From Alphaproteobacteria bacterium (lineage in GTDB: Bacteria > Pseudomonadota > Alphaproteobacteria > Rs-D84), in the NCBI GenBank assembly GCA_017629245.1, contig JAGBXO010000009.1, positions 38,256-102,255 of the forward strand: a DNA stretch of 64,000 bases. The letters are read 5' to 3'. This document shows, piece by piece, positions 1-64,000 of this stretch. A program made the translations under genes and the position numbers. Under the pieces are notes generated by a model. That model was not told the origin of the DNA. It saw only the letters and a list, made by a program, of their open reading frames with translations, and searched no databases. Within the stretch, counting starts at the first letter, position 1. Each line of letters starts with the position of its first letter.

Positions 1-1
1 T

Positions 2-808
2 AATCCAAAGGATAGTTTGTTGGGTGCAATGGACCGGGCGGACAACATGGATGCGTTGCGTAATATTATGATGCAAAGTGTGCGATTTAACCCAGGCGTA
101 TTGCGCGATGTAATTGCGGTGATAAATTTTGCAAATGTGATGGATTATAATTTTGATGTGGGTTCAGGAGTGGCTACAGTTTTGTCGGATGATTTTAATT
201 CATATGGTTTGAAAATTTCTGTGCGTGAAAATTTAACAGATGATTTTGCAGGCGCGATATCCCTGCGTATAGGGGATGTTGAATATGAGAATTGGCTGGA
301 TAAATTTGATGGAAAGTATTTCGGAGGAGATGTTTACTTTGGGTGGGATTTGTCCGATAAAATTTGGGTGCACGCTATTGGTGGGATAACATACGGATTA
401 TTTGATTTATCCAAGGTGTTTTATGATAATAAGGTCGTGAATAGCCCAGATGTGTTGGCTGGATTTTTATATGCAGATTTTGGTTATGATTTTGATTTTT
501 TTGACGTGTTGAATTTATGGCTTTGGGGTGGTGTGGAAAATAATTTGTATGTTGTTTCAGGTGTTGATTATTATGACTTTGCGGTGCGTGGCGGGGTGGC
601 GGTTGGCCGGTCGGTTGATATGATGGGGATAAGGTATGATTATAATGTGGGGATAGAAGCAAACACTGATTCAAAAATTAGTGCATATGGGCGAATCGGC
701 TTCTGGTCAGATATGGATGCGATTGGTGGCGATGTAACATTTGGTGTTATGCGTGTGTTTGATACACTGGCGTACAAGGTTGCATTGAATGTGCGGGTGG
801 CGTTCTAG
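2..808 (+). CDS. C-terminal part of an outer-membrane beta-barrel protein (autotransporter-type translocator domain). The 5' end lies outside the window.
   Basis: The reading frame is open to the window edge. The sequence has alternating aromatic/Gly-rich beta-strand-like character over about 260 aa. It ends in ...NVRVAF, the terminal aromatic residue typical of OMP barrels. Confidence 0.5.
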   Translation, partial: NPKDSLLGAMDRADNMDALRNIMMQSVRFNPGVLRDVIAVINFANVMDYNFDVGSGVATVLSDDFNSYGLKISVRENLTDDFAGAISLRIGDVEYENWLDKFDGKYFGGDVYFGWDLSDKIWVHAIGGITYGLFDLSKVFYDNKVVNSPDVLAGFLYADFGYDFDFFDVLNLWLWGGVENNLYVVSGVDYYDFAVRGGVAVGRSVDMMGIRYDYNVGIEANTDSKISAYGRIGFWSDMDAIGGDVTFGVMRVFDTLAYKVALNVRVAF

Positions 809-2103
809 TCTGTAAATTTTCCGCGCAGACATGCCTTGTTCGCAGTGGTGATAACAATGTTTGCCATTTCTGGCGCGTTATCACGGTGGGCGACGATACA
901 TGGTTGCATATATTGTGTGCGGTATACCAGGTGTTTACCGGTTTTGTCAGGTCCTTCTAGCAGGCAAGATAGTGTCTTATCTATACAAGAAAGATTAAAA
1001 TCGCGTTGGACTTCATTTAAATATGTATCCAGTTTTGCCAGACGCGCAGATTTTATGTTTTCTGGGATTTGGTCTGGCATTAATGCGGCACCTGTGTGTG
1101 GGCGCGGTGAATACTTAAATGAATATGAATTTATGTATTTTATCTGTTGTGCAATTTGCATAGTTTGTTCAAAATCCGAATCGGTTTCGCCGGGGAATCC
1201 AACAATAAAATCTGACGAGATTTGAATGTCGGGACGCGCGGTTTTTAATTTGTTCACTATGTTGCAATATAATTCCAGACTGTATGGTCTGTTCATGCGC
1301 TTTAAAACATTTGGTGCGCCACTTTGGATTGGCATGTTTAAAAACGGCAGTAATTTTGGTTCGACTGCAAACATGTCAATTAAATCATCTGTCATTTCTG
1401 TTGGATAACTGGAAGTAAAGCGTATACGCATGATTTCTGGGATTTTTGCTGTTTCGCGAATTAAGTCAGACAGGCGATACAGTTTGCCGTTTTCGTCGGT
1501 ATATTTATATCCGTTTACATTTTGTCCCAAGAAACAAATTTCAATTGCGCCAGTTTTTGCAGCGTGAACTGTGTCGCGCATAACCGAATCGAATGCGCGT
1601 GATAATTCGCGACCACGGGTGTATGGAACAATGCAATATGTGCAACAATGGTTGCATCCTTCTTGGATTGGAATATATGCAACGCGTGGAGAGTTTTTCA
1701 TCTGGGGCAGGGAATCAAATTTTTCCAGCCCGCCCAAATCTATATTAAATAACCGCGTGTCGGGATTATTTAATATCTCTGGTAATTTGTGATAACTCTG
1801 TGGCCCCAGAACAAAATTTAATTCTGGTATTCTGCGGAATGCGTCTGTACCCGATTCGCGCGCAACACAACCAACGATTCCGAATAGCGCAGATGGTTTT
1901 TTTGCGCGTCTGATGCGCCCCAGTGCAGAATAAACTTTATCCGTTGCCTTGGCACGAACAGCGCATGTGTTTAGTATGATGATGTCTGCGTCTGGAATTT
2001 GTTCTGTACGCACGAATCCGTGGTGTTCAAGCATGCTGGCAATACGCCAACCATCATATACATTCATCTGACAACCAAAGGTTTGGATAAAGAATTTTTT
2101 CAT
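805..2103 (-). CDS. miaB: Radical-SAM methylthiotransferase, most likely tRNA-i6A37 methylthiotransferase MiaB
   Basis: N-terminus MKKFFIQTFGCQMNVYD. Radical SAM motif CNHCCTYCIVPYTRGRE. The 432-aa length and TRAM-like C-terminus fit. RimO or MtaB cannot be fully excluded. Confidence 0.75.
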   Translation of the reverse strand: MKKFFIQTFGCQMNVYDGWRIASMLEHHGFVRTEQIPDADIIILNTCAVRAKATDKVYSALGRIRRAKKPSALFGIVGCVARESGTDAFRRIPELNFVLGPQSYHKLPEILNNPDTRLFNIDLGGLEKFDSLPQMKNSPRVAYIPIQEGCNHCCTYCIVPYTRGRELSRAFDSVMRDTVHAAKTGAIEICFLGQNVNGYKYTDENGKLYRLSDLIRETAKIPEIMRIRFTSSYPTEMTDDLIDMFAVEPKLLPFLNMPIQSGAPNVLKRMNRPYSLELYCNIVNKLKTARPDIQISSDFIVGFPGETDSDFEQTMQIAQQIKYINSYSFKYSPRPHTGAALMPDQIPENIKSARLAKLDTYLNEVQRDFNLSCIDKTLSCLLEGPDKTGKHLVYRTQYMQPCIVAHRDNAPEMANIVITTANKACLRGKFTD

Positions 2104-2108
2104 TTTTC

Positions 2109-2333
2109 CTACTTATGTCTTGTTCGTTGAATTTGAACTTTTTTGTTGTTTATTTGTTTCTGTTTTGCGTTAAAAGCACGCATTGCGTTTTGACGCATAT
2201 ATTTTTCTTCGCGTGCTTTTATTTTTGATTGCGCTTCGTGTTTTTCCATTTCGCGCACAATGGCAACAATATCTGCATACATTTTTTCACGGACCTCTTT
2301 AAAAAAGGTTTGTAGGTATAAATATATCATCAT
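2109..2333 (-). CDS. Small Lys/Arg-rich hypothetical protein. The real start may be the internal MYADIVAIV.
   Basis: The ORF is packed between gatB/orf63 and miaB with gaps of a few nt or less. It is predicted helical and ends ...IQRTRHK. No recognisable family. Confidence 0.35.
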   Translation of the reverse strand: MMIYLYLQTFFKEVREKMYADIVAIVREMEKHEAQSKIKAREEKYMRQNAMRAFNAKQKQINNKKVQIQRTRHK

Positions 2334-2334
2334 A

Positions 2335-2526
2335 TTATTTCCGGCGTGTGCGTGCGTGTTTTATTTTCTGTGTGCGACACTTTGCAACATAGGATTGAGC
2401 TTTTTTATATGCTTCTTTCTGTGCAATGAGATGTGCGGGAACTGTGTTTTTTGGTTCTGGAATTACAACCAGTTCAATTTCTACGCCTGTTATCATATTG
2501 TCTCTTACTTTAATAATTTGTACCAT
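2335..2526 (-). CDS. Small hypothetical protein with a basic tail
   Basis: 63-aa ORF starting 18 nt after the gatB stop. It ends ...KHARTRRK, similar to the tail of the next ORF. No recognisable family. Confidence 0.35.
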   Translation of the reverse strand: MVQIIKVRDNMITGVEIELVVIPEPKNTVPAHLIAQKEAYKKAQSYVAKCRTQKIKHARTRRK

Positions 2527-2543
2527 TTTGATTCCTTTTTTGT

Positions 2544-4064
2544 TTATGCTAATTTTTTACGTAAAATTTCATTCACAACAGCTGGGTTTGCAGTGCCGCC
2601 GGTTTTCTTCATGACGTTACCAACAAAGAAGCCCAGTAATCCAACTTTGCCAGATTTGTATTGTTCAACCTGGGACGGGTTTGCAGCGATAACTTCGTCA
2701 ACAATCGCTTCAATTGCGCCGGTGTCGGTCATTTGTTTCATGCCATATTTGTCGGCGATGTCACGCGGGGTGCCCGATTCGCCATCCAACATTTTTATAA
2801 AGATTTCTTTGGCTTGTTTGCCGTTGATTGTGTTTTCGGCAACCATGTCAACCAGTTCGGCCAAATCAGATGGTGTGATAATACGCATGTCGTCCACAAT
2901 ACCTGATTTTTCGTTTTTGACATCCCAATTTTCTGGGTGCGCGAACAATTCAGAAATCATCCAGTTGGCGACACCCTTAGCGCGTTTTTTGTCGCCGTTT
3001 ACAGAAGCATCATACCAATGTGATATATCAGTGCTTTCGGTCAGGCGCGCTGCATCATATTCAGACAGCCCGAATTCATGCGTATAGCGCGCGCGTGTTG
3101 CGGATGGTAATTCCGGCATGGTGTTGCGTATGCGTTCAATTTGTTCATCAGATATTTCCAGTGGCAACAGGTCTGGATCTGGGAAATAACGATAATCCAA
3201 CGCGTCTTCTTTGCTGCGCATAACAGATGTTGTGCCATCACCCTGGTGATAGCGCATTGTGTCCTGAGTGACTTGGCCGCCGTTTTCATAGATTTTAATT
3301 TGACGGCGGGCCTCAAACTCAATGGCGGATTTGATGAACTTAAATGACACCATGTTTTTTGTTTCGGTGCGTGTGCGAAATTCGGTTGAACCCACTGGAC
3401 GAACAGAAACATTTACATCGGCGCGCATGGAACCTTCTTCCATGTTGGCGCGTGATACGCCCAGTGCGCGTGCGATTTCGCGAATTTCACGCAGATAACG
3501 TTCCGCTTCGTCTGGGGATGTGATATAGGAATTGTTTTCAGGATTTTTTGTGTCCAAGAAAGTCACGATTTCCAGCAGTGCGACACCGGTGCGGTTATAG
3601 TCTGCAAATGATTTTGTTGGATGAACATCGTGCTTTAATTTACCGGCATCTTGTTCCAAGTGTGCGCGTTCAATCAAAATTTTCTTTGGATTGCCATCGT
3701 CGCCCATAATTTCAACCCAGCCGCGGCCAACAACCGGTGGTTCATCGGCAGGCTGTGAAATCTGGTATCCCTGGGGCAGGTCAGGGTAGAAATATTGTTT
3801 ACGGGCAAAACGACTGATACGGGAAATTTCTGCATTCAGACCCAATCCCATTTTTATCGCCTGGTCAACACAGAATTTATTTATAACCGGCAACATTCCA
3901 GGCATTGCAACATCAATCATTGATGCCTGGGTGTTGGGTGATATGGTTGGGTTATAGTCGGCAGATGCACCGCTGAATAATTTTGAATTAGAAAGGACTT
4001 CGATATGTGTTTCCAGTCCGATTACCAATTCCCAATCACATGTTTTGCCTTTTATCGTAAACAT
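2544..4064 (-). CDS. gatB: Asp/Glu-tRNA(Asn/Gln) amidotransferase subunit B
   Basis: N-terminus WELVIGLETHIEVLSNSKLFSG, plus YFYPDLPQGYQISQ and a C-terminal GatB/YqeY-like tail (VMKKTGGTANPAVVNEIL). Confidence 0.9.
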   Translation of the reverse strand: MFTIKGKTCDWELVIGLETHIEVLSNSKLFSGASADYNPTISPNTQASMIDVAMPGMLPVINKFCVDQAIKMGLGLNAEISRISRFARKQYFYPDLPQGYQISQPADEPPVVGRGWVEIMGDDGNPKKILIERAHLEQDAGKLKHDVHPTKSFADYNRTGVALLEIVTFLDTKNPENNSYITSPDEAERYLREIREIARALGVSRANMEEGSMRADVNVSVRPVGSTEFRTRTETKNMVSFKFIKSAIEFEARRQIKIYENGGQVTQDTMRYHQGDGTTSVMRSKEDALDYRYFPDPDLLPLEISDEQIERIRNTMPELPSATRARYTHEFGLSEYDAARLTESTDISHWYDASVNGDKKRAKGVANWMISELFAHPENWDVKNEKSGIVDDMRIITPSDLAELVDMVAENTINGKQAKEIFIKMLDGESGTPRDIADKYGMKQMTDTGAIEAIVDEVIAANPSQVEQYKSGKVGLLGFFVGNVMKKTGGTANPAVVNEILRKKLA

Positions 4065-4119
4065 TTTGTCTTTTTCCCTTGCTTTTTTATTTTTTGTATC
4101 TTATTATTGTCGTCGCGTT

Positions 4120-4195
4120 GGCTAGGTAGCTCAGTTGGTAGAGCAAGGGACTGAAAATCCCTGTGTCGGCGGTTCGATTCCGTCCCTAGCCACCA
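4120..4195 (+). tRNA. tRNA-Phe (anticodon GAA), with CCA encoded
   Basis: Hand-folded cloverleaf: acceptor GGCTAGG/CCTAGCC, D arm GCTC-AGTTGGTA-GAGC, anticodon arm AGGGA-CTGAAAA-TCCCT, T arm GGCGG-TTCGATT-CCGTC, discriminator A, then CCA. Confidence 0.9.
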
Positions 4196-4232
4196 TCTCC
4201 TTTCTAAATGAGGCCGTTTTTACGGTCATTTT

Positions 4233-5699
4233 TTATTTCCCCATAATTATTGTTGGGCGGTTGTCAATGGCGGCCGCGGTTTCAATGTGTTTTGCCAATT
4301 GCAGAACGCGCATGTCGTCAAAGCGTTTTCCTACAACCTGAATCCCCAGTGGCAGACCGTTGCCCGCCAGGCCGGCAGGTACACTGCATGCAGGTACGCC
4401 CGCCAGGTTCATTGCAACCGTAAATAAATCCAGTGCGTAATATTCCAATGGGGTCAGATCTGAATCCAACGGCATCGCGGTGCCGGCAGATGATGGACAG
4501 ATGATTAAGTCGCACTGTTCAAATGCGGCATTAAAACTGTCTGATATCATACGGCGTACGCGTGCAGCCTGCATAAAGTATACATCGTATGATTCACTGG
4601 ACAGTACTGCGGTACCGATTACCATACGGCGTTGCACTTCGTCGCCAAATCCAGCGGCGCGTGATTTTTTAAATGTGTCATAAATATCACGACCTTCGAC
4701 ACGAATGCCATAACGCATGCCGTCATAACGGGCAAGATTCGATGATGCCTCGGCTGGGGCGATGATATAGTATGCCGCCAATGCGTCCAGAATGTTTGGA
4801 ATAGATACTTCAACAATTTCTGCGCCCATGGATTTTAAATCGGCAATGCGTTTTTCAAATAATGTTTTCATGTCGTCTGAAATCTTAACATCATCAAATT
4901 CGCGGATTACGCCAACACGTAATTTTTTGCCATTGCCCAGAATTGGTTGAATCTCAGACGTGCAGGCGAAATTGTTTTCGCAGCTGGTGGATTCGTGCGC
5001 GTCGTGTCCTGCCATAATGTTTAATAATAATCCTGCATCGTCAACGGTGCGTGCGATTGGTCCGGGGGTGTCCAAGGAAGACGCAAAAGCAATGCAACCA
5101 AAGCGAGAACATATGCCGTATGTTGGTTTCATCCCAACCAGGCCAGTTATTGCAGCTGGAAAGCGAATCGAACCGCCGGTGTCAGTACCCGTTGCAGCAA
5201 TGGCCAGTCCCCCCGCCACCGCAGATGTTGAACCGCCCGAAGAACCGCCCGCGGTCAGACGTTTTTCAATTTGCCATGGGTTAACAGGGGCGCCAAAATA
5301 TGATGTTTTGCTGAAAGTTCCCATTGCGAATTCGTCCAGGTTTGCCTTGCCCAATAACACGGTGCCGGCATCAATGAATTTTTGTGATATGGTCGATTCG
5401 TATTCTGGAACAAAATTTTCTAGCATGCGTGATGCCGCGGTTGTGCGAATGGAACGCGTGGCAAATAAATCTTTCATTGCGATTGGTGCGCCGTCCAAGA
5501 ATTTTGCGTCACCTGCGGCACGACGTGCATCAGATGCGGCCGCGTCAGCCATTGCGCGTTCGGGTGTGGTTGTGATATAGCAATTTAAATCCGTGCCATA
5601 TTTTTCAATGCGATCCAGATACGCGCGTGTTAATTCCACCGCAGAAATTTCGCGGCTGTTCAGTTTTTTAAGTGCTTCTGTCAATGTTAGATTTATCAT
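4233..5699 (-). CDS. gatA: Glu-tRNA(Gln) amidotransferase subunit A
   Basis: Amidase signature GGSSGGSTSAVAGG...TDTGGSIRFPAA. The length (488 aa) and N-terminus (LTEALKKLNSREISAVELT) are typical. Confidence 0.9.
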   Translation of the reverse strand: MINLTLTEALKKLNSREISAVELTRAYLDRIEKYGTDLNCYITTTPERAMADAAASDARRAAGDAKFLDGAPIAMKDLFATRSIRTTAASRMLENFVPEYESTISQKFIDAGTVLLGKANLDEFAMGTFSKTSYFGAPVNPWQIEKRLTAGGSSGGSTSAVAGGLAIAATGTDTGGSIRFPAAITGLVGMKPTYGICSRFGCIAFASSLDTPGPIARTVDDAGLLLNIMAGHDAHESTSCENNFACTSEIQPILGNGKKLRVGVIREFDDVKISDDMKTLFEKRIADLKSMGAEIVEVSIPNILDALAAYYIIAPAEASSNLARYDGMRYGIRVEGRDIYDTFKKSRAAGFGDEVQRRMVIGTAVLSSESYDVYFMQAARVRRMISDSFNAAFEQCDLIICPSSAGTAMPLDSDLTPLEYYALDLFTVAMNLAGVPACSVPAGLAGNGLPLGIQVVGKRFDDMRVLQLAKHIETAAAIDNRPTIIMGK

Positions 5700-5711
5700 T
5701 TTTGCTTGCTC

Positions 5712-6155
5712 TTACTTTTGTTTATATTTTGCGTAGTGTTGGGGGAACAGTGTTGCGCCCAGTGTGCGTCGTATGAATTCGTCACAACATTTGCCGTTTG
5801 CCAAATTTTTGCAACATATACCCATTTTCATATCTTCGTCTGCCCCGTGTGGTACACTTGTGCATTTTGGTTTTGCGTCTGAGAAATAGAAGATGTTAGA
5901 TACTTCGACTGACCGATTGCGTTTGTTATGAAATGGGTTCCTGCCAAAATTGACAGTGTCCATAAGTTGAATAGACATAGTGCGTACACATGAGTCTGTT
6001 GTTACAGTGTTCTTTTCATCAGAAAATTCAGACATTAACCATTCCAAGTTATTGCGATCGATTTTTCCCATTTCTTGTTCGAATGAGGAAAATTCTGGAT
6101 CGTATGCATCCGTGACAATAAATTTTACAGGAATATTTCTTTTTGTGTCTGGCAT
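5712..6155 (-). CDS. Hypothetical 147-aa protein with a Cys-rich C-terminus, inserted between gatC and gatA
   Basis: The ATG at 6155 lies 1 nt after the gatC stop (TAA at 6159-6157). Its stop is 12 nt before the gatA start. The C-terminal cysteine cluster reads CTSVPHG...GICCKNLANGKCCDEF. No recognisable family. Confidence 0.5.
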   Translation of the reverse strand: MPDTKRNIPVKFIVTDAYDPEFSSFEQEMGKIDRNNLEWLMSEFSDEKNTVTTDSCVRTMSIQLMDTVNFGRNPFHNKRNRSVEVSNIFYFSDAKPKCTSVPHGADEDMKMGICCKNLANGKCCDEFIRRTLGATLFPQHYAKYKQK

Positions 6156-6156
6156 A

Positions 6157-6453
6157 TTATTCACCATCCATAACCTTAGGAACTGCAAAGTATCCGCGTG
6201 ATGTGCCGGCGTTGTCGGGCGTGTTTGCCAAAACCAAATCGCGAATGTTGCCATCGGTGACGATGTCTTCGCGTTGTGGTAATTTATGTTCTGATGGGTT
6301 TAACATTGGGGTCACACCCGTTGTGTCAATTTTTTGTAATTTATCCAACCATTCAACCACAGAATCAATATTCATGGATTCCAGTTTTTCCGGGCTGATT
6401 TCAATTTTGATTAAATCTGCGAATTTTTGTAATTGTTGCTTGCTAAATGCCAT
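6157..6453 (-). CDS. gatC: Asp/Glu-tRNA amidotransferase subunit C
   Basis: Start chosen at MAFSKQQLQKFADLIKIEISPEKL. About 98 aa with a GatC-like ...GYFAVPKV end, and it lies in the gat cluster. Confidence 0.8.
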   Translation of the reverse strand: MAFSKQQLQKFADLIKIEISPEKLESMNIDSVVEWLDKLQKIDTTGVTPMLNPSEHKLPQREDIVTDGNIRDLVLANTPDNAGTSRGYFAVPKVMDGE

Positions 6454-6491
6454 TTTCAATCCTATTATTTCAAAGTAAAAGGAATTATACA

Positions 6492-6941
6492 ATGATTTTG
6501 CCAGATTTCAAGGCTTTTCCACGCAGTGGGCGTGTTTTGGGAATTGATTGGGGACTGCGGCGGATTGGGGTCGCGGTATCTGACCCGATGCGTGATTTTG
6601 TATTCGCCCGTGATGTGATTGTTTTGCCGCGTGGGGCAGAAAATCATGCCGATTTGGTTGCGAATATAGCAATGCAGGAAAATGTCGTTGGTATTATTGT
6701 CGGATTGCCGTTGTATCCAGATGGCAGTGTATCAGATACGACGAAAATGGTGTGTGATTTTATCGATAATTTGGCGGAAAAAACAGATTTACCAATTTGC
6801 ACAATAGAAGAAAACCTTACATCTGTTTCGGCCCAAGAAGATATGGGGCGTGTTCGTGTGCGTGATTTAAAGGCGCGGTTAGATTCGGAATCTGCGCGTG
6901 TGATTTTGGAAAATGCAATTGCAATGATTAACCGGGCATAA
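6492..6941 (+). CDS. ruvX: YqgF/RuvX-family putative pre-16S rRNA nuclease / Holliday junction resolvase-like protein
   Basis: GIDWGLRRIGVAVSD...GIIVGLPLYPDGS motifs. AAAGGAA RBS before the ATG at 6492. Confidence 0.8.
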   Translation: MILPDFKAFPRSGRVLGIDWGLRRIGVAVSDPMRDFVFARDVIVLPRGAENHADLVANIAMQENVVGIIVGLPLYPDGSVSDTTKMVCDFIDNLAEKTDLPICTIEENLTSVSAQEDMGRVRVRDLKARLDSESARVILENAIAMINRA

Positions 6942-6972
6942 TGCCCGGTTTTTATGCGTATAGCGCGTTTTT

Positions 6973-8004
6973 TTATTCTTCGTTTTTGTCGGGAATTTGA
7001 CCGTCTGCGGACAGTAATACCGCAATCCAACGCGTGTTGTCAAACTGGGCGCATATTATGTACAGCGCAACCAATAATGGAACACTAAAGAACATGCCGG
7101 CGATTCCCCATATCATGCCCCATACAACCAGATTTATTAATATTGCTAATGTTGACAGGTTTAGGGTCTTGCCGGTTAATTTTGGCTCGATGATATTCCC
7201 GAATAATATTTGCAGGCCAATTAAGCCGACGGCGGTTAATATTGGTTCTTGCAAGGTGGGGTATGATACCAATGAATATAGTATTGGCAGACCGCATGCA
7301 ACGATTGCGCCAATTGTTGGAATATAGCTGGTGATGAATACGATAAATGCCCAAACACCTGCGAATTCTAGGCCAATCATTTGTAACCACATATAAGATA
7401 CAACGCCGGTTATTGCTGATATAGTTGTCTTTACAAACAGATATTTTTTCATGTTTGTATCAATGCTGTCCAGAATATATCGCATCTTTTTATACTGTCT
7501 GCGACTGGGAAACATGGCGTTGAATTTTTTATTAAATGTACTTTGTTCAACAAACATAAATATCATGTATACTAATACCATACCAAATGATGCAGCAATG
7601 CCTGCGATGGATGTGCCAATGTTGGCGGCAATTTTTGTTATGTTTGGTATCATGTTTGCATCAAAGGTTAGTCCAACAGATTTTGACAGGTATGTTCCAA
7701 ATTCGGTTAGTTTGGATTGCAGGGCAGGCAGGGCCGCTAGCAATTCAGAGAACATTGGACGAATTTGTGTGACAAATACATATCCGACCAGGCAGACTGT
7801 TGCCAATGTTGCAATGTGCGCAATCCAATCAAATAATTTTTTTTTGTAATTGGTTGATTCTTGGTATGGTAATGCACGACGATAGTATTCAGATATTGCA
7901 TTCATCAGGTACCATAGGAAAGCTGCAATTAACAGCGGAATGAATATCGTGCGCCCAATCCACAGTAAGAATACAAAACCAATAAATGCGATTATTTTGT
8001 TCAT
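6973..8004 (-). CDS. AI-2E (PerM/UPF0118) family transporter
   Basis: 343-aa polytopic membrane protein. The C-terminal region GNIIEPKLTGKTLNLSTLAILINLVVWGMIWGIAGMFFSVPL is typical of the family. Confidence 0.7.
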   Translation of the reverse strand: MNKIIAFIGFVFLLWIGRTIFIPLLIAAFLWYLMNAISEYYRRALPYQESTNYKKKLFDWIAHIATLATVCLVGYVFVTQIRPMFSELLAALPALQSKLTEFGTYLSKSVGLTFDANMIPNITKIAANIGTSIAGIAASFGMVLVYMIFMFVEQSTFNKKFNAMFPSRRQYKKMRYILDSIDTNMKKYLFVKTTISAITGVVSYMWLQMIGLEFAGVWAFIVFITSYIPTIGAIVACGLPILYSLVSYPTLQEPILTAVGLIGLQILFGNIIEPKLTGKTLNLSTLAILINLVVWGMIWGIAGMFFSVPLLVALYIICAQFDNTRWIAVLLSADGQIPDKNEE

Positions 8005-8016
8005 TGTTTATTTCCT

Positions 8017-8949
8017 TTACAGATTAATGCTTTGTTCTGTTGAGTTTATGTTTATTTGTTGCTGTTTTTGCAGGTTGTTTGTAATTCTGTAGAACAGGCT
8101 GAATGTTATAATTAAAACTATATTAATGATTATCGCCCAATTTGCATATTTGCCACCAATGTTGTTAAGGAATTTCTTGGTGCCGGTGTTCAATGCCCAA
8201 ATGCCAAATATCAGGGCAAGTGTGAATGTTAGCAGTATGCTGTTCAGGCCGTATATAAAACCAGATAACATTGTGATAACGGAAAATACTGCGATTAGGA
8301 CAGACTGATGTGTTATGATTTTATCTGTTATTTTTTTATACCAATTTAATTTGATTGATATGTTGTTTGTTTTATCGTTTGTATTTAATATATATCCAGG
8401 TGTCCATAGCGCAGAAAAACCAAATGGCATGCTGCAAACGATTTTCCAGGTTGGTATGTTTAATGCCTGTATGCGGCGGATTTTTGCGTAGATATTTGAG
8501 AATAATATGCCAAATATATACAGTATAAATATGGCAATTGCTGATATTAGCAATACAAATGTTGGTTGTGATTTTGTTTCCAGTAATATCAATTGCAATA
8601 CAATTTCAGTCGCATTATTTATTACAATATATGTTAGTAATATGAAAAATATTGATGTAATTAACATTTGTGAATTGTGCGTTGCAACAAATGAAGCGCG
8701 ATCAAAGTTTATGCGTGGTAATTTATAGAACATATGGGCGATACATCCAATAAATGTTATTGTGCATAGCCATATTATTGGTTGGGTTGGTATTGGCGCT
8801 GGTGCATAAATCTTGGCTGTGATAAATGTGTACAGCAGGCCAACAATGGTTAGGCATATAAATGTTATGATTGAGAATTTTATAGGTGCCCATAAAATCC
8901 AGGTAGATAATTTGGATGTATTTGTTTGTGACATGTGTTTTCTCTCCAT
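8017..8949 (-). CDS. Polytopic integral membrane protein, function unknown
   Basis: About 8 hydrophobic segments and I/L/F-rich composition. No recognisable family. Confidence 0.5.
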   Translation of the reverse strand: MERKHMSQTNTSKLSTWILWAPIKFSIITFICLTIVGLLYTFITAKIYAPAPIPTQPIIWLCTITFIGCIAHMFYKLPRINFDRASFVATHNSQMLITSIFFILLTYIVINNATEIVLQLILLETKSQPTFVLLISAIAIFILYIFGILFSNIYAKIRRIQALNIPTWKIVCSMPFGFSALWTPGYILNTNDKTNNISIKLNWYKKITDKIITHQSVLIAVFSVITMLSGFIYGLNSILLTFTLALIFGIWALNTGTKKFLNNIGGKYANWAIIINIVLIITFSLFYRITNNLQKQQQININSTEQSINL

Positions 8950-8963
8950 TTATTTAATTTGTT

Positions 8964-9641
8964 CTATTCTATCATAATTTTGCCAGATGATAAAGTTGTT
9001 GTATGTGAGAACGGTATTAGTTGTGTAAAATCGCTTTGGTGACTGATAACTAAAAATGTTGTATCAGGCATGGTGTTAATTGTGTCTGCGATTAGTTGTT
9101 TTGTGTTAATGTCTGCGCCCGAGTCTGGTTCGTCCAGAATTGCAAATTCGGGTTTTGTTAACAGCAGTTGCAACAGCATTATGCGTTTGCGTTCGCCACC
9201 GGAAAATCCGACATTAATACTGCGGTTTAACCATTCGCGCGGAATGCCCAGTTTTGTGCGTGCGGTTTCCAGGTTCTCCAAAAATTCTGCCATGGATAAA
9301 TCGTGGCCTGTTTTAAATCGAGTGTGAGCGGCGCAGGAATGTTTTAGAAAGCTGATTACTGTCAATCCGGGAATTTCTGGGACGTGCTGCGAGCCAAGAA
9401 ATACGCCGTATAGCGCGCGTGTGGTTATGTTTTCATTTGTTATGTCGCGTTCGTTGAAAATGATTTTGCCAGATTGAATTTTGTAATCTGGTATGCCAGT
9501 GATTGTTTGCGCCAAAGTTGATTTGCCGGAACCGTTATGACCAGCCAATAGATGTCGTTCGCCACGTGATATGTGCAGATTTATATCTGATAATAATTCG
9601 CGGTTGTCCATTGTCACAGTTAGGTTTTTTAATGTTAGCAT
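8964..9641 (-). CDS. sufC: Fe-S cluster assembly ATPase SufC
   Basis: Walker A GHNGSGKST, ABC signature FSGGERKR, Walker B ILDEPDSG. No transmembrane domain. Lies immediately downstream of sufB. Confidence 0.85.
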   Translation of the reverse strand: MLTLKNLTVTMDNRELLSDINLHISRGERHLLAGHNGSGKSTLAQTITGIPDYKIQSGKIIFNERDITNENITTRALYGVFLGSQHVPEIPGLTVISFLKHSCAAHTRFKTGHDLSMAEFLENLETARTKLGIPREWLNRSINVGFSGGERKRIMLLQLLLTKPEFAILDEPDSGADINTKQLIADTINTMPDTTFLVISHQSDFTQLIPFSHTTTLSSGKIMIE

Positions 9642-9644
9642 CTT

Positions 9645-10973
9645 TTAATCCTTGGATAGTGCCAGTTGTATTAATTGTTTTGATTCAACTAAAAACTCCA
9701 TCGGCAGACGCGATAATACGGGGGTCGCGGCTGCACCGATAATCAGGGCCGTTGCAACATCTGTTTCAATGCCGGCCATGTTCAGATAGTTTAATGAGGT
9801 AGTGTCAATGGTGCCGGTTCGTGCCTCGTGCGATTGATGGTTGTTTTGTCCGTTATGAATTATGCGGGGTAGGGTGTTTGCAGTGGCGTTGTTGCCGATT
9901 AGCCTGCTGTCGCAATTTGAGGCGTTTGTGCAGTTGTTGCCGGTAAATGATACCAGACTGCGAAATGTTTGAACAGAATTATCGGTGGCAACGCCGTATG
10001 ATACAATATTTGATTTTGAATTGTTGCCAATGTGTATCATTTTCGTGCCAGTGTCGGCCATTTGTGCACCGCGTGTTATAGACAGTGAGAAAAAGTCGCT
10101 GTACGCATTGTTTCCGCGTAAAATAGTTGATGGGTATTTCCATGTTAGGGCGCTGCCGATTTCCATTTGGGTCCATAATAGTTTTGCGTTGTTGTGGCAT
10201 ATCCCTCGCTTGGTGACAAAGTTCAAAATGCCACCATTGTTTTTTGTACCATCAAAGTCGCCTGCAAACCAATTTTGTACGGTTGCGTATTTTACGGTTG
10301 CGTTATCGTGTGCGATAATTTCAACAACGCCACTGTGCAATTGGTGGTTGGGACGGCGGGGGGCGCTGCAACCTTCCATATATGTTAATTCGGCGCCAGT
10401 ATCTGCAATAATTAGTGTACGTTCAAATTGTCCAATTTTTGCGGTTTCGATTCTAAAATAGCTGGCTAAATCGATTGGGCATTTTGTGTTTGGTGGAATA
10501 TAAACAAATGTTCCGTCTGAAAATACAGCTGCGTTCAAGGCCGCAAAAAAATTGTCGGTTGCAGGTACTACAGTGCCAAGGTGTTTCTTTATCAAATCTG
10601 GGTGTTGTTTGACAGCGTCTGAAAATGGCAGGAATATTATTCCGTGTTTTTCCAGTTCGGCGGTATAAGAAGTGTGAACGGAACGGCTGTCGATAACAGT
10701 GTCGGTTGCCATGCCCATTAGGGCGCGCTTTTCAGATTCTGGCAGTCCCATTTTGTCATATACGGATTCTAAATCAGAATTGTCAATGGGTGTTGGTTCG
10801 TTGTAATAATTTAGGTTGTCATAGTCAATTGGGGCGTAATCAACATTTGCCCAATGCGGTTCATGCATTTTAAGCCAGGCGTTATATGCGTCTAACCGCC
10901 ATTGCAATAACCATGTGGGTTCGTCGCGTGCAGATGATATTTCGCGAATAAGATTTTCACACAGTTTTGCCAT
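9645..10973 (-). CDS. sufB: Fe-S cluster assembly scaffold SufB
   Basis: YMEGCSAP, QNWF, NFVTKRG, TWKYPSTILRG, ADTGTKMIHIG and C-terminal LPMEFLVE motifs. Confidence 0.85.
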   Translation of the reverse strand: MAKLCENLIREISSARDEPTWLLQWRLDAYNAWLKMHEPHWANVDYAPIDYDNLNYYNEPTPIDNSDLESVYDKMGLPESEKRALMGMATDTVIDSRSVHTSYTAELEKHGIIFLPFSDAVKQHPDLIKKHLGTVVPATDNFFAALNAAVFSDGTFVYIPPNTKCPIDLASYFRIETAKIGQFERTLIIADTGAELTYMEGCSAPRRPNHQLHSGVVEIIAHDNATVKYATVQNWFAGDFDGTKNNGGILNFVTKRGICHNNAKLLWTQMEIGSALTWKYPSTILRGNNAYSDFFSLSITRGAQMADTGTKMIHIGNNSKSNIVSYGVATDNSVQTFRSLVSFTGNNCTNASNCDSRLIGNNATANTLPRIIHNGQNNHQSHEARTGTIDTTSLNYLNMAGIETDVATALIIGAAATPVLSRLPMEFLVESKQLIQLALSKD

Positions 10974-10988
10974 TTATGCCTTTTTTTG

Positions 10989-11531
10989 TTATACGCTTTG
11001 TGTGGCCAGTTGTTTTGCCTGAGCAAAAAATGTCAGGGATTGTCCTAGCAGGCCATCTGTAAATGTGTTAGACAGTAAACCATCTGGTTCGGTCGTTGTC
11101 AAATGGTGCAGAAAAGAATCTGCGCGGCGCATGTAATTATCGATGTTGCGGGCGACTTCGGAATCCAGCTTAATTGCACGACGCAGTTTTTCAAGGGCAA
11201 AAGGGTTTTTTACATATTCGTCCATTATGCCACCTAATGCGCGCCACAATGCGTGTTCGGGTGTGTTGCGGGGCATAATGTCAATAGCGGCCATGATTGG
11301 AATCAAATTTTGTAGCAAATCTTGGTAAATCATTTCTGCGTTTTCGGCGACTGCATTTGTGGCGGACTTGTTTTTTAGTATGGACTGAACTTTGACCATC
11401 AGGTTATATTGGTGTTCCAGGGTTTTGTTTATTATGATTATGCGATTGTTTATGCGGTATATATAAAACCCTAGAATACCGACAGATAATGTAATTATGC
11501 CAAGTATGATGAATGTAATAATGTTTGTCAT
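10989..11531 (-). CDS. Hypothetical protein with an N-terminal membrane anchor
   Basis: One N-terminal TM segment (IITFIILGIITLSVGILGFYIY), followed by a helical soluble part. No recognisable family. Confidence 0.5.
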   Translation of the reverse strand: MTNIITFIILGIITLSVGILGFYIYRINNRIIIINKTLEHQYNLMVKVQSILKNKSATNAVAENAEMIYQDLLQNLIPIMAAIDIMPRNTPEHALWRALGGIMDEYVKNPFALEKLRRAIKLDSEVARNIDNYMRRADSFLHHLTTTEPDGLLSNTFTDGLLGQSLTFFAQAKQLATQSV

Positions 11532-11722
11532 GTGTGTCCCCTGTGTAATCTGAATTCAGGAAGATAGTATAACATCTTTTTGCGATTCGTGCGATTTTAT
11601 CTTTTGTTAATGTTTTTTTTTCTGTATTGATTTGCGCGTGTTTTTCGTCTTGCACAGATTCGGTCAAATTGTTATAATAATTATCATTAAGGTAAGGTTT
11701 TTTTAGGGAAAGGAAGGTTCTT

Positions 11723-12700
11723 ATGTTCCGTAAGATATTGATTTTTGCAATGTTTGCGACTGCTGCAGGTTATTGTTTTGCGTATGATTCAATGCCCCAG
11801 GTTGTCACATCCGAAGTCTTTTATGAACAAGACAGAATTTTGGATGGTGCCGAATATGAGCAGGTTGAAATGACCCAGGTTGATGTTCAAGAAGAATATC
11901 AAATGCCGGTAGAGGTGCCGGCGTGGCCATTGGTGGGGTCTGATGCCGATGTTGAAGTGTCGTGTGAACATGGGGTTTGTAACAAGAAAAAACAGGACGA
12001 TAATATTCGTATCGTGTCCAAGATAGGTGCGGATTTAGTTGTAGAAAATAACTTTAACTTAGGTGGTCGTGGTTCGTTTGGTGGTTGGTCTGGTGGTGCG
12101 AATATGTTGCATGGAAATCAAATTCCGGTCGGTTTTGATGACGAATGTTACAGCAGTTCACAAATGCCATTGTTGCATCGCGAGGTTTTAGAAGATGATG
12201 GTGGGAATGTTTTGGCGATGTCACGCAGTGGACGTAAAAACTGTGGTAAGTATGCAGATAACTATGAAGCTTTTGCGGTGCGTAATGGAATGCGTGTTGA
12301 TGCCAAAACGGCAGATGGGAAAAGAATTCTGACCAAAGAAGATGGTACAACAGTTATAGAAGAAATTTCAGAAACAGTTGAAGAAGAAACAGAAATTATG
12401 GTTGACGCATCCGCAGATGCAGAAGCACCGGCGGTATTGTCTGATCAGGTGCGTTCGTGGGTGGTTGCAAATGGCCAGACACTGCGTGAAGTTTTGCAGT
12501 CGTGGTGTGATAAAGAGGGGTGGGATCTGGTTTGGACAACGCCGCGCGAATATCCGATTGAGGCCAGTGCAGTATTTAAGGGGCGTTTTGTTGATGTGGC
12601 GTCTGCGCTGGTGCGTAATTTTGGTCGTGCGACACCAATCCCATATGCTAAATTCTATAAAGGTAATAGAGTGTTGGTGATTTCTGCATCGCAGGACTAG
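11723..12700 (+). CDS. Secreted protein with a C-terminal TcpQ/PilL-like domain (type IVb pilus / conjugative pilus accessory family)
   Basis: Signal peptide MFRKILIFAMFATAAGYCFA. The C-terminus WVVANGQTLREVLQSWCDKEGWDLVWTTPREYPIEASAVFKGRFVDVASALV matches the TcpQ-domain pattern as I remember it. GGAAAGGAAGG RBS. Confidence 0.55.
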   Translation: MFRKILIFAMFATAAGYCFAYDSMPQVVTSEVFYEQDRILDGAEYEQVEMTQVDVQEEYQMPVEVPAWPLVGSDADVEVSCEHGVCNKKKQDDNIRIVSKIGADLVVENNFNLGGRGSFGGWSGGANMLHGNQIPVGFDDECYSSSQMPLLHREVLEDDGGNVLAMSRSGRKNCGKYADNYEAFAVRNGMRVDAKTADGKRILTKEDGTTVIEEISETVEEETEIMVDASADAEAPAVLSDQVRSWVVANGQTLREVLQSWCDKEGWDLVWTTPREYPIEASAVFKGRFVDVASALVRNFGRATPIPYAKFYKGNRVLVISASQD

Positions 12701-12739
12701 TAAAAATATAATATACGGATGTTGTAGGAGAAGATAAAC

Positions 12740-14368
12740 ATGATAAAGCCAATGAAATTTTTAGTTTTGTCTGCACTGGTGTTGGCGGTTGGGGCAGGTT
12801 GTGCTAAGCGTGAGTCGGCCAAGGTTGCGGCATCTGTAGATCAGGATTTTATAAATGCCTATGATGCTTTTGAAATGGCGAAAAATCCACGCGCCAAGGT
12901 TGCCAGTGGTGACACAGTTTCTATGTCTGAAGGTGTTTGGTTGGGGAATAAATCTGTGGCATTGGAACACAGAAATAAGTTGCCATCGAAATTTGAAACA
13001 GATATGGGTGTGACCATATTATTAGACGAGCCTGTGGCATTGCAGGTGTTGGCAAATGATATTTATTCTGTGACGGGGATTCCTGTAAAAATTGATGGAC
13101 AAGTATCGTCAGATAAGTTGAAAAAGCAGGTCAATATTGCATATACGGGTCGTTTGTCCGGACTGTTGAATCAAGTGGCGACGGATTTGGATTTGTTGTG
13201 GTACTATGATAAGAATTCTATTGTTTTTTATGAGACAGAAACCAAGACTTTTTCATTGTATGCCCTGGGGACTGAGGTTGCATATCAAACAGCCGTTTCA
13301 ACCGATGATTCGAATGAAGTGTCTTTGGAATCAACCCTGAAAGAATGGGACGAAGTTGAAAAGGCAATATCTTCTATTATTGGTAAGGCGGAAAATGCAG
13401 ACTTTACGGTGTCGCGCAGTTTAGGAACCATTACGGTAACGGCATCGCCATCTGTTTTGGCGCGTGTTAGTGAATATATTGAACGCCAGAATAAACGCTT
13501 AAGTCAGTTGGTGACAATTGATGTCAAGGTTTTGCAGGTGACAATTTCAAATGATTCTGCGTTTGGTTTGAATTTGGCGGCGGCTATTAATTCTACATCA
13601 GGATTAAATATTGTTGCCAATCCAAAGAATAATTTGGCATCAACTGAGGCCAGTTCAATGAATATCGCAGTGTTGTCAAATACTGTGTCGGCATTGACTG
13701 GGGCAACACATTTGGAAAATGGTTCATTGGTTGAAGGTGCCTATACAAATGATCAGATTATGAATGGTTCTTTGTCGGGGGCTGCGGGCAGTAATGCACT
13801 GATAGAAGCCTTGGCCAAGCAGGGCAAGGTGTCATTGGTGACGAATGTTGGTGTGACAACCCGTTCAAATCGTGTTGCGCCGGTCAGCAATACCCGCACA
13901 ACAGGTTATATCAAACGTTTTGAATCGCGAAACTTTACAACCGTGGAATCCAGTACTGTTGACCAGGACGATTTGGAGACAGGGTTCACCATGCAGTTGT
14001 TGCCGAATGTGTTGGAAAACGGCAGAATATTATTATTGTTCCGTATGTCTGTGCGTGAATTGTTGCGTATGTCAACCCAGACAATTGGTGAAGTGACATT
14101 GCAATTGCCAGAAGTTGAAGAACGCAGTTTTATGCAAGAAGTTATTATGGAATCGGGTCAGATGTTGGTTGTGTCTGGCTTTGAAAAACAAAAGGGTTCA
14201 GATACTCGTTATGGCCTTGGCGATCCTGACTTTATGGCATTGTCTGGTTCGCGTGAGACATCGGCCAGTCGTGAGGTTTTGGTGGTAATCTTGACGCCGC
14301 AGGTTCTGATTAGCCCAATGGATATGGAACGTAGTATTCAGCAGCATTGGGGTGCCCCGCTGAACTAA
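12740..14368 (+). CDS. Secretin-family outer-membrane lipoprotein, PilN-like (type IVb)
   Basis: Lipobox LAVGAGC. C-terminal secretin-like block (GVTTRSNRVAPVSN..., GFTMQLLPNVLENGRILLLFRMSV, SGQMLVVSGFEKQK, REVLVVILTPQVL). The 542-aa length is typical of PilN-type secretins. Confidence 0.6.
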   Translation: MIKPMKFLVLSALVLAVGAGCAKRESAKVAASVDQDFINAYDAFEMAKNPRAKVASGDTVSMSEGVWLGNKSVALEHRNKLPSKFETDMGVTILLDEPVALQVLANDIYSVTGIPVKIDGQVSSDKLKKQVNIAYTGRLSGLLNQVATDLDLLWYYDKNSIVFYETETKTFSLYALGTEVAYQTAVSTDDSNEVSLESTLKEWDEVEKAISSIIGKAENADFTVSRSLGTITVTASPSVLARVSEYIERQNKRLSQLVTIDVKVLQVTISNDSAFGLNLAAAINSTSGLNIVANPKNNLASTEASSMNIAVLSNTVSALTGATHLENGSLVEGAYTNDQIMNGSLSGAAGSNALIEALAKQGKVSLVTNVGVTTRSNRVAPVSNTRTTGYIKRFESRNFTTVESSTVDQDDLETGFTMQLLPNVLENGRILLLFRMSVRELLRMSTQTIGEVTLQLPEVEERSFMQEVIMESGQMLVVSGFEKQKGSDTRYGLGDPDFMALSGSRETSASREVLVVILTPQVLISPMDMERSIQQHWGAPLN

Positions 14369-14473
14369 AATTAAATCTAATGGCATATCTAAAGCGGGTT
14401 GGTAATGGCTCATGTAACTTCTGTACACTACGCCATTTCCAACCCGTTTATCTATACCATTATCTTTATTTTT
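14367..14473. repeat. Composite palindromic intergenic element, copy A
   Basis: Outer arms AAAATTAAATCTAATGG / CCATTATCTTTATTTTT are 14/17 complementary. Inner stem CGGGTTGGTAATGG / CCATTTCCAACCCG. Conserved loop CTCATGTAACTTCTGTACACTACG. Homologous to the elements at 28041-28237. Confidence 0.65.
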
Positions 14474-14823
14474 ACTCCCGTTACAAGGGGGATTAGCCTT
14501 ATAGGGCTGGCCTCCTTCATGTCAGCGCTATCATCTTTTTTTTATTGCTATGAGGCGGGGAAGTCTTGTGTAGTTTTTTGTAGATGTCTGGGGGCTTTTT
14601 ATCTGAATTATTCTAAATCATTTTTCAATAAAATCTAATGTTTTATCTGTGAAAGGTGTGTGTTTATATGTGTTGTCTGGTTGTATGGAAAGTTATAAGT
14701 GGTCATTTTCGTTAGTGCAATACAATGAACAGAAGTGTTATGGCAGGTTAGAGTTGGGAAATGCTAGTGGAGTATTAAACTTTAAATTCAATGATACGGT
14801 ATGGTATTTGGTTGAATGATATT

Positions 14824-14852
14824 AAAAATCCCCCAGGTGGGGGATTTGTTTT
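14824..14852. terminator. Bidirectional Rho-independent terminator
   Basis: AAATCCCCC-AGGT-GGGGGATTT hairpin flanked by an A-run and a T-run. Lies 12 nt beyond the pgsA stop. Confidence 0.7.
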
Positions 14853-14863
14853 ATATGTGGTTT

Positions 14864-15463
14864 TTATTTAATCTTTTTCATGTGTCCCAGGAATGTTTTT
14901 GTGTACTGGGTTGCAGACCATACGGATGCTATCAGTGATAGCCACAGACCGTAAATTCCGATTTGTGGTAATATATAAATCATGTACATTAATGTGCGGC
15001 TGTCGGTGTTTGGTTTGATTAATGTACCGATGGCAAAGATTAATAAAAATGCTGCGATTGAAATCATTTGTAATGTTGTTTTGATTTTGCCCATGGAAAA
15101 GCGTGCCTTGGGTACAGGCATTTCAATCTTTTGTGTGCCCAAAAATTCACGCAGGCCAGATATATACAATTCGCGTGCAATCATTATGATAACAGGAACA
15201 ACAACAAACCATACAGGCATCATAACAGTTAACATGATTAATGTGTTAACAACCAGCAACTTGTCGCCAATGTGATCCATTACTCCGCCGATTTTTGTGC
15301 AAACATTGTATTTGCGTGCCAGGTATCCGTCAAACCAGTCTGACATTGCTGCCAATGTGTACAGGATAAAAGTTGTCCAATACATTTGGAACATTAATGT
15401 CGGAATTATTGCAAAAGATGCAGCAATCCGAAATGCTGACAAAAAATTTACAAAGAACTTCAT
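14864..15463 (-). CDS. pgsA: CDP-diacylglycerol--glycerol-3-phosphate 3-phosphatidyltransferase
   Basis: CDP-alcohol phosphatidyltransferase motif DWFDGYLARKYNVCTKIGGVMDHIGDKLLV in a 199-aa polytopic protein. Confidence 0.8.
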   Translation of the reverse strand: MKFFVNFLSAFRIAASFAIIPTLMFQMYWTTFILYTLAAMSDWFDGYLARKYNVCTKIGGVMDHIGDKLLVVNTLIMLTVMMPVWFVVVPVIIMIARELYISGLREFLGTQKIEMPVPKARFSMGKIKTTLQMISIAAFLLIFAIGTLIKPNTDSRTLMYMIYILPQIGIYGLWLSLIASVWSATQYTKTFLGHMKKIK

Positions 15464-15506
15464 ATGCTTTCTCCTTAGGTTATATATTGTATATGAATTG
15501 TTTGTA

Positions 15507-16934
15507 TTATATCACTTCTGAATGGAAATGGGCATATATTTTTTCTGCGATATTATCCCCAAGACCGGGAACGTGCTTTAATGCGTTCAGGTCGGCATCA
15601 ATTATTGCACGTGGTGTGCCAAAATGTTGCAACAAGGCGCGTTTTCGTGCGGGGCCAATGCCGTCTATTTCGTCCAGGACAGATGCGGTCATTTGTTTTG
15701 CGCGCAGTGTGCGGTGATATGTGATCACAAAGCGGTGCGCTTCATCACGGACGGTGCGCAGCATTAAAAATAATGGCGAATCCTTGGGCAGGTCACGATA
15801 AATTATGCCGTTTGGCAGAATAAAGTGTTCGTCGCCGTCGCGGACTGCCCCCTTGGTGACGCCAAAGACAGGTGTGTTGCCGGCGGCGCGTTTGGCAATA
15901 TTCCATTGTGCCATGCCGCCATCAACAATTATCAAATCCAGTTTTGGGCCGCGTTCAGTTGCACGTTTTACAAATTCTGACATCATTGCGATATCGTTGC
16001 CGGCGCGTGATTTGTCTTGTAATTTAAAATGTCTGTATCCAGATTTTTCAAAACCATTATGTCCAAATGTTATCATTGCGCCAACAGGTTGTTTGCCAAA
16101 CAGGTGCGAATTATCAAATACGCCGGCAATATTTATTTTTATTTCCAACCATTTTTCCAGTTCGGACACATTTTTGTCCCAGTTTAAATTTGGTGTATAC
16201 GCATGCTTTTGGGCGTTTCCGCGATTTGATGTGTGTGTGATTGCAGAAATTTTATCACGAATTATTGCGGCGGATTCATAATCCATGTTTTGTGCAAATG
16301 TTTTCATTTGCTGGGTCAGGTCTGATATTACGGGTGCACTGTCGCCTGTTAAGATTTTGCGCGCTATACGCACGGAATCTGCGTATTTTTGTTTGTCTGG
16401 GTTGCAGCATGGCGCGCTGCATCGGCCGATTTGGTGCAACAGGCATGGGCGTGTTCTGTTATGCATTTGTGTGTCTGTACAGGTTCGAATCTGGCAGACC
16501 TTTTGTATGGTTTTGATCGTTTCGTTCAGACTGGAAACAGATGGATATGGACCGTATACATCGCGACGCTGGTTAATGCGACCGCGAAATTTTAACAGAC
16601 GGGGAAATGGCCCAGATGTCAGAGCCAACATTGGATACATTTTGCCGTCGGTCAGCATTATGTTGTATTTTGGACGTTGTGTTTTTATTAATTCTTGTTC
16701 ACGGATAAGTGCGTCTGATTCGGTCGGAACGATTTCCCATTCAACACGTGTGACCAATGTGCGCATAACCTGTTTGTGCAGTTCCAGTTTGGTAATGTCC
16801 AGGTATTGTTTCAGACGGTTGGACAGATTTTTTGCCTTGCCCACATATAACAGGTTGTTTTCACTGTCGTACATGCAATACACGCCAGGGGCGTGGGGTG
16901 CGTTTTCTATTAAATCAGAAAATTGAATATTCAT
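15507..16934 (-). CDS. uvrC: Excinuclease ABC subunit C, unusually short form (475 aa)
   Basis: GIY-YIG N-terminus (GVYCMYDSENNLLYVGKAKNLSNRLKQY). Cys cluster CQIRTC...CLLHQIGRCSAPC. UVR-like MDYESAAIIRDKI. RNase H-like block with DGG. C-terminal (HhH)2 LDEIDGIGPARKRALLQHFG...VPGLG. Confidence 0.8.
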   Translation of the reverse strand: MNIQFSDLIENAPHAPGVYCMYDSENNLLYVGKAKNLSNRLKQYLDITKLELHKQVMRTLVTRVEWEIVPTESDALIREQELIKTQRPKYNIMLTDGKMYPMLALTSGPFPRLLKFRGRINQRRDVYGPYPSVSSLNETIKTIQKVCQIRTCTDTQMHNRTRPCLLHQIGRCSAPCCNPDKQKYADSVRIARKILTGDSAPVISDLTQQMKTFAQNMDYESAAIIRDKISAITHTSNRGNAQKHAYTPNLNWDKNVSELEKWLEIKINIAGVFDNSHLFGKQPVGAMITFGHNGFEKSGYRHFKLQDKSRAGNDIAMMSEFVKRATERGPKLDLIIVDGGMAQWNIAKRAAGNTPVFGVTKGAVRDGDEHFILPNGIIYRDLPKDSPLFLMLRTVRDEAHRFVITYHRTLRAKQMTASVLDEIDGIGPARKRALLQHFGTPRAIIDADLNALKHVPGLGDNIAEKIYAHFHSEVI

Positions 16935-16985
16935 AATCTTTATGATAGAATATTAATTAGTAAATAGCAAATAAGAGGTTTTTCA

Positions 16986-17450
16986 ATGAATCAAGAATCA
17001 GGTCGTTCAATGATTGAAATGCTGGGGGTGTTGGCAATTATGGGGGTTATTACCGTTGGAGCAATCGGTATGATTGCAACAGCTATGCGTACTCAAAAGT
17101 TGACGAGCGTAAATGATCAGGTTGTGCAAATGGTGACTATGGTGCGCAATATTCATGGCGAATACGATGATTTTTCAAATATGAATGGGACGACGATTTT
17201 TGGTGCAATTGGTATGAGTAATCAGAACCCATATGGGGGTAAGTATGAATTGGCGGTTGATCCTTCTAATCCTCGTCAATTTGTTGTGACGATAAATGGT
17301 CTGGGGCAATCTGAATGCGAAACGCTGGTGGCCAAGGCATGGTCTGATTCTGTTGGGTATCAATTGTCAAATGGCAAGCAGGGTGGTGCAACAGGTGATT
17401 GTAAAGGGGCAAACGGAACTAACAGTGTTCAAATCGTTTTTGGTGAATAA
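16986..17450 (+). CDS. Type IV pilin / pseudopilin-like protein
   Basis: Class III signal MNQESG|RSMIEMLGVLAIMGVITVG with Glu at +5. Cys pair in the C-terminal half. 154 aa. Confidence 0.7.
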   Translation: MNQESGRSMIEMLGVLAIMGVITVGAIGMIATAMRTQKLTSVNDQVVQMVTMVRNIHGEYDDFSNMNGTTIFGAIGMSNQNPYGGKYELAVDPSNPRQFVVTINGLGQSECETLVAKAWSDSVGYQLSNGKQGGATGDCKGANGTNSVQIVFGE

Positions 17451-17477
17451 TTTTGTTCTGTGCCAAGTGGGGTAGGT

Positions 17478-18449
17478 ATGGCAGATTTTATTGAGGTTTC
17501 CAAGGTAGAAGACGGAACGCGATTGTTGCGTTGGTTCTTGCGGCATTTCCCATCAATGCCACAGCGTGAATTTTACAAACTGTGTCGTGGTGGTCAGATA
17601 CGTGTAAATTCAAAACGGGTTCGGGGTCAGGAAATACTGCGTACAGGTGATGCGGTGCGTGTGCCGCCAACCATATCAGGATATGCCCAGGCGCGCCCAA
17701 AGAAAACGGAAAGTGGTGAACACTTCTCGTTGGAAGATTTAGAAGGCTTGCGTAAATGTATTGTGCACAATGATCCGGATGTTGTTGTGTTTAACAAGCC
17801 GGCCGGTTTGGCGGTCCAAGGTGGAACGGGGATTCGTAAATCTGTGGATAAAATGGCGGCGGCTTTGTTCCCATATGACAAGATTGCGTTGGTTCATCGC
17901 CTGGATAGAGAGACCAGCGGTTTATTAGTTGTTGCAAAAACGCAACGCGCCGCGCAAAGTTTGGCCACACAATTTCAAACAAAAAATGCACACAAGGAAT
18001 ATTTGGCGTTGCTGTGCGGTGATGTTAATCCAAAGCATGGTGTGATTGATAACTTTATGTTAAAAGGTCAGGTCTTTGATAGCCCGGTGCGTTTAAATAA
18101 TGGTACAGGACCGCGGCCGCAGCGTGCGGTAACAGAATATTCTGTGTTGGGTGGGGCTGCAGGCTGTGTGTCATGGGTGCGATTTTCGCCAAAGACAGGG
18201 CGTACGCATCAGTTGCGATTGCACAGTGCGTTGTCGCTGAACGCACCAATTGTTGGTGATGCATTGTATGGTGGACGACAAGATGTGGACGGTGCGTTGG
18301 GAGCAATGTTGAAAACAAATAACTTGTTTTTGTTTGCGTATAAGTTAACATTTCAGCACCCAACAACAGGGCGAATGATTAGTCTGCGTGCAACAGTGCC
18401 GGACTTTATGTTGTCGGTAATGAAATTTTTAGAACTTAAATTGCCATAA
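17478..18449 (+). CDS. rluC: RluA-family 23S rRNA pseudouridine synthase (RluC/RluD-like) with an S4 domain
   Basis: HRLDRETSGLLVVAKT catalytic motif, N-terminal S4-like segment, and GRTHQLRLH motif. ATG at 17478 chosen over the upstream GTG. Confidence 0.8.
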   Translation: MADFIEVSKVEDGTRLLRWFLRHFPSMPQREFYKLCRGGQIRVNSKRVRGQEILRTGDAVRVPPTISGYAQARPKKTESGEHFSLEDLEGLRKCIVHNDPDVVVFNKPAGLAVQGGTGIRKSVDKMAAALFPYDKIALVHRLDRETSGLLVVAKTQRAAQSLATQFQTKNAHKEYLALLCGDVNPKHGVIDNFMLKGQVFDSPVRLNNGTGPRPQRAVTEYSVLGGAAGCVSWVRFSPKTGRTHQLRLHSALSLNAPIVGDALYGGRQDVDGALGAMLKTNNLFLFAYKLTFQHPTTGRMISLRATVPDFMLSVMKFLELKLP

Positions 18450-20509
18450 TGAGGGTTAGAAAAAATATTTTTGTGTCAATGCTGCGAATTGTCGGACTGT
18501 TTCTTGTCGGACTGGTTGTGGCGATTGTTGTAGCGTTAAGTCAGGTGAATTTGGAGACTTTGCGTGGGGATTTGGTTTCTGTGTTGCGCGATGCAACCGG
18601 TATGCCGATTCAAATTGATGGGGCGGTATCGTGGAAGTTTTCATTGCGACCGCGGGTAGAATTGAATTTGGTGCGTATACCAAATGCTGCATGGGCGAAA
18701 AGTAAGTATGCCTTCAGTGCAGAAAAAATAGATGTGCGTTTAAACCTGGTGTCTTTGTTGCGAGACAGGCCGACAATTCAAAATGTGCGTGTGTATGATG
18801 CGAATATAAATATTGAAAAAAATAGTGAGGGTAAATATTCACTGGAAAAAATAGTAAAGGAAAAAAAGTCTGAAGAAAATGCTGCCCATGTTCAGGAAAA
18901 ATACCCGTTTAGAGATGCTGGATTGGGTGGTGTTGAGGTGAAAAAATTAAGCCTTAATTTCCTGGGGGATGTATATAATTTGGCGGGATTTAATATTCGT
19001 TTGATGCCATATAAAGAAGCACGGGAATATTCGGGATGGATAAAATCTGGAAATGATGTTTTGCCTTTCATAGTGTCTTTTTCTGAATATAATATGGCGC
19101 GAAAAATTTATCCAATGCAAATTGCATTGTCAACGGGGGGTGAGGCATTGATTGCAAATGTTGCGCTGGAGGGAACCAGTAAATTGCCCATAGATTTTAG
19201 AGTTAAGGGAGATGTTCCGGATGCACAGAAATTTGGACGTATTTTAAATTTGGATTTATCTGATGTGCCGGCGTTGCGTTTGAATCTTGCAGGTGGGCTG
19301 GATAGAAAAAAAGTTGTGTTGCGCAAATCTTCGATGTTGGTGCGTGATACGGATTTTACCTTGTCGGGCGAATTGGATTGGGGTAAAAAAAATTTGGTGT
19401 TAAAATTAAATGTTGATACGCCAGTGGTGAATTTGGCGAAATTATTCCCAGAAATGTATGATGGGGTGCGTGTTCATAATAAGAAAAATTTGAATGTGTT
19501 TAAGAATGTTCCGTTGTTTGCAGATAAATTTATTGATAAGAATGTGGATTTGAATCTTAATATAGGACGGTTGGTAATGTATCGGGAATTGGATTTAAAA
19601 AATCTGAAACTGGATATGGATGTTGTTGATAATCATGCACGAATTGATATTAAAACAGGTATCGCAGATGGTAATATTCAAATAGGTATAGATGGTGATA
19701 TAGAAGAAAATGGTCGTGTTTGGATTCAAGCGGCTGCACGTGGAGAAAAAATATCAGTTGGTGAAATTTTAAGCGAAATTAATAAAAATGATTTTTTGTC
19801 TGATTTGCCGATGGATTTAGAGTTTTATGTTCGGGCAAATGGTGAAAATTTATCACAGATTATGCAGACAATAACAGGACCGGTACGTGTTTGGTCCAGT
19901 GGTGCTGGTTATGCGCATTCCGCGTTGGTGGCGTATATGTATGGAACTGATTTTCTGACATCGCTGCGACATGGAATACAAGACCTGTTCAGTTCAGAAA
20001 AGAAATACAATCAGATAAAGATATCGTGTGTAGCACTGAATGTGAATTTGCGTGATGGTATGTTTGAAACACAAAATGGATTCGCGGTTGAAACGAATGC
20101 GATAAATTTGCGTTTGGTTGGGTCTTTGAATCTAGGTGATGAAGAAATGAAATTGGCATTGACAACTGTGCCAGTGCGTGGATTAAAATTGTCTTTGACA
20201 GGTAATGTTGTAAACTCTGTTAGTTTAACTGGTAGTTTGGCACAGCCTGATGTGAAAATTAGTGGTGCTGCCATGGCAGGCAAAGTTGCTTCTGCAACTG
20301 GTTTGGGGTTATTGTTGGCACCGTTTACAGGTGGTATTAGTTTGGTTGCAGGCGCAGGTATTGGTTTGGTCGCAGGTGACTTGTTAGAAAATTGGTTGGC
20401 AGACAGTAATCCGTGTGAAACGGCGATGGAGCGTGGTGCACCATTGCGACGCGATGATCCAGAATGGATGGCGTTGCCAATTAATGAACTGATAGATATT
20501 GTTTTATAA
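18449..20509 (+). CDS. AsmA-family outer-membrane biogenesis protein (putative)
   Basis: N-terminal TM anchor, a long beta-rich periplasmic body and a Gly-rich hydrophobic C-terminal segment. The start overlaps the rluC stop (TAATG). The family call rests on architecture only. Confidence 0.45.
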   Translation: MRVRKNIFVSMLRIVGLFLVGLVVAIVVALSQVNLETLRGDLVSVLRDATGMPIQIDGAVSWKFSLRPRVELNLVRIPNAAWAKSKYAFSAEKIDVRLNLVSLLRDRPTIQNVRVYDANINIEKNSEGKYSLEKIVKEKKSEENAAHVQEKYPFRDAGLGGVEVKKLSLNFLGDVYNLAGFNIRLMPYKEAREYSGWIKSGNDVLPFIVSFSEYNMARKIYPMQIALSTGGEALIANVALEGTSKLPIDFRVKGDVPDAQKFGRILNLDLSDVPALRLNLAGGLDRKKVVLRKSSMLVRDTDFTLSGELDWGKKNLVLKLNVDTPVVNLAKLFPEMYDGVRVHNKKNLNVFKNVPLFADKFIDKNVDLNLNIGRLVMYRELDLKNLKLDMDVVDNHARIDIKTGIADGNIQIGIDGDIEENGRVWIQAAARGEKISVGEILSEINKNDFLSDLPMDLEFYVRANGENLSQIMQTITGPVRVWSSGAGYAHSALVAYMYGTDFLTSLRHGIQDLFSSEKKYNQIKISCVALNVNLRDGMFETQNGFAVETNAINLRLVGSLNLGDEEMKLALTTVPVRGLKLSLTGNVVNSVSLTGSLAQPDVKISGAAMAGKVASATGLGLLLAPFTGGISLVAGAGIGLVAGDLLENWLADSNPCETAMERGAPLRRDDPEWMALPINELIDIVL

Positions 20510-20522
20510 AGGAGGAAGGTAA

Positions 20523-21281
20523 ATGTTTAGTTGGGTTGATTTAATTCAAATTTTGATTATTGTTGGTTTGATGTGGGTTTTTTATCGCAGTTTTATTCAA
20601 AATACCCAGTCAGAAAAATTGGTGCGTGGGTTGTTTGGATTGGCAGCATTGTGGGTACTTAGTTTTGTACTGTCTTGGGTGCATTTGGACTTGTTGGCAA
20701 CATTCTTGCATTGGACTGCATTGTTTTTATCTTTGAGTCTTATTGTCGTTTTTCAGCCAGAATTGCGCAAGTTTATGGCCTTGATGGGGAATGTTGAACA
20801 GTGGCGCCGTATCTTTAAACGGGGTGGTGTGACAGCAAAAAGTACCAAGGGCTTGGATGCGATTGTGTCTGCTGTGGAATATATGTCGCAAAAGCATACG
20901 GGGGCATTAATTGTGTTTCCTAGTTCTTTGGATGAAAGCGCAATTGAAAAAAAAGGAATTGCCATAGATGCAAAAATCAGCAGTGAATTGTTGTTGACGA
21001 TATTTTTTAATAAAACACCATTGCATGATGGGGCGGTTATTATTGAAAATGGGCGTATTGCATATGCAGGGGCGATTTTGCCATTGTCGCAGAATAATTT
21101 GAATTGGAAATATGGGACTCGACATCGTGCAGCGCTGGGGATTAGCGAGGTGTCTGGTGCAGCCGTATTGATTGTTTCAGAAGAAAGTGGTGATATTTCA
21201 ATCGCTGAAAAAGGTAAATTTGCAAAATATGATGATATGAAGAAGTTGCGCACACGGTTGGAAAAGATTCTTAGTAAATAA
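20523..21281 (+). CDS. cdaA: Membrane-bound diadenylate cyclase CdaA (c-di-AMP synthase)
   Basis: Three N-terminal TM helices, plus the DAC domain motifs TPLHDGAVII and GTRHRAALGISE. Confidence 0.85.
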   Translation: MFSWVDLIQILIIVGLMWVFYRSFIQNTQSEKLVRGLFGLAALWVLSFVLSWVHLDLLATFLHWTALFLSLSLIVVFQPELRKFMALMGNVEQWRRIFKRGGVTAKSTKGLDAIVSAVEYMSQKHTGALIVFPSSLDESAIEKKGIAIDAKISSELLLTIFFNKTPLHDGAVIIENGRIAYAGAILPLSQNNLNWKYGTRHRAALGISEVSGAAVLIVSEESGDISIAEKGKFAKYDDMKKLRTRLEKILSK

Positions 21282-21400
21282 AATTTTTTGTTGTGATGAT
21301 TGGGGTGCTTTTGGTCTTGCACCGAATCGGGGTTTTTTGGTAAAGTTTGGGTAAAAGAGTGTAGGTCACACAAATTTTATAAGGAAACAGGAGTAGTATT

Positions 21401-22519
21401 ATGGAATTTTCAGTGTTTCGTCAGGTTTTGATACGTGCGCTGGGGCATATGCAGTCGATTGTTGAAAAGCGCGCGACATTGCCAATTTTGATGAATGTTA
21501 AAATAGAAGCGGCAGATGATTTGATTTTGTCTGCAACTAATGTAGATTTAGAATTGGTTGAACATGTGGCGGCGGATATTACATTGGGTGGTAAGATTAC
21601 TGTCCCCGTTCAGATGTTGTATGATATTGTCCGCAAATTGCCAGATGATGCAGAAATATCTTTTAAACAGTCGGGTGATCAGTTAGTCGTGTCCAGTGGA
21701 CGTGCAGTGTTTCGTTTGCCAACATTGCCAGCAGAAAATTTCCCAGCGATGGCGGGTAGCAATTTGACAACTAAATTCCAGATGACAACGGGGGATTTGG
21801 CGCATTTGATTAATCAGACAAAGTTTGCAATTCCAACGGATGATGTACGCTATCATTTGGGGGGGATCTATTTTCATATCGCAGATGAAGGCGATGCGAA
21901 AAAACTGACTGCGGTTGCAACAGATGCCCAGCGTATGGCACTGTGTGCGATGCCGGCACCAGTGGGCAGTGCAGAAATGCCATCGGTTATTTTGCCACGC
22001 CGTGTGATTGGCGAATTGTCAAAGTTATTGGAAGATGCCAATGTTGATGATGTTATGGTTGAATTGTCAGATACAAAGGCGCGTTTTACAGTTGGTTCTG
22101 CAACATTGACCAGTAAATTGGTTGATGCGCAATATCCAAACTATCGTGTTGTAATCCCCAAGGGGAATGACAAAATTGCAATTCTGGACAGAAAACAGTT
22201 TATTAATGCGGTTGACTTGGTTTCGGTTGCCAGTGTTGATAAAACAAAATCTGTTCAATTAACATTTAGTATGAACAAGTTGGTTATTAATGCATCTAGC
22301 CCAGATGCAGGAACTGCAACCCAGGAATTAGATATTGAATACAATGGTGATAGTTCTTTTACAGTTGTGTTTAATGTAAAGTTCTTGTTAGATGTTGCGG
22401 GTCAGGTAGAAGGTGAAAAGTTCCAGATGGAGATGCAGGATCCGTTGGCACCAACAAAAATAAACTCGGTTGATAAAGATACAGATGCGTTGTATGTTTT
22501 GATGCCAATGAGAATGTAA
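21401..22519 (+). CDS. dnaN: DNA polymerase III beta sliding clamp
   Basis: 372 aa. ILMNVKIEA..., RLPTLPAENFP, RYHLGGIYFH and a C-terminal ...MPMRM typical of DnaN. Confidence 0.9.
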   Translation: MEFSVFRQVLIRALGHMQSIVEKRATLPILMNVKIEAADDLILSATNVDLELVEHVAADITLGGKITVPVQMLYDIVRKLPDDAEISFKQSGDQLVVSSGRAVFRLPTLPAENFPAMAGSNLTTKFQMTTGDLAHLINQTKFAIPTDDVRYHLGGIYFHIADEGDAKKLTAVATDAQRMALCAMPAPVGSAEMPSVILPRRVIGELSKLLEDANVDDVMVELSDTKARFTVGSATLTSKLVDAQYPNYRVVIPKGNDKIAILDRKQFINAVDLVSVASVDKTKSVQLTFSMNKLVINASSPDAGTATQELDIEYNGDSSFTVVFNVKFLLDVAGQVEGEKFQMEMQDPLAPTKINSVDKDTDALYVLMPMRM

Positions 22520-22522
22520 TAC

Positions 22523-22547
22523 TTCCCCCGTTTGGGGGAATTTTTTT
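22523..22547 (+). terminator. Rho-independent terminator of dnaN
   Basis: TTCCCCC-GTTT-GGGGGAA followed by T7. Confidence 0.75.
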
Positions 22548-22603
22548 GTTGTTGTGTGATGAGATAAATAAAAGTTTGTCGCGGTAAATAATTTATCATA
22601 TTT

Positions 22604-22625
22604 GTCATTCCTGCGCGGGAATGAC
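22604..22625. repeat. 22-bp perfect palindrome GTCATTCC-TGCGCG-GGAATGAC
   Basis: Read directly from the sequence. The GGAATGAC core recurs in the 163-bp tandem units at 61.9-62.3 kb. Confidence 0.7.
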
Positions 22626-22675
22626 AATGGTACTTAATTTTTTTATCTAAAATACTTTGCTAACCTTTTGTTTAT

Positions 22676-22701
22676 CTAAAAAATCCCCCAAATGGGGGAT
22701 T
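22676..22701 (-). terminator. Rho-independent terminator of typA
   Basis: ATCCCCC-AAAT-GGGGGAT hairpin with a T-run on the minus strand, directly after the typA stop. Confidence 0.7.
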
Positions 22702-22702
22702 T

Positions 22703-24535
22703 TTATTCTTCAATATGTTTCTTTAATTTTTTACGTGTATTGCTGTCCAATTCTTTTTTACGCAGACGAATCGTATCAGGAGTGATTTCAACCAATTCAT
22801 CGTCCAAGATATAGGACAGGGCTTCTTCTAGTGAAATGCGACGCGGTGGCGCCAAGAATAATTTTTCATCGGCTGTGACCGAACGCATGTTTGTTAATTC
22901 TTTGCCTTTGATTGGGTTTACTTCCAAATCATTTTCTTTGCTGTGTTCACCGATAATCATACCGGAATAAACCTCGGTCTGGGGGTCGATGAACAGTGTG
23001 CCGCGTGGTTGCAAGTTAAACAGTGCGTATGTTGCTGCTGCGCCTTTTTCCATTGATACCAAAACGCCTGGGCGGTATTGCTGAATCGCGCCACGGTATG
23101 TGTCGTATTTGTCAAATACGCGGTTCATAATGCCGGTGCCACGCGTGTCAGTGCGAAATTCAGACAGGTATCCAATCAAGCCGCGTGATGGTGCAGAAAA
23201 TACAATGCGTGTTTTGCCCGCACCAGATGCCTTCATTTCGGTGATTGTTGCCTTGCGCTTGGTCATTTTTTCAATAACAACACCGCTGAATTCATCGTCG
23301 ACATCAATTACCACATCTTCAATCGGTTCTAATTTTTCACCATTTTCGTTTGTTTGTGTTACAACGCGTGGGCGTGATACAGATAATTCAAAACCTTCGC
23401 GGCGCATTGTTTCAATTAAAATACCCAACTGCAATTCGCCACGACCAGAAACTTCGAACGCTTCGTTGTTTTCACTTTGTTCAACCTTCAATGCGATGTT
23501 TGTTTCGGCTTCTTTAAATAATCTTTCGCCGATCATGCGGGATGTTAATTTTTTGCCAGATTTACCTGCCAAAGGGGATGTGTTTACAAAAAATGTCATT
23601 GTCAGGGTTGGTGGGTCAATTGGCATTGCAGGAATTGGTTCGGTAACTGATGGATCACACAGGGTGTCGGCTACGGTTGCTTTGGAAAATCCTGCGACAA
23701 CAACAATGTCGCCGGCGGACGCTGTGTCGCGTGAAACCTTTTCAATACCGCGATGTTCAATGATTTTCGTGATTTTTGCATTTTCAATAAATTCGCCGTT
23801 GCGATTTATTGCCTTGACTGACTGACCAACGCGAACGGTGCCAGATTCAATTTTACCGGTTAGAATACGACCGACATATGGGTCTGCCTCCAGTGTTGTG
23901 GCCAACATTGTAAATGGTGCATCCAGTTGACAGCGACTGCCGTTGCAATCAGGGGCCGGTACATGGTCAACGATTAATTGGAATAATGGTGTTAAATCTT
24001 TCTTTTCGTCATTCAGGTCGCGTACAGCCCAGCCATCGCGTCCAACAGAATATAAATAAGGGAAATCTAATTGAGAATCTGTTGCACCCAGTTTGTCAAA
24101 TAAATCAAATGTTTCAGACAATACTTCGTCGGGCCGTGCATCGGAACGGTCAACCTTGTTAATACATACTATTGGACGTAGCCCAAGTTTTAACGCCTTG
24201 GATAATACGAATTTAGTTTGGGGCAGGGGGCCTTCGGCACTGTCAACTAACAGGACAACGCCATCGACCATGGATAAGATGCGTTCAACTTCGCCACCAA
24301 AGTCTGCGTGGCCGGGTGTATCAACGATATTAATTTTGTATTCGCCCCATTGAATTGATGTTGGCTTGGCAGAAATTGTAATGCCGCGTTCGCGTTCGAT
24401 ATCGCCACTGTCCATGACCCGCTCGTCAACGCGTTCATTTTCGCGGAAAGTGCCCGCCTGTTTCAACATGTTGTCAACCAATGTTGTCTTTCCATGGTCA
24501 ACGTGCGCGATAATTGCAATGTTGCGAATTTTCAT
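22703..24535 (-). CDS. typA: Translational GTPase TypA/BipA
   Basis: MKIRNIAIIAHVDHGKTTLVD start (internal Met of the track ORF), DTPGHADFGGEVER and NKVDR motifs. About 610 aa. Confidence 0.9.
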   Translation of the reverse strand: MKIRNIAIIAHVDHGKTTLVDNMLKQAGTFRENERVDERVMDSGDIERERGITISAKPTSIQWGEYKINIVDTPGHADFGGEVERILSMVDGVVLLVDSAEGPLPQTKFVLSKALKLGLRPIVCINKVDRSDARPDEVLSETFDLFDKLGATDSQLDFPYLYSVGRDGWAVRDLNDEKKDLTPLFQLIVDHVPAPDCNGSRCQLDAPFTMLATTLEADPYVGRILTGKIESGTVRVGQSVKAINRNGEFIENAKITKIIEHRGIEKVSRDTASAGDIVVVAGFSKATVADTLCDPSVTEPIPAMPIDPPTLTMTFFVNTSPLAGKSGKKLTSRMIGERLFKEAETNIALKVEQSENNEAFEVSGRGELQLGILIETMRREGFELSVSRPRVVTQTNENGEKLEPIEDVVIDVDDEFSGVVIEKMTKRKATITEMKASGAGKTRIVFSAPSRGLIGYLSEFRTDTRGTGIMNRVFDKYDTYRGAIQQYRPGVLVSMEKGAAATYALFNLQPRGTLFIDPQTEVYSGMIIGEHSKENDLEVNPIKGKELTNMRSVTADEKLFLAPPRRISLEEALSYILDDELVEITPDTIRLRKKELDSNTRKKLKKHIEE

Positions 24536-24616
24536 GATTTTAACCCCATATTTTTGTTTTATTGGGTACAGGGTATAACTAAAAATAAGAATTTTCAACT
24601 TTTTTTATACAAAATA

Positions 24617-24644
24617 TTGACATTTTGTAAAATTTGTCTATATT
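24617..24644 (+). promoter_or_regulatory. Sigma70-type promoter (TTGACA - 16 nt - TATATT)
   Basis: Hexamers read directly at 24617-24622 and 24639-24644, upstream of the GGAGAG RBS and the ATG at 24675. Confidence 0.55.
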
Positions 24645-24674
24645 GTATTGTGTAATGAAAAAATGGAGAGTAAA

Positions 24675-25115
24675 ATGATTGATTATGATAAAACATTAGA
24701 AAAGTTTTTTAAGCAGTGTATTGTGTATCTGGAAAAGCGTGCCAAGACTGCCAAGGATAAATACATTCAGCAAGATATTTTTGATGCGATTTGGACAGTT
24801 CAGACAATTTCTGAAAATCCAAGACGGTATGCGGATTATAACACGCGTGTAAAAGCGGGACTGGAAACGCATAAGGTTGTTGATGGCTTTATGGCAGGAA
24901 CAAAAGACAATACCGCATATTTAGTTTATAATAGGGTTTTGAATGTTATTTCATCTTTGTACAGCCAGTATTCGTGGGAACGTGAGCAGGCACAAGAAAC
25001 GTTGTTGAATGCAACCAAGACAATGGAATATAAAAATTCAACAAATTTCTTGAAAGATTTTATTTGGCCGTTCAAGTCACCAGAAGCTTTTGCGGTAAAG
25101 GTAAAACAAAAATAA
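24675..25115 (+). CDS. Hypothetical 146-aa helical protein (tandem gene 1 of 2)
   Basis: Start chosen at MIDYDK because the promoter lies inside the longer track ORF. No recognisable family. Confidence 0.5.
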   Translation: MIDYDKTLEKFFKQCIVYLEKRAKTAKDKYIQQDIFDAIWTVQTISENPRRYADYNTRVKAGLETHKVVDGFMAGTKDNTAYLVYNRVLNVISSLYSQYSWEREQAQETLLNATKTMEYKNSTNFLKDFIWPFKSPEAFAVKVKQK

Positions 25116-25117
25116 AT

Positions 25118-25146
25118 AAAAAACGCCCAGATGGGCGTTTTTTATG
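25118..25146 (+). terminator. Rho-independent terminator
   Basis: AAAAAACGCCCAGATGGGCGTTTTTT. The hairpin is identical to the one at 25623-25650. Confidence 0.8.
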
Positions 25147-25173
25147 CTATAATTACAGAAAAAGGAGTTTGAA

Positions 25174-25623
25174 ATGAGTAATGATTTTTCTGATGCAGAA
25201 GTTTATTTAGCGATTAAATCGGCCTTTGCTGCTTTGAAGGAGTTATCTAAAAAGTCCCTGCATAAACGGGCATTGCCGGGGCATTATCCTGCTTTTAAAA
25301 AATCTATGGATAAAGTTGATGCAATTATAAAAAAACCACGTTTTGCATTGGGGATGTATAGGGGTGGTAAAAAAAGTATAGCAGATAAAATCATAGATGA
25401 TATTGAAGGTATCTTAGGGGCGACTGCTGATCATGATTTATATGTTATGTTCCATAATATTTCTGTCTATATTGATCATTGGATGACATGTGATCAGAAT
25501 GAAAAACAAGCAAAAAAGATTTTAGCGGAGTCAAAACGATTGAATAATTTGCTGGAATTGGAAAAATCAAATCCGATTGTGCGTCCATTTAAGAAATTAG
25601 CACAGAAGTTTTTTCAGCGTTAA
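25174..25623 (+). CDS. Hypothetical 149-aa helical protein (tandem gene 2 of 2)
   Basis: TATAAT at about 25148 and an AAGGAG RBS. Size and C-terminal pattern are similar to the preceding gene. No recognisable family. Confidence 0.5.
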   Translation: MSNDFSDAEVYLAIKSAFAALKELSKKSLHKRALPGHYPAFKKSMDKVDAIIKKPRFALGMYRGGKKSIADKIIDDIEGILGATADHDLYVMFHNISVYIDHWMTCDQNEKQAKKILAESKRLNNLLELEKSNPIVRPFKKLAQKFFQR

Positions 25624-25650
25624 AAAAAACGCCCAGATGGGCGTTTTTTT
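25623..25650. terminator. Bidirectional terminator shared with serS
   Basis: AAAAAAAACGCCCAGATGGGCGTTTTTTT, overlapping the serS stop. Confidence 0.8.
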
Positions 25651-26926
25651 AGTGTTTGCCACCAATTTTTGTCCGGCCACCCATCAGTGGTTGCAGTTTT
25701 TTGGGGATATTAATTGACCCGTCTGGGTTTTGGTGGTTTTCAATTACCGGTACAATCGCGCGGGGCAAGGCAATTCCTGTGTTATTTAATGTTGCACAGA
25801 ATTGCATGTTGCCGTTTTTATCGCGGAAACGCGTGTTTGTGCGGCGGGCCTGGAATTGTCCAATTGATGAACAAGAGCCTAATTCACGATATGCGCCTTC
25901 GCTGGGGAACCATGCTTCTACGTCGTTCATTTTTACTTTGTTAAAGCCCATATCGCCTGTGCAGGCAGCGATAACACGATATGGTAATTCCAGGTCTTCC
26001 ATAACTTCGCACAGGTTGTTTAAAAGATGTTCATGCATTTCGTCTGACTGTTCAGGGGTGCAGTATATATATTGTTCAACCTTGTTAAATTGGTGTATGC
26101 GCACGATTCCGCGGGTGTCACGGCCGGCCGCGCCGGCTTCTTTGCGGAAACATGGCGAGAAGCCCGCGTATTTAATTGGCAAATCTTTTTCATTCAAAAC
26201 TTCGTCACTGTGCAGGCAATTTAAGATAATTTCTGCGGTGCCCGCCAGGCAACGGTCTGTATCGGTTAACATAAATACATCGTTTGCCATAACAGATGGG
26301 TCGGTACCCATAAAGTGGCCTGCGTTAAAGATTGTTTGTGGTTTTGTGATTGATGGACAGCTGACGAATGTGAAACCTTTGCCCATTAATTTTTGCAAAA
26401 CATATGTTTCAATCGCCAGTTCTAATTCGGCGGCTTCGCCAAACAGGGCATATGTGCGTGTGCCACAGATAGATGCGATTTTTTCGGGTTTCCACCATCC
26501 GTTCATTTCCAATAAATCCCACTGAGGGCGCGGTGTGAAATCAAATTCGCGTGGTGTACCAACGCGGCGTACCTCTACATTTTCGGTGTCGTCACGGCCG
26601 ATTGGGGCCACGTCAGATGGAATTTGTGGAACGCGATGCAACAGGTCTGTTAATTGCTTTTCTTTTTCATCTAATTCCGCCATGTCATTTGCGATTTCAT
26701 TTGCAATTGCCTTGGATGCGGCAATCAGAGGTGCTTTGTCTGTGGCGGTTGGAATTTCACGTGTGATTTTGTTTTTTTCTGCGGTCTTGGACTGGGTAAT
26801 TGTTTTTAGTTCGCGAACACGCGCATCCAGTTCCAGAATTTGGTCGGTGTAGTCTGTGAAGCCTTTTAATTCGCATGCGCGTTTAACGGCATCTGGATTT
26901 TCACGAATGAATTTTATATCAAGCAT
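25649..26926 (-). CDS. serS: Seryl-tRNA synthetase
   Basis: MLDIKFIRENPD N-terminal coiled-coil arm. Class II motifs (FRKEAGAAGRDTRGIVRIHQFNKVE, GTALPRAIVPVIENHQ). Confidence 0.9.
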   Translation of the reverse strand: MLDIKFIRENPDAVKRACELKGFTDYTDQILELDARVRELKTITQSKTAEKNKITREIPTATDKAPLIAASKAIANEIANDMAELDEKEKQLTDLLHRVPQIPSDVAPIGRDDTENVEVRRVGTPREFDFTPRPQWDLLEMNGWWKPEKIASICGTRTYALFGEAAELELAIETYVLQKLMGKGFTFVSCPSITKPQTIFNAGHFMGTDPSVMANDVFMLTDTDRCLAGTAEIILNCLHSDEVLNEKDLPIKYAGFSPCFRKEAGAAGRDTRGIVRIHQFNKVEQYIYCTPEQSDEMHEHLLNNLCEVMEDLELPYRVIAACTGDMGFNKVKMNDVEAWFPSEGAYRELGSCSSIGQFQARRTNTRFRDKNGNMQFCATLNNTGIALPRAIVPVIENHQNPDGSINIPKKLQPLMGGRTKIGGKH

Positions 26927-27157
26927 AATGTTTTACCTTTCTTTAATAATTGATATGTTGTTTTTGAAGTTTTGAATTAAAAAATATCTTTGTGACAAAT
27001 TATTCCCCCAACGGGGATGAAGTGCGACTGAAAAATGAAAATTTCGTTGTCATATTGCTTGGATTATAAATTAATCATATTTTAAATGCAACGATTTCAT
27101 TTGCATATTTGGTGCGTATTTTGTATCGTGTGGCCAAACAAGGAAAGGAAGGTTATC

Positions 27158-28057
27158 ATGTATGATGTTATTATTTTGGGTTCGGGGCCGGCAGGATTGA
27201 CGGCGGCGTTATATACGGCGCGTGCAAATAAAAAGACATTGGTCTTGGGCGGTGACAGATTGGGTGGTCAGACCGCGGGGATTGCTGTGTTGGAAAATTA
27301 TCCGGGCTGGGCCGGCAGTGGTTTGGAATTGGCACAGTTTATGAAAAAACAGTGTGAAACATTCGGTGCCCAGGTGGAATTTTTGTCTGCTACAAATGTT
27401 TCAGGCGATTCGGAAAATGGATTTGTTGTTTCCTGTGATGATGGCAGTGAATTTACCGGTCGTACAGTCATTGTTACAACAGGTGCATCGCCACGAAGAT
27501 TAGATATTGCCGGTGCGCGTGAATTTATGGGGCGCGGTGTTTCGTATTGTGCAACATGTGATGGATTTTTTTACAGTGGTAAAACAGTTATTGTTTTGGG
27601 CGGTGGAAACAGTGCGCTGAATGATGCGTTATACCTGGCAGATTTGGCGAAAACAGTCAAAATTGTATATCGCAAAGATTCTTTTACCCGGGCCGAGGCC
27701 GTATTGCGTGAACGTGTTGCGGCGCGTGATAATATAGAATGCCTGTTTAATACAGAATTGGAAAAAATTGCGGAAAAGCCAGATTCAGCAGATGGTGAAT
27801 TAATTGTGACCACAACAGATGGTACAGAATTAGTTGTTGATGGTGTTTTTGTTGCAATTGGGCATGAAGCCAATACAGACTTTTTAACCGAAGATATTGC
27901 GCGTGATGCGCTGGGGCGGTTGGCACCCGATGCATTGCCGTCGGGCATGTTCGTTGCTGGCGATGTTCGCAGTGGACTGAAGATGCAAATTGCCACCGCA
28001 GTGGGGACGGGGTGTGAAGTAGGGATGGATGCTGTCGCATTTTTAAATAAATTATAA
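27158..28057 (+). CDS. trxB: Thioredoxin-disulfide reductase
   Basis: MYDVIILGSGPAGLTAA FAD motif, redox CATCDG, GGGNSA NADPH motif. GGAAAGGAAGG RBS before the ATG at 27158. Confidence 0.85.
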   Translation: MYDVIILGSGPAGLTAALYTARANKKTLVLGGDRLGGQTAGIAVLENYPGWAGSGLELAQFMKKQCETFGAQVEFLSATNVSGDSENGFVVSCDDGSEFTGRTVIVTTGASPRRLDIAGAREFMGRGVSYCATCDGFFYSGKTVIVLGGGNSALNDALYLADLAKTVKIVYRKDSFTRAEAVLRERVAARDNIECLFNTELEKIAEKPDSADGELIVTTTDGTELVVDGVFVAIGHEANTDFLTEDIARDALGRLAPDALPSGMFVAGDVRSGLKMQIATAVGTGCEVGMDAVAFLNKL

Positions 28058-28153
28058 TAGTTCATCTATGCGAAAATCCGTTGGCTCATGTAGCGTTATG
28101 TACACTACGCCAACGGATTTTTACATATCTAAACCATTCTAATTTATTTAAAC
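28041..28153. repeat. Composite palindromic intergenic element, copy B
   Basis: Outer arms TTTAAATAAATTATAATAG / CCATTCTAATTTATTTAAA are 17/19 complementary. Perfect 12-bp inner stem AAAATCCGTTGG / CCAACGGATTTT. Loop CTCATGTAGCGTTATGTACACTACG. The left arm overlaps the trxB stop. Confidence 0.7.
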
Positions 28154-28237
28154 GCTTTTGCAAGGGACTCATGTAGCGTTTGTACACTACGATTCCCCCC
28201 ATTCACTTTATCTATACCATTAGCTTTAATTTTTAAA
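28154..28237. repeat. Composite palindromic element, copy C (partial; weak inner stem)
   Basis: Core CTCATGTAGCGTTTGTACACTACG plus tail TTTATCTATACCATTAGCTTTAATTTTTAAA. The tail overlaps the fba stop codon. Confidence 0.6.
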
Positions 28238-29177
28238 TTTTGTCTTCGGATCCCATGATATTGCGGATTTCGTCAATGCATATTTTGGTCATTTCTTGGC
28301 GGGCAACAGATAAAAATTCGCGTGGGTTAAAGTTTTCGGGATTTTCAGACAATGATTTGCGTGCTGCGGCGGTAAAGCCCAGGCGCAGGTCACTGTCTAC
28401 ATTTATCTTACATATATTCATTTTTGTTGCACGACGCAGTTGGATTTCATCAATGCCGCGTGCACCAGATAATTGGCCACCAAATTCATTTATTGTTGTT
28501 ATTAATTTTTGTGGTATGTTTGATGCGCCATGCAGTACCAACGGAAACCCGGGCAGGCGTGTGGCAACATCGGCCAGTATGTCAAAGCGCAGTTCTTCGT
28601 CTTCTTTTTTGCGTTTGTATGCGCCGTGGCTGGTACCGATTGCAATCGCCAATGAATCAATGCCGGTTGCGTTTACAAATTTTTCAACATCTGCTGGATT
28701 GGTATAACTGGAAAAATCAGATTGAGTGTTTTCGTCTTCGATTCCAGCCAGGACCCCCAGTTCTGCTTCGACTGATACATTATATTTATGTGCATGTTGG
28801 GCGACACGGCGTGAAAGTTCTGCGTTTTCGTCAAATGGCAGTTTGCTGGCATCAATCATGACGGATGAAAAGCCGATTTCAATTGCGTGTGCGCATGCGT
28901 CAAAACTGGTTCCGTGATCCAGGTGCAGGGCAATTTTATAGTCGGGCGAAATGTTTGCGCCGCGTATCATTCCGGTCAGCATATCTGTGCCCATATATTT
29001 TAATGCAGATTCTGAAACTGCTAATATTACGGGGCTGTGTGTGATGCGGGCTGCGTCCAGAATGGATTGCAGTGTTTCCATATTATAAAAATTAAATGCA
29101 GGCACGGCATAGTTGCGTGCAATTGCATCGCGAAACATTTCATTAGTATTAACCAGCCCCAGTTCGGTGTATGTCAT
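28233..29177 (-). CDS. fba: Class II fructose-bisphosphate aldolase
   Basis: YAVPAFNFYNMETLQSILDAA, HLDHG, and GTSHGAYK...LVLHGAS motifs. Confidence 0.8.
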   Translation of the reverse strand: MTYTELGLVNTNEMFRDAIARNYAVPAFNFYNMETLQSILDAARITHSPVILAVSESALKYMGTDMLTGMIRGANISPDYKIALHLDHGTSFDACAHAIEIGFSSVMIDASKLPFDENAELSRRVAQHAHKYNVSVEAELGVLAGIEDENTQSDFSSYTNPADVEKFVNATGIDSLAIAIGTSHGAYKRKKEDEELRFDILADVATRLPGFPLVLHGASNIPQKLITTINEFGGQLSGARGIDEIQLRRATKMNICKINVDSDLRLGFTAAARKSLSENPENFNPREFLSVARQEMTKICIDEIRNIMGSEDKI

Positions 29178-29322
29178 CAGATTTCCTTTTTTTCTTTGAT
29201 TGAATTATAGCATGTTTTTTTTGCTTTTTAATACAAAATCTTGACAGGGCGCGGATTTGTGCAACAATTATGTCGAATCGGGGGATGGGCAGAGAACGCA
29301 CAGTTTTACATAAAAGGTGTAA

Positions 29323-29679
29323 GTGATGAAAAAAACTTTGTTTGCGTTGTTTGGTTTGGTTGTTTTGACAGGCTGTTCAACATATTTTGATTATTACAAG
29401 GGCGGTGTTCGTTATACCCAAGATGGCGAAGATTGTATATTCTATGCAGCGGAACGCGGTCGTCATTATTCGGATGATATTCGTTCATTGAATACTGATA
29501 AAAAGATTGTTTATCGCAATACAATGTGTCGTGATTTGTATTTGCGCGATAATATGGGTGTTGCATCAACAAATGCACGCCAGATTTTGGTGCCGGCGGC
29601 TGCGACGGTTTCAGAAACACCAATTTGTTCAAAATGCAATAAATGTGCAACAAAAAAGAAATATGTTTTTGTGAAATAA
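29323..29679 (+). CDS. Small Cys-containing lipoprotein, function unknown
   Basis: Lipobox LVVLTGC after MMKKTLFALFG. 118 aa. Confidence 0.55.
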   Translation: MMKKTLFALFGLVVLTGCSTYFDYYKGGVRYTQDGEDCIFYAAERGRHYSDDIRSLNTDKKIVYRNTMCRDLYLRDNMGVASTNARQILVPAAATVSETPICSKCNKCATKKKYVFVK

Positions 29680-29683
29680 ATAT

Positions 29684-29709
29684 ATCCCGCATAACGCGGG
29701 ATTTTTTTT
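29684..29709 (+). terminator. Rho-independent terminator
   Basis: ATCCCGC-ATAAC-GCGGGAT followed by T8. Confidence 0.7.
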
Positions 29710-29775
29710 ATTAATATTATTTGAAATAATGTGTTTTTTATGATAAAATTATTTAAAAGGATAAAGGGGTTTTAT

Positions 29776-30144
29776 ATGAAAAAACTGATTAAAAAATTAA
29801 ATTTTGCAATTATTGGCATCATGGCATCTGCGCCTGCGATGGCGGCAGGAAATTCTGGGATGAATGATGGACTTTGTAAGCTGGCAGAGCAGTTTGGGTC
29901 TATTTTTAGTATTTTGCGTACATTGGCATTTATTGGTGCTGGTGTAACGATTGCTGGATGGGCCTGGGGGTATATTAGTGCGGGGAAGATAGACGCGATT
30001 AAAGAAGTTAAGGAAAAAGGGATTGCTATGTTAGTTGGCTTTGTCTTGTTGTTTGGTATCGGTACATTGTTGAGTGTGTTCATGAGCATGGCTGCCCCTG
30101 GAGGTTCCCTGGACTGTGATTTAACTACGTTCTTTGGTGGCTAA
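29776..30144 (+). CDS. TrbC/VirB2-like small membrane protein (putative type IV secretion pilin)
   Basis: Signal peptide ...ASAPAMAA. The mature part of about 95 aa has two hydrophobic helices separated by a charged loop (SAGKIDAIKEVKEKG). The call rests on architecture only. Confidence 0.4.
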   Translation: MKKLIKKLNFAIIGIMASAPAMAAGNSGMNDGLCKLAEQFGSIFSILRTLAFIGAGVTIAGWAWGYISAGKIDAIKEVKEKGIAMLVGFVLLFGIGTLLSVFMSMAAPGGSLDCDLTTFFGG

Positions 30145-30166
30145 GTTATATGGGGTTATTATAAAT

Positions 30167-30193
30167 CGGGGCGATGCCCCGTTTTTTTTTTTT
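30167..30193 (+). terminator. Rho-independent terminator
   Basis: CGGGGC-GAT-GCCCCG followed by T12. The same hairpin recurs at 31193. Confidence 0.8.
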
Positions 30194-30264
30194 ATGATAA
30201 TAATTTAATTTTTTTGATATTAAAAATCCCCCAATTGGGGGATTGAAATTTTTCTGAAATGGGA

Positions 30265-30525
30265 TTAAGCCATTTTAGCAACTTTTTTTGCCAAGCGTGA
30301 AATCTTGCGTGCTGCGCGTTTCTTTGGCATAATTTTGCCAGCAGATTTCATAATCTTGCTTTCTGCGTTGCGGGCCGCAGTTGTTGCAGCCGCTTTGTCG
30401 CCAGATTCAATTGCAACCAATGCCTTTTTAGTTGCAGTTTTAACAACACTGCGACGTGATGTGTTGATTGCGTTTTTCTTGGCTGTTACCAAAATTCTTT
30501 TTTCAGATGACTTATGTTTTGCCAC
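30265..30525 (-). CDS. rpsT: 30S ribosomal protein S20
   Basis: MAKHKSSEKRILVTAKKNAINTSRRS. 86 aa, basic. Confidence 0.9.
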   Translation of the reverse strand: MAKHKSSEKRILVTAKKNAINTSRRSVVKTATKKALVAIESGDKAAATTAARNAESKIMKSAGKIMPKKRAARKISRLAKKVAKMA

Positions 30526-30598
30526 TTTATTTTCCTTTTATTTTTGTTTTGATTTTGCTATTTTATAAAAAACAAACATAAAATCAAGGAAAAATAAC

Positions 30599-31186
30599 AT
30601 GATTTACTTAATTGCAATTATTGCATCTTATTTTCTGGGCAGTGTCCCAATGGGGTTGATTCTGACAAAATTAGCAGGCAAGGGGGATCTGCGACGGGTT
30701 GGCAGTGGTAATATAGGGGCAACAAATGTTATGCGTGTTGGTGGATTGCGTATGGCAGGATTGGTTTGGCTGCTGGATATGGCCAAGGCAATTGCGGCGG
30801 TATTTGTTGGAAAATATGTTGCAGGCGATGCGTTTGGTGCATGGTGCGGGTTTGCTGCAATCGTTGGACATTGCTATCCGATATGGTTGCGTTTCAAAGG
30901 TGGCAAGGGGATTTCGTCGCTGTTTGGTGTTTTGTTGGCAGTCAGTCCATTGTCTTTTGCGATTTGTGGAATTGAATGGTTGACGGTTGCGTTGACGTCA
31001 GGGATGTCTTCTTTTGGGGCGGTAATAGTATTTTGCTTGATTCCGGTGCTGGGGTTTGCAATATCAATTCAGGTCGGTTTTGCGTTTTTAGCGATTGGTT
31101 TGTTGTGCATGTGGCGACACAGGGCAAATATTTCCAGGTTGTTGACGGGAACTGAGTCGAAAATTGAATGGAAGTGGAAAAAATAA
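30599..31186 (+). CDS. plsY: Glycerol-3-phosphate acyltransferase PlsY
   Basis: GSGNIGATNVMRVGG and FKGGKG motifs in a 195-aa polytopic protein. Confidence 0.85.
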   Translation: MIYLIAIIASYFLGSVPMGLILTKLAGKGDLRRVGSGNIGATNVMRVGGLRMAGLVWLLDMAKAIAAVFVGKYVAGDAFGAWCGFAAIVGHCYPIWLRFKGGKGISSLFGVLLAVSPLSFAICGIEWLTVALTSGMSSFGAVIVFCLIPVLGFAISIQVGFAFLAIGLLCMWRHRANISRLLTGTESKIEWKWKK

Positions 31187-31192
31187 TCAAGG

Positions 31193-31228
31193 CGGGGCGA
31201 TGCCCCGTCTTTGTTTGTTTGTTTTTTT
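31193..31228 (+). terminator. Rho-independent terminator
   Basis: CGGGGCGATGCCCCG followed by a T-rich tract. Confidence 0.7.
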
Positions 31229-31288
31229 CTTTATTTTTGCATTGTTTTATGATATAATTTCTAAAGAATACTTTAAAGGGATTTGAGA

Positions 31289-32221
31289 ATGAATAAATTA
31301 ATTTCAATAGTTGTTTTGTCGGCGGTTGCATTTTCTGCGGGGGCTGCACCATATGGTGGACCAGCGGCTGGGCGTGGACGCAATTCTATGTCTGGACAGA
31401 TGATGCCAGCACCACAGCAAAATATGCAATATCAAGCAAATCAAGAACGTTCAGGTGTTGCATCAAAAAATCAAATTTCTGCAACGGCAACTTTGGCACC
31501 GGATGCAGCGGTTGTACAGAAATCTAGTACCAAGGTTGATAATAATGTTAATGATAATATCAATGCAGATCTGGCGGTAAATCCAGAAGAAATGATTTCT
31601 GCGCAGAAAAAAGATATGCGCGAAAAGGAAAAAGGTGCATGTGTCTCTAATAATATCGGGGTTGGGAATACCTTTGTTTGGGCGTCGCGTTACAGTAATA
31701 TAAATAATTATTCAACAATGGTTGAAGATATTGAAAACCCAGAAAATAATACTTGCTTTGTTAAGGTTGAATTAAAATCTAATGACTCAAAGATTGGTGT
31801 TTCGGATGTGCCAAGTAAGTATTTTGAATGGGGGCAGAATATCGCATGTGGTTCATGGGCGGACTATGATATGTTGAAAAAACGTATATTGGATGCTAAA
31901 AAAACTGCACGTACATGGGCAACAGTTGGTGGTGCGGTTGGTGGTGCAGCCGTTGGTGTTGGTGCGATGGAATTGTTTGGTAATAAGATGATTGGTGGTT
32001 CTGTCCAAGGACAAAAAGCATTGGAAGGCGATCAATTGTTGCGTTCACAGTTGGTAGTGCTGAAAAAAGATAATGAAGCTGATTATAAAAAATTCATTAC
32101 TAATTTAAAGGTGCTGAAAACAGAATGTGCAAAGGATTATGTAGTTGAAGCCAAAGAAAAAGATGAAGAATTAAAGACTATGTGTGATGAATTTAAGGGG
32201 CTGTTTGATTTGGCTGCTTAA
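31289..32221 (+). CDS. Secreted hypothetical protein with a Gly-zipper hydrophobic segment
   Basis: Signal peptide MNKLISIVVLSAVAFSAGA, a Q/N/M-rich N region, scattered Cys residues, and the TWATVGGAVGGAAVGVGAMELFG segment. Confidence 0.55.
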   Translation: MNKLISIVVLSAVAFSAGAAPYGGPAAGRGRNSMSGQMMPAPQQNMQYQANQERSGVASKNQISATATLAPDAAVVQKSSTKVDNNVNDNINADLAVNPEEMISAQKKDMREKEKGACVSNNIGVGNTFVWASRYSNINNYSTMVEDIENPENNTCFVKVELKSNDSKIGVSDVPSKYFEWGQNIACGSWADYDMLKKRILDAKKTARTWATVGGAVGGAAVGVGAMELFGNKMIGGSVQGQKALEGDQLLRSQLVVLKKDNEADYKKFITNLKVLKTECAKDYVVEAKEKDEELKTMCDEFKGLFDLAA

Positions 32222-32240
32222 TGATTATTGATAGAAAACT

Positions 32241-32266
32241 AAAATCCCGCATTGCGGGATTTTTTA
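32241..32266 (+). terminator. Rho-independent terminator
   Basis: AAAATCCCGC-ATT-GCGGGATTTTTT. Confidence 0.75.
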
Positions 32267-32303
32267 ATGGAAATATTTTTTTCGTTTGTCCTATAGTAAT
32301 ATT

Positions 32304-33317
32304 ATGTCAGATATATTTAATAAGTTATTGATATTGCGAACGCCGGGGATTGGGCCTGCGCGTTATAATGATTTGTTGCGTCGATTTGGTGCGCCGGGTG
32401 CGGTGGTGGATTTTTTAAACCCATCCCCAGAACAGCGCGATTCGGTTTTGCGTGAAATGGAATTGGCGGGTTCGCAACACGTATATTATATAGATGATTG
32501 TGATGTGCGGTATCCGCAAAATTTGCGTATGGTCAAGAATCATCCGCCTGTGATATCTGTGCGTGGAAATTTAGATGTGTTGAATAAGCCGATGGTGTCA
32601 ATAGTTGGAACACGTCATGCAACAGCGACGGGTATGGGGTTTATTGCAGATGTGGCCCATGGGTTTGCAGAAAATAATTATGCGGTTGTGTCTGGTATGG
32701 CAATTGGGACAGATACTGCGGCGCATCGTGGTGCTTTGCGCAGTGGGGCGAAGGCTGTGACAATCGCGGTGTTGGCAGGTGGGGTGGATTATGTTTGGCC
32801 AATAGAAAACGAATCGTTATATCGTGAAATATTGGTTCGTGGTGCAATCATCAGTGAAATGCCTGTTGGGTTTGTTCCGGTTGCTACAAATTTTGTTCAA
32901 AGGAATAAGTTGGTTGCTGGATTGGGGGAAAAATTAATCCTGGGTGAGGCGGATTTAAAATCTGGTTCAATGACAACTGCCCGATTCGCAATTGAAATGG
33001 GAAGGGATATTTGGGCGGTTCCATCACATCCTGCAGATTTGCGCGCGTTTGGACCAAATTCATTGATTCGGAATGGACAGGCGCATCTGTGTATGGGGGT
33101 GGAAGATTTTTTTGATGTAGAAAAAAAACAACAAAATTTATCAAAAAAAGTCGATGTGGAAAATAATCTGATTGACGCATTAGGGATGGTTCCTGTGTCA
33201 GAATCTGTATTGGCAGAACTTGTCAAAAAATCTGTTTCGGAAATTAAATCTGAATTGGTTGTTCTAGAATTGCAAGGTTTAGTGCGAAAAGTTGACGGCG
33301 GATATGTTCGAGCATAA
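32304..33317 (+). CDS. dprA: DNA-processing protein DprA (Smf)
   Basis: GIGPARYNDLL, VSIVGTRHAT, VVSGMAIGTDTAAHRGAL, and a C-terminal winged-helix-like ELQGLVRKV. Confidence 0.8.
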   Translation: MSDIFNKLLILRTPGIGPARYNDLLRRFGAPGAVVDFLNPSPEQRDSVLREMELAGSQHVYYIDDCDVRYPQNLRMVKNHPPVISVRGNLDVLNKPMVSIVGTRHATATGMGFIADVAHGFAENNYAVVSGMAIGTDTAAHRGALRSGAKAVTIAVLAGGVDYVWPIENESLYREILVRGAIISEMPVGFVPVATNFVQRNKLVAGLGEKLILGEADLKSGSMTTARFAIEMGRDIWAVPSHPADLRAFGPNSLIRNGQAHLCMGVEDFFDVEKKQQNLSKKVDVENNLIDALGMVPVSESVLAELVKKSVSEIKSELVVLELQGLVRKVDGGYVRA

Positions 33318-33675
33318 TAAAAAAAATGTCTATACAGTGTATATACAAAGGGCAGAAAATAGGCAAAAAAACGAATCGTTGTCAAAAAATAAAAGTGATT
33401 TTTTGGGCCAAGATTTACTTGTAAATGGAAAATAATATTTTAACTTATCTGTCGTATCCAAAACGAGAAAAAGGTAATCAAAAAACAGGGTTGGTTTTGT
33501 TTTAAATCTTTAAAATAAAATTAATCCAAAAAACATTAATGGCGCGAGAGAGTTTAAAGTAGGGCAATATAAAATACCGTGATTCAAATGAAAAGTGGTG
33601 TTTTGTGTAGGTGGTTTTTACAACCTTGTTCAGGCAGGAAACTCTTTTGAAAGGAAGGAAAAAGGAGAAAACGGC

Positions 33676-34962
33676 ATGCAGACAACAGCGGCAAAAATTC
33701 AAATGACTAACTTGGAAACTATCAAGGGGGCCATTGCCGCAAAAATTGATGCAGCGTCTTATACTTCTTGGATTGCACCTTTGTCTTTTGATGTTGTTAA
33801 TGGAACTTTGGTTTTGGGTGCACAGAACCAGTTTTCTGCGGACTTTATCAACAGTGTTCATATGGGGACAATTGCGTCTGTTGCAGCAGAATTTGGTCTG
33901 AATGCCTCTGTTGTTGTTGCTTCTGTTAAGCAGACAGTTGCTGCGCCAGTTGCAAATGACAATCGTGCACAGGCATATGCACCAGTGGCAGAAAAAGTAG
34001 TAAGCACATCAGTTGCATTTGATTCTTTTGTTTGTTCAGATGAAAATTTATTTGTTGTATCTGCATGTAAAAAAGTCGCAGCGGGTTCAGTTCCTTTTTC
34101 ACCGCTGTTTATTTATGGTGCGGCAGGTTGTGGCAAATCTTTGTTGACAGAATGTATTGCAGGGGCTGCAACATCAAAAGTTGTTAAGATGAGTGGTGCA
34201 CAATTTGTTTCTGAATTTGCACGTAGCTTGAAAGAACACAATGTTTTTGCATTCAAGGATTTCTGTCGTAATTGTGATACTTTCATCTTGGATGATGTTC
34301 AGGCCTTGTCAGGTAAAAAGGCAACAACAGAAGAATTTATTCAGCTGATTGTTGATTTGCGCAATGCGGGCAAGAATGTTGTTCTGACTGCAAATGCAAT
34401 GCCAGGTAATTTGACAGGTTTTGATCGTCGTGCGCAAAGCCTGATGGCGTCGGGTTTAGTTGCAGATGTTGTTGCGCCAAATACATATGTAAAATCTGTT
34501 TTGTTGAAACGCGCAGGTGTAAAATCTGATGTTGCAGATACTTTGGCGGGACGTATTGCAAATGATGGTCATTTGTTGGCAGGGATTGCAACAAAAATCA
34601 AGACATATGCTGAACTGATGGGAACAAGTGTTGATATGACAATTGCAACGCGTTTGTTGGCAGATTCTTTGCAGACAGTAAAAACACCGGTTGCGATGGT
34701 TAAAATGATGTGTGAAAAATTGGGTGTGTCTTATGATGCAGTTTGTGGCAGTGGTCGCAGTCGTAACCTGGTCTTGGCACGTCAGGTTATGATGGTTGTT
34801 TTAAAAGGGGCGACACAGTTGTCTTTGTCAGAAATTGGTAATTTTGTTGGTGGTCGTGATCATGCAACAGTTTTGTATGCAATCAAACAAATCGAAAAGA
34901 ATATTGCATCTGATTTGGTTTTGGCTGCGCAGATTAAACAGTTAACAGAAGAATGCAAATAA
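33676..34962 (+). CDS. dnaA: Chromosomal replication initiator DnaA
   Basis: Walker A GAAGCGKSLL, Walker B ILDDVQ, and the C-terminal DNA-binding helix region RSRNLVLARQVMMVVLK...GGRDHATVLYAIKQIE. Strong purine-rich RBS before the ATG at 33676. Confidence 0.9.
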   Translation: MQTTAAKIQMTNLETIKGAIAAKIDAASYTSWIAPLSFDVVNGTLVLGAQNQFSADFINSVHMGTIASVAAEFGLNASVVVASVKQTVAAPVANDNRAQAYAPVAEKVVSTSVAFDSFVCSDENLFVVSACKKVAAGSVPFSPLFIYGAAGCGKSLLTECIAGAATSKVVKMSGAQFVSEFARSLKEHNVFAFKDFCRNCDTFILDDVQALSGKKATTEEFIQLIVDLRNAGKNVVLTANAMPGNLTGFDRRAQSLMASGLVADVVAPNTYVKSVLLKRAGVKSDVADTLAGRIANDGHLLAGIATKIKTYAELMGTSVDMTIATRLLADSLQTVKTPVAMVKMMCEKLGVSYDAVCGSGRSRNLVLARQVMMVVLKGATQLSLSEIGNFVGGRDHATVLYAIKQIEKNIASDLVLAAQIKQLTEECK

Positions 34963-35029
34963 TTGAATTCTTGGTAAGGATTATGTTAATGAAAATATAT
35001 CATTTTTATGATATAATGTATGAGAGAAA

Positions 35030-37267
35030 ATGAAAAAACTGGTTTTATGTTTTTTCAGTATATTATTGTTTGCGCCCGGTGCATTTGGTGCCGATGGCGC
35101 TGTTTCACGTGTTTTGCCATCACTGGATAATGGTGGGGACGCAAATGCGGATACGGGGCGGGGCACCGTATCGCGCGTGGCAACCCGTGTTGTTGATATG
35201 GGGCAGACGGGAAAAAATACCAAAAGTACAGAAGGTTTGTCGGTTGCGCCGGTGCGCAGTGCGGTATCGCGTGTTTTTTCTGGTGTGTCAGAGGTTAAAA
35301 AGGACACGAGCCTACAGGTGGCGACGGGCGTTGTTGCGCGCTCGGGCTTAAAATCAAACAATACAGCGCGCAGTAATTTAAACGAAGCGGTGAGTACAGT
35401 CGGTCGTAACAAACGTGTGTCAGATGCCAGCATTAATGCAAATCCGACCGTTCGTCGGGCGGGGGTGACACTGCGCCCTAGCACAGCTGAGGTTGGCGGA
35501 CGTGCCATAATAGGAGATACGGGGGTACAAACAGGGTCTAATATAGATGAGCAGGTTCGTGCTGTGCATTCACGTGCCGCCAAAGAAGTGACTGCGGAAT
35601 CAATTGCAGAAGCGACTACACGGTTGGAGCAGACTGCCACATTAAATAAATCTTGTCAGGAACAGTATAATGACTGTATGGATCAGTTTTGCAAGGTTAT
35701 TGATGCAAATCAGGGACGCTGTTCGTGTTCGTCTAACCTAAGTCAGTATGCCAAGGTGGAAGAAGCGGTTAAGGATGCGAATAATCAGTTGAACGAAGTT
35801 GCACAACGCATTCGCTATGTTGGTTTGTCTGCAGATGAAATTCGTGCAATTTTGACCGAGACCGAGGCAGAAGAAGCCTTGTCCGGAACAAAGGACACAT
35901 CACAAACCCGCAATATGTTGGAACAGATTGAAGAATTGATTCGTGATCCGGTATCGAATACGGCAACATTTACAGAATCAGATAGTTTTGGTCTGGATAT
36001 TGATTTGGATTTTTCGTCAGACAGTACGGATATATTTAATATTGATTTCTTGGGAACGGGTAATACGGGCAGTTTTTCAAACCTGCGTGGGGCAGAATTA
36101 TATAGGGCGGCGAAAAAGCGTTGCAATACAGTGTTAAATCAATGCAAAGAAGCGGGCTCAACCATTGCGCAAATTACAGGGAATTATGACCTGGCGATTG
36201 ATAAGGATTGTGTGGCGTATGCAAATGGCCTGAAAAAGATGAACGAGACATTAATCTCAAATGTGGGCAGTGCGAATCGTATGTTGCAAAAGGCGCGTCT
36301 GGCGGTGTTGCAAAATAAAAATACATACGATGCTAAGGGCTGTATTGGCGCGTTAGAGTCGTGTATGACCGATGAAATGGTTTGTGGAGAAAAGTACTTT
36401 AAGTGTGTTGATCCGACAAAAACATATATTGATGAAAATGGTCAGGTTATATTGGGCAGGCGTACGGCAGATATATTGGATTTTATGCAAAATTACAATA
36501 ATGCCAGTATTAATAAAGACTTTTTGGATGGAGCAGAAAGTATAACGATAAATACTGCAAATTGTAAGGCGGTGTCGTCAAATGCAGATACGGGTGATGG
36601 TAAATGTACGGCAAAGTATTTATTGCAAAAGATTGGAACAGGGCAAAAGGTGACAGATAGTGGTTTGTGTCGTGCGGTATTAGATAAGTGTCAGGCCTAT
36701 ACATATGATTCGGACGGCAAGTATATCAAATATAACGATATTGTTGTAAATTATGTTCAGCGTGCATTGGTTAATATTCGTGCAGCGCAAAGTAAGATTA
36801 TATCAGAATATGCGTCCAGTTGTATTGTTGATGTGGCAGATTGTTATAATGAACAGGTGACCCAGGTGAATACTTGGTCTTCAAATGCCAGTGTTGGCAG
36901 TATACAAAAAGTACTGGCAGGTGCGTGTCGTAATGTGGCACTGACATGTGCGTATGCGGTGTTTGCCCAGGATACATCTAGTTGTTCGGTGCGCGATGAA
37001 TCTAAGTGTATACAAAATATTTCGAAAATGTTCTATCAGTCATTGCTGTGTCCAGAAAATTCAACATACACGCAGGTAATAGGAACTGCTGGCATTAATG
37101 GGTATGTTAATACGCACTGTACATGTAATACAGGGTATGAAATATGGGGCAGTTCGTGTCTGAAGAAATGTAATGAGGTGTCTGAGGTGCGTGATTCATA
37201 CGGGGTGTGTCAATGTAGTTCGGGTTATGAATTGGCGAATGGGGTGTGTACCAAAAAATCAAGTTAA
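35030..37267 (+). CDS. Large secreted cysteine-rich protein (C-x6-C repeats, two EGF-like C-terminal modules)
   Basis: Signal peptide MKKLVLCFFSILLFAPGAFGA. A basic VSRV-repeat region of about 190 aa. At least 6 C-x6-C motifs. C-terminal CTCNTGYEIWGSSC and CQCSSGYELANGVC. TGaTATAAT promoter at 35009-35017. Confidence 0.65.
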   Translation: MKKLVLCFFSILLFAPGAFGADGAVSRVLPSLDNGGDANADTGRGTVSRVATRVVDMGQTGKNTKSTEGLSVAPVRSAVSRVFSGVSEVKKDTSLQVATGVVARSGLKSNNTARSNLNEAVSTVGRNKRVSDASINANPTVRRAGVTLRPSTAEVGGRAIIGDTGVQTGSNIDEQVRAVHSRAAKEVTAESIAEATTRLEQTATLNKSCQEQYNDCMDQFCKVIDANQGRCSCSSNLSQYAKVEEAVKDANNQLNEVAQRIRYVGLSADEIRAILTETEAEEALSGTKDTSQTRNMLEQIEELIRDPVSNTATFTESDSFGLDIDLDFSSDSTDIFNIDFLGTGNTGSFSNLRGAELYRAAKKRCNTVLNQCKEAGSTIAQITGNYDLAIDKDCVAYANGLKKMNETLISNVGSANRMLQKARLAVLQNKNTYDAKGCIGALESCMTDEMVCGEKYFKCVDPTKTYIDENGQVILGRRTADILDFMQNYNNASINKDFLDGAESITINTANCKAVSSNADTGDGKCTAKYLLQKIGTGQKVTDSGLCRAVLDKCQAYTYDSDGKYIKYNDIVVNYVQRALVNIRAAQSKIISEYASSCIVDVADCYNEQVTQVNTWSSNASVGSIQKVLAGACRNVALTCAYAVFAQDTSSCSVRDESKCIQNISKMFYQSLLCPENSTYTQVIGTAGINGYVNTHCTCNTGYEIWGSSCLKKCNEVSEVRDSYGVCQCSSGYELANGVCTKKSS

Positions 37268-37298
37268 AAAAAACGGCGGAATGCCGTTTTTTTTAACT
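37262..37298. terminator. Bidirectional terminator
   Basis: AGTTAAAAAAAACGGC-GGAAT-GCCGTTTTTTTTAACT palindrome between convergent genes. Confidence 0.8.
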
Positions 37299-37301
37299 TG
37301 A

Positions 37302-37826
37302 TTATCGTATGTTTTGACGCGCAATGTATTCGTTTATCATATTGTCGCGTAACGTTAACTGGTGTTTTAAATCATTACGTGATGCGTGGTTCAGGTGCGA
37401 TAAATAATCCTTTTCGTAATTATCAAATACATACCAACCGCCGGGGTAGACCTGAACAACAGGTTTGCCGTTGTCTTTGTCCAGGTATTCAATAATTGTT
37501 GCAGAAATGCGTTCGCCCATAATTTCGCGCAAGATATCGTGGCTGCGAACCATGTCGACTGCGCATGGGTTCGGAAATTGTTTACATGAAATAAATCCTG
37601 AAGTTTGATCTTGTTTTTTTCCGTTGATTTCAATTACTGGTAATGGTGTGGTTTTGCACAGGTCAAACAGTGTGGCATTGGCCAGCACCTTATATGTAAT
37701 GACATACGTGTTCTTTTTCTTTTTGCTGCTATGGTTTGGTGCGATTTCTGGTTTTTGTGTCTGTTCAACAGCGGGTTGTTCGCTGACTTTTTCTGTTTTT
37801 TGTTTAAAAATATCAAAAAATCCCAT
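37302..37826 (-). CDS. Hypothetical 174-aa protein
   Basis: Intact ORF with its own terminator. The N region is Lys-rich and probably disordered. No recognisable family. Confidence 0.45.
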   Translation of the reverse strand: MGFFDIFKQKTEKVSEQPAVEQTQKPEIAPNHSSKKKKNTYVITYKVLANATLFDLCKTTPLPVIEINGKKQDQTSGFISCKQFPNPCAVDMVRSHDILREIMGERISATIIEYLDKDNGKPVVQVYPGGWYVFDNYEKDYLSHLNHASRNDLKHQLTLRDNMINEYIARQNIR

Positions 37827-37929
37827 GCTTTATCCTTTGTGTTTTTAATATGTGTTATATGTTTATATTAGTACACAAAAAAGGATTGTCAATAGTTGTT
37901 GTAAAAAAATACCGAAAAATCGGTATTTT

Positions 37930-39909
37930 TTATACAAACAAATCTTTGACGAATTGGGCATGCTCGGTAATGAACTTAAATCGAAATTCTGGTTTTTTGC
38001 CCATCAGTTCTGATACGATTGTACGAGTTTTCTCGGTGTCTTCGGCGCCTTCTTCGGTGCGTGGGGGCAGGTCAACGCGTATTAATCGCCGTGTTTTTGG
38101 GGACATGGTGGTTTCTTTTAGTTGATTTGGCATCATTTCGCCCAGTCCCTTAAAACGTGATATTTCTACACGTTTGTTTTTGTATTTTGTAGATTTCAGA
38201 TTTTCTAGTTCTTCGTCGGTGTCAACATAAATCGATTCGGTGCCACAGGTTAATTTATACAGCGGTGGACAAGATAGATATAAATGTCCGCCATATATTA
38301 ATTGTGGCATGAATTGATAAAAGAACGCCATCAACAGTGATGCGATATGGCTGCCGTCAACGTCGGCATCAGTCATTACAATAATTTTTTCATAACGCAA
38401 TTTGTCTTCGTTCCAATCTTTGGCGGTTCCGGCGCCAATAATATCAATCAGATCATTTAATTCTTTGTTTGCGCCGAATCTTTCGTCGGAATTTGATATA
38501 ACATTTAAAACCTTGCCACGCAGGGGCATGATTGCCTGGGTCGCGCGGTCGCGTGCCTGTTTCGCGGTGCCGCCCGCCGATTCGCCCTCTACAATAAACA
38601 ATTCGGTGCCGGCGATACCATGCTTGGAACAATCGGCTAATTTCGCGGGCATGCGAATACGTTTTGTTGGTGTTTTGCGGGCGACGTCTTTGACCTGTTT
38701 TGTTTTTATACGTGCGTTTGCCAGATTAACTACAAATTCCAGCAATGCGTTTGCAGTTTTGGGGTCGGACGCTAAAAATATTTCCCACGGGTCACGCAAT
38801 GCATTTTCGGTGAAACGTGCAACCTCAGGGTTAGATAATTTTTCCTTGGTTTGTCCTAGAAACTGTGGTGTTTTATAGAATACAGATACAATCGCGGCCA
38901 CAGAATCAAAAACATCTTCGCCAATGATTGTAGCGGCGGCTTTGTTATTTGTTTTTTCGCCGTATGCCTTAATCCCCTTGGTAATTGCGGATTTAAAGCC
39001 TGTTTCATGTGTGCCGCCATCAATTGTTGCAATTGTGTTGCAGTATGATGAAAAGAATCCGTCATCAGATGCGGCGCCGTTTTCATCAGTTAAAAATGTT
39101 AATGCCCATTCAACACGTCCACAATCGTCGGGAAAATCCACGCTGCCACTAAAAATGCGGGGCAGGATGCGCGGTTTTGAATCTGTTTTCTCTGCCAAGA
39201 AGTCAGCAACACCATTTGGATAATAAAATGTTGTTGTGGCAGGGATGTTCATATCTTCTGTTAATAATTCGGGATTGCAATGCCAATCAATTTTTACGCC
39301 ACGGGACAGGAATGCCTTGGCACGGGCCATACGGTAAATCTTGACTGGTTTAAATGTTGCGTTTGCGCCGAATATTTCATCGTCAATTGTAAAGCGGATT
39401 TTTGTGCCGTGGTTTTTGGTTGTGTCCCCGCGGGTCATGGGTGATGTGGTCAGGCCGCGTGAAAATGTCTGATGCCAGTTATAGCCATCACGTGCAATAT
39501 CAACAATCATTTCTGATGACAAGGCGTTTACAACAGCCGATCCTACACCGTGCAAGCCACCACTGGTTTTATAAACATTATTGTTAAATTTACCCCCAGA
39601 ATGCAGTGTGGTTAAAATAACTTCTAGTGCGGATTTGCCGGGGTATTTTGGGTGTTCGTCAACAGGGATGCCGCGTCCGTCGTCCGCAATTTCAATTGTT
39701 TTAGAATCAATTAAATTTACTGTTATTTTCTTGGCAAAGCCAGCGACGGCTTCGTCAATAGAATTGTCCATTATTTCAATTGGCAGGTGGTGCCATGCTT
39801 TTTCATCTGTGCCACCGATATACATTCCGGGGCGCAGGCGTACGGGTTCCAGACCTTCTAGAACCTGAATGTCGGATGCGTCATATGTGTTTATTTTTTT
39901 CTCTGTCAT
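37930..39909 (-). CDS. parE: Type IIA topoisomerase ATPase subunit, most likely topoisomerase IV subunit B
   Basis: GHKL ATPase motifs (GLHGVGSAVVNALS), Toprim EGESAGG and DADVDGSHI. The 659-aa length fits ParE rather than the roughly 800-aa GyrB. Confidence 0.7.
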   Translation of the reverse strand: MTEKKINTYDASDIQVLEGLEPVRLRPGMYIGGTDEKAWHHLPIEIMDNSIDEAVAGFAKKITVNLIDSKTIEIADDGRGIPVDEHPKYPGKSALEVILTTLHSGGKFNNNVYKTSGGLHGVGSAVVNALSSEMIVDIARDGYNWHQTFSRGLTTSPMTRGDTTKNHGTKIRFTIDDEIFGANATFKPVKIYRMARAKAFLSRGVKIDWHCNPELLTEDMNIPATTTFYYPNGVADFLAEKTDSKPRILPRIFSGSVDFPDDCGRVEWALTFLTDENGAASDDGFFSSYCNTIATIDGGTHETGFKSAITKGIKAYGEKTNNKAAATIIGEDVFDSVAAIVSVFYKTPQFLGQTKEKLSNPEVARFTENALRDPWEIFLASDPKTANALLEFVVNLANARIKTKQVKDVARKTPTKRIRMPAKLADCSKHGIAGTELFIVEGESAGGTAKQARDRATQAIMPLRGKVLNVISNSDERFGANKELNDLIDIIGAGTAKDWNEDKLRYEKIIVMTDADVDGSHIASLLMAFFYQFMPQLIYGGHLYLSCPPLYKLTCGTESIYVDTDEELENLKSTKYKNKRVEISRFKGLGEMMPNQLKETTMSPKTRRLIRVDLPPRTEEGAEDTEKTRTIVSELMGKKPEFRFKFITEHAQFVKDLFV

Positions 39910-39982
39910 AGTGATATTATTATTAAAACATTTTTAAATTTTGTGCAAGCCCAAAGAATTTCTGCCTAAATCATATTTTGGG

Positions 39983-40011
39983 GTTGAATTTTTGTTGTGG
40001 GCGACTATATA
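39983..40011 (+). promoter_or_regulatory. Candidate RpoH (sigma32)-type heat-shock promoter for dnaJ
   Basis: GTTGAA - 15 nt - CTATATAT. This fits the alphaproteobacterial CTTG-N17/18-CYTATNT consensus as I remember it. Confidence 0.35.
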
Positions 40012-40040
40012 TTTGTTATCAACAAACCATATGGAAAATA

Positions 40041-41177
40041 ATGATGAATAAAAACCCGTACGAAGTCTTGGGCGTGGCCCGTGATGCGTCAGATGCTGAT
40101 ATTAAAAAGGCGTATCATAAGTTGGTGATGAAATATCATCCAGACAGAAATCCAGATAATAAAGATGCAGAAGAAAAGTTTAAAGAAGTTAATAATGCGT
40201 TTGATATTCTAAAAGACCCGCAGAAGCGCGCGGCGTATGACCGATTCGGTGATGCAGCATTTGCAAATGGTAATGGTGCAGGTGCGGGCTTTGGCGGTGG
40301 TAATCCGTTTGGTGATGGTGCGTTTCACTTTAATATGGGTGGTGGTGCAGGTATGGAAGATATCCTGCGCGAGGCTATGCGTGGATTTGGATTTGGTGAC
40401 TTTGGTGGCGGTGCGTCTGGGCGCGCGGCGCAACAGCGCAGTGGACGTGACCTGTTGGACGAAGTTGTTATTGATTTAAAAGATGCTTATTTTGGCAAGA
40501 CGCATACGGTTAAGTTTTCCAGTAATGTAGAATGTGAAAAATGTCATGGGCATGGTACGGCCGATGGCAAGCCGGCGCCTGTCTGTTCGCGTTGTGGGGG
40601 CAGTGGATTTGTTCATACGCGCCAGGGGTTCTTTGCGATGGAGACACCGTGTCCAGAATGCAATGGCTTAGGCAGAAAGATTAGTAAAAAATGCAGCGCG
40701 TGTGATGGTACGGGTACGCAACATAAACAGCGTACATTAGAGGTGAAAATTCCAGCGGGTATTGAAGATGGGGCGCGTCTGCGTTTGGCTGGTCAGGGCG
40801 AGGCAGGGTCAAACGGTGCGCCGGCTGGTGATTTTTATTTAGATGTGCGGATTCGTCCAGATAAACGTTTTGAGCGTCAGGGAAATGATTTGATAATGCG
40901 TATGGATGTTCCGTTTACAACACTGGCCCTAGGGGGCGAGATTGAAGTTGAAACAATTGATGAGAAGAAATTATCAGTCAAAGTTCCGGCCGGTACCCAG
41001 GTTGGTGAAAAATTGCGTGTGCGTGGGCATGGTATGCCATCGGTTCGTCGTGCTGGGGCGAACGGGGATTTGTATATAGATATTGCAATTAAAATCCCAA
41101 CAAAGTTAACGGATAAACAAAAGAAGGCTTTGGCTGAATTTGCAGAAATGAAGTCTGATAAAAAAAGTTGGTTTTAG
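40041..41177 (+). CDS. dnaJ: Molecular chaperone DnaJ
   Basis: J domain (YEVLGV...HPDRN), G/F region, four CxxCxGxG zinc motifs, C-terminal domains. Confidence 0.9.
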
Positions 41178-41200
41178 GTCTTGTTTATATGGCCCTAGGA

Positions 41201-41226
41201 AACGCCACCTGTTGTGGCGTTTTTTG
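41201..41226 (+). terminator. Rho-independent terminator
   Basis: AACGCCAC-CTGT-TGTGGCGTT followed by a T-run. Confidence 0.75.
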
Positions 41227-41295
41227 TTGCATTGATTTATTTTTTATATATTATAAGCTGGCATTTTTTTCGGTAAAAATATAAGGATATATAAC

Positions 41296-41679
41296 ATGAA
41301 TTTGAAAAAAGTTAAGTTAAACTATTTTTTATTTGGTTTTTGCTTGGCGATTGTGGGGCGTGCGGCGGGCAGTTTTATGGTCGGTAATCCCAGTGTGCGT
41401 GAGGCAGATTTTGAGGACGACAAGGTCAGAACTGTGCAACAAGATGCCAGTGCATGGCGTGATACTTTGTTTGTGCTAAGTGCGCAACTATCTGCGTCTG
41501 GGCCGGGGCATGATGTTATATTTGTGAATAAGAATGGCGTAAAGCAGATGGTTCGTGGTATGCGGGACAATGTTGCGGTTGTGGATTCGGGTGATGTTGT
41601 TGTTATTGATGAAAGTTGCAATGTTGTAGAACGGTTGGCGCGTGGTAAAAAGTTGGAATCTTTTGTGAAACAGAAATAA
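41296..41679 (+). CDS. Hypothetical exported or membrane-anchored 127-aa protein
   Basis: N-terminal hydrophobic segment YFLFGFCLAIVGRAAG. No recognisable family. Confidence 0.45.
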   Translation: MNLKKVKLNYFLFGFCLAIVGRAAGSFMVGNPSVREADFEDDKVRTVQQDASAWRDTLFVLSAQLSASGPGHDVIFVNKNGVKQMVRGMRDNVAVVDSGDVVVIDESCNVVERLARGKKLESFVKQK

Positions 41680-41710
41680 AAAGAACCGGCATATTTGCCG
41701 GTTCTTTTTT
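41680..41710. terminator. Bidirectional terminator
   Basis: AAAAGAACCGGC-ATATTT-GCCGGTTCTTTTTT between convergent genes. Confidence 0.8.
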
Positions 41711-42644
41711 ATCTTATTTTTTGATGTGCGTATTTGTTTATAAAGTCGCGTTCGGTTTGCATTAACAGTGACTGTGTTTTTTGAACGGGGGTTCGGGATA
41801 TGTCATCTTCTGGTCGGATGTGTAGATTTTTTATCATATTGATTCGCGCGCTGTCTAGTTCGGTGAATATGATTTCCAGGATTTTTTTAGAATTAATCGG
41901 CTGGGTGTAGTTTATTTTCGCGATTGCGTTTTCTAGTGCCTGGGTGCGTGTGTATAATGTTGCAGCACCCATGTGGTCGGCCAGTGGTGTGCTGCGCGAT
42001 ATGTAAAAATCGTTTTGTGCGGCGATGTGTGATTTGCTGTAGTCGGCAAACAGTGCGGCGCGGTTAATGCGTCTGAATTCATTAAAGTCTATTTTGTTTT
42101 TGTATGCGATTGCGTTTATAATTTTTTCTTGGCGTGACAGTTGTTCGCGTAAATGTATGCGTGCAAATTGATAGCAATATGCGTTCATTTGTTCAAAAGA
42201 CATGTGTGGGTCAATTATTGGTGCGATAAAATATGTTCGCGAAAAAATCATGTTTGGGTTATTTCGTGACATGCACCAGCAGGCATAGCGGGATAATTTA
42301 AAATCTTTGGCGTGTTTAAATTGATGATTGTCCAATGAGTATGGGTGGGTGATTAGTGCTGTGTGATTGTTGAAAAAGTCTATGTTTGTTGGTTGCAGTT
42401 TTGGGAATGCGCGTGTTGGCTTTGGGGTGGTTGGCATAACCATGTTTTGCCATATGTGTGCGCTGAATGATGGTTGGGTTGGAAACAGAATTTCGCCATA
42501 TAAATTGTGTAGATCGGAATACAGCCAGTGTTCATCAGATATATTTTCAGGATATGTTTCAGGGAATAGTGATAGTTGATCGTCTGTTTTTGCGCGTTTT
42601 GTGTTTAGTGTTGTAAAAATTTCTTGTTTTGATGGTGCGGGCAT
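41709..42644 (-). CDS. DinD-like (DNA-damage-inducible protein D family) protein, tentative
   Basis: Central FKLSRYACWCM...SRTYFIAPI resembles the LSRYACY...QTYFAIQT core that I recall for DinD-family proteins. DHMGAATLYTRTQ resembles the DHMG...RATQ block. This is a comparison from memory only. Confidence 0.35.
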   Translation of the reverse strand: MPAPSKQEIFTTLNTKRAKTDDQLSLFPETYPENISDEHWLYSDLHNLYGEILFPTQPSFSAHIWQNMVMPTTPKPTRAFPKLQPTNIDFFNNHTALITHPYSLDNHQFKHAKDFKLSRYACWCMSRNNPNMIFSRTYFIAPIIDPHMSFEQMNAYCYQFARIHLREQLSRQEKIINAIAYKNKIDFNEFRRINRAALFADYSKSHIAAQNDFYISRSTPLADHMGAATLYTRTQALENAIAKINYTQPINSKKILEIIFTELDSARINMIKNLHIRPEDDISRTPVQKTQSLLMQTERDFINKYAHQKIR

Positions 42645-42676
42645 GGTGTGTGTCTCTCTCTAATTTTTGTGTGGGG

Positions 42677-42901
42677 TTATTTCTTGTCGTCTAGGTTGGC
42701 CAGTGAATATAAAACAGACGAAATTAATGATTGATATGGTACATGCTGGGTTTCTGCTAGTTCTTTTATTTTGTCCAGAATAGGGCGCGGAATGCGCATG
42801 TTGATTACGCAATCAGATTTGTTAAAAGCCTTGTATGCGGCATATTCGCGCAGCAAGGATTCCATATTCATTACAAATAATTGTTGCATAACATTTGGCA
42901 T
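42677..42901 (-). CDS. Ribbon-helix-helix protein, BrnA/CopG-like (antitoxin-like)
   Basis: INMRIPRPILDKIKELAETQHVPYQSLISSVL resembles the BrnA-family C-terminus (...G(I/V)PYQ(T/S)LI...). The start at 42901 (MPNVMQQ) or 42919 is ambiguous. Confidence 0.45.
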   Translation of the reverse strand: MPNVMQQLFVMNMESLLREYAAYKAFNKSDCVINMRIPRPILDKIKELAETQHVPYQSLISSVLYSLANLDDKK

Positions 42902-43108
42902 ATACGCACCTCTATACATACTGCAATACGACGGTAATTACAAGGAACTATACCATTGTAAATACATTTGTCAATACAAATATAAACACATCTGTATTTG
43001 CTGTTGTGATGGCGGTTGTGTTGTTGGGTGTGTTGTGTGTCATTTGGTTTGATTTTTCCCAATTGTGTGTTTAAAATTGGTTGTATGTATGAAAGGAAAG
43101 GACCGAAT

Positions 43109-44425
43109 ATGTTGAAGCGTTTTTTTGCTGTGTTGGTTGCATTGATGGTTGCAATGCCGGTGCGCGCCGAATTAAAGGTTGATATTATTGCTGGTGCGGC
43201 TGAACCGATTTCAATCGCTGTTCAGAAATTTGAAGTGGCCGATGGTGTTCCAGCCAAGGTTGCGTCAATGATGCGCGGGGTGGTTGAAAATGATTTAAAA
43301 AGTACGGGGTTGTTTCGTATTGTAAATCACGATGCGTTTCCAGAATATGTTAAAATGCATGCGATGCCGACATTTAAGTCGTGGGCGGCGATAAAAACCC
43401 AGGTCTTGGTTCAGGCTAAATTGACGGCAGAATCTGATAACCGTTATAAGTTGGATTTTTTTGTGTGGGATGTTAATGGACGTGAACAAATAGAAGCGCA
43501 ATCCTTGGTTGCAACGCGTAAGACTGCGCGTCGCCTGGCGCATATTATGGCTGATGCGATTTATGAACGTTTGACGGGCGAGGTTGGCTATTTTGATACG
43601 CAAATTGTATTTATTGCGGAAACGGGTGATGTTTCAAATCGTGTAAAGCGGTTGGCGATTATGGATCAAGATGGGGCGGGAATGCGATATCTGTCAGATT
43701 CGGGTGCGATGGTTATGTCGCCACATTTTTCACCAAATATGCAGTCTATTGTATTCTTGTCTTATTATAATGATGACCCGATGGTGTGGAGTTTGAATCT
43801 GGATACAGGGGAGCAGCGTCGCTTGGGACAGTTTGGTGGAATGAACTTTGCGCCGCGTTTTTCGCCTGACGGGTCACGTGTGGCGATATCGTTGGTGAAA
43901 AATGGTATTACACATATTTATGAATTTAATCTGGAAACAAATGAATTGCGCCAATTGACATTTGGTAATTCGATTAATACCAGTCCGTCTTATTCCCCAG
44001 ATGGTAAAAAGATGGCGTTTAATTCAGATCGTTCCGGTCGTCAACAGATTCATATATTGGACCTGGATACTGGCGAGGTTGAGCGTATAACGTATGGTTC
44101 GGGGCGCTATGCAACGCCGGCATGGTCGCCAGATGGTCAGTTTATTGCCTTTACAAAAATCGCGGATGATACATTCTATGTGGGTATTATGGATCCGCGG
44201 GGGCGCAATGAAAAGATTTTAGCGGGTGGCTGGTTTATGGAGGCGCCGTCTTGGGCGCCGGGGTCGCGTCGCATCGTTTACTATGAAACAGAAAAGCATT
44301 TAGATGGTATTGACCGCATCAGCCATATTCGCAGTGTCGATATTACGGGTCAGAATTTCTATGATATCGAATTGCCTGATGGTGTAAACGGGACCGAGCC
44401 AACGTGGTCGCCAAAGTTGCCATAA
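43109..44425 (+). CDS. tolB: Tol-Pal system periplasmic beta-propeller protein TolB
   Basis: Signal peptide MLKRFFAVLVALMVAMPVRA. N-terminal TolB domain. Repeated ...SPDG..(I/V)AF... propeller blades (FSPDGSRVA, YSPDGKKMAF, WSPDGQFIAF). Confidence 0.85.
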   Translation: MLKRFFAVLVALMVAMPVRAELKVDIIAGAAEPISIAVQKFEVADGVPAKVASMMRGVVENDLKSTGLFRIVNHDAFPEYVKMHAMPTFKSWAAIKTQVLVQAKLTAESDNRYKLDFFVWDVNGREQIEAQSLVATRKTARRLAHIMADAIYERLTGEVGYFDTQIVFIAETGDVSNRVKRLAIMDQDGAGMRYLSDSGAMVMSPHFSPNMQSIVFLSYYNDDPMVWSLNLDTGEQRRLGQFGGMNFAPRFSPDGSRVAISLVKNGITHIYEFNLETNELRQLTFGNSINTSPSYSPDGKKMAFNSDRSGRQQIHILDLDTGEVERITYGSGRYATPAWSPDGQFIAFTKIADDTFYVGIMDPRGRNEKILAGGWFMEAPSWAPGSRRIVYYETEKHLDGIDRISHIRSVDITGQNFYDIELPDGVNGTEPTWSPKLP

Positions 44426-44839
44426 ATGAAACGTTTGGTGGTTGGTTTTTTTGGTGTGTTTGTATGTTGGGCATCTTATGCGGTGCCGGCGGTGGTGGAC
44501 TATGTTTTGGATGGAGATACATTTGCGGCGTGTGTAGGTGTTGCCGATGGGGTTGATATAACTGTGCGTGTTCGTTTGATAAATGTTGATACGCCAGAAA
44601 TGGATGGAAAATGTGTGTCTGAATCAAAAATGGCGCGTCGGGCGCGTGGGCGACTGGAAAAATTGTTGCCACGCGGCGCGAAAATCGAACTGGAAAATAT
44701 CAAAGATGATAAATATCTGGGACGGATTGATGCGAATGCGATTTTGCCTGATGGGCGCGATGTTGGGGAAGTTTTGGTTCGTGAAAAGTTAGCCCGTAAG
44801 TATGGTGGTGGTAAAAGAGGTTCGTGGTGTAAAAAATAA
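44426..44839 (+). CDS. Secreted staphylococcal-nuclease (SNase/thermonuclease)-like protein
   Basis: Signal peptide. VLDGDTF...VRVRLINVDTPE... and DKYLGRIDANAIL...VGEVLVREKLA match the SNase fold pattern. The start abuts the tolB stop. Confidence 0.65.
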   Translation: MKRLVVGFFGVFVCWASYAVPAVVDYVLDGDTFAACVGVADGVDITVRVRLINVDTPEMDGKCVSESKMARRARGRLEKLLPRGAKIELENIKDDKYLGRIDANAILPDGRDVGEVLVREKLARKYGGGKRGSWCKK

Positions 44840-45012
44840 AATCTGATGGTGTGTTTTTGATTTGATTATGTGCGCTACAGGGATGGAGGTGTTTGTGTTT
44901 ATACCTTTGTCTTTGATTTTTTTTATACTGTCGGGCGTGGAGTGGTGGTTTTGTAAAAAAATAACTTTTATATATTCCCTTTTTGTGTTAGAATTAGTGT
45001 AATAGAGAGAGT

Positions 45013-47025
45013 ATGAAATTGCTGACGTCTTTTTTATTGTTGGTTTTGTGCGCGATGCCGGGCGTCGCGGGTGCGAATGTTGCAACAACTGCGGGCAGTA
45101 ATTTGACTGCCTGGAATGGGGACAGTGGTGCAACAAATAATAATAATTGGAATCAAATAATGAACAGTCGTACCCAGGCAACGGGTATGGTTGGGCAAAA
45201 GCCTAAGGCGGATTTTGGTAATTGTAATTCTTTGATTTTGCGTTGTGCGCAACCAAAGTGTGCGGGATGTACAACGATGGATATTGCGCGAACAATTGTT
45301 GAGGGGTGCGTTAACAGTAATGACACATGTAAAAAGCATGGCAACGATTTAGTGGATTATATATCTGCACAAATTGTGGCCGATGCAAATGCCAAGGTAC
45401 AGCAACAGCAGTTAGCAGCGCAAAATGCGGCAGCCCAGGCGGCGGCGGCACAAAACAGTGCCCAAATGCAGCAGATGCAACAACAAATGCAGCAGATGCA
45501 GTATGAAATGCAACAGCAAAATGCACAACAGATGCAGCAAATGCAGGCGGCATTAGAAGAACAAAAGGCATTGGCGGCCCAGGCTCAGGCTGAAGCGGTG
45601 GCGGCTGCAACAGCCCAGGCTGAAGCGGCGGCAGCAGCATCGCAGAGTTTGTCAAATGTTAGTGATGCCCAGGCCGAAGCGATTGAGAAGGGTGTTTCTG
45701 CAGATGTTTTGATGCGCAATCAAATTTCAGGTCAGATTTTGACTAAAATTGAAAATGCTGAGGTTGCATTAAAAACATTGAATGCAACAATGCAGGATAT
45801 CTTTACATACGCAGGCTGTGATACGCGTGGAAATAGCTGTTCGGGGCCAAAACGTGTGAAGATTTTTAAACAAAAGGCGATGGGATTTTTTGATCCGTAT
45901 GATGCCATCGTAGACGAGGCGTACGAAGGCCTGGAAATGGCGTTGGCGGTTGGCGCGGATGTATCGGATGTTATTATGATGTTAAGTGGTGCGTGCAACC
46001 AGTGGGGCAAATTTATGTGTACCACAGATGCGTCAGGTGGAAAACACCAAGAAGGTCATTATACCGAGGACACATGTAAAAATGGTCGTTCCGTCAAGGG
46101 TGCGATATATGTAAAGAAAGACGGTGATAAAATTGCGGTTGGTGCGGTCAAAGGTGGAATGGAATGTACACCCGGTATGGTTGTTCCACCCCAAGATGAT
46201 TCGCGTTGTACATTGACTGAATTGATTGGTGGAACGGGAACCGACCGAGACGAAGTTTTACGTGAATGGATTAATGAAGCCGATGATGGAGATAAATTGA
46301 TTCGTGTTGGGTGTGCAACATCGGCGTTGGAATCTATTGCAATATTTGGTCGTCGCAACAGTCGTAATGGCGCAACATTGGATTTAGATACTTTGGAACG
46401 CATTATTGCCCAGGATGCACCAGAATTTTCGATTAATAATCGGTATATGAAGCAGGGAACAGATATCAATGAACGGTTAAAGTATTGCGCAATTAATGAA
46501 AAAAGTTATCCGCGATTGTTGACGGCGGTCAAGACAAAAAAACTGCCTAAGACGATTTGTACCACGACCAAGGCATTGGAACGCGAATATGCAACCAATG
46601 GTTCGATTAGTTATTCTGTTGATTGGGCCGAAGTTGGTTTGTCGGAATATGTGCCAGGGATTGAGGCCAAAGAGCATTGTAAGGCATATGTGACAGATAT
46701 TGAAACGGGGTGCAGTGTTGAATGGGCAGAGACTGAAGAACGTTGTCGTGTTTATGGTGACCGCTGTGGGTTTGATGTGATAGATGGAAAGGTTAAAAAG
46801 AAGGCAGATACTGAGGCGAATAAAAATAATGTTGTTGTTGATAACAGTATCAAGAGTGCATGTGTGGGCAGCGGTGGTAGTTGGGTTGTAAGTACAAATG
46901 AAGCCTATTGTTTGTGTCCGAAAGAAGGTTATGAGAATTATATGGGGAGAGATGGAAAATGCGTGAAGAAGAAAGACGATGTGTTGAGTGGATGGGAGTC
47001 TTTTCAACAGATTATTGCCTTTTAA
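45013..47025 (+). CDS. Secreted cysteine-rich protein with a Q/M/A-rich coiled-coil tract and an EGF-like C-terminal module
   Basis: Signal peptide MKLLTSFLLLVLCAMPGVAGA. C-x6-C-x4-C (CNSLILRCAQPKC). QQMQQQMQQMQ tract. C-terminal CLCPKEGYENYMGRDGKCVKKKD, similar to the end of the 35030 gene product. Confidence 0.65.
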   Translation: MKLLTSFLLLVLCAMPGVAGANVATTAGSNLTAWNGDSGATNNNNWNQIMNSRTQATGMVGQKPKADFGNCNSLILRCAQPKCAGCTTMDIARTIVEGCVNSNDTCKKHGNDLVDYISAQIVADANAKVQQQQLAAQNAAAQAAAAQNSAQMQQMQQQMQQMQYEMQQQNAQQMQQMQAALEEQKALAAQAQAEAVAAATAQAEAAAAASQSLSNVSDAQAEAIEKGVSADVLMRNQISGQILTKIENAEVALKTLNATMQDIFTYAGCDTRGNSCSGPKRVKIFKQKAMGFFDPYDAIVDEAYEGLEMALAVGADVSDVIMMLSGACNQWGKFMCTTDASGGKHQEGHYTEDTCKNGRSVKGAIYVKKDGDKIAVGAVKGGMECTPGMVVPPQDDSRCTLTELIGGTGTDRDEVLREWINEADDGDKLIRVGCATSALESIAIFGRRNSRNGATLDLDTLERIIAQDAPEFSINNRYMKQGTDINERLKYCAINEKSYPRLLTAVKTKKLPKTICTTTKALEREYATNGSISYSVDWAEVGLSEYVPGIEAKEHCKAYVTDIETGCSVEWAETEERCRVYGDRCGFDVIDGKVKKKADTEANKNNVVVDNSIKSACVGSGGSWVVSTNEAYCLCPKEGYENYMGRDGKCVKKKDDVLSGWESFQQIIAF

Positions 47026-47044
47026 ATCCTCAGAGTGATTGATT

Positions 47045-47833
47045 ATGAAAAAGTGGAAAAATATTTTTATTAGTTTTTCGGTTTTGGCATTGCTGGTTAT
47101 GCCGGTGTTTGCCGCGGAAAATGGTTGTGATAACGATGATAATGATATGATTGTGGCGGAATTGGCACTGTGTTCAACGCATGCATATAATATCGGAAAT
47201 ACAAAAAATCCGTCTGGCGCGGACAAAGGGCTGATGCGTGATGTTATTGCGATGAAGACAACGGTTATTACACAACAGATGTATAAGCAATATGAACAAA
47301 TGGAATCTATGTTGCGCAGATTGAAAACGCAACTGGAAAAGGCGATTTTAACCACTTCGTTAGAGGCCAAGGGTGCATCATCTGGGTCAAGTGGCGGTTC
47401 GTCGTCTTCTTCATCAGGGGGCAGTTATAAGTCAAATGATAGAAATGTTCATATGGCAGGTGTTCAGAATTGTTTGAATTTCTATCAGGACGAGCAGATT
47501 TTGAGGTGTTATCAGGATAATTTGAATGCGATTGTTAATGTTTCTGGGAATGGCAGTGAACCTTCAACGGAATTGAAAAAACAGTTGGTTCAGGATTATT
47601 GTTCCTTGGATAAGATGAAAATAGGTAATTCGGCGGAGGGGTCGTGTATTGATAAAGCCGGAAAGACGGAGGGGGGCGAGACATATGGGGGCCTGTGTTT
47701 GGGAAATGTAAAGCCAAACAGGTTGAATAAGCGGGATTTTCAGAAATGGATTGATGGTATGCGTTCGTGTTTACAAAATAAATATCGTGCCTTTAATAAT
47801 CAAGAACGGCAGTATCAGGATAACAGGCGATAA
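47045..47833 (+). CDS. Secreted Cys-containing protein, co-transcribed with the preceding gene
   Basis: Signal peptide MKKWKNIFISFSVLALLVMPVFAA. Ser/Gly tract. 8 Cys. Starts about 20 nt after the upstream stop, and the terminator lies only after this gene. Confidence 0.6.
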   Translation: MKKWKNIFISFSVLALLVMPVFAAENGCDNDDNDMIVAELALCSTHAYNIGNTKNPSGADKGLMRDVIAMKTTVITQQMYKQYEQMESMLRRLKTQLEKAILTTSLEAKGASSGSSGGSSSSSSGGSYKSNDRNVHMAGVQNCLNFYQDEQILRCYQDNLNAIVNVSGNGSEPSTELKKQLVQDYCSLDKMKIGNSAEGSCIDKAGKTEGGETYGGLCLGNVKPNRLNKRDFQKWIDGMRSCLQNKYRAFNNQERQYQDNRR

Positions 47834-47837
47834 AAAA

Positions 47838-47860
47838 TTCCCCCGTTAGGGGGCTTTTTT
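47838..47860 (+). terminator. Rho-independent terminator
   Basis: CCCCC-GTTA-GGGGG followed by CTTTTTT. Confidence 0.7.
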
Positions 47861-47963
47861 ATGGTTAGTTGTTAGTGTAAGTTGTAAGTGGTTAGTATCG
47901 GCAAAACATTTTTGTAAAACAATTACTCAACTAAAATTTTCTTTATCTAAGTAAAAGTGTAAT

Positions 47964-47986
47964 AAAAATCCCGCCGTGGCGGGATT
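47964..47986 (-). terminator. Rho-independent terminator of plsC
   Basis: AATCCCGCC-GT-GGCGGGATT with a T-run on the minus strand. Confidence 0.7.
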
Positions 47987-47991
47987 GTGTA

Positions 47992-48699
47992 TTATGCGCT
48001 GTGGCGATTGATGGCTTCGCTGATTTCGTCCAGTGATGCTTTGCTGGGCAAGATTGGTTCAAATGTTACAGTTGCGGTTCCTGGTGTTACACGACCATGT
48101 TTTGGCCAATATAATCCTGCATCTGTACCAATAGGTAAAATAGGCAGTTTTAGTTGGCGGGCCAGGAATAACAGACCGCCCTTTAATTGGACGTGTTGGC
48201 CGGGTTTTGCACGTGTGCCTTCGGGGAATATTACCAAAATACGACCGTTCAATATCTCTTTTTCGACTTGGTGCGATAATTTTGATAGGTTTGTGCGACC
48301 AGCGGCTCGGTTTACACCGATCATACCCATGCGCCAAAATGCCCATCCGTAAATAGGTATCCATAGTAATTCGCGTTTTAGGATAAAGAATGTGTTGCGT
48401 ACTACCTTGGATATGACGGCGATTTCAAGGATAGACATGTGTTTTGCTGCGATTATAACCTTGCCGTCTAAACGGTGGTTTTCGTTCGGTATCATAGGAA
48501 TGCCGTTTTCTTCGGTTTGTGGGAAAATTACACGATATTTTATACCAGCGAATATGCGTGCAACGATCAATACGCCATATGCACAGCGGAACACCAGCCA
48601 GCCACATAATTTCTTGTTAATCAGGCCGATTAATAATATGGGACTCCATAAAATAAAGTGGGTTGCCAATGCGATTTTAAACAACACGGTTCTGAACAT
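47992..48699 (-). CDS. plsC: 1-acyl-sn-glycerol-3-phosphate acyltransferase
   Basis: AKHMSILE (HX4D/E-like block) and FPEGTR motifs. The start was taken at MFRTVLFK so that it does not overlap the upstream gene. Confidence 0.75.
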   Translation of the reverse strand: MFRTVLFKIALATHFILWSPILLIGLINKKLCGWLVFRCAYGVLIVARIFAGIKYRVIFPQTEENGIPMIPNENHRLDGKVIIAAKHMSILEIAVISKVVRNTFFILKRELLWIPIYGWAFWRMGMIGVNRAAGRTNLSKLSHQVEKEILNGRILVIFPEGTRAKPGQHVQLKGGLLFLARQLKLPILPIGTDAGLYWPKHGRVTPGTATVTFEPILPSKASLDEISEAINRHSA

Positions 48700-48713
48700 T
48701 TTCTTTCCTTTTT

Positions 48714-49229
48714 TTAGCTTTCTTTGATTCCAATCATCGTGACGATGTATTTTATATATTCGGTTGCCCATCTTTCAAGTCTTTTTGTTGGGGGCATGCC
48801 GGTTAAAATTGCAGGACATGCAATTATTTCTGTATCAGGTAATTCGGATTGTATCAGGTATTTTGCACGGTTCATATGGTCTTCGGTTGTGATTATTACC
48901 ACGCGTTTCAAATCGCGAATCTGTGCGATGTCCCGTATTGCCAATGCGTTTTGGTATGTGGATTTTGATTTTGATTCAATTATTGCAGGGCGTGCTATGT
49001 CTATTTTGCCCTGGGCGCCAGCGCCGATGATATATAAATCTGCGTTGGGAAATTCGCGCATTTTGCGCATGGCAAATGGTATGCGACGTTCGTCGCCAGT
49101 CAGAACAAATATGCTGTCATTGGGCAGAATGGTGCCGCACTGAATTGGGGCGGTGGATTTAAATACCATGCCCCCCAATATGAATGCGCTGAATATTAAA
49201 AATGTTGGTGTCAGCAGACGTCTTAACAT
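48714..49229 (-). CDS. DUF218 (YdcF/SanA/ElyC-like) family protein
   Basis: N-terminal anchor. VLTGDERRIP...STYQNAL...VVIITTEDHMNRA pattern. Confidence 0.55.
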   Translation of the reverse strand: MLRRLLTPTFLIFSAFILGGMVFKSTAPIQCGTILPNDSIFVLTGDERRIPFAMRKMREFPNADLYIIGAGAQGKIDIARPAIIESKSKSTYQNALAIRDIAQIRDLKRVVIITTEDHMNRAKYLIQSELPDTEIIACPAILTGMPPTKRLERWATEYIKYIVTMIGIKES

Positions 49230-49232
49230 TTG

Positions 49233-50075
49233 TTAACTGTTTTTTAATATTTTTATTGTTGTATAGCGGGTGACGATAATCGCAAATATTATAATCGCAA
49301 TTGGTAGTAATATTAATGTCATCCAACCGCCACTGGTCAGGCCAATTGTTGCCATCAGGCCAACGCGCGCGCTGTGTGCGGCGGACTGAATCAATAATAT
49401 GATTGGGCATGCGACAATAAAACCAATAAATGTTGCGGTCATTGATATTTTTGCGACGATTATTTGCATTTGGCGTGCGATAAAATTGTCAGATGCGCCA
49501 ATTTGGTTCAGGATTTCTAATTCTCGACGATGCAACATGGCTGTATTGCGCGCAATGTATGAAATGCATATGCCGATTGTTGTCAATATCATCGCTAGTA
49601 TTAATGATGCCATCAATATCATTTGCATCCCGGATGAAGTAGATGATTTTAATGCGTCGGCATGTGGCAGAAAACGTGCAGATTTTGAAATTTGTTTTGC
49701 AAATTCCTGCATTGCGTCGGTGGATTTAAACTGAATTTCCCACATTTGGGGCAGATAGTTTTTCAGTACATTGTTGTTGCCTGACAGCCATGGGGACATT
49801 AAATCCGTCATTTCGGATGTGCTGATTTGTGTAGCAGATTCAATTTTGTCAGAATTGTTTGCGATTATTTTTTTTGCGGCATCTGATTTAGACGGGTCTG
49901 TGACCTGGACTGTGGCGAATAGTTCCCACTGATTATTCCAGCGGATAACGCCTGTGCCGATTGATAGTGCGATTCCCAGTGCTAAAACAGATAAAAATGT
50001 CAACAGTGACATTATTATTGTCATAAACAAAGATTGATCGCGGACAAGTGAAAATACAGTTGGTTTCTTAATCAT
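49233..50075 (-). CDS. ftsX: Cell-division ABC transporter permease-like protein FtsX
   Basis: Four-TM topology with a large first periplasmic loop. Lies directly downstream of ftsE. Confidence 0.7.
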   Translation of the reverse strand: MIKKPTVFSLVRDQSLFMTIIMSLLTFLSVLALGIALSIGTGVIRWNNQWELFATVQVTDPSKSDAAKKIIANNSDKIESATQISTSEMTDLMSPWLSGNNNVLKNYLPQMWEIQFKSTDAMQEFAKQISKSARFLPHADALKSSTSSGMQMILMASLILAMILTTIGICISYIARNTAMLHRRELEILNQIGASDNFIARQMQIIVAKISMTATFIGFIVACPIILLIQSAAHSARVGLMATIGLTSGGWMTLILLPIAIIIFAIIVTRYTTIKILKNS

Positions 50076-50077
50076 AT

Positions 50078-50872
50078 TTATGCGTTCCCAATATCGTCAA
50101 ATTGTTTAGATAATTCTGTGAAATAATTTTGTGGCTTTGGACCGCGCCATACCTTCTTGGGTTCCGAATCGGCCTTGGATTCAGATGTTGCGGATTTGCC
50201 AGTAAAAACGACACGATGGTTATCAACATGGATGACCGGGAATTTGTAAGTTTCCATTAACTTTTTACTGTGTGTGGCCAGAATAATTGTTGTGCCAAAC
50301 ATTTTGTTCATTTGGATAAACAGTTCCATCAGGCGCGATGCGTTTTCGTCGTCCAAATTTCCAGTTGGTTCGTCGGCCAGTAAAATAGCAGGTTGGACAA
50401 TTATGGCACGTGCAACAGATACACGCTGCTGTTGTCCGCCAGATAATGATTTGGGGTTCGCATCGGCATACTTGCCCAGGCCGACCCAATCCAGCACCTT
50501 GGCCACCAATTTTTTTATCTTAACCTCTGGCACACCGCGTACGCGCAGGGGCAGGGCGATGTTATCAAATACGGACATATGGGATAACAGTGAGTATTCT
50601 TGGAATACAATCGCCATTTTCTGGCGCAATTTATTTATTTCGTTGCGCGACATGTCGTTTGTTGTTTTTCCAAATAACTTTATCTGGCCGCGGTGTGGTT
50701 TGTGTAATTGGTATATTAATCTGAGCAATGTAGTTTTTCCCGCGCCAGATGCGCCAGATAAAAAATAAAAACCACCACCGCTGATGTTAAATGAAACATC
50801 GGTTAGTATATCGGGCGTTCCGTCATAACGGGCGGCCACATTTGCAAATGATATTGCTGTCCTGTCTTCCAT
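50078..50872 (-). CDS. ftsE: Cell-division ATP-binding protein FtsE
   Basis: Walker A GASGAGKTT, signature LSGGQQQR, Walker B LLADEPTGNLD. Has a C-terminal extension of about 35 aa. Confidence 0.8.
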   Translation of the reverse strand: MEDRTAISFANVAARYDGTPDILTDVSFNISGGGFYFLSGASGAGKTTLLRLIYQLHKPHRGQIKLFGKTTNDMSRNEINKLRQKMAIVFQEYSLLSHMSVFDNIALPLRVRGVPEVKIKKLVAKVLDWVGLGKYADANPKSLSGGQQQRVSVARAIIVQPAILLADEPTGNLDDENASRLMELFIQMNKMFGTTIILATHSKKLMETYKFPVIHVDNHRVVFTGKSATSESKADSEPKKVWRGPKPQNYFTELSKQFDDIGNA

Positions 50873-50972
50873 GGTTGGAATATAGAAAAAAAAATATATT
50901 CGGTCAAATGTTTTTGTGTTTGGTTGTGTGTGTGTTTTATGATATACTTAGGAAAAAAGGAAAGGGGTAAGT

Positions 50973-51653
50973 ATGAAAAAAATAGTATCTTTTGCAGTGT
51001 TGGCAATGTTATCTGTACCGGCGTTTTCTGCGCCACAGTATTCTTCGGCAAAGCCAGTTAATAGTGTGCCGTCACATTGGTTAAATGGTGCGTGGTATGG
51101 TGTTGTTCGTGGTGAAATGTCACTGCTTAGCTGGAAGAATAAGTATTCGTCTGATGATTTAGCTTTAGATGGTAAGTCTGAAAGATTTTCTTTTGAGCCT
51201 GTGTTCGGTGGCTCGTTGGCCGTTGGGCATGTGGCGGATGCAAATTGGCGTGGCGAGGTTGAAGGTGGTTTAATTGGCCAATTTACAGATAGTGGTTATG
51301 GGGCTGATTTTAAGTTAACGATTCCATATCTGTCTGTTAATATGATGTATGATTTTGCAAACAATGCTTATGTTGGTGGTGGGTTGGGAATCGCAATCCC
51401 AAAGGTTGATTTAAGTTGGTTTACATTTGAAGCGGATAAGCGTACTGTTTCGCCAAAGTTTGATTTGATGGCAGGTTATTCGCATAAATTAACAGAAAGT
51501 GTGAGTTTGGATTTTCGTTATAGGCTGTCATTTTTGTTTGGTCCAGATGTAAAAGCGGAAGATGTTGCGTTTTCCGGTGGATATTGGCTGAAAACAGATG
51601 TGGATATGATTATAAATAATTCATTTTCTGTTGGGGTGAGATACGATTTCTAA
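50973..51653 (+). CDS. Small outer-membrane beta-barrel protein (Omp25/OmpW/opacity-type)
   Basis: Signal peptide MKKIVSFAVLAMLSVPAFSA. Alternating-pattern strands. Terminal ...VGVRYDF. Confidence 0.55.
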   Translation: MKKIVSFAVLAMLSVPAFSAPQYSSAKPVNSVPSHWLNGAWYGVVRGEMSLLSWKNKYSSDDLALDGKSERFSFEPVFGGSLAVGHVADANWRGEVEGGLIGQFTDSGYGADFKLTIPYLSVNMMYDFANNAYVGGGLGIAIPKVDLSWFTFEADKRTVSPKFDLMAGYSHKLTESVSLDFRYRLSFLFGPDVKAEDVAFSGGYWLKTDVDMIINNSFSVGVRYDF

Positions 51654-51681
51654 AAAAATAGAAAAAGTTTAAAAAAGAGGG

Positions 51682-51711
51682 TTGACCCCGATTCGCGGAT
51701 TGTGATAAAAT
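51682..51711 (+). promoter_or_regulatory. Promoter of the fibre-gene array (TTGACC - 18 nt - TGaTAAAAT)
   Basis: Hexamers read directly. The spacer contains GATTCG, as it does in the promoters at 58335 and 60083. Confidence 0.5.
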
Positions 51712-51735
51712 TGAAAAAAGTAGAGAGAATGCGAT

Positions 51736-52641
51736 ATGAGAAATAAACTGAAATTATCAACGCTGTCAATTGTTTGTGTGTTGTGTGCATCTGTGGCGAT
51801 GCCGTCTTTTGGTGCGTCTTCGGTGCGTGCGCTGGGTGGGGCAGGGACGTACACCAGTGCGTCTGGTGCTGCGGCGGCCAAGTCGGATGGCGGTGCAATT
51901 AATTCTGTGCGTGCGGGGGCAATGCGCGTGAATAATGTTGCAGGTGCAAATACGGGGGTGACTCGCTCGGGATCGACGCGTGCAGCGTCAACACCACGTT
52001 TGTCGATTGGTAAATATTTATCAGGTTCAAGTGCGATTAGTGGCGGATCATCGATTTCTGGGGCGAATAAACCAGGTGCGGGTAATTCGGGTAACGATTT
52101 GCGCGAACGTGTAGAGGAGTTAGAGAGTTTTGTTGGTTTTTCTGCGAATGGGGAAAGTGTATCTGAGCAGTTGGATGCGATTAAGTTGGATGTTGATGCG
52201 TTGGCGGCGGATTTGTCACAGATAACAGGCGGTTCAACAACGGTTGAATATGCAGATGGTGTTCTGACTGTTGTGCAAGGCGAAGATGTTATGGTTTATG
52301 ATTTGGCAACTGACTTTGCGGGTATGACAGAAATTGATGCGTTGCAGGCGGCCTTGGATGGGTTTCAGGATAAATATTATACCAAGGAAGAAACGGATGC
52401 TTTGTTGGGTGATTATGCCAAGAAAGATGATGTTGCGCCTATTGTAGAAGAGACAGTTAATTTGGTTGTTGAGGAAACTGTTAACGAGGCTTTGTTAGAT
52501 TATGAAATTCCAGATGATTCTGTTGGTGTTGGTAAGTTGGATTTTGGTTCTGCTGCTGAAACTGTAGGCGAGAATGGCTTCTTGATGTTACAGAAAAATG
52601 CAGAAGGTGAAATGGAATGGGTTGACGTTCTGGTTGACTAA
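51736..52641 (+). CDS. Fibre-family paralogue 1: secreted protein with a basic R/S/A/G-rich N region, acidic coiled-coil and shared C-terminal tip
   Basis: Signal peptide ...VAMPSFGA. The C-terminus IPDDSVGVGKLDFGS...ENGFLMLQKNAEGEMEWVDVLVD aligns with the ends of paralogues 2-7. Confidence 0.6.
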   Translation: MRNKLKLSTLSIVCVLCASVAMPSFGASSVRALGGAGTYTSASGAAAAKSDGGAINSVRAGAMRVNNVAGANTGVTRSGSTRAASTPRLSIGKYLSGSSAISGGSSISGANKPGAGNSGNDLRERVEELESFVGFSANGESVSEQLDAIKLDVDALAADLSQITGGSTTVEYADGVLTVVQGEDVMVYDLATDFAGMTEIDALQAALDGFQDKYYTKEETDALLGDYAKKDDVAPIVEETVNLVVEETVNEALLDYEIPDDSVGVGKLDFGSAAETVGENGFLMLQKNAEGEMEWVDVLVD

Positions 52642-52665
52642 CTTGTTGCTAAAAGGAAGGAAGGA

Positions 52666-54972
52666 ATGAGAATAAATAATATTGTGTTTTCTGGTGTTAT
52701 GGCAACGATTTTGATGTCGGTTGCTGGTGTGGCCGGTGCAGCGACTGTTAATTTGGCCAGTAAGAACTATGTTGATGATGCGTTGGCGCAGAAACAAAAT
52801 GTATTGACTGCGGGTGAGGGGATTGAGATTTTTGATAATGTTGTTAAGTTAAAGCATGATATGCCGGATTTTAATAATTTTGCGAAGCATAGTGATTTGT
52901 CTGCTTTGGAAAAGGCTTTGAAGGCAGAGATTATGGCAAAGCATGCGTCTGGTGATTATGCGACAGCGGCGCAATTGCAGGAATTGAAAAATACAGTAGA
53001 GGCTTTGCAAACAGGTGGTGCGGACAAGGCTGCGATTGAAAGTTTGCAGGCGTCGGTTGCGACGATTAGTGCGGATTATGCGAAGAAAAGCGAATTGAAT
53101 GCGACTGAACGGGATTTGCGCAATGCGATTAGTACAGTTGATGCAGCGGTCAAAGCGATTGATTTGAGTCAGTATGCAACGGTTGATGATGTTGATGCGA
53201 AGTTGTTGCTGAAGGCAAATGCAAGTGCGTTAAATACATTAAAGACAACATTGGAAGCAGCGATTGCGGAAAAGCAGGATAAGGGTGATTATTTGGTGGA
53301 ATCTGATTTGGCGGAATTGCAGAATGCGGTTAATGCATTGGATTCTGGCAAGGCAGATGCAAGCACGGTCACAGCGTTGCAGACAGCGATTAATAATTTG
53401 GGGAATACTTATTCAACAAAGGGTGAATTGAGTGATGTTGAAGCCAGATTACAGAATGCGATTTCGGCAATTCAAATCCCAAGTTTGGATGGTTATGCCA
53501 AGTTGACAGATATTCCATCAACGGCGAATTTAGCGACCAAAGCAGAATTGGCAACCAAGGCAGATGCAAGCGCGTTGAATGATTTGGTGACAGGTGAAGA
53601 ATTGGAAACCTTGCGTACGAATTTAGAGGCGGAAATTGCAAAGAAACAGGCATCAGGCGATTATGCGACGGCAAATGCATTGAAAGCGGTTTCTGATTCG
53701 TTGGCAGAATATGCAAAAACGTCAAATGTTTATACCAAGGCAGAAGTTGATCAGAAAATTGCGGACGCAGCATCGGGTGGGGATATTGACCTGTCGGGTT
53801 ATGCAACAACATCTGCATTGGATGCTTTGAAATTATTGGTTAATGGCAATGCGACCGAGATAACCAATTTGAAAAATGCGGGATATCAGACAAAATCAGA
53901 TGTTCAGGGTGCGATTACAACAGCAGTTGCAGATTTGGCAACCCGTAGTGAACTGGGTGGGTATGTAAAATCCTCTGAATTGGCAGAGGTTGCGACAACG
54001 GGTTCCTATAATAGCTTGTCTGACAAACCGACAATACCTTCAATTGAAGGGTTAGCAACCAGTGCCGAGTTGCAGGCGTTAGAAGATAAAATTGCAGAAA
54101 AGCAAGATGCAGGTAATTATTTAGAAGATGCAGATTTGGCAGAAATTAACGCTGCGATAGCGCAATTGCAGTCTGGTAAGGCGGATGTGGCGACGGTTAC
54201 AGCTTTACAGACAGCGATTAATAATTTGGGTGGTACCTATGCATCTGATTCGGAATTAACCACAGCGATTAATAATGTTGTAGCATTGATCCCGTCTGTG
54301 CCGACAGATGTTTCTGCGTTTACAAATGATGCAGGGTATATTACCAGTGCGGCGTTGGATGGTTATGCGACTAAGTCAGAAATTCCATCAACGGCAAATC
54401 TGGCGACCAAAGCAGATTTGGCAACCAAGGCAGATGCAAGCGCGTTGAATGATTTGGTGACAAGTGAAGAATTGGCAACCCTGCGTACGAATTTAGAGAC
54501 GGAAATTGCAAAGAAACAGGCGGCGGGTGACTATGCGACGGCGACTGCGTTGAAGGCGGTTTCTGATTCGTTGGCAGAATATGCAAAAACATCAAATGTT
54601 TATACCAAGGCAGAAGTTGACGAGAAGATCGCAGGTGCTGCATCAGGTGGAAATGTTGATTTGTCTGGCTATGCAACAACATCTGCATTGGAAGCATTGC
54701 AGGCATTGGTTAATGGCAATGCGACTGAGATAACCAATTTGAAAAATGCGGGTTATCAGACATCAACAGATGTTCAGAATGCAATTACAACAGCGACAGA
54801 GGGGTTTGCAAGTCAGGATGATTTGGCAGGTTATATGGCAACGCCGGCAAATCCGGGGACTGGAAAATATTTGTTGTCTGCAACATGTACCAGTAAAAAG
54901 TGTTCATATTCATGGAAGTTGACCAGTGAAATTGTTGGTGACGGTTCTGATGGTACTGTTGGTGAAATATAA
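52666..54972 (+). CDS. Fibre-family paralogue 2 (768 aa): Ala-rich repetitive tail-fibre-like protein
   Basis: Signal peptide MRINNIVFSGVMATILMSVAGVAGA. Mature N-terminus ATVNLASKNYVDDAL. Internal duplication of about 288 aa. EVATTGSYNSLSDKPTIPS motif. Tip GKYLLSATCTSKKCSYSWKL. Confidence 0.65.
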   Translation: MRINNIVFSGVMATILMSVAGVAGAATVNLASKNYVDDALAQKQNVLTAGEGIEIFDNVVKLKHDMPDFNNFAKHSDLSALEKALKAEIMAKHASGDYATAAQLQELKNTVEALQTGGADKAAIESLQASVATISADYAKKSELNATERDLRNAISTVDAAVKAIDLSQYATVDDVDAKLLLKANASALNTLKTTLEAAIAEKQDKGDYLVESDLAELQNAVNALDSGKADASTVTALQTAINNLGNTYSTKGELSDVEARLQNAISAIQIPSLDGYAKLTDIPSTANLATKAELATKADASALNDLVTGEELETLRTNLEAEIAKKQASGDYATANALKAVSDSLAEYAKTSNVYTKAEVDQKIADAASGGDIDLSGYATTSALDALKLLVNGNATEITNLKNAGYQTKSDVQGAITTAVADLATRSELGGYVKSSELAEVATTGSYNSLSDKPTIPSIEGLATSAELQALEDKIAEKQDAGNYLEDADLAEINAAIAQLQSGKADVATVTALQTAINNLGGTYASDSELTTAINNVVALIPSVPTDVSAFTNDAGYITSAALDGYATKSEIPSTANLATKADLATKADASALNDLVTSEELATLRTNLETEIAKKQAAGDYATATALKAVSDSLAEYAKTSNVYTKAEVDEKIAGAASGGNVDLSGYATTSALEALQALVNGNATEITNLKNAGYQTSTDVQNAITTATEGFASQDDLAGYMATPANPGTGKYLLSATCTSKKCSYSWKLTSEIVGDGSDGTVGEI

Positions 54973-55034
54973 GGTTGTGATTTAAATTAATAGTACAGGT
55001 GGGAATTAATACAAATATTGATAAGAGAAGAAAA

Positions 55035-56183
55035 ATGACAAGGAAAATATCTTTTTTGCTGCCGTTTTGTATTTTTGTTGCATTGTCTAATGTGGCATAT
55101 TCAGCGGAAAATTACGCAAGTGAAGAATATGTTGATGATTTGTTTTTTGAGGTTATAGACTATGTTGATAGCACAACTACGCCTATGAACAGAACCATGA
55201 AAACAAACGATAATCAGCTTTTTGAGAATCAGGTTGTGTTGCGTGATATGTTGAATGCCAGAGATGCTGATGATAATTGGATTCAGTTAGATACAGAAGC
55301 GAAGTTGGCGATTCCGGCGATTAATGAATTGCATTCGGAAATGGCGGGCAAGCAGGATGTGATTACAGCGGAAAATCCGTTGGCGGTGGAAAATATTTCG
55401 GGGTTGTCTGAAGTGGCGACGACGGGTTCATATAATAGTTTGTCGGACAAGCCGGAAATCCCATCGGTGGATGGATTGGCAGAAAAGTCATATGTTGATG
55501 AAGAATTGGCTAAGAAAGTATCGGCAGAAACGATTCAGAATTTGGAACAGAATATAACAAATAATTATCTGACCAAAACTGATGCCCAGAATACATATTT
55601 GACACAAGAAACTGCATCAGAAACATATGTAACAGAACAGCAAGTGACACAACAGATAACAAATGTTGTTGGTTCGGCGGATTCTGGTTTGTTAAAAGAT
55701 GTTGCAGATAACAAAGCGGCAATTGCGACTAAGGCAGATAAGTCTGCATTGGAAACAGCGGTTGCGGATTTAGATGCCAAGATTGACCAGGCAGTTATTG
55801 ATTCTTCAAATATTGATTTGTCCAGTTATGCAAAAACCGAAGATGTTGCCAAGACATATGCAACAATTGGAACTGTTGATGCGGTTGAAGGTCGGGTCGA
55901 TACAATAGAGGCAGCTGGCTATCAAACTGCAGGTGATGTTCAAGGGGCGATTACAACTGCAACCAAAGATTTAGCGACAAAGTCTGAGTTGGCAGGTTAT
56001 GTGTTGGCCGATTCTTTGGGTGCATTGGCAACTAAGGATTCTGTTTCGACAGATGAAATTCAAGCAAAAGCTGTGACTATGGACAAGATTGCGGGACGTG
56101 AGCCTGTGGCCGGTGAAACATTACTGATGTCTGTTGATGCAGAAGGTAATGTGACATGGTTGTCAGTAGAGATTTTGAAGTAA
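55035..56183 (+). CDS. Fibre-family paralogue 3 (382 aa)
   Basis: Signal peptide MTRKISFLLPFCIFVALSNVAYSA. ASEEYVDDLF. EVATTGSYNSLSDKPEIPS. Tip GETLLMSVDAEGNVTWLSVEILK. The start is ambiguous (GTG at 54999 is possible). Confidence 0.6.
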   Translation: MTRKISFLLPFCIFVALSNVAYSAENYASEEYVDDLFFEVIDYVDSTTTPMNRTMKTNDNQLFENQVVLRDMLNARDADDNWIQLDTEAKLAIPAINELHSEMAGKQDVITAENPLAVENISGLSEVATTGSYNSLSDKPEIPSVDGLAEKSYVDEELAKKVSAETIQNLEQNITNNYLTKTDAQNTYLTQETASETYVTEQQVTQQITNVVGSADSGLLKDVADNKAAIATKADKSALETAVADLDAKIDQAVIDSSNIDLSSYAKTEDVAKTYATIGTVDAVEGRVDTIEAAGYQTAGDVQGAITTATKDLATKSELAGYVLADSLGALATKDSVSTDEIQAKAVTMDKIAGREPVAGETLLMSVDAEGNVTWLSVEILK

Positions 56184-56224
56184 AAAAATAATCGAAATAT
56201 TAAAAAAAGGAAAGGACGGAAAAA

Positions 56225-57208
56225 ATGAAAGTAAAAAATATTATGTTTTCAGGCTTTGCGGCGGCCGTTTTTGCAACGGTATGTGGGGCAGCTGTTGCAG
56301 CAGATGTGTCTTTGATTTCAAAAGATTATGCAGATGCAAAATTGCAGGCAAAATTGACAGAGGGGCAGGGTATTAATATCGCAGAACAGGCAGATGGTAC
56401 AACAACGATTTCTGCGGATGTTGACCTGTCAACATTGGCGACAAAAGAATCTGTAGAGGCATTGGGTAATAAACTTGGTACATTGCAGAATGAACAGGGT
56501 GAAAGTATTACTGTTCAGGCGGCCTTGGCAGGTAAGCAGGATACATTGACAACTGAACAACAGGCGGCAATTGATTCTGGGATTGATTCTGAGGCGGTTG
56601 CCCAAATTACAACCAACAAGAATAATATTTCGGGGTTGACAACACGTATGACCGAAGCTGAATCTGATATTCAGGCGAATACCGAGGCGATTAATACTTT
56701 GAGTGGTGGAAACGGCAGTGAGGGTGTTGCGAGCTTGATGCAGGATGTTAAGGATAATACGGCAGACATCGCAAAATTGAATGCAGATGCGCAAACAGAA
56801 GGTTCGGTTGCAAAGTCTATTGCTGATGCCTTGGCAAATGGCAATTATGTTGATGAAACCGAATTGACACAAAAAGGCTATCAGACGGCAGGTGATGTTG
56901 AGACAGCGATTAACAATTTGAATTTGGGCGGAAATTATCAGGCTAAGTTAGATGATACACAGATGAAGGCGGTTAATTCAGGTGTTGATTCAGATAAGGT
57001 TGCTGCGATTGCTACAAATACCCAGGCAATTGCGGATAATGCTGCAGAAATTGCTAAAAAGGTTTCGGTTGTGACTACGGCGGGCACATATCTGGTGAAT
57101 TTTGATGCAACGGGTGCTGTATCATATGCGCCAATTAAGATTTTGGACAAAGACGGTAATGAAATCACATTGAATGGTGAAAGTGCGGTTAAGCCATCTG
57201 CAAATTAA
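56225..57208 (+). CDS. Fibre-family paralogue 4 (327 aa)
   Basis: Signal peptide MKVKNIMFSGFAAAVFATVCGAAVA. ISKDYADAKL. Shares identical DNA tracts with paralogue 5. Tip GTYLVNFDATGAVSYAPIKIL. Confidence 0.65.
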   Translation: MKVKNIMFSGFAAAVFATVCGAAVAADVSLISKDYADAKLQAKLTEGQGINIAEQADGTTTISADVDLSTLATKESVEALGNKLGTLQNEQGESITVQAALAGKQDTLTTEQQAAIDSGIDSEAVAQITTNKNNISGLTTRMTEAESDIQANTEAINTLSGGNGSEGVASLMQDVKDNTADIAKLNADAQTEGSVAKSIADALANGNYVDETELTQKGYQTAGDVETAINNLNLGGNYQAKLDDTQMKAVNSGVDSDKVAAIATNTQAIADNAAEIAKKVSVVTTAGTYLVNFDATGAVSYAPIKILDKDGNEITLNGESAVKPSAN

Positions 57209-57284
57209 TATAAATAGTGTCACCCCATAATATTTTGGGGTGGCATTTAAAAATAAAAAACGAAAGAAAAGAAAGGAAATAATA

Positions 57285-58253
57285 ATGAAAATTAAAAATG
57301 TTATGTTCAGCGGTGTTATGGCGGCAATTCTGACGATGTCTGTTGGTGCTGCGATGGCAGAAGGGGAAACGGCGGCAATCAGTGTTGCGTCAACAGGTTA
57401 TGTTGAAGCCAAAGTTGGTGCTTTAGAAACAAGTGTTCAGGGCGTTTATCAGACGAAAGCGGATGCTAAAACAGCGGCAGATGAACAGAAGCTAATCGAT
57501 GATAAGCAGACCCAGGACATCAAGTCAAATACAGAAGCGATTAACATGTTGGGCGGTGATTCAGGTGCGGAAGGTGTAGCAACATTGGTAAGTGATGTTA
57601 ATACGAATAAGACTGCGATTGAAAAATTGAATGCAGATGCGCAAACAGAAGGTTCGGTTGCGTATAAAATTGCCCAGGCTGTTTCAGATGAATCATTAAG
57701 TAAGTACACAACAGATGCAGAATTAGAAGGAAAAGGCTATCAGACAGCTGGTGATGTTCAGACAGCGATTAACAATTTGAATTTGGGCGGAAATTATCAG
57801 GCTAAGTTGGATGAAACACAGATGAAGGCAGTTAATTCTGGTGTGGATGCTGATAAAGTGTCTGGGTATGATTCTGTGGTTTCGGCTGTTAACAACGAAA
57901 AAAGTGGTTTGGTTGCTACATATGATATTGCCACTGCAAATAAGGCAGCAATTGAAGCCGAGAATACAGGTCTGGCCGCGGCGCATACTGCAATTGCGAC
58001 ATTAAATGGTGCTGATACCGAAGCGGGGTCTGTTGCATATGCGGTTAAGGGATTGGCAGATGGTGCAGTTGCAACAAATACTGGTGCAATTGCGACATTA
58101 AATGGTGCTGATACCGAAGCAGGGTCTGTTGCACATACTGTAAAGGGTTATGCGGTTCCAAAACCAGGTGCTAATTGTGCACATGCAAAATGTGTTTTGT
58201 CAGTTGATCAGGATGGGGCTCCATACTGGATGGAATTGGCATTATCATTATAA
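57285..58253 (+). CDS. Fibre-family paralogue 5 (322 aa)
   Basis: Signal peptide MKIKNVMFSGVMAAILTMSVGAAMA. ASTGYVEAKV. 32-aa tandem repeat. Tip CAHAKCVLSVDQDGAPYWMEL. Confidence 0.65.
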   Translation: MKIKNVMFSGVMAAILTMSVGAAMAEGETAAISVASTGYVEAKVGALETSVQGVYQTKADAKTAADEQKLIDDKQTQDIKSNTEAINMLGGDSGAEGVATLVSDVNTNKTAIEKLNADAQTEGSVAYKIAQAVSDESLSKYTTDAELEGKGYQTAGDVQTAINNLNLGGNYQAKLDETQMKAVNSGVDADKVSGYDSVVSAVNNEKSGLVATYDIATANKAAIEAENTGLAAAHTAIATLNGADTEAGSVAYAVKGLADGAVATNTGAIATLNGADTEAGSVAHTVKGYAVPKPGANCAHAKCVLSVDQDGAPYWMELALSL

Positions 58254-58272
58254 TCATATTTTGACCAATACG

Positions 58273-58304
58273 CAGGGGCAAAGAAATGCCCCTGTTTTTT
58301 TTTT
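58273..58304 (+). terminator. Rho-independent terminator after paralogue 5
   Basis: CAGGGGCA-AAGAAA-TGCCCCTG followed by T10. Confidence 0.8.
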
Positions 58305-58334
58305 ATAAAAATACGGCAGTGTGTTTTTTTGGTC

Positions 58335-58364
58335 TTTACACGATTCGGGCAAATATGATATAAT
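58335..58364 (+). promoter_or_regulatory. Promoter of paralogue 6 (TTTACA - 18 nt - TGaTATAAT)
   Basis: Read directly. GATTCG in the spacer. Confidence 0.55.
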
Positions 58365-58394
58365 GCACCATACGAAAGAAAGGAAGGGAATATT

Positions 58395-60053
58395 ATGAAA
58401 AAATTAACTGCGGGTATTTTTTCCGTATTGTTGGGGCTGGTGTCTGTGGGTTCTGCAAATGCAGCCGTTGTTTCAACTGAATATTTAGAAGATGTTTTGG
58501 AAACACAATTGGCAAATATGCAGACAACAATGACTGCAACTGGACCGGTAAAGATTGAAAATAATGTTATTTCTGTTGATATGGGTGCTGTGTCTGAAAT
58601 AGGGACAAACCTGGTGACGGCAAAGGATATTTATGCGGCGGTTAATGCAGCGGTTGCAGATCAACAGGTAAAGTCTAATTTGGTTAAGACAGGTGCAGAT
58701 GGATCGGTTGTTGCACCAGCAGTAGGGACGGAAAATGAACACTATCCATCGTATGCGGCAACGGTTAAAATTGCCGAGAATGCGGTTGGTATTTTGACCG
58801 GTGGTGTTTCTGCGTTGGAAGGTGATGTTTCCACATTAAAGACAAATGTTGCAGATATCAAAGAGAATATTGGTAACCTGGGCGAAGGTGTGACGGTTGA
58901 ATCTGCGTTGGGATTAAAGGCTGATAAAACTGCATTAGCGGCAACGGATGAAAAGGTTGCGGCAAATGAATCTGCAATTGCGGCGATTAATAATGCAGAA
59001 ACAGGTGTTCTGAAACAGGCCCAGGGCTATGCAGATACTAAGGTTTCTGAATTGGCAGCAGGTGCGGTTAAAACAAATGCGGATGCAATCGCAGCAGAAA
59101 AATCTGCACGCGAGGCGGCGGATGCACAATTGCAGACAAACATTAATCTAAAGGCAAATGCTGCAGATGTTTATTCCAAGACCGATGCTGATGCAAAGTT
59201 TGAAGCACAAGCGGCTGCAACTGCGAAATTGCAGGCGGCCAAGGATTATGCGGATGCACAGATTAAAACACTGACAGATAGTTTAGGTGGTACTGGTGAA
59301 GATGGTTCTAGTACTGGTTTGACTGGTGTGGTTGCATCCCAGGGGGTTAAGATTTCTGCATTAGAAGACAAGGTTGGTGATAAGTCAGTTGTTGCGCGTA
59401 TAGAGGAATTAGATTTCTCGGATCAGGCGGTTGATAAAGAATTTGTAACAGCGGTATCCCAGGAAAACGGTGTTATTACTGTGTCACGTGCAGCGTTGGC
59501 CGAATCGGATATTCCAACATTGTCAATTGAAAAGGTTGAAGGTTTGCAGGCGGCATTGGATGCAAAACAGGTTAACCTGACCGGCCAGCAAGGTGTAATC
59601 GTTATTGCAGATGGTGTTGTTTCAATCGCAGCTGGTGGTGTTGGAACGGCGCAATTGGCAGATGCGGCCGTAACAGAAGGTAAGATTGCCGATAATGCAG
59701 TAACAGAAGGTAAGATTGCCAATAATGCGGTGACATCGACCAAGATTGCAGATGGCGCAATCACCAAGGGTAAGATTGGTGAAAGTGCGGTTGAGGCAGG
59801 AAATTTGGCAACGGGGGCAGTGCTAGAAGGAAATATTGCCGCCGGTGCCGTGACGGCGGATACAATTGCGAAAAATGCAGTTGGTTCCGATCAATTGGCG
59901 TCGGATGTTAATTCGTTGCTGGCGGGGGCGATTCAGGCACCGTCGGAAACAAATGCTGATGGAACCTTTGTCTTGACGGCCAAGAAAATTACTGTCGATG
60001 GCAAAGTGACGTATTCATATGCGTGGGAAGATATTGCCGGACGCAGTGAATAA
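58395..60053 (+). CDS. Fibre-family paralogue 6 (552 aa) with 11-residue (A/G)xV(T/E)xGKIAxN-type repeats
   Basis: Signal peptide ...VGSANA. VSTEYLEDVL. Repeats AAVTEGKIADNAVTEGKIANNAVTSTKIADGAITKGKIGE. Tip GTFVLTAKKITVDGKVTYSYAWEDI. Confidence 0.65.
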   Translation: MKKLTAGIFSVLLGLVSVGSANAAVVSTEYLEDVLETQLANMQTTMTATGPVKIENNVISVDMGAVSEIGTNLVTAKDIYAAVNAAVADQQVKSNLVKTGADGSVVAPAVGTENEHYPSYAATVKIAENAVGILTGGVSALEGDVSTLKTNVADIKENIGNLGEGVTVESALGLKADKTALAATDEKVAANESAIAAINNAETGVLKQAQGYADTKVSELAAGAVKTNADAIAAEKSAREAADAQLQTNINLKANAADVYSKTDADAKFEAQAAATAKLQAAKDYADAQIKTLTDSLGGTGEDGSSTGLTGVVASQGVKISALEDKVGDKSVVARIEELDFSDQAVDKEFVTAVSQENGVITVSRAALAESDIPTLSIEKVEGLQAALDAKQVNLTGQQGVIVIADGVVSIAAGGVGTAQLADAAVTEGKIADNAVTEGKIANNAVTSTKIADGAITKGKIGESAVEAGNLATGAVLEGNIAAGAVTADTIAKNAVGSDQLASDVNSLLAGAIQAPSETNADGTFVLTAKKITVDGKVTYSYAWEDIAGRSE

Positions 60054-60082
60054 AAAAAATTTTATTTCAGGTGATTTTATTG

Positions 60083-60112
60083 TAGACGGCGATTCGCGTT
60101 TTATGATAAAAT
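60083..60112 (+). promoter_or_regulatory. Promoter of paralogue 7 (weak -35, extended -10 TGaTAAAAT)
   Basis: Read directly. GATTCG lies 10 nt upstream of the -10, as in the promoter at 51682. Confidence 0.45.
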
Positions 60113-60165
60113 ACACCTGAAGAGAAAGAGAACAAAAAACAAAACAAAAAGAAAGGAAGGAAAAC

Positions 60166-61443
60166 ATGAAAAAAATCTTAACAGCATCTTTGGTTGCGAT
60201 GATGGCGGTTACCGCAGCAAACGCGGATATCGCATCGACTGGGTATGTTAATAAAAAATTAACTGGTGATGCGGAAAATAGCACACTGTCTTTTACTGGT
60301 GCAGCTGCAAACCAAACTACTTTGCAGGGGGCCGTTAATGCGATTGCAGACAGCTTGAGCCAAAATTTAGGTGAGGGTGGTAATGTTTCACAACAGATTC
60401 AAGGTGCTATTCAGGGGTTGACTGGTGAAGTCGATGGATCAGGTGTTGTGACATCGATTTCTCAGACAAATGGTAAAGTTACAGCGACTTTGCAAAAGAT
60501 TGGTAATGATCAGGTCGAAGCTATCTCGCAGGAAAAGATTACTGGGTTGACAGATGCTTTGGGGGACAGACAGTTGGTTGATAATATTGTCCCTGAGTTA
60601 AATATTGCGGCAGAAGCTAATAAAGTGGACACTAAGTATCCGTCTGTTAAGGCTGCGTATAAGATCGTTGAAGATGGAACTAAGTCTTTGACAGAAGGTT
60701 TTGGAAATGTGACAGGTACAATTGGTGCTGATTCTACAGAAACTTTTAAAGGACAACTGCAAGAAACTGTTAATCTGAAGAATGCGAATACTGTTGTTCA
60801 GAGTGTAAAAATCCTTGATAAAGCCATTGATGATGTTGATACTGCATTGGCTGAACAAATGGATGCTGATATAGCAGGCTCTTTGGCAGCGCAGATTAAA
60901 GATATGAAGGATACTTCCAAGCAAGGATCTGTTGCAAATACGGTTGCGGGTATTGAAACTGATTTAGGTACAGTGACCTCAGAAAATATGGGTACAACGG
61001 CAAGCAATGTTGCTGATGCGATTAAGGAAGTTGTTGATGAAAAAGCAGACAAGGCGGATACATTGGCGGGTTATGGCATTGGTGATGCGTATACAAAAAC
61101 AGAAACAGAATCTGCAATTACAACCAAAATTGAAGGTTTGGTTGCGGAAGCAGAGGTCGCAGGGACAAATGATGGTTCATATGTAACAGCAGTTGCCCAG
61201 ACAGATGGTAAAATTAAGGTTTCAACTGTTGCTTTTGACACTGCTTTGGATGTTAACAGCACAAATGCTGTTCAGAACAAGGTTGTAGATTCTGCGATTA
61301 AGGGTATTAAAACAAACCTGGGTGGTTTGGATGGTAAAAATATTGCCTCTGTTCCGACTTCATGTGCAGCAGGTGGCAATGGTACATGTTCTTTGGTTAT
61401 GAAGAATGGTGTTGCGACATGGGAAGTTGTTCAGTATGAATAA
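60166..61443 (+). CDS. Fibre-family paralogue 7 (425 aa)
   Basis: Signal peptide MKKILTASLVAMMAVTAANA. DIASTGYVNKKL. Tip SCAAGGNGTCSLVMKNGVATWEVVQYE. Confidence 0.65.
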   Translation: MKKILTASLVAMMAVTAANADIASTGYVNKKLTGDAENSTLSFTGAAANQTTLQGAVNAIADSLSQNLGEGGNVSQQIQGAIQGLTGEVDGSGVVTSISQTNGKVTATLQKIGNDQVEAISQEKITGLTDALGDRQLVDNIVPELNIAAEANKVDTKYPSVKAAYKIVEDGTKSLTEGFGNVTGTIGADSTETFKGQLQETVNLKNANTVVQSVKILDKAIDDVDTALAEQMDADIAGSLAAQIKDMKDTSKQGSVANTVAGIETDLGTVTSENMGTTASNVADAIKEVVDEKADKADTLAGYGIGDAYTKTETESAITTKIEGLVAEAEVAGTNDGSYVTAVAQTDGKIKVSTVAFDTALDVNSTNAVQNKVVDSAIKGIKTNLGGLDGKNIASVPTSCAAGGNGTCSLVMKNGVATWEVVQYE

Positions 61444-61456
61444 ACTTTTGTAAAAT

Positions 61457-61487
61457 AAAAAAACCGGGCGTTTGCCCGGTTTTTTTG
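61457..61487 (+). terminator. Rho-independent terminator after paralogue 7
   Basis: AAAAAAACCGGGC-GTTT-GCCCGGTTTTTTT. Confidence 0.8.
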
Positions 61488-61533
61488 TTTGTGTTTTCTT
61501 TTTGTTTTGTTTGCAGTTTTTATTCAGAAAATT

Positions 61534-61566
61534 GTCATCCCGTGGCTTGACCACGGGACCCAGGTT
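61534..61566. repeat. Left 33-bp inverted repeat flanking the GIY-YIG gene
   Basis: GTCATCCCGTGGCTTGACCACGGGACCCAGGTT. Its reverse complement matches 61897-61929 at 32 of 33 positions. It is itself internally palindromic (CCCGTGG/CCACGGG). Confidence 0.8.
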
Positions 61567-61576
61567 ATGTATTCTG

Positions 61577-61891
61577 ATGTTTATGTGGACAGCAGAAAAG
61601 TATTACTATGTTTATATTATGGCCAGTTCCAGGAATGGAACGCTGTATGTTGGGTTTACCAGTAATTTAGCACAACGTGTTTTTGAACATAAAAATCATT
61701 TGTTGCCTGGATTTACCAGCAGGTATAATGTTGATAAATTAGTTTACTTTGAACGATTTACGGATGTAAACCGTGCAATACGTCATGAGAAGCGTTTAAA
61801 AGAATGGCAAAGGAATTGGAAAAAGGATTTGATAGAAAAATTTAACCCACAATGGCGTGATTTGTATGAAGATTTGAATAATTTGTTATAA
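61577..61891 (+). CDS. GIY-YIG nuclease superfamily protein (UPF0213/COG2827-like)
   Basis: YYVYIMASSRNGTLYVGFTSNLAQRVFEHK...YFERF...AIRHEKRLKEW. The start may be at 61577 or 61583. Confidence 0.75.
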   Translation: MFMWTAEKYYYVYIMASSRNGTLYVGFTSNLAQRVFEHKNHLLPGFTSRYNVDKLVYFERFTDVNRAIRHEKRLKEWQRNWKKDLIEKFNPQWRDLYEDLNNLL

Positions 61892-61896
61892 GGATA

Positions 61897-62300
61897 AACC
61901 TGGGTCCTGTGGTCAAGCCACGGGATGACAAGGTGGAATGACAAGAATCAGAGATTCTTGTAAAGATATGTCGGAATTAAAATCCCTGTTCCCGCCCCAG
62001 GCCCCGCGCAAATAAATATTTGCGTGGGTGGAACCAAGCGGGAATAACAAAAGAAGAATAACCTGGATCCCGTGGTCAAGCCACGGGATGACAAGGTGGA
62101 ATGACAAGAATCAGGGATTCTTGTAAGGATATGCTGGAATAAAATTCCCTGTTCCCGCCCTGGGCCCCGCGCAAATAAATATTTGCGTGGGTGGAACCAA
62201 GCGGGAATGACAAAAGAAGAATAACCTGGGTCCCGTGGTCAAGCCACGGGATGATAGATGATACTATTCCTGGGTTCCGTGGTGTGCGACGGGATGACAG
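61897..62300. repeat. Tandem array of a 163-bp unit (two full copies, a partial third and a degenerate remnant)
   Basis: Units start at 61897, 62060 and 62223, giving an exact 163-bp period. The two full units are about 93-95% identical by eye. Each contains nested palindromes (CCCGTGG..CCACGGG; TTCCCGC..CGCAAATA-AA-TATTTGCG..GCGGGAA). Confidence 0.85.
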
Positions 62301-62310
62301 GGGATGCTTT

Positions 62311-62886
62311 TTAAAACAGGCTTATTAGACCAATCCCTAATACGGCGGCAACGATTGCGCCGATTGTTAATGGCCAAAAGTACTTGTTAACAATTGCGTT
62401 TGCACGTTCTTGAAAAAAATACAGTAATGTTGCAATTATTGCAAAGCGGCCCGTGCGGAATATGGCCGATACCGCCAGAAACAGCAATATTGGATATCCA
62501 ATAAAGCCCAACCATATTGCCAACAGTTTGTATGGTATTGGGGTGACGGCGGTCAGTACGATTATCAATATGCCGTATTTGTTAAACATTGGTTTAATCG
62601 CAGATTCTATTAATTCAGGATTTGAAAATGTTTCAATTAACCATACGCCAACAGAATCGTACAGCCATAATCCAATCATATACGCAATTGCGCCACCAAC
62701 AATTGACCCCAGGGATGCTGCAATCGTTATGGGCAGGGCGCGCCGCTTGTTCGCGATGATTGGTGGGGTCATAAAGACTTCGGGTGGAATGAATAAAAAT
62801 ATGGATTCGCAAATGGTCAAGAAAAAGACCAGCCATGAATAGCCACGCGATTCGGATTTCTGTAATATAAATTCTGAAAATTTCAT
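62311..62886 (-). CDS. YqaA/DedA-type (SNARE-associated) membrane protein
   Basis: LVFFLTICESIFLFIPPEVFM... and a 4-5 TM topology. The start was taken at MKFSEFIL because the longer ORF would overlap rbfA. Confidence 0.55.
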   Translation of the reverse strand: MKFSEFILQKSESRGYSWLVFFLTICESIFLFIPPEVFMTPPIIANKRRALPITIAASLGSIVGGAIAYMIGLWLYDSVGVWLIETFSNPELIESAIKPMFNKYGILIIVLTAVTPIPYKLLAIWLGFIGYPILLFLAVSAIFRTGRFAIIATLLYFFQERANAIVNKYFWPLTIGAIVAAVLGIGLISLF

Positions 62887-62974
62887 TCCCGACCCCTGTT
62901 TTTCAAAAATTTTACTTGATTGTAAAATATAAAATATTAATTTACAATCGTTATAACTTAAAAAAAGATAAAAA

Positions 62975-63328
62975 ATGGCAAAAAGACAATTTAATTCAAA
63001 TCGTGGTGAACGTGTCGCGGCCAAGGTACAAACACTGGTCGCAGAAATCTTGCGCGATAATTGGGGCGAAGATGCGCTTGTGTCGGGGGTGTCTTTGGTC
63101 GGCAGTGTGGCGCATGGCGGATTGCAATTCGTGCGATTGTTTTACTATACCCGTAATGATGATGTTGATGCAGTGCAAAAACGCCTGGATGCAATTACGC
63201 GTATGGTGCGTTTTGAATTGGCCGCACGTATGAATCAAAAATATGTGCCTGATATTAAGTTTGCCTATGATGATACATTGGAAAAGGCCGCACGGATAGA
63301 TGAATTGTTGAATAACCTGGACAAGTGA
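62975..63328 (+). CDS. rbfA: Ribosome-binding factor A
   Basis: RGERVAAKVQTLVAEILR... and ...VPDIKFAYDDTLEKAARIDELL, typical of RbfA. 117 aa. Confidence 0.8.
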   Translation: MAKRQFNSNRGERVAAKVQTLVAEILRDNWGEDALVSGVSLVGSVAHGGLQFVRLFYYTRNDDVDAVQKRLDAITRMVRFELAARMNQKYVPDIKFAYDDTLEKAARIDELLNNLDK

Positions 63329-63329
63329 T

Positions 63330-63737
63330 ATGATATATAGAGTTCTAGAAATAACAGAAAAATTGCAACAGGATTGTTGTAAGGTGGTGAAGGCTTCTGT
63401 GGGTAATGCAAATGCTTCTGGTTTTGCATTGCAGGAATGGCTTAATAAGTATGGTTTTGTTATGTTCGTGGCTGAGGAAAATAACAACATTAGTGGTTTT
63501 ATTTTGGGACATCAAAATTATGATATGAGCTGTCTGCAGTCGTTGTTTGTTGATAAAAAATGTCAGCGACATGGAATAGGAACAGCATTGTTGAAAGCGT
63601 ATGAAGAATATTCTGTAGGACGCGGGGTAAATCGTATCGTCTTTTTGCCACCTGTATCTGAACAAGCCAAAAAATTTTGTCTAAAAAATGGTTATTTGAT
63701 GATTTCAACAGGCAGGTTGTTTAGAAAAACTTTGTAA
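63330..63737 (+). CDS. GNAT-family N-acetyltransferase
   Basis: Acetyl-CoA binding motif LFVDKKCQRHGIGTALL. 135 aa. Confidence 0.6.
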   Translation: MIYRVLEITEKLQQDCCKVVKASVGNANASGFALQEWLNKYGFVMFVAEENNNISGFILGHQNYDMSCLQSLFVDKKCQRHGIGTALLKAYEEYSVGRGVNRIVFLPPVSEQAKKFCLKNGYLMISTGRLFRKTL

Positions 63738-63803
63738 AAATTCACCTTGATAATGCGGCAATACTATACTAGTATATGCCGAGTAAAGCATAGGTGAATT
63801 TGT

Positions 63804-64000
63804 ATGAAGCAGTCTAATATTCGTAATTTTTCAATTGTTGCACATATTGATCATGGTAAGTCAACACTGTCGGACAGGTTGATTGAATTTACAGGTGGTT
63901 TGCAATCGCGCGAAATGAAGGCTCAGGTTCTGGATTCTATGGATATTGAACGTGAACGCGGGATTACGATTAAGGCGCAGACAGTACGACTGAATTACAA
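63804..64000 (+). CDS. lepA: Elongation factor 4 (LepA), N-terminal fragment. The 3' end lies outside the window.
   Basis: My own translation gives [65 protein letters not shown]. The ORF is absent from the track because it has no stop inside the window. Confidence 0.85.

Follow-up and report, generated by a model that had tools for sequence, protein, structure and literature searches.

The cysteine-rich gene and its surroundings

The window analysed here, a 64,000-nucleotide stretch of an alphaproteobacterial contig (JAGBXO010000009.1), holds a complete open reading frame (ORF) of 745 aa, present as originally predicted. The mature protein has a mass of ~78 kDa, a pI of 5.4 and 30 Cys (4.1%). 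The gene and its flanking signals are as follows.

34989..35017, + strand: sigma-70-like promoter match, ATGAAA-17-TATAAT with TG upstream (10/12 consensus positions)
35030..37267, + strand: complete ORF with ATG start, 745 aa including the signal peptide
37258..37302, unstranded: bidirectional intrinsic terminator hairpin, A8-CGGC-loop-GCCG-T8 (sequence scan)

The promoter match ends 13 nt 5' of the ATG. The gene had been credited with its own strong promoter, and the consensus match is there, but the number of promoter-like sequences in the region (10) is not above that in shuffled sequence (7.1 +/- 3.2). The terminator hairpin is common to the cysteine-rich gene and the convergent ORF 37302..37826. 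In one metatranscriptome, low-depth contigs of a related strain cover parts of the gene at a depth close to that of its neighbours, and DNA carry-over is possible.

The dnaA gene (33595..34962; Pfam Bac_DnaA E 3e-29) lies directly upstream across a gap of 67 nt. This placement had been pointed out before, but it is kept in only 3-4 of the 78 loci of relatives, the closest ones. The adjacency is incidental, and a functional tie to dnaA or the replication origin was rejected on these counts. No conserved operon partner was found among the 78 family loci examined, where synteny is not conserved apart from a distant tandem paralogue. Recurring neighbours at these loci comprise the distant paralogue, three membrane proteins with multiple passes, of which one matches TrbL/VirB6 below threshold (E 0.0099), and housekeeping genes, namely rplU and those for a dnaQ-like exonuclease and a uvrD-like helicase; none of them occurs within the window. 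No dedicated export system for the cysteine-rich protein was found. Among the genes of the window are those for diderm envelope proteins (TolB, AsmA, a secretin and an OMP β-barrel protein) and six fibre-like ORFs in tandem that encode secreted proteins.

Layout of the protein

The regions of the protein, all on the + strand, are listed below with their coordinates in the window.

35030..35089, + strand: aa 1-20, Sec-type signal peptide MKKLVLCFFSILLFAPGAFG, predicted cut before ADG, without a lipobox (sequence reading)
35090..35329, + strand: aa 21-100, variable, disordered, R/S/T/V-rich region (pLDDT 25-30)
35330..35629, + strand: aa 101-200, conserved basic region, pI 10.7 (mean identity 0.70; low model confidence)
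35630..35839, + strand: aa 201-270, Cys cluster 1, C209-x6-C216-x4-C221-x9-C231-x-C233 (mean identity 0.89)
35840..36094, + strand: aa 271-355, acidic helices, then a variable disordered linker rich in D/S; net charge -12
36095..36439, + strand: aa 356-470, Cys cluster 2, C365-x6-C372, C394, C438-x6-C445-x6-C452-x6-C459 (mean identity 0.84)
36440..36664, + strand: aa 471-545, variable insert with C512 and C526 (mean identity 0.54)
36665..36964, + strand: aa 546-645, Cys cluster 3, C547-x6-C554, C598-x6-C605, C633-x6-C640 (Cys invariant)
36965..37099, + strand: aa 646-690, linker comprising a helix, C652, C660 and the motif FYQSLLCP, which is invariant and contains C674 (alignment)
37100..37264, + strand: aa 691-745, ladder of β-hairpins closed by predicted disulfides (pattern matches, model)
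37118-37159, + strand: aa 697-710, hairpin 1 CTCNTGYEIWGSSC, followed by C714
37208-37249, + strand: aa 727-740, hairpin 2 CQCSSGYELANGVC, matching the EGF_2 pattern

The signal peptide of the original prediction was recovered as a Sec-type signal at aa 1-20, in which P16 is invariant across the family and cleavage would fall after aa 20. The basic low-complexity stretch expected behind it spans aa 21-200 (pI 9.5-10.7) and has repeated A/T-V-S-R-V motifs, with xVSRV at aa 24, 46 and 78. Its first part is longer in relatives and poorly conserved (aa 21-100, mean identity 0.32 in 120 homologues); aa 101-200 contain many invariant Arg and Gly (...RRAGxTLRPSxAEVGGRA...TGSN...). In the same 120 homologues, mean identity is 0.84-0.89 in the core blocks versus 0.32-0.59 in the termini and linkers.

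Cys cluster 1 lies on and after a long helix (predicted at 189-227) and is the most conserved block. Its Cys are invariant in ~250 of 270 sequences, the remainder of which do not reach the site. The Cys of cluster 2 are likewise invariant, in a region with predicted helices at 354-374, 379-429 (51 residues) and 435-446, and every Cys of cluster 3 is on a predicted helix (pLDDT 70-85).

A family so far confined to uncultured alphaproteobacteria of gut and rumen

Comparison of the whole protein with Pfam, NCBIfam and PDB sequences gave no meaningful match (best DUF2959, E 0.016, below its cut-off), in line with the earlier statement that it could not be assigned to any characterised family, and no description of the family was found in the literature. 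More than 1000 matches at 59-93% identity were retrieved, all unnamed proteins whose named sources are Alphaproteobacteria or Rickettsiales metagenome-assembled genomes; over 100 members match at full length in this identity range, and clustering at 50% identity gives 707 clusters with E<=1e-3. The 78 species-level genomes with relatives carry the label Ca. Enterousia or uncultured Alphaproteobacteria and come from the guts of humans, ruminants, birds and mice. All of the sources seen are uncultured alphaproteobacteria of the gut or rumen (Candidatus Enterousia, order Rs-D84). Enterousia genomes are below 1 Mb, with respiration and many biosynthetic pathways missing, and dependence on a partner has been proposed for these bacteria (PMC12306168).

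We defined this Cys-cluster family by a signal peptide and an R/S/T-rich N-terminus, the cluster C-x6-C-x4-C-x9-C-x-C with two more invariant clusters of CX6C type, the motif FYQSLLCP and a tail of hairpins. ORF 35030..37267 has every one of these hallmarks and is scored at 1343 bits by the family profile. The family is kept in at least 78 species, often with the gene duplicated.

Two further ORFs of the window were considered as relatives. Paralogy with another Cys-rich secreted ORF (45013..47025) was rejected, with BLASTP E >= 1.6 and no detection by either family profile. A weak collinear BLAST match to ORF 52666..54972 is compositional, as that protein is Ala/Thr-rich, has only 2 Cys and gave no HMM support.

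Cysteine spacing and parity

All six C-x6-C pairs of the original prediction were found, including CQEQYNDC with its following x4-C, and two more were added (C445-C452 and C452-C459), so that C438, C445, C452 and C459 form an unbroken C-x6-C-x6-C-x6-C run. The total of eight pairs compares with a mean of 1.18 in 20,000 shuffles of the mature sequence, none of which reached eight. The predicted helices carry 14 of the 16 Cys of these pairs. The 20 core Cys are essentially invariant, each being substituted in <=6 of ~250 sequences.

The number of Cys in the mature protein is even in 218 of 233 members (94%), and this parity points to a fully disulfide-bonded protein. Past the LLCP cysteine the tail has an odd Cys count in 133 of 134 members, so the LLCP Cys and the tail together are always even. 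The disulfides and their connectivity are predictions here; co-loss of Cys across the family gave no disulfide partners, and core Cys almost never vary. Even Cys counts are also seen in other exported proteins of the window. No DsbA-like CxxC protein was detected in the window or the 78 loci, where only a cytoplasmic thioredoxin reductase was found.

The C-terminal hairpins are probably not true EGF domains

Both matches to C-x-C-x(2)-[GP]-[FYW]-x(4,8)-C that had been reported at the C-terminus are present (aa 697-710 and 727-740). Only 0.0009 matches are expected by chance, and none of 20,000 mature-sequence shuffles reached two. The matches keep their position in the family, with the strict pattern in 116 of 236 full-length members. 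These C-terminal CxC...GY...C motifs are real, conserved and modular. Close relatives have 1 to 3 hairpins, as hairpin 2 is missing from many members and a third is found in some, and others, among them P0126 and P0159, have long hairpin arrays. In the relative P0128, Listeria-Bacteroides repeats (PF09479, E 2e-11) are appended to the same core.

The interpretation of these units as EGF-like modules was not supported. Each hairpin unit has three Cys (C-x-C...C), corresponding to the C4-x-C5...C6 half of a six-Cys EGF domain, with no N-terminal C1-C3 subdomain, and family members gain or lose units in steps of two Cys. Pfam EGF-type models did not match the target at E<=1, nor, at E<=0.1, relatives with 4-7 or more tandem modules, for which the sole Pfam match was a sub-threshold TIL_2 (E 0.016). 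The model of aa 645-745 (pLDDT 89.3) shows one helix (model residues 13-29) and four β-hairpins. Its top Foldseek matches were EGF arrays (Pvs25, MSP1-19, NELL, Delta-like) and TNFR cysteine-rich domains at non-significant E values of 0.07-0.9, with probability <= 0.63, TM <= 0.35 and RMSD >6 Å; the TNFR-type matches (DcR3, OPG, TNFR1) had E 0.1-0.3 and TM ~0.25, also non-significant. Together with fibre shafts, these nearest, non-significant neighbours are extracellular rod-like modules. The hairpin ladder is real and expandable, but it is probably not a true EGF domain.

Structure and localisation of the full-length protein

Confidence in the full-length model, which is mainly α-helical, is poor (pLDDT 54.7, and <50 for most of the first 430 residues). 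Foldseek against PDB retrieved only long helical proteins (best E 0.21, TM <0.1), and no fold was assigned to the core by this comparison. No lipobox, β-barrel, autotransporter or sorting motif was found in the protein, which has a Sec signal only and could therefore stay in the periplasm. Autotransporter and trimeric autotransporter translocators and the YadA anchor gave no Pfam match, and the C-terminus consists of soluble hairpins in the model.

A possible attachment stalk with a variable tip

We tentatively propose, with somewhat less than even confidence, that the protein, once exported, is a helical stalk stapled by disulfides, whose variable hairpin tip at the distal end serves the attachment of a partner-dependent bacterium. 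It would be a lineage-restricted envelope or surface protein, exported via Sec and then freed of its signal peptide. The basic, disordered N-terminal region with its many Arg, Ser, Thr and Val residues may hold it to the negatively charged envelope. Behind this would stand a rigid, mostly α-helical stalk with Cys in three clusters (5 + 7 + 8), where i/i+7 Cys on the same helix face could allow disulfides to staple the helices. The distal C-terminus would be a ladder of small disulfide-closed β-hairpins and the evolvable part of the protein, as relatives carry one, two, three or dozens of hairpins or have other adhesin-type repeats in their place. Since hairpin number and repeat type vary among relatives, the tip is proposed to bind the partner of this metabolically dependent bacterium, which may be mucus, another cell or the surface of a host. 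Where the protein sits, how it is oriented and whether it adheres are all conjectural in this scheme, and a core so strongly conserved would befit a structural or machinery protein no less than an adhesin stalk.

The main competitor, which we regard as unlikely, is a periplasmic or outer-membrane-associated structural protein whose network of disulfides, both within and between molecules, rigidifies the envelope in the manner of the chlamydial cysteine-rich outer membrane complex (OmcB/OmcA), with no adhesive function. The Cys content of 4.1% with invariant cysteines would suit it, as would the OmcB-like basic N-terminal region, the Sec signal as the only targeting signal, the strongly conserved core and the reduced host genome. 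However, the predicted fold is α-helical and not a β-sandwich, Pfam gave no hit to DUF11 or the OMP families of chlamydiae, and the expandable C-terminal arrays and Listeria-Bacteroides repeats of relatives are typical of exposed binding regions. The near-perfect even Cys parity favours intrachain pairs over such a network, and this also bears on the idea of a dimeric or trimeric fibre, in which a coiled coil would be locked by interchain disulfides at heptad-spaced Cys and the hairpin tail would serve as shaft or tip, like those of adenovirus and phage fibres. Even parity is not needed for symmetric interchain bonds, and intrachain pairing fits it better. The C-x6-C spacing does equal one heptad, helices of 42 and 51 residues are predicted, monomer confidence is low in the helical N-half, and fibre-like secreted ORFs lie in the same window. 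The best TM scores of the tail came from an eCIS tail fibre, the Afp mini-fibre, reovirus sigma1 and adenovirus fibre, but every fibre match was non-significant (E >= 0.18, TM <= 0.35), and we consider a fibre quite unlikely.

Genuine EGF domains of eukaryotic origin that mimic host EGF-family ligands or receptors, the reading implied by the original prediction, are, in our estimate, very improbable. The two EGF_2 matches are far above chance and conserved in position, EGF arrays are among the top structural matches, and the organism inhabits animal guts. These points are outweighed by the half framework with units adding two Cys each, the lack of Pfam EGF-type matches in the target and multi-repeat relatives at the thresholds given above, and sub-significant fold matches in which TNFR cysteine-rich domains do equally well; moreover, fewer than half of the full-length members have the strict pattern, and the tail is among the least conserved parts of the protein. 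An even fainter prospect is that the Cys clusters bind metal or serve redox chemistry (periplasmic metal sequestration or thiol buffering) and not structural disulfides. Such a role could draw on the invariant clusters, including the run of four Cys at 7-residue spacing, on the anaerobic habitat of a lineage without a respiratory chain to drive DsbB, and on the lack of a Dsb gene in the window or the 78 loci. But His/Cys motifs typical of metal sites, CxxC and CxxCH are lacking, parity is even across members and modules, paired Cys also occur in other exported proteins of the window, and the modelled hairpins have the geometry usual for loops closed by disulfides.

Uncultured bacteria of Candidatus Enterousia and the order Rs-D84 are widespread in gut and rumen. 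With its 20 invariant Cys, its retention in at least 78 species and its frequent duplication, the ~78-kDa protein is one of few obvious candidates for this lineage's interface at the cell surface. Should it be an attachment stalk, antibodies or tagged tail domains could provide a handle for enrichment, imaging and the identification of hosts or partners. Oxidation of all 30 Cys, if real, would raise the question how disulfides form in an organism that reportedly does without respiration. A bolder version of the stalk proposal, to which we give only a small chance, is that an undescribed fold of long helices, stapled at heptad-spaced CX6C pairs, forms the main attachment organelle of the obligately partner-dependent order Rs-D84, with the tail as an EGF/TNFR-like binding module that bacteria invented independently and the protein fully oxidised; in an anaerobe without a respiratory chain, this would imply an unconventional disulfide-forming pathway.

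Comparison with known systems

The tail shares the C-x-C-x2-G-[FYW]-x(4-8)-C pattern with EGF-like domains (PS01186 EGF_2; Pvs25/Pfs25, MSP1-19), and its units resemble EGF arrays as small, predicted extracellular, disulfide-closed β-hairpins in tandem with variable copy number. Unlike EGF domains, it has three Cys per hairpin versus six, no profile-HMM match and fold matches at E >= 0.07. A PROSITE EGF_2 match in bacteria can thus reflect a simpler hairpin unit instead of a true EGF domain. The likeness to TNFR cysteine-rich domains (DcR3, OPG, TNFR1), which rank equal to EGF arrays in Foldseek, lies in an elongated ladder of short disulfide-stapled β-hairpins, but the Cys spacing differs, Pfam TNFR_c6 does not match and the fold matches are non-significant.

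The chlamydial proteins OmcB and OmcA are likewise Sec-exported, of ~60-80 kDa, with ~4% Cys and a basic N-terminal region. Their bacteria, too, have reduced genomes, and in both cases an envelope role that depends on disulfides is plausible. OmcB has β-sandwich repeats and a basic N-terminal region. The protein studied here shows no sequence or Pfam relation to it (no Chlam_OMP6 or DUF11 match) and differs in its helical prediction and hairpin tail. In twin-CX9C/CHCH proteins, which are mitochondrial, and in the Helicobacter Hcp (Sel1-like) proteins, fixed-spacing Cys on helices staple neighbouring helices, as predicted here. The spacing here is CX6C (one heptad) in a much larger, multi-cluster architecture, and no CHCH or Sel1 match was found in the target (Pfam; Sel1 at E<=1). 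Compared with bacterial modular surface adhesins of the PF09479 type, the core lacks any known domain for anchoring or secretion and the window protein itself carries no PF09479 repeat, but the plan of a conserved core joined to a variable C-terminal repeat region is the same.

Reading frame, cysteine content and flanking signals

The 745-aa ORF of the secreted cysteine-rich protein (hereafter, the target) was confirmed in the sequence, with a terminator and a convergent ORF at its 3' end.

35030-37267 (+), target ORF, 745 aa
37258-37302, bidirectional terminator 3' of the target stop codon, a clear hairpin in sequence
37302-37826 (-), fast-evolving 174-aa ORF (60-81% identity in closest relatives), convergent with the target and using the same terminator; no match in Pfam or NCBIfam

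The N-terminus is a typical Sec signal peptide (MKKLVLCFFSILLFAPGAFG, then ADG) without a lipobox, and the region after it is basic, as had been claimed, with a pI of 9.5-10.7 across aa 21-200 and recurring xVSRV motifs. There are 31 cysteines, one in the signal peptide and 30 in the mature chain. All six C-x6-C pairs named in the original prediction were found, and two further pairs (eight in total) make C438, C445, C452 and C459 an unbroken run with 7-residue spacing. The PROSITE EGF_2 pattern (PS01186) has the two C-terminal matches named in the original prediction, at aa 697-710 (nt 37118-37159; hairpin 1) and aa 727-740 (nt 37208-37249; hairpin 2). When the mature sequence was shuffled 20,000 times, C-x6-C occurred on average 1.18 times and never reached 8, and EGF_2 averaged 0.0009 and never reached 2 matches, so both counts are far above chance.

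The proposed strong promoter stood in part: a σ70 consensus match (10/12, extended −10) ends 13 nt 5' of the ATG, but the count of promoter-like sites in the region is not above that in shuffles. There is weak evidence that the gene is expressed.

Conservation and cysteine pairing

Conservation is strongly patchy along the chain; besides the regions tabulated, the acidic linker (aa 311-355), an insert (aa 471-545) and the whole tail are variable.

Mean identity along the target among 120 homologues
aa 21-100, variable, disordered N-terminus: 0.32
aa 101-200, basic region with many invariant Arg/Gly: 0.70
aa 201-270, Cys cluster 1: 0.89
aa 356-470, Cys cluster 2: 0.84
aa 546-645, Cys cluster 3: 0.77
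aa 717-745, tail end: 0.33

None of the 20 cysteines between residues 209 and 640 is replaced in more than 6 of 270 sequences, the most divergent representatives included. As 14 of the 16 cysteines of the eight C-x6-C pairs are on predicted helices, both members of a pair would face the same helix side. The mature cysteine count is even in 218 of 233 full-length family members. Of 134 tails counted from the residue after the invariant FYQSLLCP cysteine, 133 contain an odd number of cysteines, so that this cysteine and the tail together are even. Clusters 1 and 2 of the target contain 5 and 7 cysteines, aa 471-645 contain 8 and aa 646-745 contain 10; by parity, clusters 1 and 2 would have to link to each other. 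Cysteine conservation, helix placement and parity suggest that every cysteine is disulfide-bonded and that modules are gained in cysteine pairs. In genomes with a shared neighbourhood, the target diverges faster than its housekeeping neighbours (70-75% identity versus 87-98% for dnaA, gyrB/parE and dnaJ).

The C-terminal hairpin tail

Hairpin 1 (HC-x-C-N-x-GY-x-x-WG-x-x-C-x3-C) is almost universal in the family; hairpin 2 is absent from many close relatives, which end directly after ...SYGVCQ, and a third copy occurs in some relatives. Among distant relatives, proteins reach 1,300-2,300 aa by additions to the target-type core, three of them (P0126, P0159, P0161) with tandem C-x-C-x2-G[FY]-x(5-8)-C hairpin arrays and one (P0128) with Listeria-Bacteroides repeats (PF09479, E 2e-11) and other Cys-rich repeats. 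This copy-number variation and the arrays argue that the tail motif is a genuine structural unit that is mobile.

The two EGF-like modules of the original prediction were not supported as EGF domains: the pattern matches are real, but the motif comprises only the C4-x-C5...C6 half of an EGF domain, EGF-type Pfam models matched neither the full-length target (E<=1) nor the multi-repeat relatives (E<=0.1), and fold matches are sub-significant. A separate, confident model of aa 645-745 (pLDDT 89.3, pTM 0.70) has one helix and then four β-hairpins. Its best Foldseek neighbours in the PDB are tandem EGF arrays (Pvs25, MSP1-19, NELL, Delta-like) and TNFR cysteine-rich domains (DcR3, OPG, TNFR1), all at E 0.07-0.9 and TM <= 0.35; a viral structure library gave the same non-significant EGF/TNFR mix plus adenovirus fibre shafts. 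Our verdict is that the tail belongs to the EGF/TNFR-like class of disulfide-closed hairpin ladders and is not a demonstrable EGF domain.

Another secreted Cys-rich protein is encoded downstream.

45013-47025 (+), 670 aa, 24 mature Cys, four CX6C pairs, Gln-rich coiled coil, C-terminal hairpin-like motif CLCPKEGYENYMGRDGKC

BLASTP and HMM searches found no detectable relation between it and the target, so the hairpin motif may be common to unrelated exported proteins of the organism.

Family, distribution and organism

That the target fits no characterised family was borne out by searches of Pfam (nothing above threshold), NCBIfam (no match) and PDB sequences (none at E<=10), and the family is undescribed in the libraries and literature searched. 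An AlphaFold2 model of the whole chain, made with 37 homologues, was poor overall (pLDDT 54.7), with residues 1-190 disordered, 190-430 in long helices of low confidence and 435-745 at pLDDT 70-85. Foldseek of this model against the PDB gave no match (best E 0.21, TM below 0.1), and the core has no detectable structural relative.

The target is a member of a large, wholly unnamed family. A word-indexed search gave >1000 matches, the best 120 being 59-93% identical over the full length, and profile searching of all 1.84 billion representatives yielded 707 clusters at E<=1e-3, of which 218 reached E<=1e-30. Named sources are all MAGs labelled Alphaproteobacteria or Rickettsiales. A species-representative genome collection contained 78 loci with a target relative; they come from the guts of humans, ruminants, horses, birds, mice and rabbits, and most carry the label Candidatus Enterousia or uncultured Alphaproteobacteria. 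Bovine gut metagenomes contain the exact window sequence. Candidatus Enterousia, of order Rs-D84, is described as having genomes that are mostly <1 Mb, as lacking a TCA cycle and a respiratory chain and as missing steps of glycolysis; it has been proposed to depend on partner organisms, and its many hypothetical membrane proteins may mediate cell-cell interactions (PMC12306168).

The rest of the window (housekeeping genes, TolB, AsmA, an OMP β-barrel protein, FtsEX and a TcpQ-secretin pair) fits a reduced diderm. Two of its loci are listed here.

11723-14368 (+), TcpQ-domain protein (E 6e-18) then secretin (E 3e-13), an outer-membrane channel of type IVb-pilus or T2SS-like kind, the genome being presumed <1 Mb
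52666-61443 (+), six tandem Sec-signal ORFs (768, 394, 327, 337, 552 and 425 aa)

The six tandem ORFs match nothing in Pfam; they are Ala/Thr/Asp-rich with internal repeats and a coiled-coil appearance. At the end of several is a short domain with a pair of cysteines (CTSKKC, SCAAGGNGTC, NCAHAKC), and the set resembles an array of paralogous fibre proteins or adhesins.

Genomic neighbourhood

The target does lie immediately downstream of dnaA in the window, but this is kept in only 3-4 of the 78 loci, namely the closest relatives (L001, L003, L004 and, partially, L002), and is incidental. Every 2-kb bin of window 1-64000 has positive GC skew, and cumulative skew climbs monotonically; without a switch at dnaA, there is no skew-defined origin beside it in the window. 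Another ORF upstream of the target encodes a Sec-signal protein.

31283-32221 (+), 312-aa Sec-signal protein, 5 Cys, Gly/Ala-rich hydrophobic segment, no family match; conserved beside plsY and dprA in closest relatives (66-86% identity)

Recurrent neighbours in other loci are rplU, a dnaQ-like exonuclease, a uvrD-like helicase and three multi-pass membrane proteins (400-480 aa, 3-6 kb downstream of the target relative in ~35 loci), one with a sub-threshold TrbL/VirB6 match (E 0.0099). Examples from three loci are:

L029:14589-16022 (-), multi-pass membrane protein
L043:13147-14442 (-), multi-pass membrane protein
L071:15517-16722 (-), multi-pass membrane protein

A distant tandem paralogue lies ~1 kb upstream on the same strand in 22 of 78 loci by HMM and 35 of 78 by BLAST clustering (including L007, L012, L015, L018, L019, L034, L035 and L043, e.g. 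L043:4803-7139) and was not found in the window. It resembles the target in size (700-900 aa) and Cys content (26-38), with a target-type R/S/T-rich N-terminus and a C-x6-C-x4-C-x9-C-x-C cluster, without the EGF-pattern tail. No conserved neighbour among the 78 loci indicates a specific pathway.

Proposed role

The best-supported reading, which we hold tentatively, is attachment. The disordered basic N-terminus would associate with the anionic envelope, a rigid helical stalk would be stapled by heptad-spaced disulfides, and the variable distal hairpin tip may be the binding end, since it is there that the protein varies and expands. With partner dependence proposed for the organism, attachment is also the most economical role. 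Set against this, Sec is the only apparent route of export, no Dsb-like gene was found in the window and related loci searched, and the lineage is reported to lack respiration (PMC12306168).

A periplasmic envelope protein cross-linked by disulfides, as in the chlamydial outer membrane complex, is unlikely. An oligomeric fibre locked by interchain bonds, set beside the even cysteine counts of most members, is somewhat less likely still. True host-derived EGF mimicry is improbable for a tail with half the EGF framework, and metal or redox cysteine clusters are the least probable. The target does not appear to be the bacterial EGF-domain protein originally suspected; by type it falls in a category already known, the secreted and disulfide-rich modular surface or envelope proteins of bacteria.

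Follow-up and report, generated by a model that had tools for sequence, protein, structure and literature searches.

A conserved, ordered array of Sec-exported coiled-coil fibre proteins in the gut bacterium Candidatus Enterousia

Results

Seven tandem genes encode fibrous proteins of common layout

The window analyzed here, a DNA stretch of 64,000 nucleotides, comes from the uncultured gut bacterium Candidatus Enterousia. Candidatus Enterousia (order Rs-D84) is a gut alphaproteobacterium for which a partner-dependent lifestyle has been proposed; its genomes are smaller than 1 Mb and lack flagella and most biosynthesis, and Rs-D84/Enterousia bacteria are widespread in the guts of humans, ruminants, horses and birds (PMC12306168). 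Seven plus-strand open reading frames (ORFs) of 301, 768, 394, 327, 337, 552 and 425 aa (as opened) lie at 51736-61443 and make up about 1% of the genome (Table 1). Each protein is composed of four parts: a Sec signal peptide, a mature N-terminal motif, a heptad-type alpha-helical shaft, and a C-terminal beta-hairpin of about 22 aa. The initial annotation had described seven tandem same-strand genes of 301-768 aa, paralogues encoding Sec-exported fibrous proteins with conserved N- and C-terminal elements; all coordinates and lengths were verified, and the description stands. No relative of the seven proteins was found in Pfam, NCBIfam or PDB sequences, in agreement with the earlier statement that they fit no named family. 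The array represents a new, uncharacterized fibre family.

Paralogues 1-5 appear to form one transcription unit, judging from a promoter-like site before paralogue 1 and a terminator-like hairpin that follows paralogue 5. For paralogues 6 and 7, separate promoter-like sites and terminators are present. A gene for a small beta-barrel outer-membrane protein (OMP) lies directly upstream, as had been annotated. The flanks of the array are housekeeping genes (ftsEX, plsC, rbfA, lepA), and the GC content of the array does not differ from that of its surroundings. A small GIY-YIG gene comes after the array.

Table 1. Positions (nt, in the window) of the array genes and associated features
Feature	Position	Strand	Remarks
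TcpQ-like protein	11723-12700	+	PF10671 TcpQ, E = 5.9e-18
PilN/TcpC-type type IVb-pilus secretin	12740-14368	+	PF00263 Secretin; TIGR02520
Type IV pilin-like gene, 154 aa	16986-17450	+	Weak assignment; MNQESG/RSMIEMLGVLAIMGV, Glu at +5
Small outer-membrane beta-barrel protein, 226 aa	50973-51653	+	PF13505 OMP_b-brl, E = 1.1e-7
Promoter-like site before paralogue 1	51682-51711	+	10/12 consensus positions and extended TG; consensus match only
Paralogue 1, class A, 301 aa	51736-52641	+	ORF; signal peptide to about aa 27; hairpin at 52573-52635
Paralogue 2, class B, 768 aa	52666-54972	+	Signal peptide MRINNIVFSG...; N-motif ASKNYVD at 52756-52776; Cys-pair hairpin at 54862-54924, then 15-aa tail
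Paralogue 3, class C	55035-56183	+	ORF open from 54999; likely start 55035 (MTRK...), alternative 55056 (orthologues and gene caller); N-motif ASEEYVD at 55116-55136; hairpin GETLLMSVDAEGNVTWLSVEI at 56112-56174
Paralogue 4, class D, 327 aa	56225-57208	+	Signal peptide MKVKNIMFSGFAAA; N-motif ISKDYAD at 56315-56335; hairpin GTYLVNFDATGAVSYAPIKIL at 57083-57145, then 20-aa tail
Paralogue 5, class E	57285-58253	+	ORF open from 57240; likely start 57285 (MKIKNVMFSG; orthologues and gene caller); N-motif ASTGYVE at 57387-57407; Cys-pair hairpin at 58176-58244
Terminator-like hairpin 3' of paralogue 5	58272-58295	+	9-pair stem, T-run
Promoter-like site after paralogue 5 terminator-like hairpin	58335-58364		Best of the region; 11/12 positions and TG
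Paralogue 6, class F, 552 aa	58395-60053	+	Signal peptide MKKLTAGIFSVLLGLVS; N-motif VSTEYLE at 58470-58490; hairpin at 59961-60035
Paralogue 7, class G, 425 aa	60166-61443	+	Signal peptide and N-terminus MKKILTASLVAMMAVTAANA/DIASTGYV; Cys-pair hairpin CAAGGNGTCSLVMKNGVATWEVV at 61363-61431
Strong intrinsic terminator ending the array	61453-61490	+	17-pair stem, then T-run

The mature N-terminus carries a class-specific conserved element

Direct reading of the sequences recovered the annotated classical Sec signal peptides in 7/7 proteins, each with a K/R n-region, a hydrophobic core and an AxA-type cleavage site; three are near-identical (MRINNIVFSG, MKVKNIMFSG, MKIKNVMFSG). The same reading found no lipobox ([LVI][ASTVI][GAS]C) and no C-terminal hydrophobic helix in the seven. 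As annotated, autotransporter barrels, LPXTG motifs, lipoboxes and phage structural genes are absent from the array.

The N-terminal motif (N-motif) was defined by the pattern [AIVL]S[KTEQRSV]x[YFW][VAL][DENTSGQ]. It occurred seven times in the seven proteins, compared with 0.23 occurrences expected from shuffles (shuffle maximum 2). Six of the seven copies sit 3-10 residues past the predicted cleavage site, while the remaining copy is internal, at aa 206 of paralogue 3. Paralogue 1 lacks the motif and has a basic R/S/A/G region in its place; the placement of the motif in six of the seven paralogues, with paralogue 1 as the exception, had already been described correctly. In related genomes, the motif was found in 86 of 101 array ORFs, at a median position of 26. 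Judged by these matches, the strict motif is essentially confined to the mature N-terminus. The internal copy makes a purely structural role, such as that of a coiled-coil cap, possible.

The N-terminal consensus is h-A-S-x-x-Y-V-D in classes B-G and SSVRxLGGxGTY in class A, with an invariant or nearly invariant Tyr at mature positions 7-14 (B-G) or 12 (A). The class A mature N-terminus, A/SSVRxLGGxGTY, is invariant in 29 homologues. In paralogue 1 it reads SSVRALGGAGTY and is followed by the basic disordered region, which ends in PRLSIGKYL, and by the helical shaft; the invariant residues of the class are A27, V30, R31, L33, G34, G35, G37, T38, R88, L89, S90, G92, Y94 and L95. The AF2 model of paralogue 1 has pLDDT below 50 over nearly all of residues 1-120 and a hairpin at residues 282-298. 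At the other end of the array, class G shows about 85% identity across the order in its signal peptide and N-terminus, a level close to that of FtsE. Since synonymous-site identity in this region (0.63) is only slightly higher than in ftsE (0.56), the constraint acts on the peptide and not on the DNA.

The shafts are alpha-helical mosaics

Heptad-like repeats had been noted at the outset. All shafts showed a 3.5-residue hydrophobic periodicity (z = 2.0-6.5); they are helical, and beta periodicity is absent. AF2 monomer models consist of helices and hairpins, at low confidence (pLDDT 66 and 50). The paralogue 2 shaft, which contains TGSYNSLSDKPTIPS, is internally duplicated (300-nt copies with 88% identity, 870 nt apart), and paralogues 4 and 5 have 145 nt in common at 88% identity. 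Paralogue 3 carries TGSYNSLSDKPEIPS, and paralogue 7 has a mosaic shaft with two internal beta-hairpins. The annotated element TGSYNSLSDKP(T/E)IPS was present in paralogues 2 and 3. The GAVTxxKIA repeat had been given a unit of 11 residues; the unit in paralogue 6 is of 10 residues, AVTxGKIAxx, in eight copies with a 30-nt spacing.

The proteins had been called phage-tail-fibre-like, which holds for short modules only: the paralogue 6 repeats and, weakly, the SGSYN motif. The shafts as such are alpha-helical and not beta-structured. Residues 404-519 of paralogue 6 (the repeats only) match the tail-fibre families phrog_892 and phrog_28766 with E about 1e-10, and phage matches span 16-31% of this protein. 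Paralogue 2 matches phrog_30808 (E = 3e-13), a family of unknown function. Among 50,697 phage genomes there was no match for paralogues 2 and 7, and class G had no relative in IMG/VR. Shaft modules are common to array proteins, phage-like proteins and a YadA-anchor protein (P0031, P0034, P0071). The last of these, P0071, is from an alphaproteobacterial metagenome-assembled genome (MAG), and has the ATTLAGYGITDAYTKTETDSAI module in common with paralogue 7.

The C-terminal hairpin is the most conserved part

A C-terminal element could be aligned in every paralogue and in about 100 relatives. Its Trp is invariant, apart from a Tyr in paralogue 4, and AF2 monomer models predict a two-stranded hairpin topology for it; in paralogue 7 the strands are placed at residues 407-413 and 416-422. 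The hairpins of paralogues 2, 5 and 7 contain a Cys pair. The hairpin of paralogue 3 is almost identical in three other loci (L002, L005 and L007). The initial annotation had described this element as a conserved tip at the extreme C-terminus. Its conservation and the Cys pair in three copies stand; paralogues 2 and 4 continue for 15-20 more residues after it and so do not strictly end in it. Its reading as a tip was not borne out: because the C-terminus is the most conserved part and the shaft is hypervariable, the reverse of a receptor-binding tip, the hairpin is unlikely to be one. It is more likely a trimerization or assembly element than a receptor binder, and foldon-like in topology only. 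No sequence homology to the T4 foldon was found, as hmmsearch did not align the two and hhalign gave a probability of 0.1; searching the PDB, in which many foldon-tagged chains are present, with a hairpin profile returned no foldon match.

Class order is fixed across relatives while shafts are replaced

We found 36 array loci, all in Enterousia/Rs-D84-type gut Alphaproteobacteria MAGs. About 25 related MAGs have the array at one and the same chromosomal site, between ftsE-OMP and VTT-rbfA, and its classes follow each other throughout as A,(B),(C),D,E,F,G,(H). Arrays hold 5 to 8 genes; B and C are often absent while the other classes stay. The OMP gene is upstream of class A in 25/25 loci reaching that side, with 35-92% identity, below that of the housekeeping flanks. 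Conservation in relatives and of the terminal motifs outside this genome had been named as points on which the original reading could fail; the ordered array recurs at the same site, and both terminal motifs are conserved in the related genomes. In one respect that reading has to be changed. The genes are not an interchangeable "arsenal", since each paralogue belongs to its own orthologue class with a fixed array position across the order.

Flanking genes are 58-99% identical between loci, while fibres are typically 30-55% identical over partial length. Within each class the signal peptide, N-motif and hairpin are kept; the shafts are mosaic and are replaced even among near-identical strains. 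In one such strain (L007), identity is 99% for FtsE, yet 45% for paralogue 5, which is replaced there, and 44% for paralogue 7, in an alignment that covers 28% of that protein.

A type IVb-type secretin is a candidate export route

The initial annotation reported neither a pilin signal nor an integrase nearby. This is correct for the locus itself; in the wider region, the window contains a type IVb secretin, TcpQ and a pilin-like gene at 11.7-17.5 kb, and a phage-type integrase lies about 4.7 kb beyond the last fibre gene, just past the end of the window. The secretin region is about 37-40 kb upstream of the array and not adjacent to it. The secretin matched TIGR02520 with E = 2.8e-70 and 237 bits, under the 288-bit cut-off. 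For the pilin-like gene, PF07963 N_methyl gave E = 0.013, below cut-off, and a ComGE-like match gave E = 0.0045. The secretin is 91-100% identical in the best 120 of 814 related clusters, is found on contigs of the same size as the array-bearing ones, and is paired with TcpQ in 2/2 other contigs examined. No pilus ATPase, platform or minor-pilin gene was found in the window or beside the secretin on two other contigs.

A precedent for secretin-dependent export is provided by TcpF and CofJ. These Sec-exported proteins are recognized by a signal in the first 5-15 mature residues, in which an aromatic residue is critical (Tyr5, Phe10; motif SxGGAFT); they bind a trimeric minor pilin and traverse the secretin (PMC9565799). 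By analogy, the conserved PilN/TcpC-type secretin and TcpQ suggest a candidate outer-membrane route for the fibres. The secretin could instead serve DNA uptake; dprA is also present in the window.

Discussion

What the array may do

We propose, with a probability of roughly 0.55, that the array specifies seven Sec-exported alpha-helical coiled-coil fibres, a clade-specific and ordered set, most probably homotrimers, and that these are most likely surface fibres with which Candidatus Enterousia contacts a partner cell or host surface. In the proposed process, a class-specific signal peptide would direct each chain through Sec. The hairpin, stapled by a disulfide in three paralogues, would emerge last and serve as the nucleus of trimerization and registry, in a foldon-like role, and the coiled-coil shaft would zip up from it in the periplasm. 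The mature N-terminal segment with its invariant Tyr would be the recognition or docking element by which the fibre crosses the outer membrane or is fixed to it. The best candidate for this step would be the conserved type IVb-pilus secretin system, with the N-terminal signals of TcpF and CofJ as precedent. The exposed shaft would be a mosaic of modules that also occur in autotransporter stalks and phage fibres, exchanged by recombination and shaped by diversifying selection.

A bolder proposal, which we put forward only tentatively, is a display pathway not described so far, in which a stand-alone type IVb-type secretin would export pre-assembled trimeric fibres by means of a short aromatic N-motif and hold them at the surface or at a pilus tip, forming a modular attachment organelle by which this bacterium, with its genome of less than 1 Mb, would grip the partner cells that it needs. 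In an alternative form of this proposal, the seven classes would be joined by their class-specific ends into one segmented fibre.

Alternative explanations

The constant order of the classes and the specificity of their ends would also be compatible with hetero-assembly. If the seven classes were segments of one composite organelle, arranged end to end or in a fixed hierarchy like gp34-gp37 of the phage T4 long tail fibres, then the hairpin of one class would dock on the N-terminus of the next, and the base next to the cell would be class A, whose N-domain is basic and disordered. We consider this unlikely. It would explain why the order is fixed across Rs-D84, why class A always comes first and has a distinct, invariant N-domain, and why each class keeps its own conserved ends while its shaft can change freely; the apparent single transcription unit of paralogues 1-5 is in line with it as well. 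However, gene number varies from 5 to 8, with B and C often missing and the rest kept, one type of N-motif, in place of seven distinct junctions, is common to B-G, and paralogues 6 and 7 have promoter-like sites and terminators of their own. It is less probable still that the proteins are degenerate or split trimeric autotransporter adhesins (TAAs, type Vc) that have lost the YadA anchor and are inserted or displayed via BAM or the small OMP next to the array. None of the seven contains a YadA_anchor (PF03895), head, neck or Hep_Hag/HIM match, even at E <= 1; two strands per chain give 6 per trimer, compared with the 12 of a TAA barrel; most tips lack the terminal aromatic residue of a beta-signal; and the 226-aa OMP has only a generic small-barrel domain without POTRA or Omp85 features. 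These points stand against the TAA-stalk-like nature of the shafts, which are coiled coils broken by beta-hairpins, the occurrence of the ATTLAGYGITDAYTKTETDSAI module in both P0071 and paralogue 7, and the constant position of the OMP gene before the array.

The proteins might also stay inside the envelope, as spacers or tethers between peptidoglycan and outer membrane, rather than being surface fibres. A Sec signal without a recognizable outer-membrane translocation domain, Cys pairs suited to periplasmic folding, and a basic class A N-domain that could bind peptidoglycan are all compatible with this, and we nonetheless regard it as quite improbable. Shaft hypervariability and cassette replacement in near-identical strains are typical of exposed antigens, and chains of 300-770 aa, for the most part coiled coil, would be much longer than a periplasm is wide. 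An Ala-Asp N-terminus is used for peptidoglycan linkage of alphaproteobacterial OMPs; among the seven paralogues, only paralogue 4 has one. Finally, descent from a prophage tail module, which was named at the outset as a possible refutation, or from a tailocin or the fibre set of a gene-transfer agent, is close to refuted. Short shaft modules do match phage tail-fibre families, and an integrase and a small GIY-YIG gene are found downstream, but both flanks consist of housekeeping genes, with none for phage structure, lysis or packaging, the chromosomal site is unchanged among about 25 species-level MAGs, and the GC content of the array is that of its surroundings. All seven proteins have signal peptides, which phage fibres are not known to have. 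The missing phage matches of paralogues 2 and 7, and of class G in IMG/VR, point the same way.

Significance

Rs-D84/Enterousia bacteria are suspected to live off partners (PMC12306168). With about 1% of the genome devoted to it, a position and gene order conserved across Rs-D84, and the fastest evolution in the region, the array is the foremost candidate for the contact apparatus and for what sets strain-level specificity. Its proteins form an unannotated family with hundreds of metagenomic members, no Pfam or PDB relative, and unusually constrained signal peptides and N-termini.

Comparison with known systems

The likeness to phage tail fibres lies in short modules, the 10-aa repeats in paralogue 6 and SGSYNxLxxKP in paralogues 2 and 3; unlike phage tail fibres, the array proteins have signal peptides, helical shafts, a conserved distal end and no phage context. 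Phage T4 fibritin is a coiled-coil fibre closed by its C-terminal foldon, a beta-hairpin of about 25 aa in which a Gly turn and a Trp are conserved. The array proteins are likewise predicted to be coiled-coil fibres ending in such a hairpin, placed where trimer folding could nucleate. They differ in being cellular and Sec-exported and in that many of their hairpins carry a disulfide, and no sequence homology to the foldon was found.

With the stalks of trimeric autotransporters (YadA/BadA, type Vc) the proteins have in common the Sec signal, long Ala/Thr/Asn/Asp-rich coiled coils interrupted by short beta elements, and at least one module, that of the YadA-anchor protein P0071. The C-terminus here is a two-stranded hairpin, whereas each TAA chain contributes a four-stranded barrel segment, and anchor, head and neck are missing. 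Membership of the array in this family was rejected, as PF03895 was absent at E <= 1 in all seven.

The likeness to TcpF (V. cholerae) and CofJ (ETEC) lies in Sec export and an aromatic residue early in the mature protein, a match shown for the pattern and not for function; SLGGAGTY of class A resembles the CofJ-type SxGGAFT motif, and the window encodes a pair of TcpQ and a TcpC/PilN-type secretin. TcpF is itself a trimer when it docks on the trimeric minor pilin on its way through the secretin, and the fibres are proposed here to be trimers. However, TcpF and CofJ are globular and encoded inside a pilus operon, whereas the array consists of seven fibres about 37-40 kb from the secretin.

The closest analogue is the mosaic adhesive trimer (MAT) family of Bdellovibrio bacteriovorus, whose members share a conserved, beta-rich N-domain of about 130 aa, form meandering beta-helical trimers, vary in their C-terminal tips and, in 13/21 cases, contain an S74 chaperone-protease (PMC10769870). 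Both are chromosomal, multi-paralogue, signal-peptide-bearing sets with modules mosaic with phage fibres. In both the anchor is not known, and the MAT host, too, lives by contact with other cells. The conserved N-part here is only about 8-10 residues long (class G), where AF2 predicts helix or coil, and the class A N-domain is disordered; the shafts are alpha-helical, the C-terminus is conserved and the middle variable, and the genes form one ordered array. A Pfam search found no Peptidase_S74 match in any of the seven. The array was rejected as a member of the MAT family, since it lacks the ~130-aa beta-rich N-domain and S74 and has a conserved C-terminus. Together with Bdellovibrio MAT, it represents a second, independent case of Sec-exported fibres without a known anchor; it sharpens the question of how such fibres cross or attach to the outer membrane, and supplies concrete motifs to mutate.

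Fibre genes with conserved termini

The array comprises seven plus-strand ORFs (paralogues 1–7) of 301, 768, 394, 327, 337, 552 and 425 aa, separated by gaps of 24–141 nt and mostly preceded by ribosome-binding sites of the AAGGAAGGA type. Based on orthologues and an independent gene caller, the starts of paralogues 3 and 5 were placed later, at MTRK (55035) and MKIKNVMFSG (57285), respectively. In all seven products, the signal peptide consists of a basic n-region and a hydrophobic core and ends in a cleavage site of the AxA type. The seven same-strand genes and the three near-identical signal peptides of the initial annotation were both borne out by the sequence.

The same held for its two terminal motifs. 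The strict N-terminal motif, [AIVL]S[KTEQRSV]x[YFW][VAL][DENTSGQ], occurred 7 times in the seven proteins, compared to a mean of 0.23 and a maximum of 2 in the composition-preserving shuffles that served as the null, and six of the seven copies lay 3–10 residues past the predicted cleavage site. A Tyr was always present at the mature N-terminus, whose degree of conservation is unusual among secreted proteins. The C-terminal element could be aligned in all seven paralogues and about 100 relatives, centred on an invariant Trp, and it forms a two-stranded hairpin in the AF2 models of paralogues 7 and 1. It had been described as the extreme C-terminus; in paralogues 2 and 4, 15–20 residues extend beyond it. 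Paralogues 2, 5 and 7 have Cys pairs, which would fit oxidative folding in the periplasm.

Each paralogue represents an orthologue class (A–G, in order). The mature N-terminus of class A, A|SSVRxLGGxGTY, is invariant and is followed by xRxGSxRV and TPRLSIGKYLxG; this N-domain, disordered according to AF2, is unlike that of the other classes and equally constrained. The more than 90 class G proteins have in common MKKILTASLVAMMAVTAANA|DIASTxYV at the N-terminus and the hairpin (P)xxC..G..C[SA]L[VT]..G..W[EQ]x[VI]x[Y].

Conservation of the locus

The window belongs to a metagenomic scaffold, and all homologues of paralogue 7 are unnamed metagenomic proteins. When one genome per GTDB species was scanned, 36 array loci came up. 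Each lies in a MAG whose label is Candidatus Enterousia or uncultured gut Alphaproteobacteria, and the hosts sampled are chicken, sheep, goat, yak, deer and buffalo, together with human-type cohorts. The initial annotation had made the significance of the array depend on its conservation in relatives. In about 25 loci that reach far enough, the site is identical (plsC-DUF218-ftsX-ftsE, small OMP, array, (GIY-YIG) VTT-rbfA). The terminal motifs are conserved outside this genome too. Signal peptide, N-terminus and hairpin together identify each class, and the classes follow one order across loci, A,(B),(C),D,E,F,G. The paralogues form separate orthologue classes and are not interchangeable.

Flagella, respiration and most biosynthesis are absent from the genomes of Enterousia (order Rs-D84), which are smaller than 1 Mb, and a partner-dependent lifestyle has been proposed (PMC12306168). 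Since the genomes are this small, the array takes up ~1% of the genome. No mention of it was found in the literature on Enterousia/Rs-D84, where the only candidates put forward for mediating cell contact are “hypothetical membrane-bound proteins”.

Several further genes accompany the array or share the window (see the table). In many relatives a fibre of an eighth class, H, follows class G; it is missing from the window, has a signal peptide of the form MLKQKFVFAVSL... and differs in its C-terminus (...G.IPSGS..ST..A.IWV[EQ]). The GIY-YIG nuclease gene was found at its position in 6/36 related loci (L005, L007, L015, L021, L023; weakly elsewhere); it might conceivably play a part in recombination there. 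A phage-type integrase gene lies outside the window, past lepA and about 4.7 kb beyond the last fibre gene, with the conserved rbfA-lepA block in between. Three of the four signal-peptide orphans are Cys-rich. The R/S/V-rich N-region of the 745-aa orphan (AVSRV..TVSRVATRV..SAVSRVF) recalls the class A N-domain, and the pair of 670 and 264 aa has homologues directly after the fibre array in two related loci (L030, L031). The 137-aa ORF encodes a signal peptide and two hydrophobic helices in a VirB2/TrbC-like topology; its identity as a VirB2-like T4SS pilin was rejected, having no Pfam support. Within the window, the dnaA, dnaN and gyrB/parE-type genes do not form a dnaA-dnaN-gyrB cluster, and there was no signal of a replication origin, GC skew being positive over all 64 kb with no switch.

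Table. Features in the window and in related loci (L-numbers; L001 extends past the window end). Positions are window positions unless a locus is named.
Feature	Position	Strand	Length	Remark
TcpQ-like gene and PilN/TcpC-type type IVb-pilus secretin gene	11723-14368	+		Stand-alone pair
Pilin-like gene	16986-17450	+		Weak type IV assignment; 2.6 kb beyond secretin pair
dnaN	21401-22519			
Small lipoprotein gene	29323-29679			Precedes 137-aa ORF
VirB2/TrbC-like topology ORF	29731-30144	+	137 aa	
Orphan	31283-32221	+		Signal peptide; no Pfam/NCBIfam family
dnaA	33595-34962			
Orphan	35030-37267	+	745 aa	Signal peptide; no Pfam/NCBIfam family
gyrB/parE-type gene	37930-39909			
Orphan	45013-47025	+	670 aa	Signal peptide; no Pfam/NCBIfam family
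Orphan	47039-47833	+	264 aa	Signal peptide; no Pfam/NCBIfam family
Small OMP gene	50973-51653			Upstream of array
Array (paralogues 1–7)	51736-61443	+		
Paralogue 2	52666-54972	+	768 aa	
GIY-YIG nuclease gene	61577-61891	+	104 aa	Directly past array terminator
Integrase gene (Phage_int_M, Arm-DNA-bind_3)	L001 19947-20957			~ window 66171-67181
Class H	L010 11080-12417			
Class H	L020 10747-12273			
Class H	L021 11164-12210			
Class H	L028 11450-12688			
Class H	L030 11386-13401			
Class H	L031 11450-12547			
Class H	L033 13863-15581			
Class H	L037 11437-13026			

Variable shafts between constant ends

Flanking housekeeping proteins are 58–99% identical to those of the window, while the fibres typically reach 30–55%, often over partial length only. 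In one related locus, L007, identity is 99% for FtsE and 86–94% for paralogues 1–4, but drops to 45% for paralogue 5 and to 44% for the 28% of paralogue 7 that aligns. The contrast between FtsE and paralogues 5 and 7 indicates replacement of whole shafts between close strains. Among the more than 90 class G proteins the shafts are unrelated or mosaic, whereas conservation of the signal peptide and N-terminus, about 85%, is close to that of FtsE. Synonymous third-position identity of class G was 0.63, barely above the 0.56 of ftsE, which argues for selection on the peptide and not for homogenisation of the DNA; gene conversion was thus rejected as the main cause of signal-peptide conservation.

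Within the window, the shafts also have modules in common at the DNA level. Paralogue 2 contains a recent internal duplication (300-nt copies 88% identical and 153-nt copies 72% identical, 870 and 828 nt apart) that roughly doubled its shaft. Paralogues 4 and 5 have 145 nt in common at 88% identity, and a GYQTxxDVQxAI module occurs five times among the window shafts. Invertible promoters and a shufflon were rejected, no convincing inverted repeats having been found. A diversity-generating retroelement is disfavoured too, since the annotated window showed no reverse transcriptase. The pattern of a variable middle and constant ends suggests that the shafts are exposed and subject to diversifying selection, and that the ends are set aside for assembly and targeting.

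The small OMP gene upstream of the array is 35–92% identical to its counterparts, compared to 58–99% for neighbouring housekeeping genes. This faster evolution suggests that the OMP is surface-exposed too, and it is possibly tied in function to class A.

Protein kind and shared modules

None of the seven paralogues matched Pfam or NCBIfam at E ≤ 1, and membership in a well-characterised adhesin or S-layer family, which the initial annotation had named as a refutation, was not found. A PDB sequence search with paralogues 2, 6 and 7 gave nothing but a marginal match of the paralogue 6 repeat to 9eg4_H. When the AF2 monomer of paralogue 7 was compared with PDB folds, nothing matched at E ≤ 0.001 (best TM-scores ≤0.17), a result that is meaningless because the model is extended and of low pTM. 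In every shaft, hydrophobic periodicity at 3.5 residues was significant and beta periodicity was absent, and AF2 placed in the shafts long helices broken by beta-hairpins. On these predictions, the proteins belong with coiled-coil fibres such as fibritin or autotransporter stalks and not with tail fibres of beta structure.

The phage-tail-fibre likeness claimed earlier is confined to short modules. The repeats of paralogue 6, whose unit is 10 residues and not 11 as first described, matched tail-fibre PHROGs at E = 1e-10, with phage matches spanning 16–31% of the protein, and the SGSYN motif had weak matches in 40 phage records. Paralogues 2 and 7 matched nothing in 50,697 phage genomes, and a class G profile found no relative in IMG/VR. 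Paralogue 7 has a stalk module in common with an alphaproteobacterial YadA-anchor protein (P0071, from a MAG). Thus, the same building blocks circulate among phage fibres, autotransporters and the array family.

Discussion

The conserved chromosomal site with its housekeeping flanks, the normal GC content, the signal peptides and the lack of viral relatives effectively exclude a prophage remnant, an origin that the initial annotation had named as a refutation. A reading of the genes as trimeric autotransporters fails on the missing anchor that defines those proteins, and a periplasmic scaffold is hard to reconcile with the swapping of shafts between near-identical strains. A composite fibre, in which the seven classes would be joined through class-specific ends, fits the fixed gene order, although variable class content speaks against its strict version. 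The first reading of the array is thus supported in part: the fibre family and its conserved termini are real, while there is doubt about the function given to the tip and about calling the proteins phage fibres.

Because the hairpin is the most conserved part of the proteins, it is unlikely to be a receptor-binding tip. It may instead act as a trimerisation nucleus, folding being held back until translocation is complete: the C-terminus is the last part of a Sec substrate to emerge, so a nucleus placed there would delay folding. Its size, position and predicted topology match the role of the T4 fibritin foldon, a topological analogy only; hmmsearch, a PDB profile search and hhalign all failed to detect sequence homology to the foldon. 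We also considered the hairpin as an OMP beta-signal or barrel and rejected this: many class G tips end in Tyr, but the remaining classes lack this ending, and a chain with two strands contributes too few. An N-terminal Ala-Asp links alphaproteobacterial OMPs to peptidoglycan; such a linkage was rejected here, the motif being present in paralogue 4 only.

TcpF and CofJ are Sec-exported proteins recognised through their first 5–15 mature residues, with a critical aromatic (Tyr5 / Phe10) and the motif SxGGAFT; their binding partner is the trimeric minor pilin of the pilus tip, and they are carried through the secretin, TcpF in trimeric form (PMC9565799). The class A N-terminus SLGGAGTY resembles SxGGAFT. 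Given this precedent, the Tyr-bearing N-termini and the secretin pair in the window, which had escaped the initial annotation, we propose that the N-terminal motif might guide secretin-dependent export or display of the fibres. The best 120 of 814 clusters related to the secretin are 91–100% identical to it, it is paired with TcpQ in 2/2 other contigs examined, and several secretin and fibre homologues are from contigs of equal length, which suggests that these are the same contigs. We give the export step a probability of roughly one in four. The figure is low because the secretin lies ~37 kb from the array, because no pilus ATPase, platform or minor-pilin genes were found near it, and because the secretin system could serve DNA uptake, dprA being present in the window. 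Type IV pili are not among the features reported for Rs-D84 in a published genome survey.

In an abundant gut lineage with reduced genomes, the array forms a conserved and fast-evolving battery of unannotated fibres, from which a concrete hypothesis for fibre export can be drawn. The closest known system is the MAT family of Bdellovibrio, whose fibres are likewise chromosomal, signal-peptide-bearing and phage-mosaic, and whose surface anchor is also unknown (PMC10769870). The array family is not a member: it lacks the 130-aa beta-rich N-domain and the S74 domain, its shafts are helical where those of MAT are beta-helical, and conservation is reversed, with a constant C-terminus and a variable middle. 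The description that fits it best is a clade-specific variant of the fibrous surface proteins of bacteria, one that draws on a shared phage/autotransporter module pool and is distinctive in its end architecture and its ordered multi-gene locus.
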